Below are positions 1 through 64,000 of a stretch of 64,000 nt of DNA, piece by piece. Made by a program: the position numbers and the translations under genes. The DNA comes from Lepidodermella squamata (lineage: Eukaryota > Animalia > Gastrotricha), in NCBI GenBank assembly GCA_047495785.1, contig JBLDXI010000014.1, positions 248,001 through 312,000 on the forward strand, given 5' to 3'. Under the pieces are notes generated by a model. The model was not told the origin of the DNA and did no database searches. It was given only the letters and a program-made list of their open reading frames with translations. The first letter of the stretch is position 1. Every line of letters begins with the position of its first letter.

Positions 1-423
1 TATTTAAAAAATCCCAAAATTCAGAAATAAACTAGGAATCTGAGAATACCTAAGGGACCGTAACGTAGGGTAACTTTGAATAAAGCCATATTTTCGGGAG
101 AATAAAACTCAGCTGGCTCGAAATATTCTGAAATTTGATTAAGAATTCGCCCTAGAAATTTGGGTCGAATTTTCAAGAAGATTTTTATTCAAAAATATTC
201 CATCATTAAAAATGAATTAGGGAGTCCCAAAAAATCCAATTTGTTGAATTTTTCTGAAAATCAAATTTTGCTCCAATCACCTCAAATTTCAAGTCAAACG
301 ACGAGTCGATAAATTTTATGAAAAAAACGGGTTCCTAGCGTACAACCCAAAGGGGTTGTTAAATTGCAAACCCTTAAGTGTCTAAGACCGACCGGTTCTG
401 TCCGCAATCAACCCTCGTTACGG
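1..423. mobile_element. possible end of a TA-target DNA transposon/MITE inside an intron of the doublecortin gene
   Basis: AT-rich non-coding stretch ending AACCCTCGTTACGG followed by TA (reverse complement TA-CCGTAACGAGGGTT), resembling Tc1/mariner-pogo termini. A similar TA-CCGTACCGGGGTT start occurs at 63811. The other end lies outside the window. Confidence 0.25.
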
Positions 424-452
424 TATTAAACAAATTTTGTTAGAGTACTCAC

Positions 453-1162
453 GGATTAAAATGACCCGTCGGACTCGTTCAGCCCACGGCGCGTCCTTGC
501 CCCGCATTTTCTCTTCTGCCTTCATGCGATCGAGCTGCCGCAGTTCTTGCTTTCGCTTAATCCGACTCTGAACATCCGGCAATTCAGAGTCACTCGGCTC
601 GTCAGCCAGCAGACCCGTTCGAATGAAGCGGCTGTCCTCTCGAATGTAATCAGGCTGCGGCTTCGACGCCACGAATGGCTGCGGATCGACCTGCATATTG
701 TTAACATCGATCGGCTTTGCACTTTCCGTAGACGACGAACACACGTAACTGCCTTCGTTCGTGATCTGATCTAAATCTTGAATTTGATGCCGACCTAAGC
801 GAATTCGAATAAAATTTTAAACTATCCACCGTAATAATACAGTAAGCCTTACCTCTGGGGGTAAAAATCGCACGAACTCCCCGCGGGAGTTTGACCCGGT
901 CTCCGAGATCGCTCAATAGCGCGGTTATATTATTGTACTTTCGCCGATTTATCGCGACTCGAACAGGCGCGAATCGCTGGTCGCCCTCGCGGTAGAAATA
1001 GGCGAACTTTCCGTTGAATTTATCAGAATCGCGCGGTAAATGAGCAGGTTGATTCTGCTGCCGCGAAACTTGCGGCATCTGGCCGCGATACGGCACTAAA
1101 GCTGAGGTGTTGTTAGCCGCATGGTTGACCATCGGCTGCTGGTAGAAGGTTTCAGCTAGCAT
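453..1162 (-). CDS. doublecortin (DCX) domain protein, 5' part; continues off the left edge
   Basis: Exons 1162-853 and 794-453 (GT-AG intron 852-795) splice to FYREGDQRFAPVRVAINRRKYNNITALLSDLGDRVKLPRGVRAIFTPRGRHQIQDLDQITNEGSYVCSS, a DCX domain. A GTGAGT donor at 452 follows RVRRVILI, probably the start of a second DCX repeat. Confidence 0.85.
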
Positions 1163-1625
1163 GGCCGCTCTCAGGTGTGAACTATCATCGCTTCGAGTCT
1201 AGAAGATACGTCATGCTGGTCGCAATTAATCGTTTTTTGCTGCTGCTGCTATAATCTATCTGTCTCGGTACGATTGGCGCCAATGCAAAAATTGAAAGTA
1301 CTGCGCCTGGTTTGTGCACCTGTCACTCCTTAGCAACGCTATCGATTACGGGCCATCAAACACGCTACTGCCTTAAAAATCGATCGCATCAATTGACAGT
1401 TATGAGCACCACTTATACGCATGACGAAAAAATGATGTTGAATATGATAGGGCTTGAAATATCGGTAATCAAATTTGTTCCAAAATTGCCCTCACTTACC
1501 AACCAAATAAGGCCACTAATGTAAAAATCTTTGTTTATTTGTCAACAACTTCTTATCGTTGCAACGGCTGAAAATTAGATGAGCACGCATGATTTGAGAC
1601 AACCTTTGATTAGATCCAAATTTTG

Positions 1626-2665
1626 CTAGCGTTTCATTTCATTTTCGTCCTCTTCATCGTCTTTTGGTGAAATCAACAAAGCTGCAGAAGTGTACCAAAT
1701 GTAAAACCTGAAGTGTAAATAAACAAAGAAAATAATAGCTAAAAAATAAACCTAAATTTTATGATTACTCTGATCCATTAGAGCTGCATTGCTTCTGGCG
1801 AACCAGAACATGTCCTATTTTCTGCTTCGGCCAATCGTTGACAAAAACGACAGGGCCATCTATGGCACTGCCAGCTGATTTGCCCAGTTTGAATCGAGAG
1901 AGCAACTCAGCGGCTGCTTCGTCCTCCTCTTGCTTCTCGAGTAAGCCGCGAAAGACCTCGGCCGGGTCTTCCCAATCGAACATTATAGTTTTCTGAGGGA
2001 TTTTTTCGGGAATAGCTTCAGCCAAATACCGACGTACCTTAAAAGTCCCATATTATAAAAACAAAATGCAAGCAAGATATTGGCACAAACTGTAATTTCG
2101 ATTTTCTTGCCATCCCGCAACGCATCGCGATAGTAACTTTCGGGGCGGTCAGTTGCTCCTCTCCGGCTACTTTTCCCGTGAAGTTTGACAACAACTTGGG
2201 CTATTACAATGTCAAAATCGCCGCATGTCACGAGTTCGTTGTATAGCTGAGAATCAGCGCCAGTCAATTTCGATGAGTCTACCTTGTTTTCTACGTCAGA
2301 GTAGTCGCCATTCGATAGGAGAATTCCGACTGATTTGTTCTTCCATTTATCCAAATCAAAAAGCTGCCTCACAAGATCGGCTGCGGTGGATTCGGCACTT
2401 TTCGTGACTTTCTTCTTGCCTCTAGGTTTCGCCAGTATGGCATTCAATTTATCGCAGATTTCGCTTCCGTTGCCCTAAAAATAAAGTCTACTTTGAGAAA
2501 CAGTCTTCCACTCGGCCAGATAATAAATACAAATACCTTGCCTGATAATTTACTTTTCGTCGGCTTTTTAGTTGTTACTTCCTTCGATCCACCTTCCTTC
2601 GAGCTGCTGTCCTTGGGGATCTTCGGGAAATATCGTTCCAGCATTTTACAACACTAAGCCGAACC
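1626..2665 (-). CDS. multi-exon hypothetical protein; 5' end unresolved, possibly decayed
   Basis: ORFs 2644-2444, 2447-1983 and 2025-1765 plus a last exon (FYIWYTSAALLISPKDDEEDENEMKR*) join through ~50-60 nt GT-AG introns. The upstream region 2690-3110 looks coding but is broken by stops. Confidence 0.55.
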
Positions 2666-3854
2666 TAAAGCGATTGAAAAAGTTAAACCTATCCAATTTT
2701 AAACGCATTCGTCTGAATGAGAATCGTCTTTGGTAAATAAGACGTTTGAATCGTTAGCGAAATTCGCGATGGCTGGCTCAGATTCTTTGATTGAGTTCTC
2801 AAATGGTAGACCACTTGAAAACCACGTCAAGTTACCGAAGTAATTGAATCGCAGCACAATTGGAATTGTTCAACTGGGCATTTGATCGAGATATTCAGCA
2901 TTCAGCTCGTGAGCATTTCCTTGAAGGTTTTTCGTCTCAACCATCCCTGTCACGTCAGCCTCCGCAAGGGCGAATATTCAGCTTTCAGCAAATCGGAAGC
3001 GATCTTCTCAGGATAGAATTCTTCATCAATCAGTGTTTTTTAGATTTATTGTAGCTTCTTGTTCCGCGAAGGTAATTTTAGAATCTTCTTTATATTCACA
3101 TATTCTTTTCATGATAGCATCTAAACGAAATCATAGCGTTTGATCATTTTTGAATTTTTATTTTCCAAAATTTTGGCTTCCGTATTTTCCATTGTCTTTA
3201 CAAATTTATAGTCAATACAATGCATATATTTTGATATTATATTACTATTATTCAGCTTCTGTTATTCAGTATGCACAACATTTCACGAGGAGCGATAAAA
3301 CAACGAAAAGAAATGATTGATATTATTAATATGCAACCTTGTCGATGACCCAGGGTTCTTTTAAATCACATGGTATAGGTAGTTGAATTCAGCGCACCTC
3401 AAACTTAGATTGGTCAGTCTGCAATAAACATTAACAGCTTTATTTCACATTTTGGTATGACCAATAAACAAAACACAAGACAGCGCGAAAAGGAAGCACG
3501 TTGCGCACGACATTTAGAAAACAAAGTGAGACAAAACCAGCTAATTTCCAATATTTTAACAAATTTCAAGGCGGGCAGCAGTTTTGTGGACGTTTCCACT
3601 AAGTAATTCATCATTTAAGTTACAAATTAAACACAGTATTTTTCATTAAGAAAGCCGGGAAAATTGCTTGTCCTCGTATTTACGCCGACGCCCGCAACTT
3701 GCTTTTATAACAGCAATTGTTTTCAATAAATAATTCTTTCAACACCCAGCTTACTGATCGAAAATGAAGAACAATTACGTTATATAAGAGTGAGAGGGAA
3801 CTATGCGGCCGTAATCACAGAAAGCGCCGTTAAAGTTTCTTCTTGAGTCTAGAC

Positions 3855-5594
3855 CTAGAAGTGGAACTGGAACGTGTAGCCGTTACCGCCGCCGCCGCCG
3901 CCACCACCACCACCGAACGGGTTGAAGCCGTCGCGGAAGAAGAACGGTTGTCCATAATGGCCACCGTGACCCTGGTTCGCCTGTTCTTCGGCAGATAACG
4001 GGTCCTCACCGGCATCGAATCGCCGCCTCATGTCTTCATTGAGTAGAACTTCTTTCGCAGCAGCAATATCGACGAACATCTTTTCGGCGTGTTTCTTCTT
4101 TTCCTCGTCAGCTTTCGCAAATTTGTCCGGATGCCACTCCATAGCCAATTTACGATACGCTTTTTGGATCTCGCGAGTGTTCGCGTTGCGGCGGACTCCT
4201 AGAATTTTGTAGTAATCACGACGGCCAGCTCGCTTTTTCAGCTTCTCGGCGCGTTGCATACCCTCTTGGGCCCGCCGATTGCCTTCGTCGAGCTTCAGTG
4301 CCATTCGGAAGTCATTTGTCGCCTCTTCCCATTCTTCGCCAGTCGCTAAATGGAGCTCGCCCCTGTAAAAAGAATCAAAATATATCAATTAGACAACACT
4401 TTTTAAGATTGAGTAGCCTAATATATTTCCTATGGTTTTGAACACGTACCTGTTCACATAAGCGTTGATGTTGTTGGGATCTTCCTGTATCACTTCGGTG
4501 CAGAACTGCATTGCAGCATGCAGGTCCTGAGCCAGTGATTGTTCCTTGGCGAAACAATTGCACATGGCATCTTTGGCCTGGCGCCGAATAGAGGAAACTT
4601 CAGTTTCCGCTTGCAGCAATTCGTTCGCTTTCGCAATGCAGTCAGCAGCTTTTTCTCTAACGTCGTTGGCCGCATTCATGTCTGCAACAATTTTCGCGAT
4701 TTTCCGGAGCTTTTTGTACAGCTTATGGCATTCCTTGTGATCCTGATCGCGACGAAGGCATTCGCGCGTTTGCTCAAGAGCATCAGCGCTGTCTCCAATA
4801 TCGTACAAGATCCTGGCGATGCGAAGCAAGACGTCCACTTTATCTGGTTGCAGCTTCGACGCAGCAATCAAATCTGAGACTCCACGACGAGCGTTCTCTC
4901 CGCCACTGACTAGTAAAGCGTCCGCACGACGATAGCGCAACTCCAAATACTGTGGCATTTCTTCGACAAGGCGGTTGAGAAGAGATAGAAGATTTGCGAG
5001 TTCTTCACTATCGCGATGCAGTGACTTTAATGCCTGAGGTTCGGTTAGTTGGAAAGCGCGACCAAGTAGAGCGGCTGACTCGCGGGTTTTCTCCGCTAGC
5101 TGAGCGGCCTCTTGGGCGGTTTCGGCTGACTCGTCAGATCTGGCAACTTCTTCGAAATCAGTGAGCGCCTCGTTAGGTTTGCCGATTCTCAACAACGCAT
5201 TCGCACGCTGGAGGCGGGCAGAGCTGAAAGATGGGCGCCGTTCGAGAACAACGTCTAAATCGGTAATGGCCTGTTCGGCACGACCTACAGCCAACAGCGC
5301 AGTGGCACGGTGATAATACGGCAGAAAGTCGGTTGGTCCGCAAAGTGCAACGGCTTGATGAAAATTCGACAGCGCGTCGCTAGGTTGCCCCATAGACAGC
5401 ATACGAATGCCACTAGCCAAGTACTGCTTCATTTGAGCTTCATTTTGCGCAGCATCAGCCATTGTCGCGCCGAAGATTTGAGAAACTACAAAGAAGAATA
5501 GAGGAACCGAGCCGAACAGAGCATTTGCTCCATGCAAGTAGGTTGCAGAACCACCAGGAGCTCGAAAATGAAAATCGGAAATACCGCTACTCAT
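3855..5594 (-). CDS. DNAJC3: DnaJ homolog subfamily C member 3 (P58IPK), TPR repeats + J domain
   Basis: Exons 5594-4450 and 4362-3855. Signal-like N-terminus (FGSVPLFFFVV), TPRs, RECLRRDQDHKEC, J domain RDYYKILGV...WHPDK...FVDIAAAKEVL...FDAGEDPL, C-terminal TFQFHF. Confidence 0.95.
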
Positions 5595-5832
5595 GACAGT
5601 GCGGATTTCTCCAAAAATTATATTCAAATTTAAAATTGACTAATCCTAAGTAAAAAATACAGCGTTGTTAATCGAAAATTCGTATTAAAAACAGTGTCGT
5701 CAGCTGCATGTACGTTTATAAATGCAGATGATACAGACAAAACAGGGATGTTGGTTAAACCAATGATTGAGCGGTATTTATGATCAGCAATAAATTGCCA
5801 CAACACAAACACTAGAGCAACACAACGGTAGG

Positions 5833-6583
5833 TTATTTCTTTGCGAAAGAAATCTTCATTTGATTGGTCGGCGAAATCTTGAAACCCTGTAGAGCATCCT
5901 TTGCAACGGACGCTTGGGCATCGTCGTCGAACTCAATAAAAGCAATGTCATGACGAGCAGGAACCATGCGAACTTCGCGATAGCCAGGAAACTGCTGGAA
6001 CAGCATGGCAAGCATAGTTTCGTTAGTTTCCTCGGGTAAGCCGGTAAGGAAAAGAATCTTGTTTGGAGGTTCGTCCGAGCCTAAGTTTAGTTTGGTAATA
6101 TTAAGAATGAAGTTACGACAAAATCTGAAAATGACTTACGTTGCGCCAGAGCAGGATGAGTACTCGAGGCTTTCTTCGGTTTCTTTTCGACCGGTTTCTT
6201 TTCCTCCTTAGGCCTCTTAGGACGTTCCACGAATTGACCTTTCTGCTTGGCGATCGCGTCACTGTCTTTCTTCGCATACTGAATTCTCTATTAAAAATAC
6301 AATAATTTAACATTGTTAGCATAAATATAACGGCAGAAATTACCATCGGCTTGTCATAGAAGGGAAAGCCTTGCATCGCTCTCAAAGCGCTCGTTGCGCT
6401 AGTGATGTCCTTGAAAATGACGAAAGCTTGCCCCCTCATCTTCAGCGTTTTGAGGGCAACAATGTCCATAATTTGGCCGAATTGCGAGAAAATGGCAAAC
6501 AAAGACTTTTTTAGCTCATTTTTGTTGATCTTCTCATTCAAGTTATTGATGTAGATAGTATGATTGGGCCGAATTTCAGCCAT
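5833..6583 (-). CDS. snf: U1A/U2B'' (SNF-type) snRNP protein, two RRMs
   Basis: [18 protein letters not shown]...[18 protein letters not shown] and C-terminal [16 protein letters not shown]...[14 protein letters not shown]...ISFAKK. Three coding exons (~6583-6344, 6288-6141, ~6081-5833). Confidence 0.95.
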
Positions 6584-7552
6584 GGCAGGTGCAATAATAA
6601 CCTACACATTGAAATAGAAAAAATTATAATGGAGATAGGAGATAGAGAGACAAGTTGCTCGGCACAAGTACACGTGGATTTTAGGCTGAACATCAGCATT
6701 CATTGACGGAAACGTTGAAATTCAAAATCGCGCCACGTCAGCTCACTGGCCGCGCAACTAACAAAAGGTTCAACTTTTTATTTTTCACGTAGCTTTTATT
6801 AAATATCATTAAAATACTTACAATCATGCATTTTAAATGTTTTTGGATTTCGTGAATCTATATTTTATTATTATATTTATTTTGAATCAAGGGTGGCTGG
6901 TGACAAGGGCAGGTTTGACGGGGTCATCGCAGGTCGGAATCGGAAGAAACTCCCGATTCGAGACTCTTGAGTTGCTGCTTGTTGCGTTCAGCGATACATG
7001 TTTCAATTTGGAGATGCCCTATAAGTTAGATGAATGGCAGCACAGCTCTTATTTCGGCTTATTGTATTTTCCATCCAACGTAAGGCTTTTCTATGATGCC
7101 TTTGCGATCCTTGGTTATTATGGTTATTAGGACCCACCTGTTGATTTTCGCACTCGGATCCTTCTAACTCATATTCGGTGCTCGATGCTCGAGTTGTTTT
7201 TGGCATTACTTGAATGCATTTTATACGTCCTGATATATAAATATATTCATAATATTCTGTTATAATATATTGTTGCGTCAAATGTCAATTGTGTCATGTG
7301 ATCATCTGATCGTGCCACAGCGGCGACCCAGGCGACCCAGGCAAATCAAAACCCAAGCATATCGTCAGGTTGCAGGCAATTAGGCATTGGGCTTATAAAT
7401 CCATCAATCCCTAAGAGGTCTGCACAGAATTAGCATCTGGTATCTTTCCTATTATTTATTTTCGTCGTTTTCCAGGGCCCAACTAATCTTCCCCCAAATT
7501 TCTCCGCGAGCATTATCGTACAATTTGTGTCTTTCTAGGGCATTATACAACA

Positions 7553-8894
7553 ATGAACAAGTGTAATGCAGTATTGAGCACCAATATTGCTACAAACATA
7601 AGCCCTGGTGGGGCTCATCAAACACCCAAAGATGATTTACACAAGCCGGGTCCTGGAAAAGTACCTACGACTCGTCCCAGATCGCTTTGCCGATCGTCCG
7701 AAAGTCCATCAGAGAATGATCGCAATCGAAGATCTTCACTTTATTTGTTCAGAAATTCAGTCTATCGAAAAGACTTGTTTTCTGTGACCGACTTTGACAT
7801 AATTTCATCTATCGGCGTCGGCACGTTTGGTGATGTGTTTCTGTGCTCTTTATCTCCAACGTCATCATTTTATCAAGACGCCGCGCCCGAGTTCCGCAAA
7901 GCAGTGTTTGCTCTCAAAGTTATGCCAATCAGACACGTTATTCAAGAGGGCCAAGTCGCTCACGTCAAAAACGAAAGGCGGATTCTCGCCTGCCTTGAAC
8001 ACCCGTTTATCGTGAGGTTATTCTGGTCTGGGCATTCGCCTGCACATCTTTTCCTCTTGATGGAATTCGTTCCTGGAGGTGAATTGTTTTCTTTCATGAA
8101 ACGAGCAATGTATTTCGATGTGAAAACGGCTTGTTTCTACGCCGCTGAGATTGTTAGTGCCTTGGATTACCTACACGCTATCTCCATCGCCTATCGAGAT
8201 TTGAAACCCGAAAACTGCCTGCTGGACGCCGAGGGGCACGTCAAGCTCACTGATTTCGGCTTCGCCAAGCTCATTCGAGATCGCTCTTACACATTATGCG
8301 GTACTCCTGACTATCTAGCCCCCGAACAATTAGCTAGTCATCGCGGGCATTCAGGATCTGTCGATTGGTGGGCACTTGGCATTTTGATTTACGAAATGCT
8401 TACGGGATTTACACCATTTGCTGATACGACTTTCGAAAAAACTTGCGACAATATTCTAGACAAACCTCCCTCGTTTCCGGCATTTATCGACCCCGTTTCA
8501 AAGTGAGCTACCACATGACTTCGCTGCAAATTTTCAATATTTTCTTCATTTCAGGGATCTTATTAGTCGATTACTTATCAAGGATCGGTGTCGGCGGTTG
8601 GGCTGTTTGAAGAATAAGACTGAAGATGTGAAAAAGCACAAATGGTTTGCGGGGTTAGTCAGTTCGTGGAGTGACGTTAGAGCGAGGAAGTTGACTCCGC
8701 CTATCGTGCCTCAACTGGCAAGCCACGCCGATATTTCGAATTACGCGGGTTCTATGATACAAGATTCCTTACGCACCGGTGAAAATACGACGTATTCTAG
8801 CGGCAACAGCACGTCGCGGATCGTCCTCGACCTCGAATCCAGCCCCGGCGGCCCTGTAGCGCCTGAAGAGGCCAATCTCTTCTCGGACTTTTAA
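7553..8894 (+). CDS. PRKX: PRKX/PKA-C3-like AGC Ser/Thr kinase
   Basis: Exons 7553-8502 and 8555-8894 (52-nt intron). GVGTFG, ALK, QVAHVKNERRIL, YRDLKPEN, DFGFAK, TLCGTPDYLAPE, VDWWALG, AGC tail ending FSDF. Confidence 0.85.
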
Positions 8895-10965
8895 TGTACT
8901 GGCTCTTGTGTGCGTGTGTTTGCGCCTGTTTACCAAGCCGTCGGCGAGCACCTGCACAAATTGATATAATATTATCTCCAAGATTGGTTGGTAGTAGGTA
9001 GTATTCATATTAACATCAGCTGTGTGATGAAAGAAACGCCTAAAGAAGGTGCAAAAATGTTTATTCTTTATTTTCAGCGTTCTCTGTTATTATAACGTGT
9101 GCATCTCATTTATTCTTCGCGCATCGTTCGACCAACAAATTGTGTTTTTTTCTGCGGCTCGTTCGCCTAACACGCCTCGGCCGGTGTGTATGCTTTGCGA
9201 AACGCGCCATGGTGCCTCCTCGCACGTTGCGGTGTTATAGGCCGCAGCACCGAAATGGGCAAGCGATACGATATCACCACTACAGCTAAATAAGTCTGGC
9301 GATTGTTTTCTCAACGCGCGTTCCGTCTATAGCCGGATCGTGTTTATGATTTGTTATTATTTACTATCGGCAGCAGTCAATTCAGTAAAAGGTGTTTAGA
9401 GTTTCACATTTGGATTAACGAATCTCACGCGAAACGTTATTAAAATCCTCTTTGTTCTTTCCTTTCTTCTTCTTCTGTTGTTGTTTTTCCTCGCCTTATT
9501 CGGTCATTACTTCGTTGCGTTCTGTTTACGACGAACCCCTTTGATTTTTCTTGAATTCATCTCAACGATTTTGCATTTGATGCTCAGCCTTTAGTCTACC
9601 TAGAAATGATATTTCTTTTGAAATATTCGACGAGTATGGTGCTTTGAAAAGGAACTTGACGGCGGTATTATTGAATTATTTATTGTACTCACAATCATCA
9701 TGACCTTATTTGTGCCAAACTTTTAATACGATGGAAAGATGCATTTAATAAAAATGATCGTGCCTTTCAATCACCGGGGTCTTTTTCTCATATAGCTGTG
9801 AAAATGAAAAAATAATGGCCATCGCACGGAGAAAGCTGTGGGGATGAATAAAGCGGCTAAATTTGCGTTAAAATGAAATGGAAAAAAAGCGTGACTGAAA
9901 TGAACCGGTGCTTAATAGTCGATTATAGCCAATCAGATATAGCTGCTGATATAGTTTATTTGTTTATTTACGAGCCCAAGTCCACAGACGCTCAACAAGT
10001 TTAAAGGAAAATCACTGTTTCGGCAGCGATCGTTCACATATCGTCTCATATGCCGGTTGTCAGAGCAATTGCAATAGTTTACAATATGTACAAAGTTGTA
10101 GAAAAGTAGTGAGCTGAATTCGGAAAGCGGATATTCCAAAACTTGATAGAATACCAAGGAAGTAACAACGACAAGGTGAACGAAGAAAAGTGCGCCGGAG
10201 CGCGTGATTACCGGCGCACACGATGTTGAGTGCGCGCGCACCCGTGTCGGCGCCTAATTAAAATAACCGTCCACCTTAAATGAGAAACACGCGTGTAACC
10301 ACCTCAATTATTTGTCCGCTCCGGACGACTGCGAACGGACAGGAACTAATTGTTAATAAGTTTGCTACCTGTATTATTATTGAACATGCTGTTTTTCTGT
10401 GTTCATACAATGAAAGAAAACTCTCGAGATGTACCCGCGCTTTATTACCGTGATGATGCGAGTGATGCTTTTCATATCTCGCTCGTGGTGATTAATACCA
10501 AGTGCTAGTATTATGCTACGGTGCCATCATGGCATAGATGCCTGTCTTACTACAAGCAAGTAACGCCATCGAGCTAATAATATACATTTACGCATGCGGA
10601 GTGCGAGGCGGGGCCACCTACCTGCGCCTGCCCGCAATATATCAGCGGCCTTTTATGGCGGTCTAGTACCTATAACTAGGCCCGCATGATGCATTGAAAC
10701 GGAACGCGGTGACGAAGAGGTCGCGGCTCGGCAAATAATCGAGTAAAACTACGATTATTGTACGTATACACACGCTTTGACACATGATCTTCCTCGTCAC
10801 CTTTTGTTTTATCATATCCCTTTGTTTTTTTTCTAGACAATTGATAATTCGCTGAGTATTTAATGAGCATCGCTAACCGCAATCCAAACCTCAGCCTAAA
10901 TAAGCTGTTTACCTACTATTTCACGAGGTGAGAAAAAATAACCACTAGTTGAAAGTCACTCAACC

Positions 10966-12054
10966 ATGACCTATTTTTTCAACAGAACAAACCTCTTACT
11001 GATCATCAATGTTTTTTCTACGACGCTTCTCTGCATCGGTTCGACTCAACTTCAACTTGGCCAGCCGAAAGAAGTCGCCCGCCATATTTACAAGACCGTT
11101 GTGAGGTTACAGGCTTCCGGGGCTCATGTCGCTGCGCCCGATGTCATTATGCCGTCAGGCGATGTTACTTACCTTTCATTCAACTCGACCGAACTGTGGC
11201 AAGCATCCGAAAATCTCATTTCAATCGAAATTGTTCGAAAAGCTGGACAACGATCGAAGCATCAACCACGGCTGTGGCTGGCCTCTCCCGGTTCTCGAGG
11301 TGGTCGCGGTTTGATGTGGCGAGCTTGCGAGCTGGTGCTTGACAAGAAGCGACGAAACAGTGCCGGTAAACAGCGTTGGGAATTCATACGATCGAAATCA
11401 GCCGAATGCATTAGACATTTCGCTAAATCTCAGTTGGTATTCGCCGCAATTTCTCCAGTTGTACCTTCGATTTCGGCAAGAAAAGCCAAACTCATGATGA
11501 GTTCCAAGTCCAAGCAAGCTAGGATGAAGAAATCGCCCGTCATGCTTGTTTCGTATTACACGTCGGAAGATCAATCGGTCGCAATGGCGCCAACCGGCGA
11601 TTTCAACCCGTTAAAGCCGTCAAATTCACCCGAAGCTACTGTTTCAACCGAGTTCGCAATCAATTTTATGGCGGGCCGTTCGAATGTTCGGAAAACCCGT
11701 TCGATCGCCAACCGGAAAAGTGAAGATCACGTCGCACCCATTCTGTGCAAACGCACGCCTTTGGTGACTCGTGTCGAAGATGTCGGCCTTCAAGACTACA
11801 TCATCTATCCGCGGCAATTCGACATCGGTCAGTGCGCTGGTATTTGCGCGTTTCCCTTGACGCAAGAAGTCGACCCCCGAACGCACAGCGTGTTACAGCT
11901 GATGCACCACCTCGCGCAACCCGATCGCGTTCCAGCACCCGGCTGCGTTCCCGTTTCTTTCCGGCCCATCAGCGTACTTGTTCAAAGGCCTGATAACTCG
12001 TTGGTCGTCGAAGTTTTTAACGATTTGATTGTACAGTCATGTGGCTGCAGATGA
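10966..12054 (+). CDS. TGF-beta superfamily ligand, divergent BMP/Dpp-like, intronless
   Basis: Signal peptide, prodomain, furin site RKTR, mature domain CKR...IIYPRQFDIGQCAGICAFPL...THSVLQ...PAPGCVP...ISVL...CGCR. Confidence 0.9.
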   Translation: MTYFFNRTNLLLIINVFSTTLLCIGSTQLQLGQPKEVARHIYKTVVRLQASGAHVAAPDVIMPSGDVTYLSFNSTELWQASENLISIEIVRKAGQRSKHQPRLWLASPGSRGGRGLMWRACELVLDKKRRNSAGKQRWEFIRSKSAECIRHFAKSQLVFAAISPVVPSISARKAKLMMSSKSKQARMKKSPVMLVSYYTSEDQSVAMAPTGDFNPLKPSNSPEATVSTEFAINFMAGRSNVRKTRSIANRKSEDHVAPILCKRTPLVTRVEDVGLQDYIIYPRQFDIGQCAGICAFPLTQEVDPRTHSVLQLMHHLAQPDRVPAPGCVPVSFRPISVLVQRPDNSLVVEVFNDLIVQSCGCR

Positions 12055-12309
12055 TTTCGCTTCATAAATTTTACGTGTCTCTCTCGGTGTTTTTCTTTGT
12101 TCTCACATTCCGATTCTCCGCATGAAATTTCAATCGAAGAAATTATTTTTCTGTGAAATAAAACTTGTGATGGCTACCAACTAGACTTCAATTACCGTTG
12201 CAGCTTGATTTTCGTAATAATTCCAGAAAAAATGAAATTCAGCACCGTGTAAAGTACTAATTTTGCGGTTAAGGCTACTGAAGCGTGAGCTTATGATTAC
12301 ACCGCAAAG

Positions 12310-12370
12310 CTGCAAGTGAAGATAAGGTTATCGAGGACGACATCCTATCTATCATTGGACGATAAGCTAA
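12310..12370 (+). promoter_or_regulatory. GATA-motif-rich upstream element duplicated with the kinase genes
   Basis: AAGTGAAGATAAGGTTATCGAGGACGA...CTATC...GATAAG recurs as AAGTGAAGATATGGTATCAAGGACGA...CTATC...TGATAAG at ~14778-14823, upstream of copy 2. Function is inferred. Confidence 0.35.
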
Positions 12371-12469
12371 TGTTCATTCCATAAATAGAACAACCGGAAT
12401 GCTCCACGTAGCAGTCTTTATTCCTAAGCCTAATTTACACTTTTTGGTTTCTGCCAAAAAAGCCAAATA

Positions 12470-13525
12470 ATGTCAAGCTCAGCGAAATCTTGGGGAGATT
12501 TCAAAGATCCAGATTCCATTAAATCCTATGTTAATGGTTTAGCCGGAAAGTTCAACTCGAAAGTTGAACGAGCTGTTCCTTTAACAGGTGGCCTTATCAA
12601 TCATGTCTTCCGGATTTACTTTGAAGACACGAGTACTGCTGTTTTCAAACACTACCCAAGCCGTATTGTTACGGAAATAGAATTGGTCGAAGTTATCCAA
12701 GATCGTTACTACGTCGAGAAATCAGCTCTCGAACAGTTGGCTACAATTCCTAGCCTGCAATCTCTGAAAATTCAAGCTCCTAAAATTTTGCATTCAGATG
12801 ACCCCAATTATGTTCTGATAATGCAGGATTGTGGGGAGAAGACTGTCTTGTTATTCGATTTCCTCAAAAACGACTACAATCCGAACAACGAAATATCGGT
12901 GGAAGAAAACAAGCTCCTAATTACAGATATCATCGATCTATTAGCGTGCGAAATCAACAAATTTCTCAAAATTGTCGCAACAGCTATAACAACACAAGCA
13001 AACGAGGCTGAATTTGTAAACCCATCAAGCTGGACGGCCATGAGGACGTTTCGGCCAACCATGCAGAATAGACAGGCGAAAGCTCTGGACCTAGAAAACG
13101 AACTCGAATACTACCTGCAGAATCAAAAGCCGATGAATCCGCCCGAGAACGCCGTTTTCGTTCACGGGGATTTGTGGCCGAACTCTGTAATGGTTGATGT
13201 TGAAAATAAGACTTTTTGGCTGATAGACTGGGAAGTGGCTCGATTCGATTCACCCACACAAGACCTGGAGCAGTTTTGCGCCAATCTGTGGGTTATGATG
13301 CAAAACGAGACGATGTGGGATTCAAACAGGATTCGCTACCTGCTTGATCGGCTTCAGCGCGAATACTTTGGTTCCTCTTCTAGTGACTGGCGATCAGCCG
13401 ATAGCGACTACGGCAAAGCAAACTTTGTACTTTGGGTATTGATTCTGCTATATTTCAAACACTGGGGTGCCGAAAATCCACGAGAACTCGTTCTAAAGGC
13501 TATTGAGGAAGTCGAAGGGCTGTGA
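12470..13525 (+). CDS. APH/choline kinase-fold small-molecule phosphotransferase (methylthioribose-kinase-like), copy 1
   Basis: Intronless 351 aa. LTGGLINHVFRI, VFK, LIMQDCG, HGDLWPNSVMV, IDWE. Confidence 0.85.
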   Translation: MSSSAKSWGDFKDPDSIKSYVNGLAGKFNSKVERAVPLTGGLINHVFRIYFEDTSTAVFKHYPSRIVTEIELVEVIQDRYYVEKSALEQLATIPSLQSLKIQAPKILHSDDPNYVLIMQDCGEKTVLLFDFLKNDYNPNNEISVEENKLLITDIIDLLACEINKFLKIVATAITTQANEAEFVNPSSWTAMRTFRPTMQNRQAKALDLENELEYYLQNQKPMNPPENAVFVHGDLWPNSVMVDVENKTFWLIDWEVARFDSPTQDLEQFCANLWVMMQNETMWDSNRIRYLLDRLQREYFGSSSSDWRSADSDYGKANFVLWVLILLYFKHWGAENPRELVLKAIEEVEGL

Positions 13526-13748
13526 TCCAATATCCCGCGTGCGGGCGAATGAAATAGAGGGCAAATTTCTTTCATTCACGATACTTGTTAATAAAATTCT
13601 GTCGATTCTTGCACGAAACTAAAATTCTGATTTCTATAATCAACGTCTTACAGTAGAGTCCAAATCGAAGGTTCAAGATATCGGTGTTAATGACCTCGAT
13701 CTAGGGGCTCGATCATTGTTTCTCTGTTTACTTTTTCCGGCTTATTAA

Positions 13749-14757
13749 CCCTCTAATGCCGAAAACGTGTATACTCAAACTGGCGCTATTCACCTTGAAT
13801 TTTCATACTTCCCGATTTTTGCCGGCCTAGCCGCTTGGCAATTTTGTAGTTGGCCATCAGGGCTCCCCGATTCCGAAAACCGCAAAGTCGGCGCGTTGAT
13901 TGCGTAACACAGGTGAGTGCGCGCGTCAGGTGGTCGGATGATTTGTGTGTATACTCAATCAATTTTTTGTATAAACACATGGCGGCCGCCCGGACGGCCG
14001 GTTTTGAGTGAATGATTAGACTCCGTTGTGTGTAAAGTCAATTGCCAATTGAGTTTACTCATACCAGGCGCCGATATCTATATTTACAGTCGTTTTTTAA
14101 ATGTTTTGTGGTAAATAATAATTATTCGGGGTGACCAGCTTTTAGGTCGCGGTCTAGTGTTGCGCCACACACTGTTGCGTAACAACAATCAGCTCGCAAT
14201 TGTTGCTCAATACTGAGCTCTTTCTCACAATGCTTGCTCGGAAATAAAAGGCAGCCAGGCAGAGCGCAAAATAACACATCAATATTACTTAGTTTAAGGT
14301 TCTATCTGAATACGATTAGTCTTTTTGCACAAAATTGCCCATACCTGTCGCGGCTTCGCAGCGATTTTCGTCAGCGCGCCGCAAGCCCGCCAATTGCCGC
14401 ATTTACCTGTGCTGTTGTTTAGCTGCTGGTCGTGCCGGCGAATCATGTCGACCTTTGATTTAGGCTACTTACGGCAATTTCTTCAATTTTTTCAGATTTT
14501 GAGAATTTCATGAATAAAATACATGTGATGTTGCGCTCTTCCTGAGTTAACTCAAGTGCGTATTTATACAATTTTTTTAGCACGAGTAAACTCAATTGGT
14601 ACAAGTGTATACTCAGTTTCATAATTCAAAGTCCAAAAAAGGAGGTCCCGGTTGAGTATACACACGTAGATAGCTGTATATACTCATTTTGAGTCAGTTT
14701 TGACCGATTGAGTAAACTCAGTTTGTATAAAGCCGAGAAGCTGCCGGCATTAGAGGG
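13749..14757. mobile_element. non-autonomous piggyBac-type element (MITE), 1009 bp
   Basis: Perfect 13-bp TIRs CCCTCTAATGCCG (13749-13761) / CGGCATTAGAGGG (14745-14757), TTAA on both sides (13745-13748, 14758-14761). Multiple internal GTATACTCA/GAGTAAACTC motifs in both orientations. No transposase ORF. Confidence 0.9.
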
Positions 14758-14915
14758 TTAACTTTGACCCACGCTGAAAGTGAAGATATGGTATCAAGGA
14801 CGATGCCCTATCATACTGATAAGCCAACAAAGCCTATTTGTCCTACATATAGAATAAACGGAACAATCCGTAGCCTTAGCATATTTTATAATTATCAGCT
14901 TCTCATTGGGCCAAA

Positions 14916-15968
14916 ATGTCCAGCACAGCTAAAACTTGGGAAGATTTCAAAGATCCGGATTCCATTAAATCCTATGTTAATGGATTAGCTGAAGCCGGGA
15001 TATTCCATTCGAAATTCGAACGAGCTGTTCCTTTAACAGGCGGCCTAGTCAACCATGTTTCACGGATCTACTTTGAAGACGCGAGCACTGCTGTTTTCAA
15101 ACACTACCCTCGCCGCATTTTTGTAGAGAATCAAGAGTTTGAAGGTTCTCAAGAACGCTACTTCGTCGAAAAATCAGCTCTCGAAAAGTTGGCTACCATT
15201 CCTAGTTTGCAGTCGTTGAAAATTCGAGCCCCAAAAGTTCTTCATTCAGATGACCCCAATTATGTTCTGATAATGCAGGATTGTGGGGAGAAGACAGTCA
15301 TGCTGTTCGATTTCCTCAAAAATGACTACATTCCGAACAAGGAACGAACGGCTGAAGAAAACAGGCGCATTATAACAGAGATGATCGATCTATTAGCGCA
15401 TGAAATCAACACATTTCTTAAAATAATTGCAAGTGAAATCACAAGCCTGGCTGAATTTGGAAACCCAGCAAGCTTGCGGGCCATGGAGAAGTTTCGGCCA
15501 GGTCTGCAGATCGGACAGGCAAAAGCTCTCAACTTGGAAAAAGAGCTGGAATACTATCTGAAGAACCAACGCGATTTTAAACCACCCGAGAACGCTGTTT
15601 TCATTCATGGCGATTTTTGGTCAAACTCGATCTTGGTAGATGTTGAAAATGAGATGTTTTGGGTGATTGACTGGGAAATATCTCGATTTGATTCTCCAAC
15701 AGAGGATTTGGATCGGTTTGGGACCAATTTGTGGGTTATGATGCAAAACAAGACGACGTGGGATTCAAACAGGATTCGCTACCTGCTTGAACGGCTACAG
15801 CTCGAATACTTCGGGTCCTCTTCTAGTGACTGGCGATTAGCCGATGGCGACTACGGCAAAATTAACTTTGTTCTATGGGCGTTGATTCTGCTATATTTCA
15901 AACACTGGGGTGCCGAAAATCCACGAGAAATCGTTCTGAAGGCTATTAAAGAAGTCGAAGGGTTGTGA
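14916..15968 (+). CDS. APH-fold phosphotransferase, copy 2
   Basis: Intronless 350-aa paralogue. LTGGLVNHVSRI, HGDFWSNSILV, IDWE. Confidence 0.85.
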   Translation: MSSTAKTWEDFKDPDSIKSYVNGLAEAGIFHSKFERAVPLTGGLVNHVSRIYFEDASTAVFKHYPRRIFVENQEFEGSQERYFVEKSALEKLATIPSLQSLKIRAPKVLHSDDPNYVLIMQDCGEKTVMLFDFLKNDYIPNKERTAEENRRIITEMIDLLAHEINTFLKIIASEITSLAEFGNPASLRAMEKFRPGLQIGQAKALNLEKELEYYLKNQRDFKPPENAVFIHGDFWSNSILVDVENEMFWVIDWEISRFDSPTEDLDRFGTNLWVMMQNKTTWDSNRIRYLLERLQLEYFGSSSSDWRLADGDYGKINFVLWALILLYFKHWGAENPREIVLKAIKEVEGL

Positions 15969-16562
15969 TCCCATGAGTGGACGAATGAAATACGGAAAAA
16001 TTCTATCATTCACGAAACATTATATCAAAATTCCACCGATTCCTGCTCGTTGATAGTGCTTGAGATTTCAATATTGAACTTTTTCAAATTTTCAGTAGCG
16101 TAAAAATCGAAATTCCAATGCAAATTATCGGCGCATCGCAAGATAGGAAATCATTTTTTAATATTTAATATCACTGATTCTTTGATCAATAAAATATGCG
16201 GTTACTCAATAAAATCTCAATTAAAAAAAGGTACCAGTAAAATTCTCACAGGTAGTTCAGCAAATTTCGGATTAGATTTGAGAGCTCTCTTAACTAATTC
16301 AAAATTTGCTGGACATGCATAATCCTGCAAGATTTTCGGCCTTGGAAGCACAGTTTTCGACAGTAAGGCTGAACTATGGATTGAACCTATCCTCACATGG
16401 CCACCAGGTGCTTCATTACACAATATGTTGAGTGAGCTCACCCACCCACTTTGATAGCATAATCTCTTATCGCTACGTTAGTCCACTGCTTTTCTCAATG
16501 GCTTCACTCATTCATCACATATTTTATTTTTTATAATAATAGGTTTTTTTCTAAGCGAGAAG

Positions 16563-17630
16563 ATGTTGCCAGTAGCTCAATCCGATACTGAGTTTAAAGA
16601 TTCAGACTCCGTTGTATCATTTGTCAACGGCTTAGTCGACGCCGGGAAGCTTCAGTCGAAAGCTGAACGAGCAGTTTCTTTGACTGGTGGCCTTTGCAAC
16701 TACGTATTTCGGATTTATTTTCAAGATGCGAGTACCGCTGTTTTCAAGTATTTCCCATCACGTATTATTGGACAAGTTGACACCGTCGAAGTTCCTCAAA
16801 ATCGTTACTACGTCGAGAAAGCAGCTCTTGAGAAATTGGGCAGCGTTCCCAGCTTGCAGGCTTTGAAATTTCGAACCCCTAAAGTGCTTTATTCAGACGA
16901 CAGTTTGTACGTTCTGATAATGCAAGATTGCGGTGAGAAGACGGTCATGCTGTTCGATTTCTTGAAAAAAGACTTCGTTCTTAACAGCCAACTATCGGCT
17001 GAGGATAACGAGTTGCAAATCAAGGCGATGATCGATTTATTTGCCAGCGAAGTCAGCAAATTTTTGAAACTCATCGCCAGCGACTCGGGAATCACTACCC
17101 ATACGCACCAGGCCGAATTCGCCAACCCGACGAGTTGGCAGGCCCTGCAATCGTGGAGGCCGGCGATGCAAGACCAGCAGGCGAAAGCGCTCAACTTGGA
17201 AAAAGAGCTCGAATACTACCTGAAGAATCAACGCGATTTGAAACAACCTGAGAATGCTGTATTCGTCCACGGGGATTTGTGGCCAAATTCTGTATTGGTC
17301 GATGTTGAAAATAAGACATTTTGGTTGATAGACTGGGAGGTGGCTCGATTCGATTCACCAACACAGGACCTGGAACAGTTCGGCGGCAACTTGTGGATTA
17401 TGATGCAGAACGAGACGATGTGTGACACAGCTCGAATTCGATACTTGTTTCAACGACTGCAACTGGAATATTTGGGTTCTGTCGCCCGTGATTGGCGGTT
17501 GGCCGGTGGCGACTACGGCAAAATTAACTTTGTGTTATGGGTGTTAATTCTGATTTATTACAAACATTGGGGCATTGATAATCCACGAGAGCTAGTATTG
17601 AAAGCTATCAAAGAAGCTGAAGAGCTTTAA
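16563..17630 (+). CDS. APH-fold phosphotransferase, copy 3
   Basis: Intronless 355-aa paralogue. LTGGLCNYVFRI, HGDLWPNSVLV, IDWE. Confidence 0.85.
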   Translation: MLPVAQSDTEFKDSDSVVSFVNGLVDAGKLQSKAERAVSLTGGLCNYVFRIYFQDASTAVFKYFPSRIIGQVDTVEVPQNRYYVEKAALEKLGSVPSLQALKFRTPKVLYSDDSLYVLIMQDCGEKTVMLFDFLKKDFVLNSQLSAEDNELQIKAMIDLFASEVSKFLKLIASDSGITTHTHQAEFANPTSWQALQSWRPAMQDQQAKALNLEKELEYYLKNQRDLKQPENAVFVHGDLWPNSVLVDVENKTFWLIDWEVARFDSPTQDLEQFGGNLWIMMQNETMCDTARIRYLFQRLQLEYLGSVARDWRLAGGDYGKINFVLWVLILIYYKHWGIDNPRELVLKAIKEAEEL

Positions 17631-17723
17631 AACAAAAGCTATTATAATGGTTGAGGGAATAATAAAAAGCGCAAAAATGGTACAGGCTTAATCTTTATCA
17701 ACCGAAAACACGCGGCTAACATG

Positions 17724-18408
17724 CTATTGCTTGAGAATTTCACTGATCACCGTTTTCATCCTCGCAGTTATGTCCAAATCGAAAATTTCTACGAACGGAA
17801 TTTCAAGGCGTTTCAAAATCTCGACCATTTTAGCGGTGAGCAGTTTTGCTTCCTCCAACGAGCTGATCATTCTGATACAGTCCTCAGCAATGCATCCCGG
17901 GTGCGGATGAATCACGAATATCAAGCTGGATCGATAGCTGAAAGAACAAAAATGCCATTAGAGTCATTTTTCAACTCGTTCCAATAAACCAACTGGTCAA
18001 TGTCTTGCTCAAATCCAGATCTTAGCATAAGCTGATCGGCACTTTCTCGTCCAAAGAAAAACTCCTCGTACATTATAGGATCGATTCCAGATCGGTCGAA
18101 CAATGCTAATTTGTTCTTGTGATTTTCGATTTCACGATGCTGAGCGGCAAGAATGTCGAATTGCAACTGTTTAAAACACTCTGGATGCAAATGGGGCGGG
18201 CAGAAGTCTTCGCGCCTTAGCTGCGATTTCTCAATCACTCGACGCGCAACTTCGGTAACAACCTGTGGAAATAACCCAGAATTTATCATTTTATTCGATA
18301 AAAAAGACAGTGATGTACAGTCATCGAAGGAAGAAGCTTCGCCACTTCGTTGACCAGTGTCGTTTTACCGGTGCTGTGCGAGCCGCAAATGAAAATATGC
18401 CTCGACAT
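17724..18408 (-). CDS. NadR/Ttd14-like (AAA_28) P-loop nucleoside/nucleotide-kinase-fold protein, copy A
   Basis: Exons 18408-18319, 18262-17994, 17937-17724 give MSRHIFICGSHSTGKTTLVNEV...VVTEVARRV...LQFDILAAQ...LFDRSGIDPIMY...EDCIR. The Walker A exon is missed by the ORF track. Confidence 0.85.
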
Positions 18409-18721
18409 TTTAGATGGAAGTTTTGCTACAGAGAAATAATTTGTATCGCCCAGTTCGAACGACTTGCAATCGTGAGGTGCAACACAAGATCATTAGCTGC
18501 GGTCTTTATTTATTACACCGAGATGTGCCGCCAGCGAAACGTGGCCCTGACTTGCAATAAAATTATCGCACTGCCTCACTCCGCGCACTAATTATTACTA
18601 GATGTAACTTTTGGATAATGACGCTCAGATCAAACCAAATACTCCTTTAATTGACGCTTTATCGCTCTTAATATCCACGATAATCCTTCAGACAGCGGCT
18701 AAAATTATCTTTCATAACATT

Positions 18722-19495
18722 TTATTGTTGGGCTATACCATTTAATAGTTTATCAAATATCACCACGTTTGATTGATCGCTATTTACCTCCGCTGTGGCA
18801 TTTCTTCGCCTTGCAATTTCCGCTAAGACAATTTCAACCCGGCGTCTCAAGTCCAAGCATTTGATTTCGATGAACTGCAAGTCGAAGCGATTTAGAATTT
18901 CGATCAGTTTGCTAGTTAATAGTTCTGCTTCTTGCACAGAGCTGATCATTCTTATTTCATCCTCTCGTATGCACTCCGCTTGCGGATGAACGACGACAAT
19001 TAAGCTGGAGCGATAGCTGCAAAGACAGCCGTTATATGCTTTAAAATCTCGTAGAAACAATAACTTACTGGGTAAGGTCCTGTCTAAATTCCGGTAACGA
19101 AGCCAGTCGCTCGAAACTATCAGGGCCCAGGTAGAATTCGGCGTACATTAGGGGGTCAATACCTCGATCGTAGATAGCTATTGACTTCTCGGAATTTTTC
19201 CCGATCTCGAAATGTTGAGCTCTCAGTATGTCTGCTTGAAGTTGCTCGAAAACTTCACGATGTAAATGGGGCGGGCTGAAGTCTTCACGCTTGAGATTTG
19301 ACCTGTTAATAACGCGCCTGGCTACCTCAGTCACAACCTGTAATTTTGCGAAATTTGACTGAGCTTTTTTCGAATTATTAGTTGAATTCTTACGGCAGCT
19401 GAAGGTAACGCCTTCGCCAGTTCGTTCAACAGCGTGGTTTTTCCGGTGCTATGAGCTCCGCAGATGAAGACATGCAGGGGATGAGAGTCGCACAT
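18722..19495 (-). CDS. NadR/Ttd14-like (AAA_28) P-loop kinase-fold protein, copy B
   Basis: Exons 19495-19394, 19337-19069, 19016-18722 give HVFICGAHSTGKTTLLNEL...VVTEVARRV...LQADILRAQ...IYDRGIDPLMY...EDEIR. Intron positions are the same as in copy A. Confidence 0.85.
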
Positions 19496-19831
19496 TGCGG
19501 CTTTGTTAACACTGATTCAAGGGCGGCATTCTACGGCTTATAGTGGAACGATGTGACGTGTGGTATACTAGCTGGGTATTCGATCCACGCGTGAGTCGAG
19601 GCTAGAGTCCTATACGAATACGCCCGTCTCTTATACGTTTTGTAATATGAATAATTCCTATGGATAAATTATGCATCACGTCGTGTGTATTTTTTATGTT
19701 ATCTACTCGGTTACTAATCTTTTTTATAAGTTGGCTCCACTTAATCGTTATTATACCTACACCACGTAACAAGTATTAGAAACCCCACCAGCCAGTTTAA
19801 TGATTCATCCGTCATTTCTGTAGGCAACAAA
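19496..19831. promoter_or_regulatory. probable bidirectional promoter between the AAA_28 gene and the RdRP-helicase gene
   Basis: 336 bp between divergent ATGs. Contains TGACGTG (~19554) and an acceptor TTTCTGTAG at 19822 that implies a 5' UTR intron. Confidence 0.5.
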
Positions 19832-22800
19832 ATGTTGAAATGTAAGACTAATTGTTTGTGCCGATTTTGCGGCGAAAAGCCAGAGGTTTTGGTCATTCGT
19901 CAAACGAGCGAAACTGCTTCGAAATCGCCAGGAATCATCAACATTGAGGTTTTGAGGTCGTCGCCGCTGATACCACCTTCTGACAGCGAAGACAGTGATT
20001 CGTCGAGTAAGCGACAACCAAGCGTTCACGACTTCACCCTCAAAGCAAAATGGGTCGAGGATCGCCCGTGCTGTCCGTTATACGCGAAATACCCCGATAA
20101 AACCTTCGCGAAGATTCGATGCGAAGCTCAGAATGGAATCTCCGAACTAATCGCTAGCTTTCTCAACAATGGAATTAAGGTGGAGTTGAACTCAAGTCGT
20201 AAGGACTTTAAATTTTTCGGCTGCAGCGCTTCTCAAATGCGACAGCGAACATGCATTCTTTACGACTCTTCCCTTGGCGATTGGAAGAGTATTGCCCTGT
20301 CATTCGGCCATTTCGAAGAAATTAAGACGGTTGCTAAATTTTCTGCAAGACTTGGTCTTCTTTTATCTTCAAGCATGAACCTGGAAAATGAGATTTTCCT
20401 AAAAGAGACTCAAATTGATAGAATCGAAGATATCGAAAGAAATGGCTACACATTCACCGACGGATGTGGCCACGTGTCCCCTGAAATCGCCCTGAAAATC
20501 ATGAAAGCTCTATGCTCGAAAAAATCGTTGCTAAAGCCATGGTGGTATGAAACCCAAAAATTTCCCTACCCATCGGTTTTCCAGATCCGTCTCATGGGTT
20601 GCAAGGGCGTGATTGCGCTGAAACCAAGCCTGCAAAATTGCATCCAGATTCGACCTTCGATGGAGAAGTTCCGGTGGAAACTCGACCCTCCTCATCGGTT
20701 AGGCATCTGTGATAATGGATTCTCGCGTCCGTATGAGTTCGGTAAATTGAACAAGCAGTACATCATGGTTTTATCGGCCCTTGGCATTGCGGATTCGGTC
20801 TTCCTGGAGATTCAGGAAAACTACTACTCCGAGCTTCAGCGGCTCGAAACCGACCGCACCCTCGCTGTCAAGTACCTCTGCCTAGAAGATCGTTGGGATT
20901 TGGTCGAGCGGGTATTTCAGAAGCAAGTGATTGATGCTGAAACCGCTGAAATTCTCAAATCGATTAAAATGCGAGTTGTCGAAAAATCGAATGCTGAAAA
21001 GAGCAAGCTGGAACGGCTCAACATCCCGATTTGGAAATCTCGCAATATTTTCGGGATAAGCGATCAAAGTGGGAAGCTGCAAGAGGGCGAGGTGTTTCTG
21101 CAGGTTACAATCGATCGAAAGCCGCAAATCATCGAAGATGGCCAGTTTGTCGTAGTCACCAGGTCGCCTTGCCATTCACCTGGCGACATTCGAATCCTGA
21201 AATGCCGGTTTATACCCGAACTTCAACATTTGGTCGATTGTGTTGTATTTCCGACAAATGGCCAGAGACCTCACCCAGACGAATGTTCTGGAGGTGACCT
21301 TGATGGTGACAAGTTCTTCGTTTGTTGGGACGACCGGCTCATCCCGGAGCAAAACGCCGAGCCAGTCAATCTCAGCTCGAAGGTCGTCGCGAAAAAAGTC
21401 GACCAAATCGACCAGGGAGATCTTATTCTCGAGTTTGCGAAATACAACGCAAGTTTATTGGGAACTGTGACTAATCTATTCAATCGCTGGGCGGATGCTT
21501 CAGATAACGGGGTCAATTCTGACATTTGCAAGGTCCTACGATTGAAGTGCAGCAGCGCGGTTGACGCGGCTAAAACTGGCGATCCGGTCAAAATCGAACC
21601 AGCTTATCGGCGCGTGCCGCTCGCAAATCGGAATCACGTATGGATTAGAATGACTGAAATCGCTGATTCATACGCGTCCAGGAAGTTGGAGGTTGCTTCG
21701 ACCGAGGACGTTAAAGGCATTGGTCGCGAAGAAATTGAACGAATTTTGGATGACCGATACCCTACTCTGTCCGAGTATCAATTGTATCGCCTGGTCGTGA
21801 AATGGTGCGATGCTCATGACGGCGGATTGCTGGAAAAATTGTGTCGGAAAATTGATTTCTCGCGATTCACTCGGGAAGAGCTGCAAAGCCTCAGAATTGA
21901 CGTTGGTATCGAAAAAGCTAATAAGTTGAGTTCTGCGCTAAATTGGTCAACCCTACTCGAACCTGTTGATATCAGTGAAGCAATTGGAACTAGAAACCAA
22001 TCCGCTTGGTCTCTTTATTACGCAGATAGTTTGAATGAAACGACATGGGATGTTTTGGAGAGTTTTCTCAGTATTGATCTACCGAAAATGATTCTACTTC
22101 GCCCTGATTTCGACTTCGATGGAGTTGTGGGGCTGAAGATTCTGGACCCAGTCCTAACTGGACAAAGCTCCATTTCGAGGGATAGATTGACAGTTTTTTA
22201 CTTGGATCACAGCTTTTCCAACCGCCATGTCTTTCATCTTAACGAGGATTATGCAATAGATTTCGACCCGGAAAATCGGCGGCTACAGATCTATCAAGGG
22301 CAGTTGGCAAATTCATTCGTTTTTTTCAAAGATACAAAAGGAGTCGGCAATGTTTTGAGCGTGGCTGTCAACAAATTTGCAGGCATTGATCGAAGCTTGG
22401 TTGGTAGGGTGAATAAACGACCAGTCCTGAGGATTGAGCTGTACTGCGAAAAGCCGAGGAACCAATTATCAGGTCCGATTTGACATCGCCCACTGCAGTC
22501 TACTTTGACAACAGCTTCGTCAATCAAGGTCGAAGTAGTTAAGACGGAAAACGGCTTCTCCTTCTCCGATGAAGATTTCCCTCAACTTGGCGCAGAAGTT
22601 CCTCGAAAAGACGCTGCTGTTGGCGGAACTTTGTCAAGTGACTTGTACCGAAGACTAAACAAGCCTTTGCACAGTAAAGAAGAAGCTGCCAATTTGGCTA
22701 AGGAAATTTACACTTTTATCGAAGAAAAAAGCCAGAAATCTAAGGTTGATCTTTTCTCACGTTTCTAAGCTTTTGATTCAGTTATTGCCCTTCACCAGGA

Positions 22801-25452
22801 ACCCATCCATTTAGCGATTCAGCTTGTGAACTTCCTCGCCAGCTACGAACTTGTTCTGGAAAATTCTCAGCAATACGCAACATTGTGCTCGGCAATTTTT
22901 TCGGCCATTGACTTGTATGCTGATTCCAAAAATTGTTTCTCCATCGCCACTATCCGTGAAAATGGGTAAGGAATTGATTCTCGCATTGACATTTATTGAA
23001 TACGGCTGCGTAGCAGCGACAGTTCGAAAAATCGCCTGGTGTCTTTTTTCGAGGCGAAATTTGAAAGGTTAGCTTATACTTTCTTGAGAAAATCGCGTAA
23101 AAATGGTAATTTTCTAGAATCAATGAGTCGATGAAGCGCATCGGCCTCGTCTTCTCCGCGAAAGATTGTTATCAAATTTTCAGGCGATTGCTTGAAAATC
23201 CACCAGAACACCAAACCTCGGTCGACATCATTAGCAGCTTGTTATTTCAAGGGAAAGAAAGTAAGAAATTGTGCAAAATTTAAACTCAGATAAAATCTCC
23301 AAATCACACTTTTAGAAACTTTCTTCCCGTTGGCGGCAGGCCGCTGGTCAAGCAGTGCATCCTATTTCTTGCATTGGGCTTGTTTGCTCACAATCGAAGC
23401 TTTGCAAGATCATTTCGACCAGTATCGAGAAATCATACTTCGCTCTAAAATTCAACTTGCCGTGGCTGAGATGGACGGTGATTTTAGCATGAATTAAATT
23501 GTATTCCAGTCATAATTCATAACTTATCCCCAGATAAAAGCGAAGCTCCCAAGGCTTGTAAGCTTCAGCTGATTCATCCCATAGTAGCAGCTTATTCGGC
23601 TGGCGAGGCCTTGATTATCAGCCCATCGGCAAGCGATTCAGAACCGTTTCAAGCCACTGTCATGGTTGAAATAGTTAGTGCTGACAAATCATCGGATCGG
23701 TACACGGTTCGGTCTTCTGGAGATGAAATTCTTCCAATGAAGCAACTTGCAACGTACCGAGTCGATGTTGTTCCAAACATCACTCCATTCGATCGGCAGC
23801 TGAAAGCTTTGATGCACCTGTGTTACCAAGACCATTCTGCTGAAGTTGAATTGGCTGTTCCACCTGTCGCCAACTGCCTAATCAATTCATTTCGCAACGA
23901 ATCGGTTGAAAATGACCATGAACCTTCGATTACTCCGTTAGAAGCAACGGAAGACTTAGATGGAATGAATCCCAGCCAGAAGAAAGCGATTAGAGATGCT
24001 GTTCAACGCCCGGTTACTCTAGTCCATGGTCCTCCTGGAACCGGCAAAACACGGGTTGCCGCTTCCATCGTGAAAAATTGGGTCAAAGCTGGTTTTACCC
24101 CGGTTTTGTGCGTGGCCGAGACAAACTTTGCCGTCAACAACCTTGCAGAAAAGCTGATTGACAGCGGTTTCCCCGAAGACGGCCTGTTACGTGTCAGTGC
24201 TGATGGTCAAATCCCAGCATCGCTCGAAAAGATTGCCCTCGAGACTGTATACAGGGCGAAATTCAAAGAATCAAACAAGTACCGCATTGCTGAGCATATG
24301 CTCGACTCTGCCAAGGTTCAGAAGCTAATTCGGGGCAGTAAGGTTGTTTTTGTAACTTGTAAAGGAGCTGGTAGTAACAAGCTTTCGTTGACCGAGAACG
24401 GCCGCGGTCTTTTCAAGGCGATTCTTGTCGATGAGGCTGCTCAAGCTCTCGAGCCAACTGTTCTCATCCCCTTGGCACAAAGCCACTGCGAACGGCTGTG
24501 CCTTGTCGGAGACGACCGTCAGCTTCCGCCTTTGGTGAAAGTTGATAAAATCAAAGCGGAGCTATCTAAATCGCTTTTCGAACGGTTGAAAACCGGGCGA
24601 TCTACCCTTCTGGACACTCAATACCGTATGCACCCTGACATTGCCCGATTTCCGAACGAAAATTTCTACGACGGGAAGCTTCGAAATGGCGTTAATTCGG
24701 TCGATCGACCTCTACCGCGAGGGTTCAATTGGCCTAGCCAGAAATCGCCAATTTGCTTCATCAACGTGGATGCAACTGAGCCTGAAAGATGTAGCCAAGG
24801 TTCTAAGATCAATGCGAAGGAGGCAGATGCGGTTGTTGAAGTTGTTAGACAGCTACTTCAAAGCTCCGAACTTCAGCCTGAGAACATTGGAATCATCACA
24901 CCTTACAGTGGACAGGTAGGAATAAAAGTTTTATTAACAATTCTTCTCTAAAATTCTGCGCAGGAGCGACATCTGAAGACCCTTCTGAAGGACAAGAAAT
25001 TGGCCATCGATGTACGCACCGTTGATGGTTTCCAGGGTCAAGAGCGCGACGTCATTTTAGTTTCACTTGTGCGAAATCGCCAAAGCATTGGTGAGGCATC
25101 ATTTATTACTAATACTTAGCATTCCTAATTTTATCGATTAATCCACAGGTTTTCTTGACGATGATCGGCGGATGAATGTGCTACTTACACGAGCTAAACG
25201 TGGTCTGATCGTTTTTGGCTGTAAGAAAACCCTTCAAGATAACAGCGATTCAAAATGGGCTAGATGGATCAACGATATCTGGAAATCTGGCTTATATCTA
25301 GGTACTGATTTCACTCTGCATATCAAATAAATCGATCGATTTAGTTTGGCATTAATTTTTCAGATATGCAACCTGTGCAACGTCCAGCAACCGGTCATGG
25401 ACGTCCCTCGGCGCCTAACAACAGTGGTACTCGCAAGTATTATCGTCGATAA
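19832..25452 (+). CDS. cellular RNA-dependent RNA polymerase fused to a Upf1/DNA2-NAM7-like SF1 helicase (~1715 aa)
   Basis: Exons 19832-22472, 22515-22744, 22799-22965, 23014-23067, 23118-23260, 23316-23477, 23534-24915, 24964-25090, 25149-25301, 25364-25452 (5148 nt; all GT-AG, phases consistent). RdRP motifs: FFGCSASQMR, FTDGCG, FQIRLMGCKG, TRSPCHSPGD, GGDLDGDKFFVCWD, SAVDAAKTG. Helicase motifs: HGPPGTGKT, TNFAVN, DEAAQ, VGDDRQLPP, QYRMHP, ITPYSGQ, TVDGFQGQE, RMNVLLTRAK. AATAAA at ~25517. Confidence 0.88.
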
Positions 25453-25601
25453 ACTTGAGACGTTTCGAAGTTGATTTTCCAACAATTTTTGCATGACCTG
25501 ACGTGATCAAAAAAGAATAAAATGTTTCTTGAAATTTATTCCGGTTACACTAAGGAAGAGCTATCAATTCGAAAATTTCTAACACAAAATGCTATAATCG
25601 A

Positions 25602-28600
25602 TCAATAAACAGCGGATGAACGGAGAGTGAACTGTCTCGCCCGCGTATGAATAGCCGGCAATCCGATCGTTTTGATTCGGGCTGTTTCAATCGCATCGGC
25701 CATGCGAGTTAAATTCATACCGCGCAGCGTTTCAACCAACTGCATAACTGTGACGTTTTTGTTAAGGCGGCGCCATTTCCGCAGAACCTGGTACGCAAGT
25801 TTGCGCAGCTCGGCAGTTGCGTCCGTCGACGTCGCGCCAGTGCCGGCACTTGGCACTACGTACGTTGTCCGAGGCACTGGCGCTCGGTCTTTATCGTCGA
25901 CCCAAACGTGCGGGTAGTTGGGGTAGGGCGGCGTAGTCACCTCGCGGCAACCGAGTTGCAACAAATCGCGCTTGCGTTTCGCAGCCGACCTTGACGGCTC
26001 GAACGGCAGGCGCCGGTACAACTCAGGTAAACTCTGACCGATCTCCTGAGCCACGAGAGCCAGAGCTGACGTCATCAACTGGTCAGTATCTGCTGGTTCG
26101 TAAGATGTCACCGAGATGTTGTTGGTATTCAGCGCAATTCCCTTTTCGAGGGCTTGCTGCTGCTGATAGAAAATTCGCTTCAAAATGTCTGGATTGCGCT
26201 TTAGATCGATAATTCTGACAACAGCCCGAATTTTCGCCTCGGTTAGCTTCAACTCGTTTTCAGCCTCCGAAGCAAGTCTATCACGATTGAAAGAAAATAT
26301 TTCAAAGCTATGTGAGATTGGAGTGAAATATTACTTTGTGTAACGTTTGGCGTCGGTCAGTTCTCGGCGACCGATTTCCAAGTTAGCTTCCTTGGCCTGA
26401 GAGATGCTGACAACTTCAGATTCGAGCAGCTGCATTTTCAACTTTATGGACCTAATTTTCTTCCTGGTAGCTGAAAGTTGCCGCTGAAGTGTCGCAGCGT
26501 TATTAATCATCTAAAATCAAGACAATTCAATTTTAGGTGAAATAATAGTGGAAAAATTTGCTAACATGACTTTCTACGCCATTGCCATCCCTCTCGGCGT
26601 CTTGAATGTCTCGAGTAGTCGCTTGGAATTTAGCGCCCAAATTAGACTCTTGGTCTTCGAGCGCTTCAAGAATGCGTTGCAGCCGCTTGCCCTGACCCGC
26701 CCGGCTCATGCCGTCGTCGTCGATCAGCGACGCTTTGAACTCGCGCCGCATCGCCATTCGCGTCAGCTCGTCCTTTTTGCGCCGATCCACCTTAAATTCA
26801 TCGCCCATATCCTTTTGCCTCTGCATCAATTGATTGAGCGTTTCCCGCAGCCTTGCTTCATACCGCTCGTCTTCAATCAGCCAGTCCTTCAGTCGTTTGA
26901 CAATAAATTCCATTTGCTCAACGCCCTCCTCGCACATGAGCTTTGCAGTGAGAATGTCGTTTTCGCAAATCAGTAAAATCGCGCAGTTTTTCTCCTTGTT
27001 TTCGATAGTATCCCGCGCCTTGCTAAACCGATGCAGAGCGGCTTCGATGGAGCGCTGGAAAGTATTTATCATGTTGTTGTATGACCAAACGCAGTCGACT
27101 TGAACGTTTTCTATTTCGTGAATAAAGCTGGTACAGTAGCGGGAAACAGCGCCTGAGATCGCCTGAAGATTAGGCCGCATCAACTCGTAAATCTGTATGA
27201 ATTCGTCGATTCGCTCGCTAAAATCGAAAAGCATATACCTCATCACAGAGATTTGAGGCGAAACTTACATTATTCGAAGCGACTTGGTGAGCAAGCTACG
27301 AGTGTCGAACTGCCGATATGGGTACTGCTTCGATTCGAGGAGTGTCTGTAGGTGGCTTCGTAGTTGGGCTAACGATTGAATTTTTCGAAGCTCTGTCACT
27401 TCGGCACTAAATTTCTTCGACGGCGGACCTCCATGCATGATAGATGGTTGCTGGCTGAGCACGGTGCGTGATGGCTTTGTCGACTGCTGGGAAGGCAAGC
27501 TCTCCTGAAGATGCGATCTATAACAAATTCCGCGAACCAATTTAAAATTCAGTTTGCGAAAAATCAGCTGGGTGTGATCAAGTGTTATGATTATAAATCG
27601 GCGTGATAGTGTCATGCGAGTTCTTACTTTTGCGAGTACATTGCAGTCACATATTTATCAATATCGGTAGCTGAAAATTGTAAGCAAATGAAGCGCTGGT
27701 TATACTTTCAAACACAATATAAAGCCAACGGATAACCTTTAATTTTAATTACTGTTTTCTGCCATCTAACTCTGTTATTCGATCTGGGCAATTCACTATA
27801 AATTCGTTATTTTTTAGATTGCAAAATAGCGTTATTTTAGATGCGAATGAAAGCTATGAAAGCGACTCTCAGTGAAGGATTTACTTGGAAAATGAAGTTC
27901 TCTGGTGGTGCAATTGCGCCGCCTGAAGGCCTGCATTCGACATCTGCGCTCCCAGTTTTTTACCCTTTTCATTGGTCGATTTTGAATTCACGGCATCGCT
28001 AATCACGTGATCAATCTCGGTCGAGTAGTAATCAATATCAGTGGCTATACGAGTAGTCATACCAACCTCTACAACCGATAAATTTTATAATATTTCCAAA
28101 CTTACGTATGCCTCCCTCTCGCCCGTTATTCTTCATCCACAGCTGTCTGAAGGTCGAGATTTGGGACTCGCAAGTTTGAAGCTGGGCCATTGCTCGGCGA
28201 CGTACTGTTTTAAGGTTACTCGGCGGCACCCCGCCTGGCCCAATCTCGATCATGCTCATGACTGGGTCGATTTTCGGCAACGGAGTTGCACCTCCTATCT
28301 CACTTGCGCCTTCGACAAGGGTGACAGCAGGGCCACCAATAAGCGCGCCTCCGGGGGTCATAAACGGCGGCACGGCTGACATGGCTCGATTCGATTGGGT
28401 TTCGAAAATAGACTGCCGTTTTATGCTTTGGCGCCGAACCGCCTCAGGAATCACTGGCTCTGGCGTTTTGACGGCTTTTTTACTCGGTTTGATTGCTAAG
28501 AATCGAACCTGGTTTTTGATATGGAAATAGCGCTGGCGCTGGTCTGCGTTAAGAGATCCCACTAAAAAGGAAGAAATTCGAAAAACATTGAGCTGATTTT

Positions 28601-29300
28601 TGAACTAGTTTACATGGATGCCACTCCGGGTAGAGATTATTTGTTTTGCACGACCGAACAGCCTTGCGTCTAGTCGCTCGATATCGTTGTAGTTGGGCGG
28701 CAAAGTCGGAGCCTCTTGTCTCGGATACGACAGTTGAGGCACGTTTAGCTACTAAAAAGCTAGTTTTCCGGAAATCTAGCCGTTTATTGGCTGCAGGCTC
28801 TTCGTCCCTCTCAGATTTATCCTCGAGTTCGGTTGTTTCGTCTTCGTCGGCGTCTTCGTCGTCGTAGTCGCTAGAGTGATCACTTTTAGATTTTTCCTAC
28901 AACAAATTGCAATAATGTTATAACAACAGCGATTGTCTTTAATGAGGCGTGTATAGAGATGGAATTCTCATGCGAATGTTTCGCTCTATTCACTGGATAC
29001 ATGGGGCCTATGGTACCTTAGCAACGGATCAAAGGCGCCTTTCTCAACAACATGCCTTTCATTTTTTAATCGTGCGTTTTTTATTAAGCCTTTTCTGAAG
29101 TTTCTTCTTTAGAAAAAGATCGGCTCAAGTACGTGACTAAATAATTATTAGATAAATTTTGAGAGTTTGAGCCGACTTGCGAGAGGGATACTCACCCATG
29201 GAATCTGGCTTGGGTCGGGCTGGACGAAGTCGATCATGGTGTAAAGGCGGCCACTGACCGGCTGGGCCGCAAAGAGAACGGCATATTGGGCTGCTGTCAT
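25602..29300 (-). CDS. coiled-coil protein with C-terminal death-fold domain; multi-exon, 5' end uncertain
   Basis: ORFs 28562-28038, 27615-27265, 27246-26533 (heptad-rich) and 26252-25602 are separated by short GT-AG introns. The C-terminus LALVAQEIGQSLPELYRRL...AYQVLRKWRRLNKNVTVMQLVETLRGMNLTRMADAIE matches death-domain helices. Confidence 0.7.
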
Positions 29301-29875
29301 ATCGATGTTTTTCGACAATATTTTTTAGGTAGAAAATACAAGAGAAGGAAGGAGAAAACGAGATCGCCATCCAGAAACTGTCACGAAATTCTGTAATTTT
29401 GTAGCCCTGTGGAGTTGATGTTTACCGCCCTCTGGTGAATTTCCATCGATCGAACGTTTCCCTTCGTAATAAAATAAATTATGAGAAAATCAGAGGCGAT
29501 CGAAAATCGTTATCGATAGAGCCTTATTTATTGCCCGAATTATTCTCTCAAAGCCATGTCGTCATCATGAATTCCGTCATTGGATGAAGAAGCGTAATAA
29601 AAGCCGATAAAAGCACGGCACAAAAATATATTAAAATTATATTATATACAAATCGGGATAATTAAAAACAAGATAACCACTGATGATACAGTTTAGCCAT
29701 AATAAATTTCCCAACAGATGAGTGTTTGATATTTTTTTCTGACGAAATCGGTAATAAAAAGTTTGTACAAAAAGCACGCGGCTGATCATCATCATAAAAT
29801 TAGTATTCTTTGTTTCTGTCCAACGTTGTTTGTTTTGGCGAGTGAGTGGTCGCTTAACACAGCAGAGGATGGGAG

Positions 29876-32311
29876 TTAGCGTGCCCGCGAGACGGCAGAT
29901 CGACTAGCAACACTGGCGTAACGATGCGAGGCCGGTTGTTGGCCGCAGCACAGTTGGCGCAGGTCTTCGCGGAAGTTGCGGTTCATGACGCCGTAAATGA
30001 TCGGATTAGCAGCATTGTTGACGAAGTAGATGTAAAAAACGAAGCGGTTCCACGGGTCCGAGTCGGCGTCGCCAAACAGCCCGGTGTAGTTGGCAATGAA
30101 AGCCGGCACGTAGGACAGCGTGAACACGACAGTGACGACGAAAAGCATCGCAGCGAGGCGGATCTGGGTGCCCAACTCGCCGCCGCTCAGCTTAAACGAC
30201 TGTTTATGGCTGATGCTCGGCGACTTGGTTTCGCGCGGCTTTGGCTCTGATTTCGTCGAACCCGTTGCACCCTCGGTTTTCGCCGGTGAACCAAGCGCCT
30301 CGCCATTTGCATCACTTATTTCAGCGCTAAAAATGAGAAATAAAATATAAAAAAAATATAAATGACATTATTGCTTACTTGTTAGAGTTTTTCTCTCGAC
30401 TGACTAGTTCAAATTCGCCGGGCTTCTTTGCAGTGCTTTGCTGAGTAGCGCTATCTGAGTTAATCTCAGAGTCTTCGACTTCTAACGCCTCGGTGGCGGT
30501 TGTGACATCGGTGGACGGCTTCGACTGGTCGGATCTCACCGCATTGACCTCAACTTTAGCAGGGCTTGCCGTCGTAGCAGCAGCAGCATTAGCAGCCCCG
30601 GCCGCCTGCAGTGCCGACGAGCTGAGCAACGCGCGGTTCGTCGCCGCTTTGCGGTTGGCGCGCTCCATTTGCCGGCTCCAGATTCGGCTGTAGATGAGCG
30701 CGTAGAATATGAAAGTCAGCGCCAGAGATACAACAAAAGTGATAGTCTGAATAGGACAACAAATCAACTAGTTTTTCATTCTTTAAGAATTGCTGACTTA
30801 CATTGTGAATGTAATGGTAGTATTCCTGGAAGAACTCGCCTAGGATCGGCTTGGCGATGCAGCCGCCCACCGCCACCTCGCTTGCATACGTCGTCATTGC
30901 AAAATCGGTCCCGTTCTCGTCGTAGCTGGCCGATGTCGAGTCGTAGAGCGGCGTTGATGACGAGGAAACGTTGCTCATAATCGATGTGAAATAGGAAGTA
31001 CTTTCGCCGTACGTGTAATTGAACATGTGCGCGCCCATCGTTGTTGAGCCGTCGATGAAACCGACGGATCCATCGGCTTCCGACGCCATCTCCGCGCTGT
31101 ACTGAATCGCAACTAATGTCCCCATAGTCATGGCTGTAACTGCTAGCAAGACGACAACTACACGAGCGCGAAGAGGTGTTAGGACGTTCTTCAACGGTTG
31201 GCAAATGCATAGATATCGGTCGATACTGATTGCGGTCATGAGGAAGGCTGAGAATGGGATAACTGAAGCTGTGAACAGGTAGTACAATTTGCACGACACG
31301 TCGGTGGTGAAGACGAGTGACGGTGCTAGTTCCATGATCAGCGTCAGCGGCATGACAACGACACAAGCGACCAGGTCGTTCATCGCCAATGTCGCGATGA
31401 AAATGTTGGCGAGCGACCGGCCTGCTGCGTTCGGCGAAGTGCCGCTCGCCGCAGATTGCATCTTTTTCAAGTAGACTATGAGCACGGTCATATTGCCGAT
31501 AATGCCAATGACGCTTTTGTCAAAATAAAATAATGTAATTAAAAAAATAATTTTAATTGTTGAAAATTCAAAGGTTAAAATTATACAGATCGGCAGAGTT
31601 GTAACCAGGTACATGGAACCTTTTATCTAAATTTTCATTATAACCGGGAGTTATGGGTGGTTACGCCGCTAATGAACCAAGAACTGCGTGAGTAATGCAT
31701 TTTTTTCACGCAGTCCTGGGTTTCCTAAAATAGATCTTAGAACTTGGTTTTCAAAATTCAAAAAGCTTAATTTTTCTGGCAATTTGCAGCAAATCGTTAA
31801 CACAATTTTTAACCTCAATTTAAGCAAAACGTACTTTCAACAAAAATTCAAAAAATATATTTCGATTTTTTTTCATTTGGAACAATTTGCTCCAAAAAAG
31901 GATATTTCGAAAAAAATTGATAATCTCGATAAAAGCAGGCTAATCTTAGTAGTTTCCGTACCAAATAGGATGTTTCTCAAATTTCTTGTCCTAAGATGAG
32001 CTTTTGGAAATGAGTAATGAGTAGCAGATATTTAATTGATCAACTAGCCAAAACTCGAATTTAATTACCCAATTCAATTAAAAATGTTCAACTTGAGCGT
32101 CCAATTTTAGACCATTTTAATTCCATCGCGTTGAAAGATAATTTCTAATGCAAAAGGCTTTACATTTTTTAAAAGCTGTCCGGTTTAACAATACTGTCCG
32201 CGTGATTAATTTTTAATTTTGATCAATTTTTCAGAAAACTTGTTCAATCACTCACCTGATGATTGGAATGAGCAGTGAAAGACCCGACTCGTCTGGCTTA
32301 ATTTGCGACAT
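29876..32311 (-). CDS. class A (rhodopsin-like) peptide GPCR, paralogue 1
   Basis: First exon 32311-32256, then 31513-~30801, ~30746-30420, ~30326-29876. GIIGN, LAMND, IDRYLCICQP, SYVP, NNAANPIIY. Confidence 0.9.
31591..32200. mobile_element. possible degenerate MITE in GPCR intron 1
   Basis: A 742-nt intron in a genome of ~55-nt introns. Imperfect inverted ends CGGCAGAGTTGTAACCAGGTACA vs CTGTCCGGTTTAACAATACTGTCCG. Confidence 0.25.
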
Positions 32312-35300
32312 GGTGTGAAACTAGGCGTTGAACAAAAAAGAACGGCGACAGCAGCAGAAAATCGGCCTCATGAAGAACACGAGAGCGGGCCGCAAGTCAG
32401 CTCAGCGATAAATTGTAACATACTACTAATAACGGCATTATCTATTTTCGCGACAGAAGTACATGAAAAAAACATATACTACAATGAATGAGCAGGCGAA
32501 ATGAGGGGAGTGTAATAAGTATTGTAGTTGCAGTATTATAGACGGTGCATGAATATTCGATGCAACTACAAAATGACTCTTTAGAATACATCATATAGCC
32601 TATGTTTGCTTCGCCACTCGATGGACGTGTGAATAAAAGCACTTTTAGGCTGGATAGCTGCAGCCTTCCGATTGCCAGTCACGCAAGGCAACTCAATTTT
32701 CATACACTGAAAGGCGAAACCGATTTTTCACGCACAGAAAAAAACAAAAAAGGCGATGTTCTTATCTACAAGGTCCTCAGGGCTTATATGCGCATCGCTC
32801 AATTAGATGATACAGGTTTAAAATTGCTATAGTATCATTTGTTCCCAGGGTCTTCGATAAATCGATCGAATTAATTGTATTAAACAAGAGCAATAAAATG
32901 ATAAACAAAATATTAATTGCTGCGGTTCAGTTGCTTTATCGCCCAAATTGCAGCATTTGCGTCATCGATGATGTACTGTTTGTGTTGATTACTTCGGCAA
33001 TATTAATGGCTCGCCCCGCTCGCGACAACTGTTTCAACTTCCGCTAGTAAAAAAAACTCCGGAGATCTAATAATACAGCTAGATGAGCTTACTGGCGGAA
33101 ATAGCAAATATACGACTTATATTGAGATGAATAAAATAATAGTAAAAAAGTAAAACTATGTACTATTATTTGAATTGCGACAACGGGCGCCGCGATTTGA
33201 TGGGCGACGCCGTTGAGATGTAATGCGATGAAGCGTTGTTCTACAACAAATTGCCTAAACAAATATTGCCACGATGGAGAAAAAACGATGGCCGATATAC
33301 ATCCCTAATTTGTTGGTGAAATCTTGCCAAGGCATATAAAACGAGGTGTGAACAAATTTCACACCACCTTTTGCTCCTTTCGAAAATAGATGAGCGTAAA
33401 AAGAAATGAAAATATCAGGATTTTTCATGTCTCTTCGAGTAATAAACATTTCTAGAGAATTTGTTGCTCATGGTAAACATTTCCTGCCCACAAAGTATAT
33501 ACCATATCGTCAGACCGAGCATATCGCCGAATGGGGTATAGGTAATATAATAATGATAGTCTACGGCCTGTTGTTATGCTTTGTTGTTTTTTCTTTGAAG
33601 ACTCCTCGAGGCAGTCGAGCATGGCGAGCGTATATCATCGACCTCACTCCATTACTAGCTCGTTGTTATCCGTTTTTGCCCACTAGATTTTACTTATAGC
33701 TATAAAACAACGAACGCAACGTTAATAAAAACGATAATAAATGATCGTATCATAGATGCTGGATGAATTATTAATCGCGGTGAAACCAAAAAAGATGAGC
33801 TCGACTGTAATGTTGCGCGTATGTTAAGCGCATAACAAAAAGCGCGCCTATTTTTCATTTTTTATTACAGGTTTTTTTCATGTGCATGCGATAATAATCT
33901 TCGCTCTGCGTCTAGCCTAAACGCATTGACCACGCGGGTTCAACGTTATGCTCCACATTCGAGCGAGTTTTACCCTCGTAATATTGCAATGACAATAAAT
34001 AATCAGCGATAAATCAATAGAAAATATCGAGTAAGTATATTTTTATGCGCCTCATCTAACCCTTAATGCTATGCACTTGATAGAAACGATAAACGATTTA
34101 GTATGCTAATTCGACAACAGGCATTCAGTATACACGGCTGTCTCTAGAGATGCGTCTCTGTTGTATTCGCTTGGGTGTTCGGAATTTTTCGGAATTTTTA
34201 GTGTTATAGAGTATCAACTTTTTACTACGCGCGTCGCTTTAATGGCAAAATCACGCCGTGTGACGAGCACTCCAGGCGATCAAATACTATAGGCATAAAG
34301 GCTATTGTACTGTTCGAATATCAAATTACCCGCAAAGGGGCAAAAATGGTGCGATGGGAGGACAAAACTTGGCTATTTCACGATGATTCATTACTCGCGA
34401 AATTCGAACGCATCCGGAATATTTAGGGGCGAGAGATTACTAAAAGAGTTAAGAACATTTAATTTAATACAAAAAGCTAGGGTATTTTGAATTGAAATAA
34501 CTTTTTGAATCCGCCTTATTATTACTGCCCGTATTTTCCTATAGTGTCGTAGTCGAGTATAAAAAAAACGCCCGTGTATAGCAGTAGGTATATGACGGCG
34601 TGTCTTCCTGTGCGCTCTCGGCTAAAAGCTCGAGATCAATGTTCGGCCGCGCAAAACAGGTTGACTTCCGCGGCGCGTGGCCGAAATCGCACAAATATTT
34701 GAAAAAACTACGACAGCAATAACATCATGCTCATAGGCGCGCAACGATTCGCGTCTTTGGTGCGATAAAAGCGGCTAGAATATTACATTCAAGTTAGACA
34801 TCGAGGGGAAATTGATATAGCCTGGCAAAAAGACGCGCCGTTCCTTTTTCTGCGCAGAACAATGAAAATTGTACATGCACACAGAAGATCAAATTGCGCA
34901 TGAAACACACGCGCTCGTGTATTGATCAGTGCTGGCTACTAGACAGGCGCGCTTGGCTGCTCAAGCAAATCGAACGTGACTGCCTGGGATTGTTTTCAAA
35001 ACTTGCTTGATCTAATCAAATTTAATGCGGCTATCAATGATTTATTCTAGGTAAATAAAATGTCTACGATATGATGCTGCTAGCGATTGATAGACTTTTC
35101 TTTGCACGGCGCGCGCACCTGTCTTCGGTTATTAGTTATTATTATTCAATTTCAAAATATTACGCAATTAAAGCGGCGGCTAGTTCGACGCGGGAAGTGA
35201 TTATATTTTATTGTGGATTTGTGGATAACAAAGGACGGATATTCGAGGCGGCGAACTCTGAAAAAATGTAAATGCGAAGATGACTATAAGGACTAAGGAG

Positions 35301-35602
35301 AAACAAGACGTGTTTTTTCCCTATAATTACTTCCTCTCTTCGAGAGTCAATATCAGCTGACCAAAGTGCAAGAATTCGCTTCCTCCTTATCTGATAATGA
35401 AAATTGTTTTTTGGGACAGAAAAAAAATCAGAATAATCTGAAAAATCTGATTATTTCTCATGTACCTAAAACAAATTAAATTAATGACTTTTATATAGGT
35501 CATGATATACAAAAGTTATCTCCAGGTCAAACAGCGTTGTTTTATTACAAAAATAATATTATTTCTGGGATTGAAAGAAGAAACAGAAGAAAAATAACAG
35601 AG

Positions 35603-37692
35603 TCACAACAAATGACATCTCTCCTCGACATTCATCGGGTCTCCTGCTTTACAGCCGAACGTTCTGGCAAATTCACTGGTTTGCGACACGACGTCATTGA
35701 CACGAAACAAATCCGGCGAGTGCTTGTCCTTGGCGATCATTTCCTCCACGCCTGTTCGATTGAACGCGGCACAGTCGAATTGAGCTAGGGCGATGAAGAA
35801 CAGCTGGTCGTCAAGCCATGACGTCGAGGCTTGGCGGAATAACTCGAAGGCGAGCGATGCCGCGAGAATGTCCGCAACGTCGTCGTTGATTGTCTTGTTA
35901 GCTTGCAGGGTGAATCCGTGGCTTTGACCCATTTTCGAATAATGGGTCGAAACACAAGATCGATGACTGTCGATAGAAGGGTCGGATTCTAGCCAAGGGC
36001 TGTTGAAGAGATGTCCGAGTTCGTGGCTGATGACACTGCCTAACACAGCGTAACGAAATGGAAGAGGGTGGCCAGCATTGTAGAGTTTGGAATTTGTTAG
36101 AATAGGTGTAAAAATTTGGATGATGTTGGTAAAATGATCAAAGCCCGCCGTAGCTACGAGCGGGTTGAAATCGGGCTGAGGGCCGTCGAAATACGCAGCC
36201 GAGTACCACTTTGACCAATAGAAGCGGTCTGCATTCAGTAGACTAGCGCTGTAGCTGGTTCGGTTGACGATGAGAGACGAATGGTAGCGGTCAAGATCGG
36301 CGCGACTTTGCAGCGATGGTATCCCGATTTCGATCTTCAAATCTTCGATTTTGGCGAGCAATAGATCCTTCGTCGAACCTGTCAATTTGTCAGTTGCTGA
36401 AAGACGGCGTTGTAAGAGTTGCTTTGCCGATCTAAAAATAAGCTCCACCTTAAAAATATATAAAAACTGTAAAGATTATAAGCAGATAGCTGAAATTCCA
36501 ACCTCTGATGAGCTCGAGTTGTGACATTTAACAAGATCGTTAATGCCGGCGACTCCGATGGGGAAAAAATCATCCAAGGCTGACGAGCACGTTTTTGTTA
36601 GTTCGGCATCCCAAATTGAGAAAACCGCTGAAAGAACGAAGTAGTTTTGCAGAGTTCGCCGGCCACTTTCCGTGCGCATCATTGCTTCGACAACTCGGCA
36701 CATGCCGCTCAAATAGTGGCAGAATGTATCAGAAGTGTACAGCTCGCTGAGGTTGAGATTAGGTATTCCAACGGCCCGCAATCTAGCATGGACAACTGAT
36801 GACAAGTCGATAATTGAGCAGCATTGGTCCAGGTCTTTTAAACTAACTTGGATGGGTTCAGCTAGCTCTGCATCGATAGTAGTCGCATTTTTCAACAGGC
36901 TTACAAAGTCATGTAGACGATCCACCTCGACTTCTGAATTTTGAAATAGATTCGACGCAGATAAAACCACCAATTCTTGTTCGTAGATGATAAAGTCCTT
37001 GAACTGTTCCCAAATCAGCAATCGAGGCGGGAGTTTTTTCGCCAGTGAGCCACCCAACGTGATCGCAAATAAGCTGTTCGCGCCATAAATCGCCAACTTT
37101 TCTAGCTGTTTTTGAAAGTTTGAAGCATTTCTGACGGTCTGCGAGTTGAAACCACCCATTTCAGCTACGACTGAATGAATAAGCCACTCGTTATCTTCCC
37201 ACGAACTTGCGTTCCAACAAGCTTCATGGAAATCCCTTAATTTAACAAAGGTTTCCCAAGTTGCATTGGGATACTCATCTGAAATCACTGATTTCAAAAA
37301 TTTCAACGAATATCTGATAAAATACCTAATATCTCGTAAAATCCATACTTGATTTCGTCATTGACAACGTCGAAAAGCGACAGATAGCCGCGATCAAGCA
37401 GAGGGTGAAGTTGTTCGAAATTGCCGCATGAATACTCGAAAAAATCGCGGCACGGATCGGCTGAGGTGTTCATCATGGCAAACATATCTTCAACGCGACT
37501 CCGACAAATTTCGCCACCACAATGGGCGAGCGCCATTTCTTTCGTCAGCGTCCGAATTGGCTCGTCTGTCGTGCCAATATTAGGTGGTTCGGGTGTAGGT
37601 GCCACACCGGCTCGCTTCAGTGCCACGAAAACAAGCACGCCAACTAGTGACATGGATGAAATAAGGAAGGCAGAAACAGCTTGAACGCCCAT
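35603..37692 (-). CDS. M13 (neprilysin/ECE-like) metallopeptidase homologue, divergent
   Basis: Type II anchor, MNTSADPCRDFFEYSCG, FHEAC, LGSVISHELGHLF, QLFFIALAQFDC, HSPDLFRVN, FARTFGCKAGDPMN..RC. Three exons. Confidence 0.88.
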
Positions 37693-38299
37693 TTTCTCTG
37701 AATTATCAGTTAAAAGCTTCAAGATTTTCTGTAAAAAATTGCTGTGGTTCTTTATATGTGGCCATGTTCGATTTATTAATAGTTTTTGGCGTCTGGCCAA
37801 ATGAGTCACAAACCGGAGCGTGCTTGCTGCTTGCGATGACTCAGTAGTGGCTTCATTATTCTCTGTCGGATTTTTTTTTCCAACAATTTCTAGTGCGCAC
37901 ATATTTGTAACGAATAACGGCTTTCGATTATTTAAAATCATGCCACGTTTCTCATTCAGGATCCGGACGTCTTATTTCTCATTGAGGATGTCTGGTTTTA
38001 TTATCAGGCCATATCGACGAACTGCTTTTAGCAATAACCACTCATCTGTTAAAATAAAACGTCAAATTTCTTCAGCCGTTAATTTTACTGATCCTTTTAA
38101 AGAAAATGCTTTCATCAGGACAGAAAGATGCACCGTAAAAAATGGCGATATTTCGAATTCAATCAACCTTGAAAATTGAAATACGCGCCATAATTAACTC
38201 CAGTTTGCGACGCTGCGCAATTCAAACCTGAAAAATCTGAAATTCAAATAGCTGTGAGACGACGACAAAAGAAAACAGACAAAGGAAGCCATTTTGATC

Positions 38300-40119
38300 C
38301 TATCGTTTAGAGCAACGATTGCACGTAAAATAGGTTTTGAAAATCTCCTCTCGAAATTGGCGATTCATGACACCGTAGATGATCGGATTCGCAGCGTTAT
38401 TCGCGAAGTACAAGTAGTAGATAAACTTGTTCCAAGCTACGTCCATTTCGATGTAGTTGGCGACGAGGGCCGGTAGGTAAGACAAGGCGAATACAACGGT
38501 GACTACAAAGAGCATTGCCGCTAGACGAATTTGAGACGATCGTTCCGTCGGCATATTCCGGAGCGAGGCGGCCGCGGAAGAAACCGAAGATTGAGCCCGC
38601 GAGTCTTTACTGAGGACAGTCGCAATAACGCTAGTGTTGCGAAACGACGACCATGACGGCGTTTTTGTCAGCTGGCTGACGTTTGACAGCAGTCCACTGA
38701 GGCGTGATCGAGATTGCGGGCTTTTAACCGTCCCGTTTTCATTATTATTTCGGAGGAAACAAAAACTACTGCTATTAGTTAAATGGGCGTCGTTGGCTTG
38801 CGCGTTTCCTGTCACGGTCGACCCGAAGTTACGCATGGCCAAACCGCCGTTGTGATCGGAATCACGGTTTGAAAGCAACGGGTCAGTCGTAGTAGCATCG
38901 GGGGTGCCAGTGCCGACTTCGATCACCGGGGACAGTTGGGCGCTGTTGCTGTTTTCTTCATCGTTAGTCGCTGCTACGGTTGAGCTGTTCCGTACCAGTT
39001 TGCTGGCGCAGTTCGGCGACGCCGGCTGGCTTTCAATAGCAACAACGCTGGTTCTGTTGCAGAGGGCGGTCACGCTTGAGTGCTGCATGAGGATGCGAGT
39101 CGATGCTGACTTCTTGCGAACCTTAAGCCGTTGCCGTTTCGAGATGCGTAAGAAAATGATGGCGTAGAGAACGAAAGGCACAGTGAGGGCCGAGCCGAAA
39201 ATTATTGCCTGTGTTGGAAATATCAGTAAAATATTTTGTGAGAGAATAAGCAACTTACATTGTGAATATGCTGATAGACATCAGTAAACTCTTTGCCGAG
39301 AATATATTCTCGTCTACACGTGTAAGTGCTGTGACTTTCGTTCACCATCATGTGCTCAGTCATATTACGCTTGAGGAATTGACGAAAGAAGTCATTTGGC
39401 ACGTTAACCCCGGCTTTCCGAGTCGCGAATGAGCTGTTTTTGTTAGTTGACGAACGCGGAGTGGCTGAAGCCAAGTCACTTTTCGGTCTACGTTTCAGCG
39501 ATGGCGCTACCGAGGTTTGAGATAAAAGGCGCTGAGCTGCAATATCGTAAGGCAGCGTTGAATTTGGGTTCCAAGACTTTAAGGAGTATGGCTGGCTCGA
39601 CACTTGGACTTGTGGAGGGCTCAGCACAAAATTGACGGCGACTAGAATGCCCATGAAGCAAGATATCACTGCTAAACCAGTGACGATGAAACGCGCCCGG
39701 TATGGCGTGAGAAGGGTGCGAAGAGGGTGCATTATGCACAGGTAACGATCAAGCGAAATCGCGATGATTAGGAAAGCCGAAAACGGTATCACCGAGGTAA
39801 TAATGAAGAAAAAGCCCTTACACGCCATGTCTGAATTGAACATTATGCCGGGAGCCAATTCGTAAATGAAAGTCAGGGGCATGACGATAGCAGAGGCGAT
39901 GAGATCGTTCGCAGACAGCACCATGATGAAGGTATTCGTTGTCAGCCGCTGGCTCGTTATCGAAGCGGCCGAACCGCCGATTTTTGCTGACGCCAGGCCG
40001 GCTTTGCCGAAGCTTTTGCGGATGAAGAAGGTCAGCAGGATGAGGTTGCCGAAAACTCCGACAAGCGAAGTTACCGATATCAATACGCCCAGCGCATATT
40101 CACCTGGATCTTTCGCCAT
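38300..40119 (-). CDS. class A peptide GPCR, paralogue 2
   Basis: Two exons (40119-~39258, ~39209-38300). GVFGN, LSAND, LDRYLCIMHP, QIRLAAMLFVVTVVFALSYLPA, NNAANPIIY. Shares the intron after HIHN with paralogue 1. Confidence 0.9.
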
Positions 40120-43100
40120 TATTGTCTAAACGCTTTCAGATTTACGACAAAATCATCGACGTTCTGATTAATAAAGTAAACAACACGGCATGTTGTTTTT
40201 TTGTATAATTGAATTTCAGTTTTATAGACAATCAATTACCTAAAGAGGATTAGAAATATTGATATCCGGAGAAAATCGTGTCAAGCCATATAAGAAAGCT
40301 ATTGAGAGCTGTCTGATACTGCGAAACCTTTCAAGTGCATGACCTCATAATTGCATTTTTTTCACGGAATAATCATTAGTCAAAGCTATCAACTCGAAGA
40401 AAAATGAGCGCTATCATTAAGTAATGTAGATTGCAGAACGATTTTTCTGATTTTATATAGCAGCCCAACGCAAATAACAGGTGACAAGGCGAAATTTAGG
40501 GACATTTCTCAGATAAAAAAGTTCGCACGAGGAAAAGTCACGTATTTTGGTTTAATAAAAATGCGGTTGAAGAATCCAAATTATATTTTTTCTTATCGGG
40601 AAAATCACGGAATAGCTTTGAAGCCACGCAATAATGTAAGCAAACATGGGCTCTAATTTTCGCACTGAAGCTACCAAGAATCGATACTAAGTAAATTCCA
40701 AGTAAATCTTAGTGACTAAATCTAAATTTGCTAGCCACCGAATCTCTGTCTTTTCTAGGCCGTGATCCAAATGCGTGACATCACAAAATAGATGGGGGCC
40801 GCAAAAAATCATAATTGAAAAATTATTGTTTAACAAGCCGTGGAATTAATGCTCCGCAGCCTTTCGATGGATGCTATTATATCATCATGCGTGTATCATC
40901 AAATGGAAACTGGAAAAATTGGCATTATTTTCCGTGTCGCGATAACGTCAAGAGAGCACTGATTCGGTATAATAACTGTGTAGTACAGCTGTAATATTGC
41001 TGTGTCATGTCGCCGTGAACACGCCGCTGATTAACCGAAACACGGTTGAGCGAGAACGGCGAAATTTAGGAGCCATCTAATGGCTCATCTAATAGATAGA
41101 TCTCCCGCTGGTTAGTTGAAAGACGTTAAAGTCTACCAGGTTGATTAATAAATATTTCAAGAGTGCTCCTCTCATGCAGTAATTTTACGCTAGAACGGTT
41201 TTGACAAAGCCTGAATGCTTTAATAAAAAATTCATGGAAGACATTTCGACGTTTTGCTATTGCAATAGCGCGAAACAAGTATAAAATACTTAAAATACCT
41301 GCAAAATCAATAATAATTGGAGCTCTAGTCTGAACTGCGGAAGTATCATTGAAATCGATTAATCGGACACGAGGTGCTCGATTTAAATCGAAAAATGAAA
41401 TGTGGCGATAATTTTCAAATCACGGAATAAAAATTACGACCTCGTAGCATGAATACGCTTGCGTTCATGAAAATGAGATGGCGTCATCATCATAGCGCAC
41501 ACAATACGAACTCAATGAGGACTCGCGAGTTGAAGAAAATCATGCGCGTAAAGGAAGCAAATAAACCACTGATCGTTGAAAACAGTATATACTGCCGATG
41601 ACGGCGGAAAAAATGGGAAAATCTCTGACTTATATCATTCGGTTGTAAAAAAAACTGCGAGCGGTCATGTCATAAAGTCGATAAATATTACTTCTTGTCT
41701 GATGATTTTCCTCGTGATGAGGAGTGGTGATGGATTTAATCCCGTTGTCTTCAGTCTTGGTATTATAGGTCTTCAAGAGTATTAAGAGCCTAGGCTATAG
41801 GCAAAACTAATTGAGGTAGTAAAATTATATAAAAAAATAGATCGCGCGAGAGAGCGATTGGCCTGCAATTTGCGCCCCCTCGTTATCTCTATAACAACTT
41901 AACTAGTACACTGAGACCACCGACGTCACAGCGCAGCAGCGGTGAACTGAAATTGAAAAGTCAAAGCCATGATTCAGCGCGGTCGCAGCGTGAGATAGTA
42001 TCATCGGAGGAAACCAATTCCCAGCAGGGACTAGAGTGCACGAACGGGATCGAATATCGAATATCCAACATGCTTGATAAATATTAACGTAATCCAATTA
42101 TGGTTCGTAAATTGTCATGCTACAACTAGTCAAAAAGGTGTCTCCTCAATCGAGTTTTATAAGCGCGTGTAGCGGCTTTCGCATTGGAAAGCACCGATTG
42201 AATAACAACAGCCATCTTAAGATCAATCTTTCGCTGGAGGCTAATGCGCGTCATAATTATGGCAAGTAAATAAATTTAAAAGTTTTATGTTTCATTACTG
42301 AACATAAATATAGGTTACTTGGGAGTTCCAATTAAAACAAGACATTTCCTGCAGATTGATCGCCATGGGCCACACGTTTATATGAAGTGTGGGCCAAATT
42401 ATCCACCCTCGATAAAAATAAACAAAAATAAATTGTCTAACATTCGCCTCAGTGATACGTTTATGGCTCGTATTATCGATTTTGTTTCTTATTTCCTTCG
42501 AACTCATCAGACAAACCAAATTGTTTCAAGCGGTTCGCCGTCTATATTTTATATTCAAGCAATAACTTTTTTCTACATTCGGCCGTAGTGCGTTCGCACC
42601 GCACTGATGAAATTACCGAGAGTCCTTGAGCATTTCCGAGTTCGACCGTGGGTTTCTTATGTCATTATAACTCGGGGAAAAACGAGGCAAGTTTTTGTGT
42701 TGTTAATTCGCCTATGAGCAAATATTACTGGATAAGAAGTGTTTTAGGTGTCCCGAATAGCAGTGGTCAAGCTGTGAAAAAATATTATAGTAGTAGTAGT
42801 AGTTAATTCTATTCTATTATACTGTTATACAAGAGCGACAACAAACATATTACAAAACATTTTCAGTGGGCTTGACAACTTAGGTCGCCAGGTCTGGCAT
42901 TCATTTCATGCCTTTTAAGAAATAATCCACTAATTTCAGGGGGCTCGTCATGATCTTGCCATCTCGAAAGACCATTTACAGTGGGGTGGCCACAAATAGC
43001 CGCATAGGGCGAAGTTCATTGATTGGAGTGCGCATCAATTTAATGAGGAGCTTTAAGAGATTGAAGAATTTCAGCCATTCTTTGGCCGAGCAGACTCTTC

Positions 43101-44088
43101 AATTTCTTGAAACTCCACGTTAAATCACGGCTGGTTGTGGTCCCCATTTAGATCAAAGGTTGAATGATTTTAATGAAAAAGTATGCACCCAACCATATGA
43201 ATGGGAGTGGTTAGGTTACGTAATGTTATTAGGGCCACCGATGCAGTCGGATAAGAGAAAGGATATAAGACGGCTCTATAGAATGGCAAGAATTGGAATA
43301 GCTATATTTTGGGAATATTCCGGTTGATCGATTGCGCATACCTCTATATTTATGAATAAAACGCATGGTTATGCTTTGCGGAGCGCTTGCATGCGCGGGT
43401 TAAAAAAACCTAATCGAGTAAACTCTTAGCGCAAGACTCTACGATAGGCCGGGAAGGAGTACGTGCTTGAATAATTTCTTGATAGAAGTGCATAACGAGT
43501 TAATTGATAAACAAAACAAACCATGTTAATTTTAGAAGTACTAAGCCGATACCTATCGTTTTTCATCAGCATAAAACGTTAGACGGTAGTTATAATGCCA
43601 GAGAAGGTCAAAACCAAACTCGAGGCTGCTGTTTAGTGTGCTGGGTAGCGTTTTTCAGTTCTGTCACGATTTTGTTTGAAACAGTTAATTGAGCAATATG
43701 TTCGATATATTTTGCAACATCGAGTTCTGCGGCAAGAGTTCGCTCGCCGTAGCGTTGGGTAGCGGTCTCAAACCGCAGGTCAATACCGCTGACGCCGGCG
43801 AAGGCGATCACATCGATAGGGTGCGTTTCTTGGGGAAGGTTCAGCGAGGTTCTAAGGGCATAGCCTTGAAGGTCCAAGTTCTAAAACTGCATAAAACTGC
43901 AAACCCTCAAGATCCTTGGAAGCCTCATCCTAAATGGATGAGTTCTCGTGCTAATCAGTATTTCGAGGCGTGGGGCCAGCAAATCATCACGCTAAGTAGC
44001 ATTAATTAAAAATGTCGATTGCGTCAGAGTGTGTCAGAAGTAGTACAGATTTTTCCGACAAAAATACGCGAAAAATATTTTATTTCAG

Positions 44089-44880
44089 GTATTTTTTGGT
44101 CGGAATGATGGCTCGTTTGGTCTTATGCCATTCAAAACAGCGTAATTCGAAGCTGCTAGCGAGAAATCGGACAGCTCCAGCATCGGGCTTGAATTTATTA
44201 GCAAGAAGTTGGGCAAATTTCGAGTCGATGATTTGTTCAAATTATATTTGCGACGCTGAGCAGCAGAAACTGGTCACTGTTACCGATTGCGGTTTTCTCC
44301 GAGTCTACGATTCGAAATTACAGCAAAGACCGGTTATAAACGTGTCGTTGGTCGACCATCCCCTGGTCAGTGTGGCCGTTTTCCCGCCAGGCACGTCGCC
44401 TGGCCCGGTTCCGTTCATCGCAGCCGGGTCGGCGCAGGGTTGGCTGGGCATCGTCGACCTGCTACTGCCGAAAGCGGCGATGGGGAAGGCGTTATGCCTG
44501 GCAACTGCCAGACGAAACACCGGCTAACAGGCCGCTGCTTCGCAACGGGACCGGCAGCACCTGATCTATCGCTATTTTGCCGCGGGATGACGACGCCCCG
44601 CTGCTGGTTTCAGCTGGTCTCGATCGATTCACGCGGGATTTCGACACGTCGTTGCCGAAAAGTGGGCCGATGGCGAAGATTTACACGAATACATAAACCG
44701 AAGACGGTGAAAAGGGCCAAGTACGAGCCGGAGGATGACGCGAACCATTTGCCTGATTTAGTGCTCGGTTCCGATGACGATGACGACGATCAGGGTTCGG
44801 TCGAAGATTACGGCAGTGTTGACTTGGACGATTTTGAAGAAAAAAATCAGCGCGGGAAGCGAAAATTTGGTAGAAGATGA
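44089..44880 (+). pseudogene. WDR74: WDR74/NSA1-like WD40 ribosome biogenesis factor, disrupted copy
   Basis: KLVTVTDCGFLRVYDSKLQQRPVINVSLVDHPLVSV...AAGSAQGWLGIVDL and LLVSAGLDRF resemble WDR74, with an acidic/basic tail. Broken by frameshifts and in-frame stops (TAA ~44525, TGA 44562). Confidence 0.6.
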
Positions 44881-45102
44881 AATAATGTTGTTCATCGCTA
44901 AATTTGTCAGTCTTTCGCCCCACAATATTATATAGTGCATTGTTAAAAGAATAAAACAACCTTGTTTATTATTCAATCGCTTTTTCATCGTGTAATCTCT
45001 CTTTTAAAAAAAATAGAAGCAAATGAAATGACACAAAAGCCACAAAAATATGCCCCACCGGCTAAAGTGAGGTAGTGTATAAAGACTTTGATTTTCATGT
45101 GG

Positions 45103-47398
45103 CTAGGAGGACGGCGGCGGTTCTTCGATTTGATGATCACCCTTTTGCGGTTCATCGAGAGGTTCACCAACTTTTGATATTGCCGCCGCATCGATGGCGA
45201 GAGTTGCGGCTTGAACCGAACTATCAGCCATTTCTATACTCGCGTAATCAGGTTTGCCCTTGGGCTCATCATCGGCGAAGGTCACTTTGGAGGCAGGCGA
45301 GTTTGGGGTTTTAAGTAAGCGGTGATTCTCGCTTGCGTTCGAAGTGCTGTTCCGTACCCGATATTCCGTCGGCCGACCAGCTGGATTGAAGCTTGACTGC
45401 AAAAGTCAAACTTGCAATAAGTGATTTTTTGATGACTTTTAAACAAACCCGACGAGCAGTAGACGATGACTCGAAAGAAGACAGGCGGGCTTGAATGGCT
45501 TCGCTACAACAACCGAGATTCCTGAACAGCCGTTTCAGTGATGTGCGCACGTCGCGAAATCTGAAGGCGTAAATGAGCGGGTTAATGGCAGCGTTCGTGT
45601 GAAAGCAAATGAGGCCTGAAATTTCGAAAATTAATATTTCAGGAATGATCGTCGGCAAAAAATTCTTACAAAAGGTGAGTATTCGGATGAAGAACGGCAC
45701 ATTCGCCTCTTTCGTGGCGTCGTCGATTAGAAAATAGACAAGCATAGGTGTCCAAGAGAGCAGTGAGGACACGATGAGCAAGCTCGTCGTCACGACGGAT
45801 TTGCGCAGAAACTGGCGGGTGCTGCTTGATGAATTTGAACGACCGAGACCGCTCGTGGACGGCGCCATCGAGGATCGTTGGATTTGCTGCTGAGCAATTT
45901 CCGCATTTACACATCTATTTATGAAAATTAAACAGAACGACATGAAGAGATTCTTGCGAATATTATCAGCGAACTAACGCGAAAATGTGACTAGCGCACA
46001 TGAAGCAGATGATGACTGTGATCAAACCGCAGGCAAAATATTGACTAGCATCGCTTTCCTGCACCCCGAAAAAGGCCAGAAATGCTGCTATAGAACCAGC
46101 GAGGATGACCGACAGGCAAATGGCGGCGATAGCTGCTCGTTTCATGAAAGGCTTTTCGTAAGAGTATGGCTGAAATTCAGGGAAAAGAAATAGTCATTAA
46201 ATATTACAAAAAAGCGCAGAAAAGGACGATAAAAAAAGCGAAATGCCAACTCAAGTTTTAATTACACCCTGAAATCGCATTGGAAATAACTAACTTGATT
46301 GGGTTGATCGAACCAATTCATAACGTTCTGTCCCTAAACGAGACAACAAAAATTACAGCTTTCTTGAAATCATCGACAATCGAGACTCCCACCGCTACCC
46401 CGATAATTTTTTCCCGAAATTGCAAGGTGTAATGTTGAAACTAAGCTATTAGAAAGAGCAAAAATTACCTTGGCAAGAGCTATGAACATGTCTACGGCGA
46501 GTCCGAGTAAGCTGAGAGCTGACAGTAGCCAAGACATTTGCCAGACGGCGATTAACCCCAGCTGGCCAGCCCCGCCAAGTAGACTGCCGTCAATTCTTCG
46601 CAGCAGTGCAGTCAAACTGACAACCGTATCAGCAACCGACATGAGAATCAGGATGAGATGGCGCGAAACTTTGCGCGGCATCGTTACCACTGAGGCTAGG
46701 GCAATGGTGTTGAAAACGAGGGCAATTGCGACGAGCACCGAAGCGACGCATAGGTAGACATAAAAAAGTCGCTGGTTTTCGGCGTTCATCCGGCCGAAAA
46801 TCAGCCCGTCTATGCACGAGTCCGGGCCGCCCTCTGCGGCTCCATTTGTCACGGTGATGCAAGCGCTGCTGATTTCATCGGGCGAGGCTGTGTAGTCGTC
46901 CGGGCACGTGAATCCGTGCCTCGCCAAAGTTTGGCAGTACAAGTTCACATAGTAGCTTTCATCGAGCGTCACATTGTTAAATGGCTCTTCGGTTGCATCC
47001 GGGTAGGCAGAATTGCGAAAAACAGGCTGCGGCGTTGTTGTAGACCCTTGAGATGCGGCTGCGATGAACTCTGACGATTCTGAATTGATAAACAGCAAAC
47101 TGCGGTCACCTGACTCGAACTCAGCGAATGCCGAACCGAATTGCTGCGATGATGATGATGATGAAGAAAGATCGGTGATTTCGCGGCGGCTTCGCCATAA
47201 CCAGGCGGCGGCGTAGTCGTCGTCGTTGCCACGGTGTGTTGGCGCAGCTGTCGCGTTGCTTTTTCTTATATTATTATTTGCAGTATTATTTTGTTGAACT
47301 CTGATATGTGAAGCATTGAAATTCGCTGCGCTGACGGCAGCGGAAGTCGCCAGCCGCGCCAATGAAAACAACGCCGGGCTGGCATTCGATCTTTTCAT
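45103..47398 (-). CDS. class A GPCR with long N-terminal ectodomain (adenosine-receptor-like orphan)
   Basis: About five exons. TM1 ALVFN, LMSVAD, LAVDMF, SWTP, HTNAAINPLIYAFRFRDVR. Confidence 0.8.
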
Positions 47399-50197
47399 GC
47401 TGCCATTAACCTATTATTCAATTGAAAGATTCTCACAGCTGTAATAATGCAAGGCACTGCCTGCTGCTGCTAGCGCCTACAAAACCAGGGGAGAAAAAGA
47501 AAAATTTGCAAATTGAGACACGAGAGAAAAAATATTACGACACATACACAGACCATATAACTCGGGCGATGTTCATATAAATTCAATAACCCTCGGCCCG
47601 GATATGATACCCGAAATCGATGCGGCGAATAAAACTGATAAGTATATATAGAGACCATCGAGGCGTGTAAAAGATGAGGCCCGGCCAATTACATGAAAAA
47701 ATACGTCGAATTATTTTCCAACGCAGCGCGAATTCATTAAGGTGGCCGCGTCTCACCTGCACATTTTTTGGTTTTGCAAGGCGTGAAAATAAATAAACAA
47801 TCTCTGCGAATAATAATAATCATTTTCAAGAAGAAATTCGTTCGCCTTACCCGGCTGTTTTCTTTCCCATAATAGAATATCATATCACGCGGTAATGTTA
47901 TAGGGAACCCAAAGGGAAATCTGCGCAAATTTTGATATAGATGTGGGATAAATAATCGAATGGCTTAGACATCTCAATTTTCTTTCGTCCCGCCGAACGA
48001 GCGCGACTATCGATTGGAACTGACACGTTCGATAGGGCAGCGGGATGGATGAGCGTAAAATCACTGTTGATTAAGGTCCTGTTTTGCTAAATAATTATGA
48101 AATAAATACACGCCCAATGTGTTTAGAGCGACACCACATTTCCAAGTGCGCCTCGCCTCACAGATTAGTACTGGCATTAAAAAAAAATAAACGAGATGTC
48201 TATGCTTATGCACTTCGATTTTCGGCCTTAATGTGTTCGCAACTTGCCACAACATCGGCAGCGCTCGAGGCGTTTTATAGACCGTTAATTTCAGCTGTGG
48301 TACGTGGCGTGCAAGTTAGCTTAGTTTGAGTAAACATTGCAGCCATTGTTAATACAGAAGATAAAAAGTGTTTAGCGAAACTTAATTATTGATACATCAA
48401 AGCCTATGAGTTCCCATCAGCTCGGGCAATACATATTTGTTCCCACCAAAAAACCCGGGGAGACATTATGTGAGCTGCGCTTTTGCTCACGTTCTGTGAA
48501 TCAGCTTTGTTTACGGCGCCTCTCAAGGTTCACGAATGAAAGAAATTCCGTTGTAAAGGAAATAAAGTTGCGAAAAGCAGAAGTGTTCCAATTTGTAATC
48601 TACACGCCATCAAAAGAAAACTACTGAAGCGTAAGGTAAATCATAAAAAGTCAGCAGCCTTTTTTCATTTGCAATTAATTTCAAACCATGAGCTTAAAAA
48701 AGTTATCAAACACCAGACAAAATCACCATAAAAGCTTGTGAAATCCTCTTAATTAGGGCTCTGTGAGTACCTAATTTACCGATTATCGAAATTTATCTGA
48801 ATTCATGCTCCAAAACGGAATAACGGAATTTTCGGGGTTAATAAAACAGTTATCGACCAGAACAGGGCGAATGAGGCTTCTTATTTTTTTCACCTGCCAT
48901 GCGACAATAGAGCTAAAATGTATCTTCTTTGTTCGTATATGCTGCCAAGTGTCGGGTAAGGAATCGAGTTACTTATTAAATGGGCGTGTATGGTGTTTTG
49001 CCCCTAAACATTGGAGGACATTGTGCGTGACATAGAGGAATATGGCTTTTTGAGCAAGGCAAACAATTCATATATGGTAAAGCATGAATATCGCTCATAA
49101 ATAATATGCATTTATTGCTACGAAATGGTAATAACAATAATCGCAATAATCAATCGAGTTATTTTGCCGTTGCTGGTGCATGATTATATCTTGTTAAAAA
49201 ACAAGCGCCTGGTATAGGATTACATGCTGGGATAAATGTCGCCGCGATGATAAGTACACATTAATATGGGTCAAAGTAATTCGCAGCTAAAATGCTGATC
49301 TCGTGACTGATCGCTGAGGAAATTTACCTTGTTATTTCGCTTTTTCCTGCTTCTTCGATCGCTCCTGCTGAAATGAGCGAATAATAACTCCATACTCGTA
49401 AAGCGAAGAAGCGAGATGAAAATCTATAGACTATGGTGAAAGACATCTTAGATACTGCAATGCCAAATTCGGTGCAAATTTTGGGTATTTTACGTTCAAT
49501 TATCCCAAATATTTGCTCTCACCTGTGATCCTATGCTGAGGCTATAATTGGAGGTATAATACCTATAGGTTCTCCCGATAAAGATAGCTCCATCTAAAAA
49601 ACTGGGCAACGATAGTTCAACTTCGGATGAAAGATGAATATGAGAAGTTAAATTTATCTCTGCGCCAAGCTGTTCGATTGTTTATTTATTGTTCATGTCA
49701 TCATTTGATTTTCGATTTTTTCAATTACAGTGTTGTTTTTAAGCAGAAGGCGTATGGCTGAAGAGCTTTTTAGATCCTTTCTCGATATTGGTTCAGCTAC
49801 TGATTGTCATCATTCGCAAGAAGCTTCTGTAATTTCAAGTCTGTCCTAAAAATGCGGTGTGGCGTGAAAGGCTAAAATATTGAACGCAGGTATATTGCAT
49901 TTCAGGATTATTGCTTGAGGATTATGTATCTACTACGATCGCTCTACGCCCCTGCTCACCTGTGTGCATTTTATTCGACGCGTGGAGTGCGTCGTGCCGC
50001 TTATTTTCTGCTCGTAAAAATTGTAAACAACAACACCCACAACACATTCATTCACAGTTTTTTATACGATTATAAGAACGGATTGCTTCTATTATGAAAG
50101 GGCCTGACAGCATAGCCAGCAATATTTGATGTAAACTCGTTATAGCACCATTTATAATTGAATACGACATGTGACTGGGACGTAGCTTCGGCTGTAA

Positions 50198-53140
50198 ATG
50201 GCCAGTCACCCTAACGAAGATGTCCCGGCGACACCGATTCGAACACGTCGAAAATGCTGCCGACTTGTCGAACTGAGCTCCTTCATCCAAAAAGGCGTGC
50301 AGTGGGTTTTCGGGGCTTACGGATATTTTATGGGTCGATTTCCATACGTCACCCTTCTCATTGGTCTGGCAATCGGTTTCGGTTGTGCCTCGGGCTTGGC
50401 CAAAATCCAACTGAAACCAATATCAGAGAATGACTTTTTAGATCCTGAATCCAAATTTATTGGCGATGCTAGTTTTGTTTACTACTTCCGTGACAAGTGC
50501 CCTTGCAATCCTCAAACCACAACTTCAACGATCCCAACATCGACCCGAGTGAAAAGGTCCATCGCGAACAATAGATTTACCTGCTCGAATCCGGAAAATG
50601 TAGGCAAAAACTGCCGTTGCCACATTTTGAACGTGGCCTACGTTTTCTCTGGTTGCTCTGGCGAGAAGTGCCAATCGTCAAATAAGTACGGCTTCGTTGA
50701 TATCCAAGCTTTCGATAACTTACTTCGAACTGAACAATATTTGCGGGAGAAAATCAACCTCGGAGCTTTGGGTTACACGGAATTTAACCTGAAAGACCTG
50801 TGCCAACGCGAGGATAATCGAAATGCCAGCTCACCATGTAAAGATTGGCGGATAGAATCGCTCAACTCAAGCGACCTACGGCTAGCTTTATCAATACACG
50901 CTCTGCCATTTCCCTATATTGCTAATACAAAGGTGCTAACTCAAGTCGCGGGTGGAGTCAAGTTGACAAGCTTTAGCCAGGGTGATCCTTGGGCGACGTC
51001 TGTCACAACAATTCGATCAAGTTTCGTCATCTGCTACGCCTCAACTGACAAAAACTACGACCTTTTCAAACAATGGGTGGCTCTAGTTGATAAAGACTTG
51101 GATCTTCAGAATACGATTCGATTTGGGCCTGTTGGCATTACCGTGAGATGGCAATTCACAGACCGCATGGTTGACTACAGTCAAAACATTCTATTCGGAC
51201 TCATCCCGAAATTTCTAGCGACAATTATCGCAGTGGCTCTGTGGGCCTCAGTTGCGATGATAGGCGATGACCCTGTCAGGTCTAAAATGTGGCTAGGTTC
51301 GATAGGCATCACTTCGACTCTTCTAGCCTCAGCCGCTGGAATAGGATTCATGGCGTATTTGGGCTACAAATTTTCCTATTCATGCGCTGGCGTTCCCTTT
51401 TTAATCCTTGCTATCGGGCTCGACGATATGTTTGTACTTCTAACCGAATTCAGAGCAACCTCGGCGGCGGATAACCTCGCGAAGAGAATGTCCCAGACAA
51501 TGCGAAATGCCGGGACAGCGATCTTCATCACAGCTTCGACCAACATTGTCGCTGAGGCAGTGGGTTCAAAAGCTCAGTTCGAAATTATAGCCGAATTCAC
51601 CCTATACACTTTGGTTTTGATGGCATTTGACTTCGTCCTTCAAATTACAATTTTCGCGTCTTCGCTAGCTCTCGTTGCTATGGCTGAATCCCAAAACAGG
51701 CATTCTTGCTGCTGTTGCATAAAACTACCCAGTCGACTGCCTCAAGGTAAAACTGATTTTTTTTTAATTTCCCATACTCATTCGCTTTGTCTTACAGTCT
51801 ACTTTGAAAAGTCGACTACCTCCCTGATCTGCTGTTCCGCATTGGTTGCTTCGAAAAATGACGAGTCAACGCTGAAGAAGTTTGCTGAAAGCTATGCTAG
51901 AATCTTGATTCGATCTCCTGTTCGGAATTTTGCTATTCTCGCCTATATCGGCTACATCTGCCTATGCACCTACGGCGTGATGAGCTTACATTACGGCATG
52001 AGGTCGAAAAATTTAGCACCCAACTGGTCCCCTGAGGCCAAGTTTCTGGATGTCAACGAGGTGGCATTCAACAATTATCGAGAGGTCAGAGTTTATTTCG
52101 GAAATGGCGGCTTGTTGATAGACTATTGGAACCCGGAAACTCAGCGAGACATCGAAGTTATTTTCCGGAAGCTCGAGACTAGCGGTTACTTCCACTTGAA
52201 TATGACGAGATGGTGGCTTCGAGAATATCTAAACTACCTGAATAGCGAACGAGAAAACTTAGCGGAAGCTATTAAAGGAAATCGTGAGCTATTTTGGGAC
52301 ACCCTATACGATGACTACGCCAAGGCTAAGAATCGCCAATGGCTTTTGGACGATGATGTCATAAATTGTGTCTACGATCGACGGCATGTTTGCAAAACAC
52401 GTGGTCACGTGATCGCTGTGGATATGACCACCTATGAGCGGCAAACATCGGCATGGAGATTGGCCAGACAGCTAGAGGAAAAATATAGGAAATACGATCT
52501 AAGAATTTTCGACGAGGATTACGGGTATTTTGTACCTTTTTCTCATATTTTTAATCAATTTATATGGTATAAAGGCAATACGAAATGAAGCGAAACACGA
52601 TTTACATATCGGTCTACTACATTTTGATAACTATTGCCAGTGCTGTTGGAGTCGGTAAGTTTCGAATGTGGCTAATTTTTCTAAAAAATTCCCGTTTTTT
52701 TTCCTACTTCTTCAGCTTTCTTCATGGTTCCGAACCTGGTTCTAATTTTGTACATAACATTAATGTTGTTATCCGAAGTATTCGGCCTCATCGGTGTTAT
52801 GCCTTACGTTGGGGTCGACCTCGATCTGGTCTCACTGACAATGCTCATCATCAACGTCGGTTATTCCGTCGACTTCATCATGCACCTTGCTTACGAATTT
52901 TTAATCACCGGCGGCAACACTCGGCGGCAAAAGGCCGAGCATGCCTTGACAGGCGTCGCGCATTCGCTGATACCAGCAGGCATCGGAACCGTCATGTCCG
53001 TTTTGGCGTTGGCAACGACTGGCTCTTACATCTATTCAGTCTACTTCCTCTCGCTAACAATTGCCGTCGTCATCTCTGCCCTTCATTCTCTGATTTTTAT
53101 GCCTGTTTTGCTTTCATTTTTCGGCCCGATGACTGTATAA
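50198..53140 (+). CDS. Patched-related (PTR/PTCHD3-like) sterol-sensing RND membrane protein
   Basis: YGYFMGRFP TM1, SSD with PFLILAIGLDDMF, second repeat LDLVSLTMLIINVGYSVDF...H, HSLIFMPVLLS. Short introns near 51747, 52525 and 52655. Confidence 0.9.
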
Positions 53141-53539
53141 AATTCAGAGAATCTCCAACAAAACGTTGCATAGCAAAAGCTTTACTGAGCAAATTTTGAT
53201 AAATCGGAGATTATTTTTTCAGCATGCGTCAAGTTGTCCTATCTACAAAACTAATAGAATACTTGATAGGCAATTGGTACATCTCTCCCCCAATTATAAT
53301 AGCTCAGTCTCAGTTTTATTGCACCAGACAAGCACCCGCATTTCACGATACAAAATATTTCGCACGGGAATTTTCTAGGTAGTTAAGACTTCTTGCTTCA
53401 TTTCCCCGTTCGCAACTGATACCGCATTTCCAGAGTCGATAAGGATGCGATATCAAGGGCTAAAAAATGGCAGAGGTTTAACTCTAACAGAAAATTGTCC
53501 CCAAGTTTTCAACTCAACCAGCAGTTTTACTGATTCGTT

Positions 53540-54403
53540 ATGATACAGCAGTATTCTTTCTTCGCAGTAGCCTTGGTGGGCCATCTATTTATTGCTTCGG
53601 CCAAGTCAGGTGGCTTTCCCTGCAAAGATGGTTACTGCGCCTTGGATGACGATGGCACAGAAAGAGCAAATCTGATTGCGCTGAACTCGACGAGAGGCTT
53701 CAAGCTGCTCACCGATGGCAGGACTCACGATTTTTTCCAGATGATGAATAATTTCGAAACACAGATTGAGGCGGATAAATGCGGCTTCGGAACAATGGCG
53801 ACTATCCTAAACTCCATGCACATTTACAAGCCTCAACTGTACTGTGTTGATGTCGACAAGCCAAGTGATTGCTTTCACCGTTTCAGGCAGGATAACTGGC
53901 TGACAGACCCGTGCATCAACTCGATAAAACCGACCAACTGTGAAGATAGGGGCTTGACTCTGGCTGAAATGGCTGCAATATATCGCACGTGTTTCAAATT
54001 GAAAGTAACCGAGCATTCTAACAAAGATACGTCGAATAGTACGTACAAGGAACTTTTCCGGCAATCATTCAAGGCGAACGTGTTTCTTGCTGCCAACTAT
54101 AACCGTGCGAAGATCTACCAGTCAGGAGGTGGTCACTGGAGTCCAATAGCAGCTTATAACGTTGAATCCGATAGGGTGCTAGTTCTAGACGTAGCCCGGT
54201 ACAAATACCCGCCTGTATGGGTGAAAACTACCGATATGATCGACGCGTTGGACGCTAACCGTGGCCTTCTGGAAATATTCGGGCCATCTTACCCCGAGAA
54301 GGTCAGCATCGAGTGTTCATCGGCCCCATCCTACCGAAAAACTCACTCAGCGAAAATTGTGACTGGAGCCATTTCCTTATTAGCGATGGTGATGTGCTTC
54401 TAA
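53540..54403 (+). CDS. phytochelatin synthase catalytic-domain-only protein with signal peptide and hydrophobic C-terminus
   Basis: Intronless 287 aa. FETQIEADKCG (catalytic Cys), GLTLAE, NYNRAKIYQSGGGHWSPIAAYN (His), VLVLDVARYKYPPVWV (Asp), RG. Confidence 0.9.
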   Translation: MIQQYSFFAVALVGHLFIASAKSGGFPCKDGYCALDDDGTERANLIALNSTRGFKLLTDGRTHDFFQMMNNFETQIEADKCGFGTMATILNSMHIYKPQLYCVDVDKPSDCFHRFRQDNWLTDPCINSIKPTNCEDRGLTLAEMAAIYRTCFKLKVTEHSNKDTSNSTYKELFRQSFKANVFLAANYNRAKIYQSGGGHWSPIAAYNVESDRVLVLDVARYKYPPVWVKTTDMIDALDANRGLLEIFGPSYPEKVSIECSSAPSYRKTHSAKIVTGAISLLAMVMCF

Positions 54404-57400
54404 CATGGTTGAGTTTCAATCGAAGTATATTTTGACGACAGAATAGCTTACAACTTGCTGCCCAATTACCTCAAAATATTTGTTTGCTTTGAAAAAATCC
54501 GAAAATGAATAGTTTATTTTATACCTATATAGATCAATAAAAATCCGATAATTGTGAGTCTGATTAATTTGGACTCAATTTCGATTGAATATTCGAATCG
54601 CTTCTTATCTTCTTTATCTTTTCATTTATCGAATCCAAGTTTGGATCATTAAAGCTTAAAGCCCAATCCAGGCGTCTTGAGATAGCAGAGGCTACTTTTT
54701 ATAAGAAGACGGAGAATGAAAACGCAATATGGCAATTGTAGCAAGACTTGAGCGTCGCTAATGTTATTATCATAAACAAGTTAGAATAATAACAACAATA
54801 AAAACAATGATTAAAATAAAGCCTGGTCAGCGCAGTAGTAGGCAGAGGAGGAAATGCTAAGTCGGCGTAAAAATATTTGTTCCTCGCAAGCGCATTTTTA
54901 GCCGAGGTGTATCACAACGCGCAAAAAGAACGCCGAAAAATATTATCCGGCCTATTTCATATTATAAATACCTGCCTATGCGCGCGCGCTGTCGCTGTAA
55001 CCACGAGAATAAGAAGAAGTCCGCAGACGATGATGACAGCAGGCCACACGCAGAAAAAGCACGCGCACCTGGTGAAGCTGGTTGGTGTAGGTTTAGTATA
55101 AATAACGGTAATAACATTGACACTATAAATAACGCCGCAGTGCAACACGAGCCTCGAGTGTGTACAGCAGTATATGATACCTACCTATATGCGCTCGCAA
55201 CCTAGGTAAAAGACATTATAACTGGGCAAGATTAAACATTTCTTCATCGCGCCAAATTGTCTCGCGTCCGCGATGCGATGGCGCCGCCGCCGCACGAACA
55301 GACAGCAGCAGCGCGCGAGCTCATCTTCAACATCATGATCTATGCGGTGTGTAAGCTCGCGCGCTTTTTGCGCAGGTCAAAACGCGCGAGCGCTAGAGCG
55401 TCTCATTTCTACAGCACCGTATCATTTTGCGAACGAGCGCGCGCCGCTTATTATCTCAATATTTTGCGCCACATATAAATGCGCTCTGTTTTGTTTGGCG
55501 ATTTTTTTTTCGCGCTCCAGAGATGAACGAGACGGACACACTTGTTGCAATTTGTATCATCATCGTGTTGTCTTTTATACACAGCGGCGTGCTTTTATAC
55601 CGAAGTGTCGCATAGGTTTATATCTCTGTTCTTCATTCTTTTCATGTGCGACACAATGCCGCCGCCGAGTGCCGGAGATACACCACTACTCGCCGCTCAC
55701 TGTGGTTCCAATTCGGCAAAACAAAATAACAACACGCTCATCAATGATATGCGCCATGATATTACACTATCTCTGATGTGTCTTGGTCTGTTTTTTGCGG
55801 CCGGGCGATTCGTCTCATTACCCATCGCCCTTGTTATTGCTATTGAGCTTCAACTAATTATTGTCCGGACAATAGCCTCATCTGACGTCCACTCGGCAAG
55901 AATACTTCCCGAGCCAAGTGTTATCTTTCAGTATATCGCGGTCATGTTTTTTGGCCGAGGGCCAATCATTAACAACGAATATTGGTGCGCGCGAGAAGGC
56001 GGCCGAAATAAGAAGCGCATAAGTTATTTCTCGTATTTTTAGAGCATCAGTAATCAACATTAGTCCTAACTATAATGGATGGGAAGCTAGCGGAAACTTA
56101 ACAATGCTTTCGTTTTTATTCGTTTATTCGAAGGGAAAAGGTTCCCATTCAGCCAAATGACTCTCTTTCTTGATATTTTTGGCTTTTAAAACTTTAATTT
56201 TTTAATTAATTATAGTGCCTCAATTCATCACTGATGAATGTAACTCGGGAAAGATGTTTCCTGGCGTAGTCATTGAAAATAAAGGCACTTTGCCAAGTTG
56301 TTTGTTAACTCGTGTTTTTTCCTAATTCGGCTGTTTGTTTACTATATTACGCTAGGTAATTACATCCAGGTATGTATTTTGCTTTTTAATGCGCTTTCTT
56401 ATTTCTCGATTCTTATCAAAAACTCAACTTTTTGTGTGAAAATATTAAATACAACGCTAATATTCAAGTTATTAGCTTTTTCTGCAGCTCTTTTTTCACT
56501 TGCGTTCATCGTTATATTGAGAAATTGTGTTCTTAAAACCTGGCTATTTAGCCTAGTCGGTAAAAAGTTTCTGGCGCCAATTCCTCGTTCAACAACTTTG
56601 AACCGGTGAGTAATAAGCGGCTTATGCGCCGGCGCCGCGCGTTCTGAAAGCGGCCCCGCAGACAACAATCATGTTTGCTCAATATATTCATCGTCGTCGT
56701 CGTCGTCATTCTGTACCTACTTAGCCGCACACGTGTTTATTGCCCGCTTTTTTTGACGCTCATTTTTCTAGATGCGATAATAAGTCATCGGCGTATATTC
56801 AACTTTTTCGAGCGAGCAGCAAAACGGCAGTGGTGGAGAATATAATCTAAAAAGGTGACGAATTTTCTTGTAATGATTCGATCTTTACAACGTGTACTCA
56901 TGCTTTAAGGTAGGTTAATGATTATTTTAGAGGAATTGTATCTTAGGTGTAGCCCTAAGTGCATGGAACGTGCTGCGATGACAGACTTGCCACTTGTTTA
57001 GTGTCAAACAACACTGCGATATGTCGCTGTGATGGTATAAATTATAATATTATTGTCATTCAACACAACAAAACGATGCGCAGTGTTGTTGCCATTAACA
57101 AGGTAGTACCTGCGCTTCATAGACATACATACATACACCTGCAACTTGGCGTTGGCGCGGCGCTTGTATAAAAATGAAGCATCATTATACACAGAGTAGC
57201 TGTTAATGAAGAAGAGACGAAGAAGAAGAAGCTCATCATCATAGTCGCACTGCTATAGATGCGACATGCTGATGAACATGTCTGTCGTCGTTGAACGTGT
57301 GCCTGCTATTTGTACACACCACCATGGCCGCGTTTTTAGCACTCTTTGCAAAAATAGTACCCATAACTATTTATTATAATATGCGCTCATCGCCGCATGA

Positions 57401-57789
57401 GATTTTCATGCGCGCTTCGAAATTGTTTTATAGGTACCGAAATAATAAATCTCGTCTGCGTCGCTACTGCGGTTGAGTGCGAAACAAAATGTTTTCGTTT
57501 TGTTTTCTAAAAACATCTCAAATTTATTTATCTCAAAAATGTAAAATAATAATAATAGATAGTATGTATATTGCAGACAGGTGACATTTTTGCGCACTTC
57601 TGCTAAAACCGCCGCCTTAATGTGCTGCCTTTTGTTACATTATTTTTCTTAATAGTATAGGTATCTTACACGTATAGACGCCGTTTATTGCGATGGCTGT
57701 AGCACAATGACGGCAGGTGGTGAATTAACAACTCGACTGCATTTAGCTAATCCAAGTGCTTGATTAATTGCCCATTCGCACTGCTGCAA

Positions 57790-60700
57790 ATGGCTTTCGT
57801 CCTCGGCGCGCCTCCTGCCGTCGAAAAAGCAACCGATTGGACGTACATGCGGTCTGTTCCGAATGGCGGCGGCTACAGCAGCGCCAAGCCGAGCCTCGCT
57901 ACAACCAACAACGGCACGGTAGTCGTCGTTTCCAGCGATGAATTCGAAGCAGCGGCGAATTTCGCCGGGAAACATGCTGGTTTCTACCAAAAGGCGCCGG
58001 TTAACGGCAGGTCGAATGGCAACTACAAGGGGCCCACTGCAACCTCATCGATTGATAACAGGTTCGGGAAATGAGTTTTTTAAGGAGGTTTCGATGTTAA
58101 AATTTGTGTTTAGGACTTTATTGACGGCGTCACAGCCGCCGCGTCAACTGCGCGACAAGTTTGTGCCAACTTCGAACGGGAATTCTACGTCACGGTTGAA
58201 GGACTGCCCGCCGCCATCGCCTCTTGGCCGCGGCCATACACCGCCACGAGCGCCGTCAGAACAACCTCTGAAATCAGCGCTAAAATCTCATCACAAAAGC
58301 AGGTCATCACAGCATCAGAAGCAGCCAGTTGCATCGCCTCAGCATAAAGCAACAGTCGTGTACGACACACCGACTAGTTCGGACTCGAATTTGAGCAATA
58401 ACAACCACAACAGGGAGGCGACAATGATGCGGAACAACGCGTTATACTCGAAGCAAAACGACGACGATGATGCCGGCAATAAGTTCGTCGTCCGCATTAG
58501 AATTACCTCAGACAGCGAGGAGGAAGAAGCTGTTCGGCGGCCAGCTCGAGCCCAATCTGCTCCTCGGACCTACGTCGACTCAAAGTTGGTGCAATGCGGC
58601 GCTGCCTTTTCGCAATTTCGCAACGCCGCGTCGCAATTCCCGTCGGCGAACAACAGCCCGACAAAACAGCTGCCTGAAGCGCAATCGATACCAGCCGCTG
58701 CGGTTCGGGCAGTTATCGCGAATTTCCACCACAAGTCACGGCTGATGACTGAGCACGCGCCGGTTATAATCAAAATTAACGACTTCGAAATTCCGGACAC
58801 GCCCAGCTCGTCGACAGCTTCGTCGAAAGCGTCGACTCCGCCCCTTGCGGCGCCGAAAGCCGCAGCGCCGCTTCCCCCACCGCCGCCGCCTGCACCACAG
58901 GTGCAGCCAGTTGCGGTGAAAGTCGCTAGCACAGCCTCTGAAGTAAGTAGCCGGAGGTCGAGTTCATCGACTGCCGCGACTCAATCTTCGGCATCGAGCA
59001 AGTCAAGGCCAGCACCACCACCCCCTCCTCCACCCCCACCGCCTCCACCTCAAAAAGTGACTAATTTAATTTCGCTAGAGTTTAATTTACAATTTTTCGT
59101 TGTTAAAGGTTCAATCGTCAGTGAAAGTTCAGGCTCGTCGCAACTCGCTGCCATCTCCGGCGCCTGCGACTAAGCAGCCGGCCCCGAAGCTTGAACAGCG
59201 GAAAGCGCCACCTCCACCCCCCGCATACGAGCTGCACTCAAAGCACGAAAAGCCGATTCATCACAAATCTCAGCCGACAATCGCACTAAGCGAGACAGTT
59301 CGTCTGAAAGCTGTACCCGTCCAACAAGTCGACGCAGCGACTTCAGACTCGAATGCTAGTGTTAACAGCAGTAGTGGCGGAAATACCCGGCTGAAATCTC
59401 GCCTCGAGCAGCTGCGTGATAAATGTTCAGAAATTGAGTCGTTGCTAAGAAGCCGGGCGGATGAACTCGGCTCGTCGAGACGGGCGAGGCGGTCGCAAAG
59501 CGCGGGTGGCGCCGATGACGATCGGTCGACGGCAACTCGAACCCCATCGTCGCTGTCCGCTGTCTCGGAACGGGCGGATACGGCGACGGTTGTCGAGAAG
59601 ACGCCGCCTTCGACTCGTTCCGCCTCGGTCGCTGAGACTACGTCAACAATTCAAGAACCAGTCTACGACCCATCACCCGCTGTTCAATACCTCATTCAAG
59701 GCCCGTTGCACATCGGCGTTAGTTCAAACATCGACGAGCAACCGGCGCCATCGACCTTCGAAACGCTGTCAATCGAAATTCCGAGGTCTCGTTCGGAGAG
59801 CATTGCCGAGGCGAATCCTGACGCTGCGGCTAATTGTGCTGAATCTGAAATTGGCACCCTGCTAATACCTGCTACACAGGTGCAGAATCTACCGGGAATT
59901 GCGGCGGTTAGGCAACGGGAGCGGTCGAATTTCTACCTAGACGTCTACGGAACAGCTCCTCCGCCCCAAATAGCCGCCCCGCCCCAGCCTACTCAGAACC
60001 GCCAGCCAGGGTCGAGTAGCTATTACGACCAAAATCGCCGTCAATCGCTGATACCAAGACGGACGAATCCTAACGATTTAGTCGAAGAGGTCAGGCAACG
60101 TCGCCGGAGTGAATTGCTGAATATCGATCGAATAAGTCTTCGAGAAGTAGTTGCCCCTCCGTCGAACAACCATCACCACATTGGTGCGAGGAACAACAAC
60201 AGTAACTCGAGTCGTTACTCGTCGACATCGAGCCGCGGCAGTAGCACTCGCTCGAATGGCGGTTCTAGGACAGCTGCCGAACACCATCAGCGGATAATAA
60301 GTCAAAACCGGCGACAAATAGAAAGCCAGCCGGCGAAAATCTCGAAGCCCCGATCGAGTAGCAGCTCGTCAACTGCGAGTAAAAGCAGCAGTAGCAACAA
60401 CCCTAAACCAGCGAAAGTCGAACCGGTAGTACAACCAGCAGCTGTACCCTCGCCGATTCTGTCTACGCCGGGCAGTAGCAATTACTGCAAGTTGCCCGAA
60501 AGCGATGAGCACCATCATTGTTACGAGACCAGTGAAACGTTCAGTTCAATCTCGGCCGAGCCTTCCATTATTGACGAGCCGGTCATTGAGCAGAAAACAG
60601 CGACTAACCGGGCGGTTTCTTCATTTTCTACCTATGTTGACGCTCCGAAAATCGACCCGGCCCTACCGGTTGGCACGCTAATCGAAGCTTCTCCCTCGAA

Positions 60701-61100
60701 AGAGCCAGAATCCAAGACGATTCCTAACGAGTTCGCGCATCCTGTCCTGCCCGTACCCGGCCAGTTGACGATTGTTGAGGAGGCGGATGACGATGACGGG
60801 TACTTTTCGCGGCGCAAAGAGGTCACGTCATCCGGGGCTGGGCCTTTCTTCTCGAAACTCTACTTTTCAACAGCAACAGCTCCCGTTGAAGACACATCGA
60901 TCTCGGCTGATTGGTATGTCGCCGCAACGACGGTTAACAGCCAGGCGGCTTTTGAGCTACCAGCTAATCTCCAGGAAAACGGTAAGAAAAATATTGCGGG
61001 AATTTTTTTTCTAAAGTTGGCCCTTTTTCCAGGCAACGGAAGCGAGGTAAATCGCAGTCGGAGCGGCTCTGCTTGTTCTAATCAACAGCGGTTCAATTGA
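57790..61100 (+). CDS. large low-complexity Pro/Ser-rich disordered protein
   Basis: ORFs 57760-58074, 57938-59173 and 59100-61100 are linked by short GT-AG introns (~58061, ~59057, ~60982). Polyproline tracts, a PPxY motif, one short coiled coil; no recognised domain. Confidence 0.7.
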
Positions 61101-61642
61101 AAAAGCAATTCATTTGACATAATCATTAATATTTATATTAATTTGCGGCAATAATTTTTTCTGCTTGAAAATTGTCTCATCTTCATAAAAAGAAACAGCG
61201 TGCTTCATTCCAAGCGTATTTCGAAAGAAAATTATCGATCATCAATTTATTGTTGCTCGAAGTCATTCGGTGATCATGTCGATAGCAAAACTATATATTA
61301 CTGTGCTCTTCATCACGATATATTCTTCTCGAGCAATATTTATCTGGTTAAAAGTAATAATAATTTTTGAAATAATTTGCCCTCTATGGAAATCGAAGTG
61401 CATTAATTTTTCGCTTTTCTTGTTGAAATTTCTGAAGCCTGCCAAAATATGTTCGCAATATTTCGAACAGTACAAACCGAAATTGAGCGGAAAAAGTAAA
61501 ACGTGAAATAACCATCAATTTTATTTTACAAAAAATATCAAAATATTTACGTGAAATGAATTCACCGGCGCCCTTTCAGAAAAGACTGCCTAATATACAT
61601 AGATGTGGGCAAATCGCGAAAGCTCCAGGTATCTGCTCGGCT

Positions 61643-63632
61643 CTAATAGTAACTACCGTAACTGTAACCGTTCGGCCAGTACCGGCTGTCGCCTCTGACT
61701 TGCGGCGGCCACGCTTGACGAGACGGCGCGTTGTTGCCGATGCGGTTGTTGACGTTCTGAATCGCTCGAGCGTTACCTGTATTATTGCCATTAACTCGGT
61801 GCGGATCGTCGAATCGCGGCGAGCGCGGTATCACCCGTGGGAACTGCTGCTGTGACTGTTGGTAGGACGGCGGCGCATTTGCCGCCCCGCCTCCTCCGCC
61901 CCCGCCATTGGCTAATGACTGCACGGCGTTCGCACCAGCCGCTGCTGAGGCGCCGCCGGCCGCGGAGGAGGACTTGGCGATGGCGGCGATTATTCCGGCG
62001 AGTAGAGCTACGCCGCAAACTGCACCGACCGATGCGCCGATTATTGTTGTTGTATCCGGCGATGAACTGCCGTCTGTTGATGCCGCTGTTGTTGTAGTCG
62101 AGCCGGCCTGTGTTATCAATTGGTTAGTAGCGCCTGCAGTTGTGCCCGAGTTATTAGAGCTGCCTGGCGGTCCTGTACCTGAGCCTGACCCAGATGAAGT
62201 TGAGGCGGTCGCCGGGTTCGTAGCGGCCTGTCGGGTCGTCGCTATAGTTGTCGTCGTAGTAGTTCGCAGCCAATACTAAAGCGCATTCAGAGAAGCATGA
62301 ATGATTGAACCAATTTTATTGAATATTGACAAATAGGTCAACTTTTTCTCAATATAAAGCACTTTTTATTGCTAGAGCGCAAAAATAATTTTAAATGTGC
62401 TACGGCTGTGAACATTTTGGAATTTTGAATCTCATCGATTCCTAAATTGCAGAAATAAATTTATAGGTACCGAAAGTAAGAACGCAAAAAACCAATATTT
62501 TCGTTAAACTTTTGATGGATTATTGCTCAATCAATTGCGGTTAAGATCTGTAATAATCCTATACTTGATACCACTCCTAAATTTCTCCGCATCTCAAGTG
62601 TATCGATATAATGCTAAATAGAGCATTTAACTCGGAATCTTGTAATGCTGCGAATTTGCTGACCCACGCTAAGTCTTTACCCATATAATTTAGAACCTAA
62701 TTTCCAGCCTCTTAAATCCGCACTCATATACTAGCCCGGTCAGTGTGAATATCTGACAATACCTAAGCCAAAGCTTGACCCAAAGCCGAATGCGAAGTAA
62801 ATTCCGACTTTTCAGCCCCAGGGGTGTAGAATCTGTAAATCCGGCCCGCCGGGAAAATTGTGGTCAGCGGAAAATTTTTTGGGAAATTTGAAGCATTTTC
62901 AGACGTTTCCGGAAAATTGGGAAAACCCGTCGGCTAAAGCTCCCTTCGCTCGCGAGGGTGGCTTATTTTTTTTAGATATCTGGTAACATTTCATGCTATT
63001 TGTATTCGCTGAATTGGACCAATTGGACGGGAATTTTCAGCTTTGCTACCGGAAGTTACGCAAATTCTACACTAATAAAGTGAACGAAAGATAGCAAGGT
63101 TTGCCCTCGAAGAAAGTTAGCAATAATTCGAGCAAAGTAAAAGTAATCATTGGAACAAAGGTCCGTGGCTTTTAAAATTCTGATTGCATAAGCCTACTCA
63201 TCTATAAATCGAAATTTTCGAGGATTTTAAGCCTTCAGACTTTGCGCAAGCTTTACCATGTTTAGTATTTGTAGAATTAAGGTTATAGTAACAGCAAGTT
63301 CTTACTGGAAGAGTTGTAGTTTGGGTAGTAGGAGGGACAGTATAAATCGTTGTAGGTGGACCAGGGCCTTGGGTGTAAATATAGGGTGTTGTCGTAGTAG
63401 TTCTTGTTGTAGTTGTAGTAGGAGTGGTTGTCGTTGTCCAAGTTGTTGTCCACGTTGTCGTAGTCGTTGTTTTATATGTTGTGGGCGAGTCATCTTCCCC
63501 TTCGCGGTCTTCAGGCCCTCTAGTCATTCCTTGCAGCGCTGTTCATGTAAAAAAAACCTTTCAAAGCATTGCTAATACCCACCAAGATTGACCAACCCCA
63601 AAGAGCAGTCGCTAAACCGAGATACAAACCAC
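61643..63632 (-). CDS. mucin-like Thr-rich single-pass membrane protein; 5' end uncertain
   Basis: Thr-rich exons (~63536-63306 and 62276-61643), TM IIGASVGAVCGVALLAGIIAAIA, cytoplasmic PPSY motif and Tyr-rich tail. Confidence 0.65.
63375..63485 (-). repeat. ACA/ACT codon repeat encoding poly-Thr
   Basis: GTT/GTA-rich imperfect trinucleotide repeat on the plus strand. Confidence 0.6.
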
Positions 63633-64000
63633 CTGTTTGATTTGGCTGTAAAGATAATTTGATATCGCTGAATAATCGAAATTAAAATTCATATTGGCTA
63701 ACTTGAAGCTTGATAATGGACGCAGCCGCAGCTTCGTTGAAGACCATAGTTTATTTTTGAGCCGCCTTTCGGTTCCAGAAAACGAACTGGTGATATTTCT
63801 GAAACCTGTTTACCGTACCGGGGTTGGTACACGGCACTTTTTTGCAATTCGGGATGCTACAACGCGTGCATCTCTATATGTCTCTAGAAAGCGAGTAACT
63901 AAACGAATGCACGAGACGCACCCTCTCAGTATTTTTTTAGAATTTTGTTCGTCTCTTTTTACGACGTCATCGCTCATTGATACTTTTTTACGATTCATGC

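Follow-up and report, generated by a model that had tools for sequence, protein, structure and literature searches.

The locus analysed here raises the question of whether two small kinase genes serve an RNA-dependent RNA polymerase (RdRP) gene from which they are divergently transcribed, or whether they are simply its neighbours. It lies in a stretch of 64,000 nucleotides of the gastrotrich Lepidodermella squamata, referred to below as the window. Comparison with related loci leads us to regard the kinase as a likely overlooked partner in an ancient RNA-defence module, which is probably antiviral.

Gene structures and the shared spacer

The first-pass annotation had described two tandem three-exon P-loop genes divergent from an RdRP-helicase gene, with 336 bp between the ATGs, and both the structures and the spacing were recovered. 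The proximal kinase, K1 (221 aa), is encoded on the minus strand by exon 1 at 19394..19495 (ATG at 19495, Walker A GAHSTGKTT, splice predicted), exon 2 at 19069..19337 and exon 3 at 18722..19016. The distal kinase, K2 (190 aa), is on the same strand, with exon 1 at 18319..18408 (Walker A GSHSTGKTT, splice predicted), exon 2 at 17994..18262 (EVARR and DRSGIDP..Y motifs) and exon 3 at 17724..17937 (lid D..R motif and stop). The four introns, each GT..AG, measure 52–56 nt. Splice joints were taken from contigs of X1, a presumed RNA run that covers K1 and, not covering K2, is uninformative on the latter. X1 contigs cover K1 exon 2 and join it to exon 3 (19016/19069); the phase-2 intron at this place has a position common to the kinase of a coral-like orthologue. 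Intron 1 of K1 is predicted: one X1 contig reads through it, and its joint is not among the X1 joints listed.

Over 182 aa the two kinases share 60% identity, and we infer that K2 arose from K1 by local duplication. Their divergence (dN 0.31, dS 2.2), together with 11 synonymous versus 2 non-synonymous allelic differences in K1 among the 40 rows listed out of 154, points to selection on the kinase. When the K2 ORF was used as query in a word-based search for homologues, none of 9 candidates matched at E 0.01, and 20 pattern matches in viral contigs included no relative. Three aminoglycoside-phosphotransferase-like (APH/EcKL-like) kinase genes flank K2. They were rejected as members of the module, having been found in none of 21 related loci.

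The RdRP-helicase gene is on the plus strand, and its nine-exon model of 1729 codons terminates exactly at 25452. Exon 1 (19832..22744) encodes the RdRP domain (about 20123–21604; Pfam PF05183, 388.5 bits) with its catalytic DLDGD kept (21296–21310), followed by predicted BACK-like helices (about 21692–21934) and, from a predicted model, a TLDc domain (about 21935–22453). Exons 2–5 (22799–22965, 23014–23067, 23118–23260 and 23316–23477) form a linker region. Exons 6–9 (23534–24915, 24964–25090, 25149–25301 and 25364–25452) encode a UPF1-like SF1 helicase and a short tail, the helicase exon matching AAA_11 at 131.6 bits and AAA_12 at 112.6 bits. Although Pfam TLD was undetected at the sequence level in the polymerase protein, the TLDc model (pLDDT 88) superposed on 4acj with a Z of 14.3 (rmsd 3.0, 153 aa); the six top rows of this search were all TLDc proteins, and the next unrelated row had a Z of 5.3. 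The polymerase is thus predicted to bear a BACK-like and TLDc domain as well. PADLOC returned just generic helicase and P-loop matches.

In this haplotype the reading frame contains a TGA (22481..22483, codon 884 of 1729) between polymerase and helicase, which is likely a nonsense allele or an assembly error. Homologues align across the site without a gap, and five introns downstream of it are spliced in X1. The joints seen are 22964/23013, 23260/23316 and 23476/23533 in the linker region, with a loose end at 23116, and 24912/24961 and 25089/25148 in the helicase part; intron 22745–22798 and the last intron are predicted only. Alternatively, the TGA could lie inside a 42-nt intron (22473–22514), but no such joint is among the 15 X1 joints listed out of 23.

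The 336-bp spacer between the two ATGs (19496..19831) is likely a bidirectional promoter shared by K1 and the RdRP-helicase. It contains no TTC-N3-GAA (GAS-like) site, and across the window this pattern is found at chance level (32 versus 31.8 expected). Three spacers of coral-like loci have two TTC-N3-GAA sites in common, about 27 nt apart, which may be read as STAT/GAS sites; one of them falls within 22 nt that do not differ among the three spacers, compared with 56% identical columns overall. No alignable DNA was found between the window spacer and the coral-like spacers. Another divergent gene pair occurs in the window at about 6601/7487. Head-to-head spacing alone is therefore unremarkable here, and the evidence beyond chance for the pairing comes from its conservation in other genomes.

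Linkage and fusion in other genomes

Among metagenomic sequences 21 related loci were found, 16 of which have their best match in this RdRP subfamily, and 9 of these 16 extend at least 1.7 kb upstream. A divergent kinase was detected at E 1e-37 or better in 8 of these 9 informative loci, or in 7 of 8 distinct ones, as L011 and L012 are 99.8% identical. Three of the loci (L006, L007 and L008) are stony-coral-like, with the kinase head-to-head and ATG gaps of 1.38–1.42 kb. In L009, which is closest to fungal proteins, the gap is 186 bp, and the four others with a head-to-head kinase (L011, L012, L015 and L021) are closest to the basidiomycete protein P0035. The kinase was not found in the 2.3 kb upstream of octocoral-like L002, nor in the about 9 kb upstream of three loci that clearly belong to other RdRP subfamilies (L013, L014 and L020). 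In Antedon, kinase and RdRP are on contigs of identical size (40,927,303 nt), which does not imply adjacency.

The two families are also joined in single proteins. Among the 150 best kinase relatives, 28 continue from an N-terminal kinase into an RdRP core of the same subfamily, a count inflated by the three fused sequences included in the search profile, and 19 of the 28 extend further into a helicase. Such fusions occur in the sponge Ephydatia, the acoel Symsagittifera and the diplonemid Rhynchopus, and a separate search yielded one from the hydrozoan Hydractinia. The survey thus bore out the proposal of a conserved kinase–RdRP link. Absence of fusion or linkage elsewhere had been named among the results that would speak against it, and this objection falls away because both were found. 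The idea that a fungal fusion is present here in split form was not borne out: AAA_28 was detected in none of the three named fungal RdRP-helicases scanned, and in the fungal-like loci the kinase has a gene of its own, head-to-head with that of the RdRP.

Trees were built by fast methods without bootstrap, the IQ-TREE result being a quick tree, and the support values below are to be read as such. In both RdRP trees, the window RdRP clusters with RdRP-helicases of fungi and animals, to the exclusion of other RdRPs (support 100; FgRdRp5 not included), and the nearest RdRP in these trees is a Branchiostoma floridae protein with a core identity of 49%. K1 and K2 belong to a clade (support 97) that also contains the head-to-head kinase of coral and free-standing kinases from Antedon, Oscarella, oyster, mussel and sea spider, and the window RdRP is in a matching non-fused animal clade (support 99). 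In the RdRP trees, the fused proteins make up a clade apart that is mostly animal. This suggests that the head-to-head arrangement is the older state and that the fusion was more likely derived from it.

Micro-synteny is rarely conserved across fungi and animals. Divergent pairs are common in this compact genome, so adjacency in the window could in principle be chance; yet 7 of the 8 distinct loci that are informative, coral-like and fungal-like, show the same layout, and together with the fusions this makes chance extremely improbable. We consider it very likely that the kinase–RdRP linkage is old and selected, and likely that kinase and RdRP-helicase act in the same pathway.

Kinase family and its possible function

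The Pfam profiles proposed for the locus (AAA_28, RdRP, AAA_11 and AAA_12) each matched part of it. The K2 ORF scored 34.3 bits on AAA_28 (PF13521, NadR/Ttd14 kinase domain), above the gathering cut-off of 27; the two K1 exon ORFs, scored unspliced, reached 20.5 (exon 2) and 19.1 bits, each alone below it. Orthologues P0051, P0062, P0081 and P0069 scored 54.9–73.9 bits. The best sequence match of the family is the NadR kinase domain, at about 18–21% identity. On TIGR01526 (NadR) the orthologues reached 20–41 bits against a cut-off of 341, with the kinase half alone matched, and K1 and K2, at only 190–221 aa, have no NMN adenylyltransferase domain. The motifs reported for the two kinases were present in part: GxHSTGKTT and EVAR occur in both, while DRxG.DP..Y describes K2 (DRSGIDPIMY) and K1 is one residue shorter at this place (DRGIDPLMY). 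The DRxxxDxxxY register is similar to the motif by which thymidylate kinases bind the base. In P0051 numbering, both proteins retain G8, K14, E32, R35, D85, R86, D89, Y93, D137, R140 and R177, so that Walker A, E-x-x-R, D-R and the lid arginines are intact.

A predicted model of the coral-type orthologue P0051 (pLDDT 91), standing in for K1 and K2, was used for fold searches. Its closest match was the NadR ribosylnicotinamide kinase 8x7f (Z 19.9, rmsd 2.4, 178 aa), followed by dTMP kinase (Z 16.5) and deoxyadenosine kinase (Z 16.1), and a second search agreed in placing the NadR kinase domain best. K1 and K2 are therefore predicted to be NadR-type P-loop kinases with the fold of NadR, thymidylate and deoxynucleoside kinases. 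A small nucleoside is the somewhat favoured substrate.

Published expression data for Fusarium graminearum bear on a possible co-induction. Its FgRdRp5 (FGSG_09076) is described in PMC11237814 as an RdRP that also has DEXDc and AAA_12 domains, and its log2 fold changes under four mycoviruses were −2.1/+4.8/+3.8/+3.4 (PMC4071046 Table S1). FGSG_09077, a neighbour that may be the kinase, changed by −1.3/+5.7/+5.3/+2.5 under the same four viruses, and none of seven other FGSG_09076 neighbours looked up in that table had such an induction pattern. Should FGSG_09077 be the kinase, kinase and RdRP-helicase would be co-induced by mycoviruses there. An antiviral or RNA-silencing role of the module seems to us somewhat more probable than not. 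Work on animals weighs against it: amphioxus is described as having several RdRPs, including one with AAA_12, and the corresponding passages report that an siRNA-like population was not found (PMC6396948). Small-RNA amplification is reported as missing in Nematostella (PMC12768352), and genes induced by cGAMP were not lowered there by STAT knockdown (PMC8713801).

The whole is best explained, at about even confidence, by a conserved, probably co-induced module in which the kinase supplies or primes the polymerase with a phosphorylated ribonucleoside. Virus infection would act on the shared promoter to co-induce the kinase and the RdRP-TLDc-helicase. The kinase would then phosphorylate a small ribonucleoside and hand over the product, which may supply or prime the polymerase, while the helicase would unwind the target RNA for copying into double-stranded RNA. 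A different and rather unlikely possibility is a regulatory role, with the kinase domain as a nucleotide-sensing subunit that turns the polymerase on when ATP or a nucleoside is bound and whose turnover is of little weight. The N-terminal fusion in the 28 relatives would suit such a subunit, as would the 6 of 27 fused-clade kinase domains that lack R35, R86 or R140 (tallied per column) although the domain is kept; these losses fit a non-catalytic role in some lineages. Against this, 10 of 10 examined members of the clade of the window, K1 and K2 included, keep each of ten conserved kinase residues (G8, K14, E32, R35, R86, D89, Y93, D137, R140 and R177). The first-pass annotation had also considered phosphorylation of RNA ends. 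A polynucleotide kinase acting on the 5′-OH ends of RdRP templates or products would belong to the same P-loop kinase class and would suit linkage and fusion to an RNA-processing enzyme, but the P0051 model matched polynucleotide kinase 4gp6 only at rank 47 (Z 10.2, rmsd 3.7, 151 aa), compared with Z 16–20 for NadR (19.9), thymidylate and deoxynucleoside kinases, and this reading is disfavoured as quite improbable.

Kinase and RdRP could also be separate effectors under one inducible bidirectional promoter; the kinase would then act on a small molecule, in NAD precursor salvage or detoxification, and not serve the RdRP. The nearest solved fold is a ribosylnicotinamide kinase, the three APH/EcKL-like kinases are next door, and 16 of the 150 best relatives, including one chytrid and one amoebozoan protein, are linked to cytochrome P450, which indicates that the family works outside RdRP contexts too. 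We nevertheless find independence doubtful, given that a whole clade joins kinase and RdRP in one protein, that the two trees show matching clades and that APH-like neighbours were found in none of the 21 loci. Bolder, and unlikely though worth stating, is an undescribed eukaryotic innate-immune module, retained as pair or fusion across fungi, sponges, corals and bilaterians. Its NadR-type kinase, induced by infection, would activate an uncommon nucleoside, such as a pyridine ribonucleoside or a modified one, which the RdRP-TLDc-helicase would use to prime, cap or terminate viral RNA copies. If true, this would give animal RdRPs a Dicer-independent job; PMC6396948 puts as an open question what makes many animals retain RdRPs when these show no sign of amplifying siRNAs. 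In fungi and invertebrates alike, the paired or fused kinase gives one RdRP subfamily a defining partner and a direct biochemical handle, and its substrate may reveal the job of the polymerase.

Comparison with known systems

FgRdRp5 and Branchiostoma BL02069 are like the window RdRP as modelled, with a C-terminal SF1 helicase/AAA_12, and FgRdRp5 is mycovirus-induced (PMC4071046); the passages describing the two proteins mention neither a kinase partner nor a TLDc domain (PMC11237814; PMC6396948). Their orthology to the window RdRP is judged from architecture and from other fungal and amphioxus proteins. The NadR kinase domain (PDB 8x7f, 6gye, 1lw7) resembles K1 and K2 in sequence, predicted fold, Walker A, E-x-x-R, D-R and lid D-x-x-R. 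Unlike NadR, K1 and K2 have no adenylyltransferase or HTH domain and are linked to an RdRP rather than to NAD salvage. In the S. pombe RDRC (Rdp1 and the Hrr1 helicase) and in Neurospora SAD-1/SAD-3, an RdRP works with an SF1 RNA helicase that is a separate protein. We know of no nucleoside kinase within these complexes. The window differs in that the helicase is predicted to be fused to the RdRP and a kinase is the linked partner. Both systems are named in the discussion of PMC11237814.

The vertebrate CMPK2 and viperin (RSAD2) genes are described as adjacent, inverted and co-expressed after interferon or infection (PMC10058120). Here too, a nucleotide kinase, of thymidylate-kinase-like fold, is divergent to an RNA-defence enzyme. 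The partner of CMPK2 is a radical SAM enzyme, whereas in the window it is an RdRP-helicase; moreover, the window kinase is NadR-type and its pairing with the RdRP, unlike CMPK2–viperin, extends over fungi and invertebrates and is known in fused form as well. The likeness is one of analogy and not homology of the system, and it hints at a second nucleotide-based antiviral strategy.

Structure of the locus

Gene models bore out the arrangement described in the first-pass annotation, in which two tandem three-exon kinase genes are divergent from an RdRP-helicase gene with 336 bp between the ATGs. The proximal kinase K1 (19495-18722, minus strand, three exons, 221 aa) and the distal kinase K2 (18408-17724, minus strand, three exons, 190 aa) are 60% identical, with a dN of 0.31 and a dS of 2.2. 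The K2 ORF exceeded the Pfam AAA_28 cut-off, while the K1 exon ORFs, scored separately, gave 20.5 and 19.1 bits. The RdRP-helicase ATG is at 19832 (plus strand, 336 bp from the K1 ATG), and a nine-exon model stops at 25452, as had been proposed. Introns are very small (48-62 nt in 12 modelled introns). Contigs of X1, the presumed RNA run, contained splice joints for K1 intron 2 and for five introns in the helicase half; they do not cover K2, which is uninformative either way. Among the K1 allelic differences listed (40 of 154 rows), 11 were synonymous and 2 non-synonymous.

Codon 884 of 1729 in the RdRP-helicase of this haplotype is TGA (22481-22483). Splicing from a weak donor could excise it within a 42-nt intron. 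This intron is doubtful because the 12 other modelled introns are all longer, homologues align ungapped across the site, and the joint it would leave was not among the 15 of 23 X1 joints listed. A DNA contig terminates at 22472, possibly a sign of a heterozygous site. The TGA is probably a nonsense allele or an assembly error; its removal by the intron is a tentative reading, and bypass by read-through is very unlikely.

The large gene encodes, in order, an RdRP domain (388.5 bits, DLDGD intact), BACK-like helices, a TLDc domain, a linker and a UPF1-like helicase. The TLDc region gave no match in a Pfam sequence scan. Its model (pLDDT 88) matched solved TLDc domains at structural match scores (Z) of 12-14, the next unrelated row being at Z 5.3. 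The BACK-like helices and TLDc domain lie at 21692-22453 (plus strand). V-ATPase-bound TLDc proteins made up four of the best six structural matches of the TLDc region, a hint from modelling that the RdRP-helicase might be targeted to a membrane or endosome.

Also in the window are genes of TGF-beta, GPCR and neprilysin type. At 12434-17630 (plus strand) lie three APH/EcKL-like (methylthioribose-kinase-like) genes in tandem, without introns and 65-75% identical, the last being tail-to-tail with K2; such genes were found beside the RdRP in none of 21 related metagenomic loci. The depth of the DNA run X2 at ∼13550-15100, a repeat between the first two of them, was 490-830 versus ∼100 elsewhere, and loose ends abound in this stretch. 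A coiled-coil gene convergent with the RdRP-helicase (25602-27654, minus strand) has introns spliced in X1, and the C-terminal part of its product weakly matches a Death domain (25.0 bits). A phytochelatin synthase gene (153 bits) is present at 53534-54403 (plus strand); this family has a patchy distribution in animals.

Conservation and history of the pairing

The pairing of the kinase with the RdRP-helicase is real and conserved. The 21 loci came from one metagenome scan; by best match 16 belonged to the RdRP-helicase subfamily, 3 clearly to other RdRP subfamilies, and 2 were short and ambiguous. Seven of the 16 were left out since they had <300 bases upstream or started inside the gene. A kinase lies divergently upstream of the RdRP in eight of the remaining nine, three stony-coral-like (gaps of 1.38-1.42 kb) and five fungal-like. 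Because two fungal-like loci are 99.8% identical, this amounts to seven of eight distinct loci. No kinase was found in the 2.3 kb upstream in L002, an octocoral-like locus, or in any of the three loci of other subfamilies. A phase-2 intron of the coral-like kinase coincides in position with intron 2 of K1 and K2, which fits vertical descent. Chance adjacency of the two genes is very improbable.

AAA_28 was also found, N-terminally, in 2 of 25 proteins from a search for longer RdRP relatives; a third fused case was degenerate. A profile of these three fused sequences and the window exons, whose composition biases toward fused forms, was run over 1.84 billion proteins. Among the 150 matches listed, the kinase ran on into the RdRP core in 28, and 19 of these also contained the helicase. 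Named fused proteins are from Hydractinia, Ephydatia, Symsagittifera and the diplonemid Rhynchopus. AAA_28 had been said to be fused to some fungal RdRPs; it was absent from all three named fungal RdRP-helicases scanned. A second fusion of the kinase family, to cytochrome P450, accounted for 16 of the 150 matches listed (P0064, P0095, P0125, P0126, P0139, P0159, P0162 and others), including Rhizophlyctis (chytrid) and Rhizamoeba (amoebozoan). The Anneissia japonica protein P0022 has two tandem RdRP domains and no helicase match.

Trees were built by fast methods without bootstrap or clade test, with other RdRPs as outgroup. The RdRP-helicase clade (fast-tree support 100) divides into a fungal group, head-to-head wherever the arrangement was visible, a non-fused animal group (99) with the window, amphioxus, crinoids and corals, and a fused group (99). 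The kinase tree repeats the three groups and places K1 and K2 in a clade (97) beside the coral head-to-head kinase. The simplest reading of these trees is that the head-to-head arrangement would be ancestral and that fusion arose once, so the window pair would not be a recent split; the earlier view of it as a split fungal fusion is thus disfavored. The diplonemid transcript (P0173), a fused kinase-RdRP-helicase grouped with the animal fused clade, has transfer, contamination or an older origin as candidate explanations.

Possible function of the pair

The kinase fold was modelled on P0051, the nearest orthologue of the window kinases (pLDDT 91). Its closest fold was that of the NadR ribosylnicotinamide kinase domain at Z 19.9, with thymidylate kinases at 16.5 and deoxyadenosine kinase at 16.1 next in order; polynucleotide kinase reached 10.2, and further kinase comparisons agree with this ranking. 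An RNA-end kinase is an improbable reading. All near-invariant kinase residues are retained in the alignment of K1 and K2. We hold with about even confidence that the genes form a module that infection would induce, in which the kinase would phosphorylate a small ribonucleoside and the polymerase would use the product. That the kinase is instead a nucleotide-sensing subunit is a minor possibility, as is the reading of the two genes as independent co-regulated effectors.

PMC4071046 reports that FgRdRp5 and its neighbour gene FGSG_09077, a candidate counterpart of the kinase, both rise under the mycoviruses FgV2 and FgV3 (about +4 to +6 log2), rise less under FgV4 and drop under FgV1, a pattern absent from seven other neighbours. 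Poly(I:C) and cGAMP are both reported to induce a Nematostella RdRP, possibly one of another subfamily. The coral-like kinase/RdRP spacers (L006 777-2192, L007 1734-3149, L008 2528-3907) have a conserved block in common, in which two TTC-N3-GAA sites lie ∼27 nt apart, one of them within a 22-nt run identical across all three. We take this motif to be a STAT/GAS-like consensus; the window's spacer has no such sites.

A plain siRNA-amplifier role is disfavored, since no siRNA-like RNAs were found in amphioxus (PMC6396948) and Nematostella is reported to lack small-RNA amplification (PMC12768352). No paper tying an RdRP-helicase to a NadR-type kinase was found in the literature searched, whose scope took in few subscription papers, and the pairing as a module is apparently unreported. 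The RdRP-helicase fusion itself has been published for FgRdRp5 (PMC11237814) and Branchiostoma BL02069. The CMPK2-viperin pair, as described in PMC10058120, is for the window's kinase and RdRP-helicase an analogy only.

What the first reader, a model, noticed from the sequence alone, without database searches (positions are those of the whole stretch)
19832..25452. Single-chain RdRP + Upf1-like SF1 helicase hidden across ten exons
Seen: the ORF track shows separate RdRP (883 aa) and helicase (446 aa) ORFs, but five small linker exons with canonical splice sites join them in frame into ~1715 aa. The catalytic DLDGD and all SF1 motifs are intact. Established: in S. pombe, Rdp1 works with the separate Upf1-like helicase Hrr1 in RDRC; C. 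elegans ZNFX-1 associates with the RdRP EGO-1; cellular RdRPs are patchily distributed in animals. Inference: an RDRC-in-one-polypeptide for siRNA amplification or antiviral dsRNA synthesis, possibly of a fungal-like RdRP-helicase lineage.
Basis: partly seen in the sequence, partly recalled or inferred. Interest (0 to 1): 0.8.

Follow-up and report, generated by a model that had tools for sequence, protein, structure and literature searches.

The report
One gene: RdRP plus Upf1-like helicase
A single ten-exon animal gene really does encode a 1,715-residue protein that joins a cellular RNA-dependent RNA polymerase to a Upf1-like RNA helicase, but it belongs to an old family that is already in the databases, though unstudied, in corals, amphioxus, crinoids, rotifers and fungi.

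Summary
Removing nine GT-AG introns of 42-62 nt from 19832-25452 (+) leaves a 5,148-nt ORF of 1,715 aa. It reads RdRP (DLDGD intact), a ~400-aa linker, then a Upf1-like SF1 helicase with all motifs intact.

The spliced protein aligns end to end in one HSP with annotated ~1,750-aa RdRP+AAA_11+AAA_12 proteins of amphioxus, octocoral, stony corals and Brachionus. Six of the nine introns, three of them in the linker, share position and phase with amphioxus and/or octocoral orthologues. One relative carries the fusion as a single uninterrupted ORF.

So this is not a new architecture. It is a divergent (33-34% identity) member of an ancient animal-plus-fungal fusion family. The amphioxus member (BL02069, RdRP+AAA_12) appears in a figure legend of Pinzon et al. 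2019, who found no secondary siRNAs in amphioxus.

The "RDRC in one polypeptide" reading is a reasonable analogy. The siRNA-amplification function is untested and has some evidence against it.

New here: two small NadR-kinase-like (AAA_28) genes sit head to head with the fusion gene. The same pairing occurs in cnidarian-type (coral) loci and amphioxus, and AAA_28 is fused to the sister RdRP in bdelloid rotifers.

The window is not human and the RdRP is cellular, not viral.

The parts
19832..22472 (+). Exon 1 (aa 1-880): N-terminal region plus the whole RdRP. The Pfam RdRP match covers nt 20123-21604; the catalytic DLDGD is at 21296-21310.
   Evidence: PDB sequence search: plant RDR2-type 7w84 E=9e-56, QDE-1 4e-16.
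22515..22744 (+). Exon 2 (linker, aa 881-957). It is preceded by a 42-nt GT-AG intron that holds the in-frame TGA at 22481.
   Evidence: The intron after this exon (aa 957.0, phase 0) is shared with Dendronephthya (975.0, phase 0) and B. floridae (984.0, phase 0).
22799..22965 (+). Exon 3 (linker, aa 958-1012).
   Evidence: It lies inside the single HSP with the full-length orthologues.
23014..23067 (+). Exon 4 (linker, aa 1013-1030). Its acceptor could also be 23016/17 or 23022/23.
   Evidence: The downstream intron (aa 1030.7, phase 2) is shared with B. floridae (1042.67, phase 2).
23118..23260 (+). Exon 5 (linker, aa 1031-1078).
   Evidence: The downstream intron (1078.3, phase 1) matches B. 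floridae 1084.33 and Dendronephthya 1077.33, both phase 1, within 2 aa of alignment slack.
23316..23477 (+). Exon 6 (linker, aa 1079-1132), the end of the helical-bundle part of the linker.
   Evidence: (tblastn with the Stylophora linker).
23534..24915 (+). Exon 7 (aa 1133-1593): beta-barrel (1B-like), then RecA1 and the start of RecA2. Walker A is at 24028-24051, DEAAQ at 24430-24444, GDDRQLPP at 24508-24531.
   Evidence: The AF2 model of this exon best matches the human UPF1 core 2gk6_A (E=6e-28, TMq 0.68).
24964..25090 (+). Exon 8 (aa 1594-1635): RecA2, with FQGQERD at 25030-25050.
   Evidence: The flanking introns (1593.0 phase 0; 1635.3 phase 1) are shared with B. floridae.
25149..25301 (+). 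Exon 9 (aa 1636-1686): motif VI, TRAKRG at 25187-25204.
   Evidence: (AAA_12 C-terminal end).
25364..25452 (+). Exon 10 (aa 1687-1715) and the TAA stop. An AATAAA lies at 25516, 64 nt downstream.
   Evidence: The upstream intron (1686.3, phase 1) is shared with B. floridae and Dendronephthya.
18722..19495 (-). AAA_28 (NadR ribosylnicotinamide-kinase-like P-loop) gene, copy A. It has 3 exons and encodes 221 aa. It is head to head with the fusion gene; the two ATGs are 336 nt apart.
   Evidence: The same pairing is seen in L001, L002, L013 and B. floridae L003.
17724..18408 (-). AAA_28 gene, copy B. It is a tandem paralogue with 3 exons, encodes 190 aa, and is 50% identical to copy A.

Best explanation
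This is one real protein-coding gene of an unidentified compact-genome animal. It has ten exons and tiny introns. The product is a 1,715-aa enzyme with four parts. The first is a cellular (double-psi-barrel, PF05183) RNA-dependent RNA polymerase, about aa 1-880. The second is a helical bundle of roughly 190 aa. The third is a small beta-barrel with a stalk. The fourth is a Upf1-like SF1B RNA helicase, aa ~1270-1690.

It is a vertically inherited member of an ancient RdRP-helicase fusion family shared by animals (cnidarians, amphioxus, crinoids, rotifers) and fungi.

Shown: the single reading frame, intact catalytic motifs in both enzymes, conservation of the linker, six shared intron positions, and a conserved head-to-head partner gene encoding a NadR-kinase-like P-loop protein.

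Inferred: the polymerase copies single-stranded RNA into complementary RNA. The tethered ATP-driven 5'-to-3' helicase either clears and feeds the template or peels the product off. The enzyme would thus work as a self-contained version of the RdRP-plus-Upf1-like-helicase pairs known from RNA-silencing complexes such as fission-yeast RDRC.

Whether its product feeds Dicer/Argonaute (I put this at about even odds) or serves another RNA-surveillance or immune role is open.
For: Gene model and motifs. End-to-end single-HSP alignment with six full-length orthologues. Full-length RdRP+AAA_11+AAA_12 proteins of 1,730-1,850 aa occur in three Branchiostoma species, Dendronephthya, Brachionus, Funneliformis and Gyalolechia; shorter or partial models with both domains occur in Stylophora, the crinoids and the dinoflagellate Effrenium. 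The spacing from RdRP end to Walker A is 420-480 aa in both animal and fungal members. Six of nine introns share position and phase with amphioxus and/or octocoral. Relative P0128 is one uninterrupted 1,729-aa ORF on contig L011. Coral-type P0121 is one ORF on a 5.9-kb transcript-like contig (L012), whereas the related genome L001 has the same coding sequence in at least five blocks. RdRP tree: fusion clade 100, animal sub-clade 100. Helicase tree: animal fused helicases form one clade (93). Helicase is closest to UPF1 by sequence (E=7e-50) and by fold (E=6e-28, TMq 0.68). Linker model shows a helical bundle plus barrel. AAA_28 partner. AAA_28-RdRP fusion in Rotaria. RDRC composition: PMC3380556.
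Against: There is no transcript evidence from this organism. An AATAAA at 22412 and the in-frame TGA at 22481 mean an RdRP-only isoform by retention of intron 1 cannot be excluded. Function: in amphioxus, which expresses the orthologue BL02069, no secondary siRNAs and no clear RdRP products were detected (PMC6396948). Polarity: Upf1-like helicases move 5'-to-3' while a polymerase reads its template 3'-to-5', so simple 'helicase ahead of polymerase' coupling on one strand does not work. The same puzzle exists for coronavirus nsp13/nsp12. The linker is weakly conserved (12-23% identity to orthologues). The helical bundle has no convincing structural match. The helicase tree supports a single origin of all fused helicases only weakly (support 32).
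Confidence: 0.78

Rival explanations
1. Two adjacent, separately expressed genes (an RdRP and a helicase). The 'linker exons' would be chance open frames, or the fusion would be only a minor read-through isoform.
For: The stop at 22481-22483 closes the 883-aa ORF and an AATAAA lies at 22412. Public annotation of the crinoid Antedon splits the AAA_12 part into a separate gene. No RNA data exist for this organism.
Against: The linker translates without stops only after removing GT-AG introns. It then aligns colinearly with orthologues inside one HSP. Three linker introns share position and phase with amphioxus or octocoral. Linker length is conserved across animals and fungi. A relative has the whole fusion as a single ORF. 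The helicase exon has no plausible own start: its ORF opens with TTG in the middle of the conserved barrel region.
Confidence: 0.04
2. One reading: a dedicated siRNA amplifier (RDRC in one chain) that makes dsRNA for Dicer or 5'-triphosphate secondary siRNAs.
For: RNAi amplification is the only known function of PF05183 RdRPs (PMC6396948). RdRP with a Upf1-like helicase is the core of RDRC (PMC3380556). Both active sites are intact.
Against: Amphioxus, which expresses the orthologue, shows no secondary siRNAs in libraries designed to capture any 5' phosphorylation state. No Cid12-like, Dicer or Argonaute gene was seen among the window ORFs I scanned. The conserved partner is instead a nucleoside/nucleotide-kinase-like P-loop protein.
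Confidence: 0.4
3. A non-RNAi role: an RNA-surveillance or innate-immune enzyme. It would act with the co-regulated NadR-kinase-like protein, for example by making long antisense or double-stranded RNA as a signal, or by modifying RNA ends.
For: The negative small-RNA result in amphioxus, with the genes nonetheless conserved and expressed. Head-to-head AAA_28 pairing conserved in the window, cnidarian-type (coral) loci and amphioxus, and AAA_28 fused to the sister RdRP in rotifers. The helicase is closest to UPF1, an RNA-surveillance enzyme.
Against: No direct evidence exists for any such activity. The AAA_28 pairing is absent in Nematostella, Dendronephthya, Brachionus, Antedon, Funneliformis and L011.
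Confidence: 0.3
4. A decaying pseudogene, or a recent horizontal acquisition from a fungus.
For: Long terminal branch (1.07) and only 33-42% identity to the nearest relatives.
Against: A 5,148-nt open frame with every catalytic motif intact. Host-like short introns and shared ancient intron positions. Microsynteny with AAA_28 conserved with cnidarian-type (coral) loci and amphioxus. Placement in the animal sub-clade.
Confidence: 0.02

Closest known systems
Uncharacterised animal RdRP-AAA_11-AAA_12 proteins: B. floridae LOC118414200, B. lanceolatum BL02069, Dendronephthya LOC114538372, Stylophora LOC111333194, and a Brachionus calyciflorus unnamed product
   Same: The same order of parts (RdRP, ~430-aa linker, Upf1-like helicase) and about the same length (1,730-1,790 aa). 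Alignment is end to end. Six intron positions and phases are shared. In amphioxus and corals the same head-to-head AAA_28 neighbour is present.
   Different: Only 33-34% identity overall (about 40% in the RdRP, 41-48% in the helicase). The window's branch is long. All introns are 42-62 nt, and exon 1 is intron-free where amphioxus has four introns. There are two AAA_28 copies instead of one.
Fungal RdRP-helicase fusions (for example Funneliformis, Gyalolechia, Xylaria, Mycena, Armillaria)
   Same: The same architecture and linker length. Their RdRPs form one clade (support 100) with the animal fusions.
   Different: They form a separate sub-clade at 27-31% identity. The Dikarya helicase domains do not clearly group with the animal ones. 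No AAA_28 neighbour was found in Funneliformis.
Fission-yeast RDRC (Rdp1 + Hrr1 + Cid12)
   Same: A cellular RdRP working together with an RNA helicase (which I recall to be Upf1-like) to make complementary RNA from transcripts (PMC3380556).
   Different: RDRC is three separate proteins and includes a nucleotidyltransferase, with no counterpart seen here. Orthology of this helicase to Hrr1 was not tested. The link to Argonaute and Dicer is unknown here.
UPF1 / Nam7 (nonsense-mediated decay helicase)
   Same: It is the best sequence and fold match for the helicase core including the 1B-like barrel, and all SF1 motifs are present.
   Different: No CH zinc-knuckle domain or other UPF1-specific Pfam domain was found in the window pieces or in the orthologues. 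An RdRP and a helical bundle sit upstream instead. Identity is about 30%.
Plant RDR2/RDR6 and Neurospora QDE-1
   Same: The same catalytic family (PF05183) with the DxDGD motif. RDR2-type structures match at E=1e-55 to 6e-49.
   Different: Those enzymes lack a fused helicase. QDE-1 matches only around the active site (E=4e-16). The plant and Mucoromycota enzymes formed the outgroup to the fusion clade.
Other helicase-RdRP fusions: an SF2 DEAD-type helicase placed N-terminal to the RdRP (P0138, 2,309 aa; Rhizophlyctis 'rrf1' P0136). The Dictyostelium and oomycete type is from my own memory.
   Same: A helicase and a cellular RdRP in one chain.
   Different: The helicase superfamily differs (SF2), the domain order is opposite, and the RdRP lineage differs.
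Bdelloid-rotifer AAA_28-RdRP proteins (Rotaria, P0038/P0039)
   Same: Their RdRPs are sister to the animal fusion clade. They carry, fused, the same P-loop domain that is a divergent neighbour gene here.
   Different: AAA_28 is N-terminal and covalently joined, and no recognisable SF1 helicase was found (Pfam scan).
Coronavirus nsp12-nsp13 (functional analogy only)
   Same: An RNA polymerase coupled to a Upf1-like SF1B helicase of opposite polarity. nsp13 is among the fold matches.
   Different: The polymerase fold is unrelated (viral palm RdRp), the proteins are separate, and the context is viral. Nothing in the window is viral.

Membership tests
Cellular (eukaryotic) RdRP, Pfam PF05183 | Match to the family profile above the curated cut-off | tested here: met
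   388.6 bits against a cut-off of 23.8, covering profile positions 49-545 of 582.
Cellular (eukaryotic) RdRP, Pfam PF05183 | Catalytic DxDGD motif | tested here: met
   DLDGD at aa 489-493, in the most conserved block of the alignment (69% identity to orthologues).
Cellular (eukaryotic) RdRP, Pfam PF05183 | RNA-templated RNA synthesis | not testable with these tools
   Needs recombinant protein.
Cellular (eukaryotic) RdRP, Pfam PF05183 | Assignment to the alpha, beta or gamma subfamily | not tested
   No labelled QDE-1, Rdp1 or EGO-1 reference sequences were obtainable as tool outputs. RDR2 matches far better than QDE-1.
Upf1-like SF1B helicases | AAA_11 + AAA_12 domains with motifs I, II, III, V and VI | tested here: met
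Upf1-like SF1B helicases | Fold of the core with a beta-barrel (1B) ahead of RecA1 | tested here: met
   An AF2 model of exon 7 (pLDDT 73.9) matches the UPF1 core 2gk6_A at E=6e-28, TMq 0.68, over about 475 columns. The barrel is also present in the orthologue's linker model.
UPF1 proper (NMD factor orthologue) | N-terminal CH zinc-knuckle domain that binds UPF2 | tested here: not met
   No such Pfam hit in the window pieces or in three full-length orthologues. The upstream region is an RdRP plus a helical bundle.
Animal/fungal RdRP-helicase fusion family (BL02069 / LOC118414200 type) | Colinear RdRP, ~430-aa linker and helicase in one chain | tested here: met
   Single HSP q53-1707; linker length.
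Animal/fungal RdRP-helicase fusion family (BL02069 / LOC118414200 type) | RdRP domain inside the fusion clade | tested here: met
   Clade support 100 for the fusion clade and 100 for the animal sub-clade. This was a quick IQ-TREE search and the window has a long branch.
Animal/fungal RdRP-helicase fusion family (BL02069 / LOC118414200 type) | Shared gene structure | tested here: met
   Six of nine introns have the same position and phase as in amphioxus and/or octocoral.
RDRC-type siRNA-amplifying complex | RdRP physically joined to a Upf1-like helicase | tested here: met
   Joined covalently.
RDRC-type siRNA-amplifying complex | Helicase orthologous to Hrr1 / SAD-3 | not tested
   No Hrr1 sequence was available from the tools.
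RDRC-type siRNA-amplifying complex | Cid12-like nucleotidyltransferase partner | tested here: inconclusive
   None was seen among the window ORFs scanned, but partners need not be linked.
RDRC-type siRNA-amplifying complex | Dependent small RNAs loaded on an Argonaute | not testable with these tools
   The published test in amphioxus was negative.

The most novel reading that the evidence does not exclude
The fusion is the core of an ancient three-part module: a NadR-kinase-like P-loop protein, an RdRP and a Upf1-like helicase. It would have been kept as a divergently transcribed gene pair since the cnidarian-bilaterian ancestor and partly fused in bdelloid rotifers. Its job would be something other than classical siRNA amplification, which would explain why animals such as amphioxus keep intact RdRPs without secondary siRNAs.
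Probability: 0.25. Interest if true: 0.75.

Novelty: new member of a known kind. Interest (0 to 1): 0.45.

Why it matters
What cellular RdRPs do in animals outside nematodes is an open question. Pinzon et al. 2019 found them in 98 animal species but could find no RdRP products in amphioxus.

This window adds a divergent but fully intact member of the one animal RdRP lineage that carries its own Upf1-like helicase. Its tiny introns and compact locus should make the gene easy to clone and knock down.

The conserved bidirectional pairing with a small kinase-like P-loop gene is a concrete lead to a co-factor. As far as my searches went, it is undescribed. It turns 'what does this RdRP do?' into a testable three-protein problem.

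The architecture itself is not a discovery.

Tried and rejected
1. A 26-nt intron 22473-22498 (first AG after the donor). Rejected: it shifts into a frame that closes at 22539. The 42-nt intron to 22514 keeps the frame.

2. Exact look-up of ten window ORFs in the 15-billion-protein collection, to identify the organism. None is on record. Rfam and tRNA scans of the window found nothing. The organism stays unidentified. It is an animal by gene content (TGF-beta, rhodopsin-type GPCR, Patched-type SSD, Death domain, EcKL).

3. AAA_28 adjacency as a universal feature. Rejected: it is absent within 10 kb in Brachionus, Dendronephthya, Antedon, Funneliformis and L011. In Nematostella and Dendronephthya the AAA_28 genes lie elsewhere.

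4. Structural identity of the helical bundle in the linker. Foldseek gave only weak hits (E about 3e-4 or weaker, TM at most 0.25), driven by the barrel and stalk. NADPH-oxidase and flavohaemoglobin hits look spurious.

5. Literature search for a description of the fusion. I found only the figure-legend mention of BL02069 + AAA_12. Other 'AAA_12' hits were DOI strings.

6. The large representative-protein search was not run.

7. No spliced protein was handed to any database tool. Pieces were searched apart by reference, and the joined model was used only in local scripts.

Full report
**Scope and housekeeping.** The window is a gene-dense animal sequence. It carries TGF-beta, a rhodopsin-type GPCR, a Patched-type sterol-sensing protein, a Death-domain ORF, EcKL-type kinases and a cellular RdRP. 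Introns are about 50 nt. I do not take it for human, so that restriction did not apply. The polymerase belongs to the cellular double-psi-barrel family PF05183 and is not a viral RdRp. Nothing here is a virus, provirus, toxin or effector. The spliced protein existed only inside local scripts.

**1. The observation.**
- The two large ORFs are as described: 19832-22483 (883 aa) and 23611-24951 (446 aa).
- Pfam calls the first RdRP (E=7e-116) and the second AAA_11 + AAA_12, the Upf1-like SF1 helicase pair. A small ORF at 25172-25330 carries the last 18 positions of AAA_12.
- Between the two large ORFs, one frame is nearly open and is interrupted by single stops.
- Reading the sequence, I placed nine GT-AG introns of 42, 54, 48, 50, 55, 56, 48, 58 and 62 nt.
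- The ten exons give 5,148 nt, or 1,715 aa, ending at the TAA at 25450-25452. An AATAAA lies 64 nt further on.
- Introns are AT-rich (GC 0.336) compared with the CDS (0.467).
The only ambiguity is three alternative in-frame acceptors for intron 3.
- Motifs: DLDGD (489-493), GPPGTGKT (1298-1305), DEAAQ (1432-1436), GDDRQLPP (1458-1465), FQGQERD (1616-1622), TRAKRG (1649-1654).

**2. Is the join real?** Five independent lines say yes.
- (a) The spliced protein aligns in one BLASTP HSP, residues 53-1707, with B. floridae LOC118414200 (1,788 aa, 855 bits). It aligns equally end to end with Dendronephthya LOC114538372, Brachionus and three unnamed full-length proteins. The linker exons are therefore homologous coding sequence.
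- (b) The distance from the end of the RdRP to Walker A is 420-480 aa in 29 animal and fungal members.
- (c) I mapped exact exon structures for the amphioxus and octocoral genes. Window introns at aa 957.0, 1030.7, 1078.3, 1593.0, 1635.3 and 1686.3 coincide in alignment position and phase with introns in one or both. Three of these lie in the linker.
- (d) On metagenome contig L011 the relative P0128 is one uninterrupted 1,729-aa ORF, so no splicing inference is needed.
- (e) A 5.9-kb contig from a sequencing-run assembly (L012) carries the coral-type protein P0121 as one ORF with UTR-like flanks. The related genomic locus L001 has the same coding sequence in at least five separated blocks. 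L012 is therefore most simply a spliced mRNA.

What I cannot exclude is an additional RdRP-only isoform by retention of intron 1. The TGA at 22481 and an AATAAA at 22412 would allow it.

**3. What it is.**
- The word search with the RdRP ORF found nothing closer than 38-40% identity. It did turn up Stylophora LOC111333194 and many fungal proteins with RdRP plus AAA_11.
- Because that search cannot see proteins longer than 1.75 times the query, I repeated it with the full length of the Stylophora protein. Full-length RdRP+AAA_11+AAA_12 proteins of 1,730-1,850 aa appeared in three Branchiostoma species, Dendronephthya, Brachionus calyciflorus, Funneliformis and Gyalolechia. Shorter models with both domains appeared in the crinoids Antedon and Anneissia and the dinoflagellate Effrenium (Pfam checked).
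- Neighbour tables of cnidarian-type (coral) loci L001, L002 and L013 show the RdRP ORF followed on the same strand by AAA_11 and AAA_12 pieces.
- In an RdRP tree rooted on plant, Mucoromycota, Arcella and a second amphioxus RdRP, all fusion-type RdRPs form one clade (SH-aLRT 100). It splits into fungi plus Effrenium (87) and animals (87).
- The animal side consists of bdelloid-rotifer AAA_28-RdRP proteins and a 28-row fusion clade (100) that holds the window. There the window groups with amphioxus, Brachionus and crinoids (94) rather than cnidarians (83).
- This was a quick search and the window has a long branch. I therefore trust the clade memberships, not the fine order.
- The helicase tree keeps the animal fused helicases together (93). 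It is compatible with one origin of all fused helicases, but with support of only 32.
- Together with the shared introns, this points to vertical descent of a gene that was already fused in the cnidarian-bilaterian ancestor, and probably in the opisthokont ancestor. It does not point to a fungal transfer.

**4. The parts.**
- The RdRP matches solved RDR2-type enzymes at E=1e-55 to 6e-49. It matches QDE-1 only around the active site (4e-16).
- The helicase exon matches UPF1 best (7e-50). Yeast Nam7, SETX/Sen1, DNA2, IGHMBP2 and ZNFX1 follow.
- An AlphaFold model of the window's own exon 7 (pLDDT 73.9) superposes on the human UPF1 core (E=6e-28, TMq 0.68). ZNFX1, IGHMBP2, Sen1, Aquarius and coronavirus nsp13 rank further down.
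- A model of the linker of orthologue P0128 (pLDDT 74.9) shows a disordered stretch, then a confident all-helical bundle of about 190 aa. A six-strand barrel and stalk helices follow, ahead of the Q-motif helix.
- The barrel and stalk weakly match the corresponding parts of SETX, ZNFX1, IGHMBP2 and UPF1. The bundle matches nothing convincingly.
- There is no UPF1 CH domain. The helicase is therefore Upf1-like, not a UPF1 orthologue.

**5. A conserved partner gene.**
- Upstream on the minus strand lie two intact three-exon genes: 19495-18722 (221 aa) and 18408-17724 (190 aa). They are 50% identical to each other and encode AAA_28 P-loop proteins.
- The first is head to head with the fusion gene, with 336 nt between the two start codons.
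- The same head-to-head pair occurs at L001, L002, L013 (cnidarian-type loci) and in B. floridae.
- In at least five assemblies the AAA_28 and RdRP hits lie on contigs of identical length.
- In bdelloid rotifers the same domain is fused to the N-terminus of the sister RdRP.
- The family resembles the ribosylnicotinamide-kinase domain of NadR (TIGR01526 positions 164-323, E=2e-11; PDB 6gye, E=0.02).
- The pairing is not universal. It is absent in Brachionus, Dendronephthya, Antedon, Funneliformis and L011, and the Nematostella and Dendronephthya AAA_28 genes sit elsewhere.
- Retention in three distant lineages, plus a fusion in a fourth, is hard to ascribe to chance and suggests a functional link. 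What the kinase-like protein does is unknown.

**6. How it most likely works.**
- Shown: both active sites are intact, they sit in one chain, and the arrangement has been conserved for hundreds of millions of years.
- Inferred from the families: the polymerase makes RNA complementary to a single-stranded RNA template, and the helicase hydrolyses ATP to move 5'-to-3' on RNA.
- A polymerase reads its template 3'-to-5', so the helicase cannot simply run ahead on the same strand.
- The more plausible roles are three: loading onto and stripping the template from its 5' side, tracking the nascent strand and peeling it off, or driving pausing and template switching. The last has been argued for the analogous coronavirus nsp13/nsp12 pair (papers listed).
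- The recurrent pairing of cellular RdRPs with Upf1-like helicases in silencing complexes makes an RDRC-like role the natural prior. RDRC is documented in PMC3380556. The SAD-1/SAD-3, RDR6/SDE3 and EGO-1/ZNFX-1 pairs are from my own knowledge.
- Against that prior, Pinzon et al. 2019 noted the amphioxus member BL02069 (RdRP + AAA_12) as intact and expressed. They found no secondary siRNAs, and hardly any evidence of RdRP products, in libraries that capture any 5' end.
- I therefore hold the biochemical mechanism with moderate confidence. I put the small-RNA output at about even odds.

**7. Novelty and verdict.**
- The architecture is not new. It is annotated, as 'uncharacterized protein', in many animal and fungal genomes, and it appears in one published figure legend.
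- The window adds a divergent member from an unidentified compact-genome animal.
- The family itself is functionally unstudied. The conserved AAA_28 pairing was not described in the literature I could search.
- I rate it a new member of a known kind, with moderate interest.

Noticed in passing
window 17724-19495 (-): Two tandem, intact AAA_28 (NadR ribosylnicotinamide-kinase-like) genes sit head to head with the RdRP-helicase gene. The same divergent pair occurs in cnidarian-type (coral) loci L001, L002 and L013 and in B. floridae L003. It is absent in several other lineages.
   Followed up: yes
P0038/P0039/P0040 (Rotaria and relatives): These bdelloid-rotifer proteins have AAA_28 (aa 3-176) fused N-terminal to an RdRP (241-752), followed by a ~750-aa tail without a recognisable helicase. 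Their RdRPs are sister to the animal RdRP-helicase clade.
   Followed up: partly
window 12470-17630 (+): Three tandem intronless paralogues (351, 350 and 355 aa; 65-75% identical) of the APH/EcKL (ecdysteroid-kinase-like) phosphotransferase family. An intronless TGF-beta-domain ORF precedes them at 10966-12054.
   Followed up: partly
window 57938-61100 (+): A GC-rich stretch (0.556 at 58-60 kb against about 0.44 elsewhere) with overlapping long ORFs of 411 and 666 aa. They are rich in Ser/Pro/Ala/Arg and have no Pfam match, so this is probably one disordered, low-complexity protein.
   Followed up: no
window 25602-26252 (-): A Death-domain ORF lies tail to tail with the fusion gene. It ends about 150 nt after the fusion gene's stop, so the two 3' ends nearly touch.
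   Followed up: no
L011:6471-11660: A metagenome contig from an unidentified eukaryote carries the whole RdRP-helicase fusion (1,729 aa) as a single intron-free ORF. Its neighbours are kinase, Tctex-1 and beta-galactosidase genes.
   Followed up: partly
L008 (Antedon mediterranea) and P0125 (Anneissia japonica): There are likely annotation artefacts in crinoids. In Antedon the AAA_12 end of the fusion is annotated as a separate 283-aa gene. Anneissia P0125 (1,730 aa) contains two RdRP domains in tandem, perhaps two merged gene copies.
   Followed up: no
L007:6100-11650 (Dendronephthya): The octocoral AAA_28 genes form a local cluster of several copies and fragments on a contig different from that of its RdRP-helicase gene.
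   Followed up: no
P0028, P0030 (JGI): These RdRP-only ORF fragments of about 800 aa are named 'regulator of nonsense transcripts 1' by their source. Probably the name was inherited from the Upf1-like helicase part of a longer gene model.
   Followed up: no
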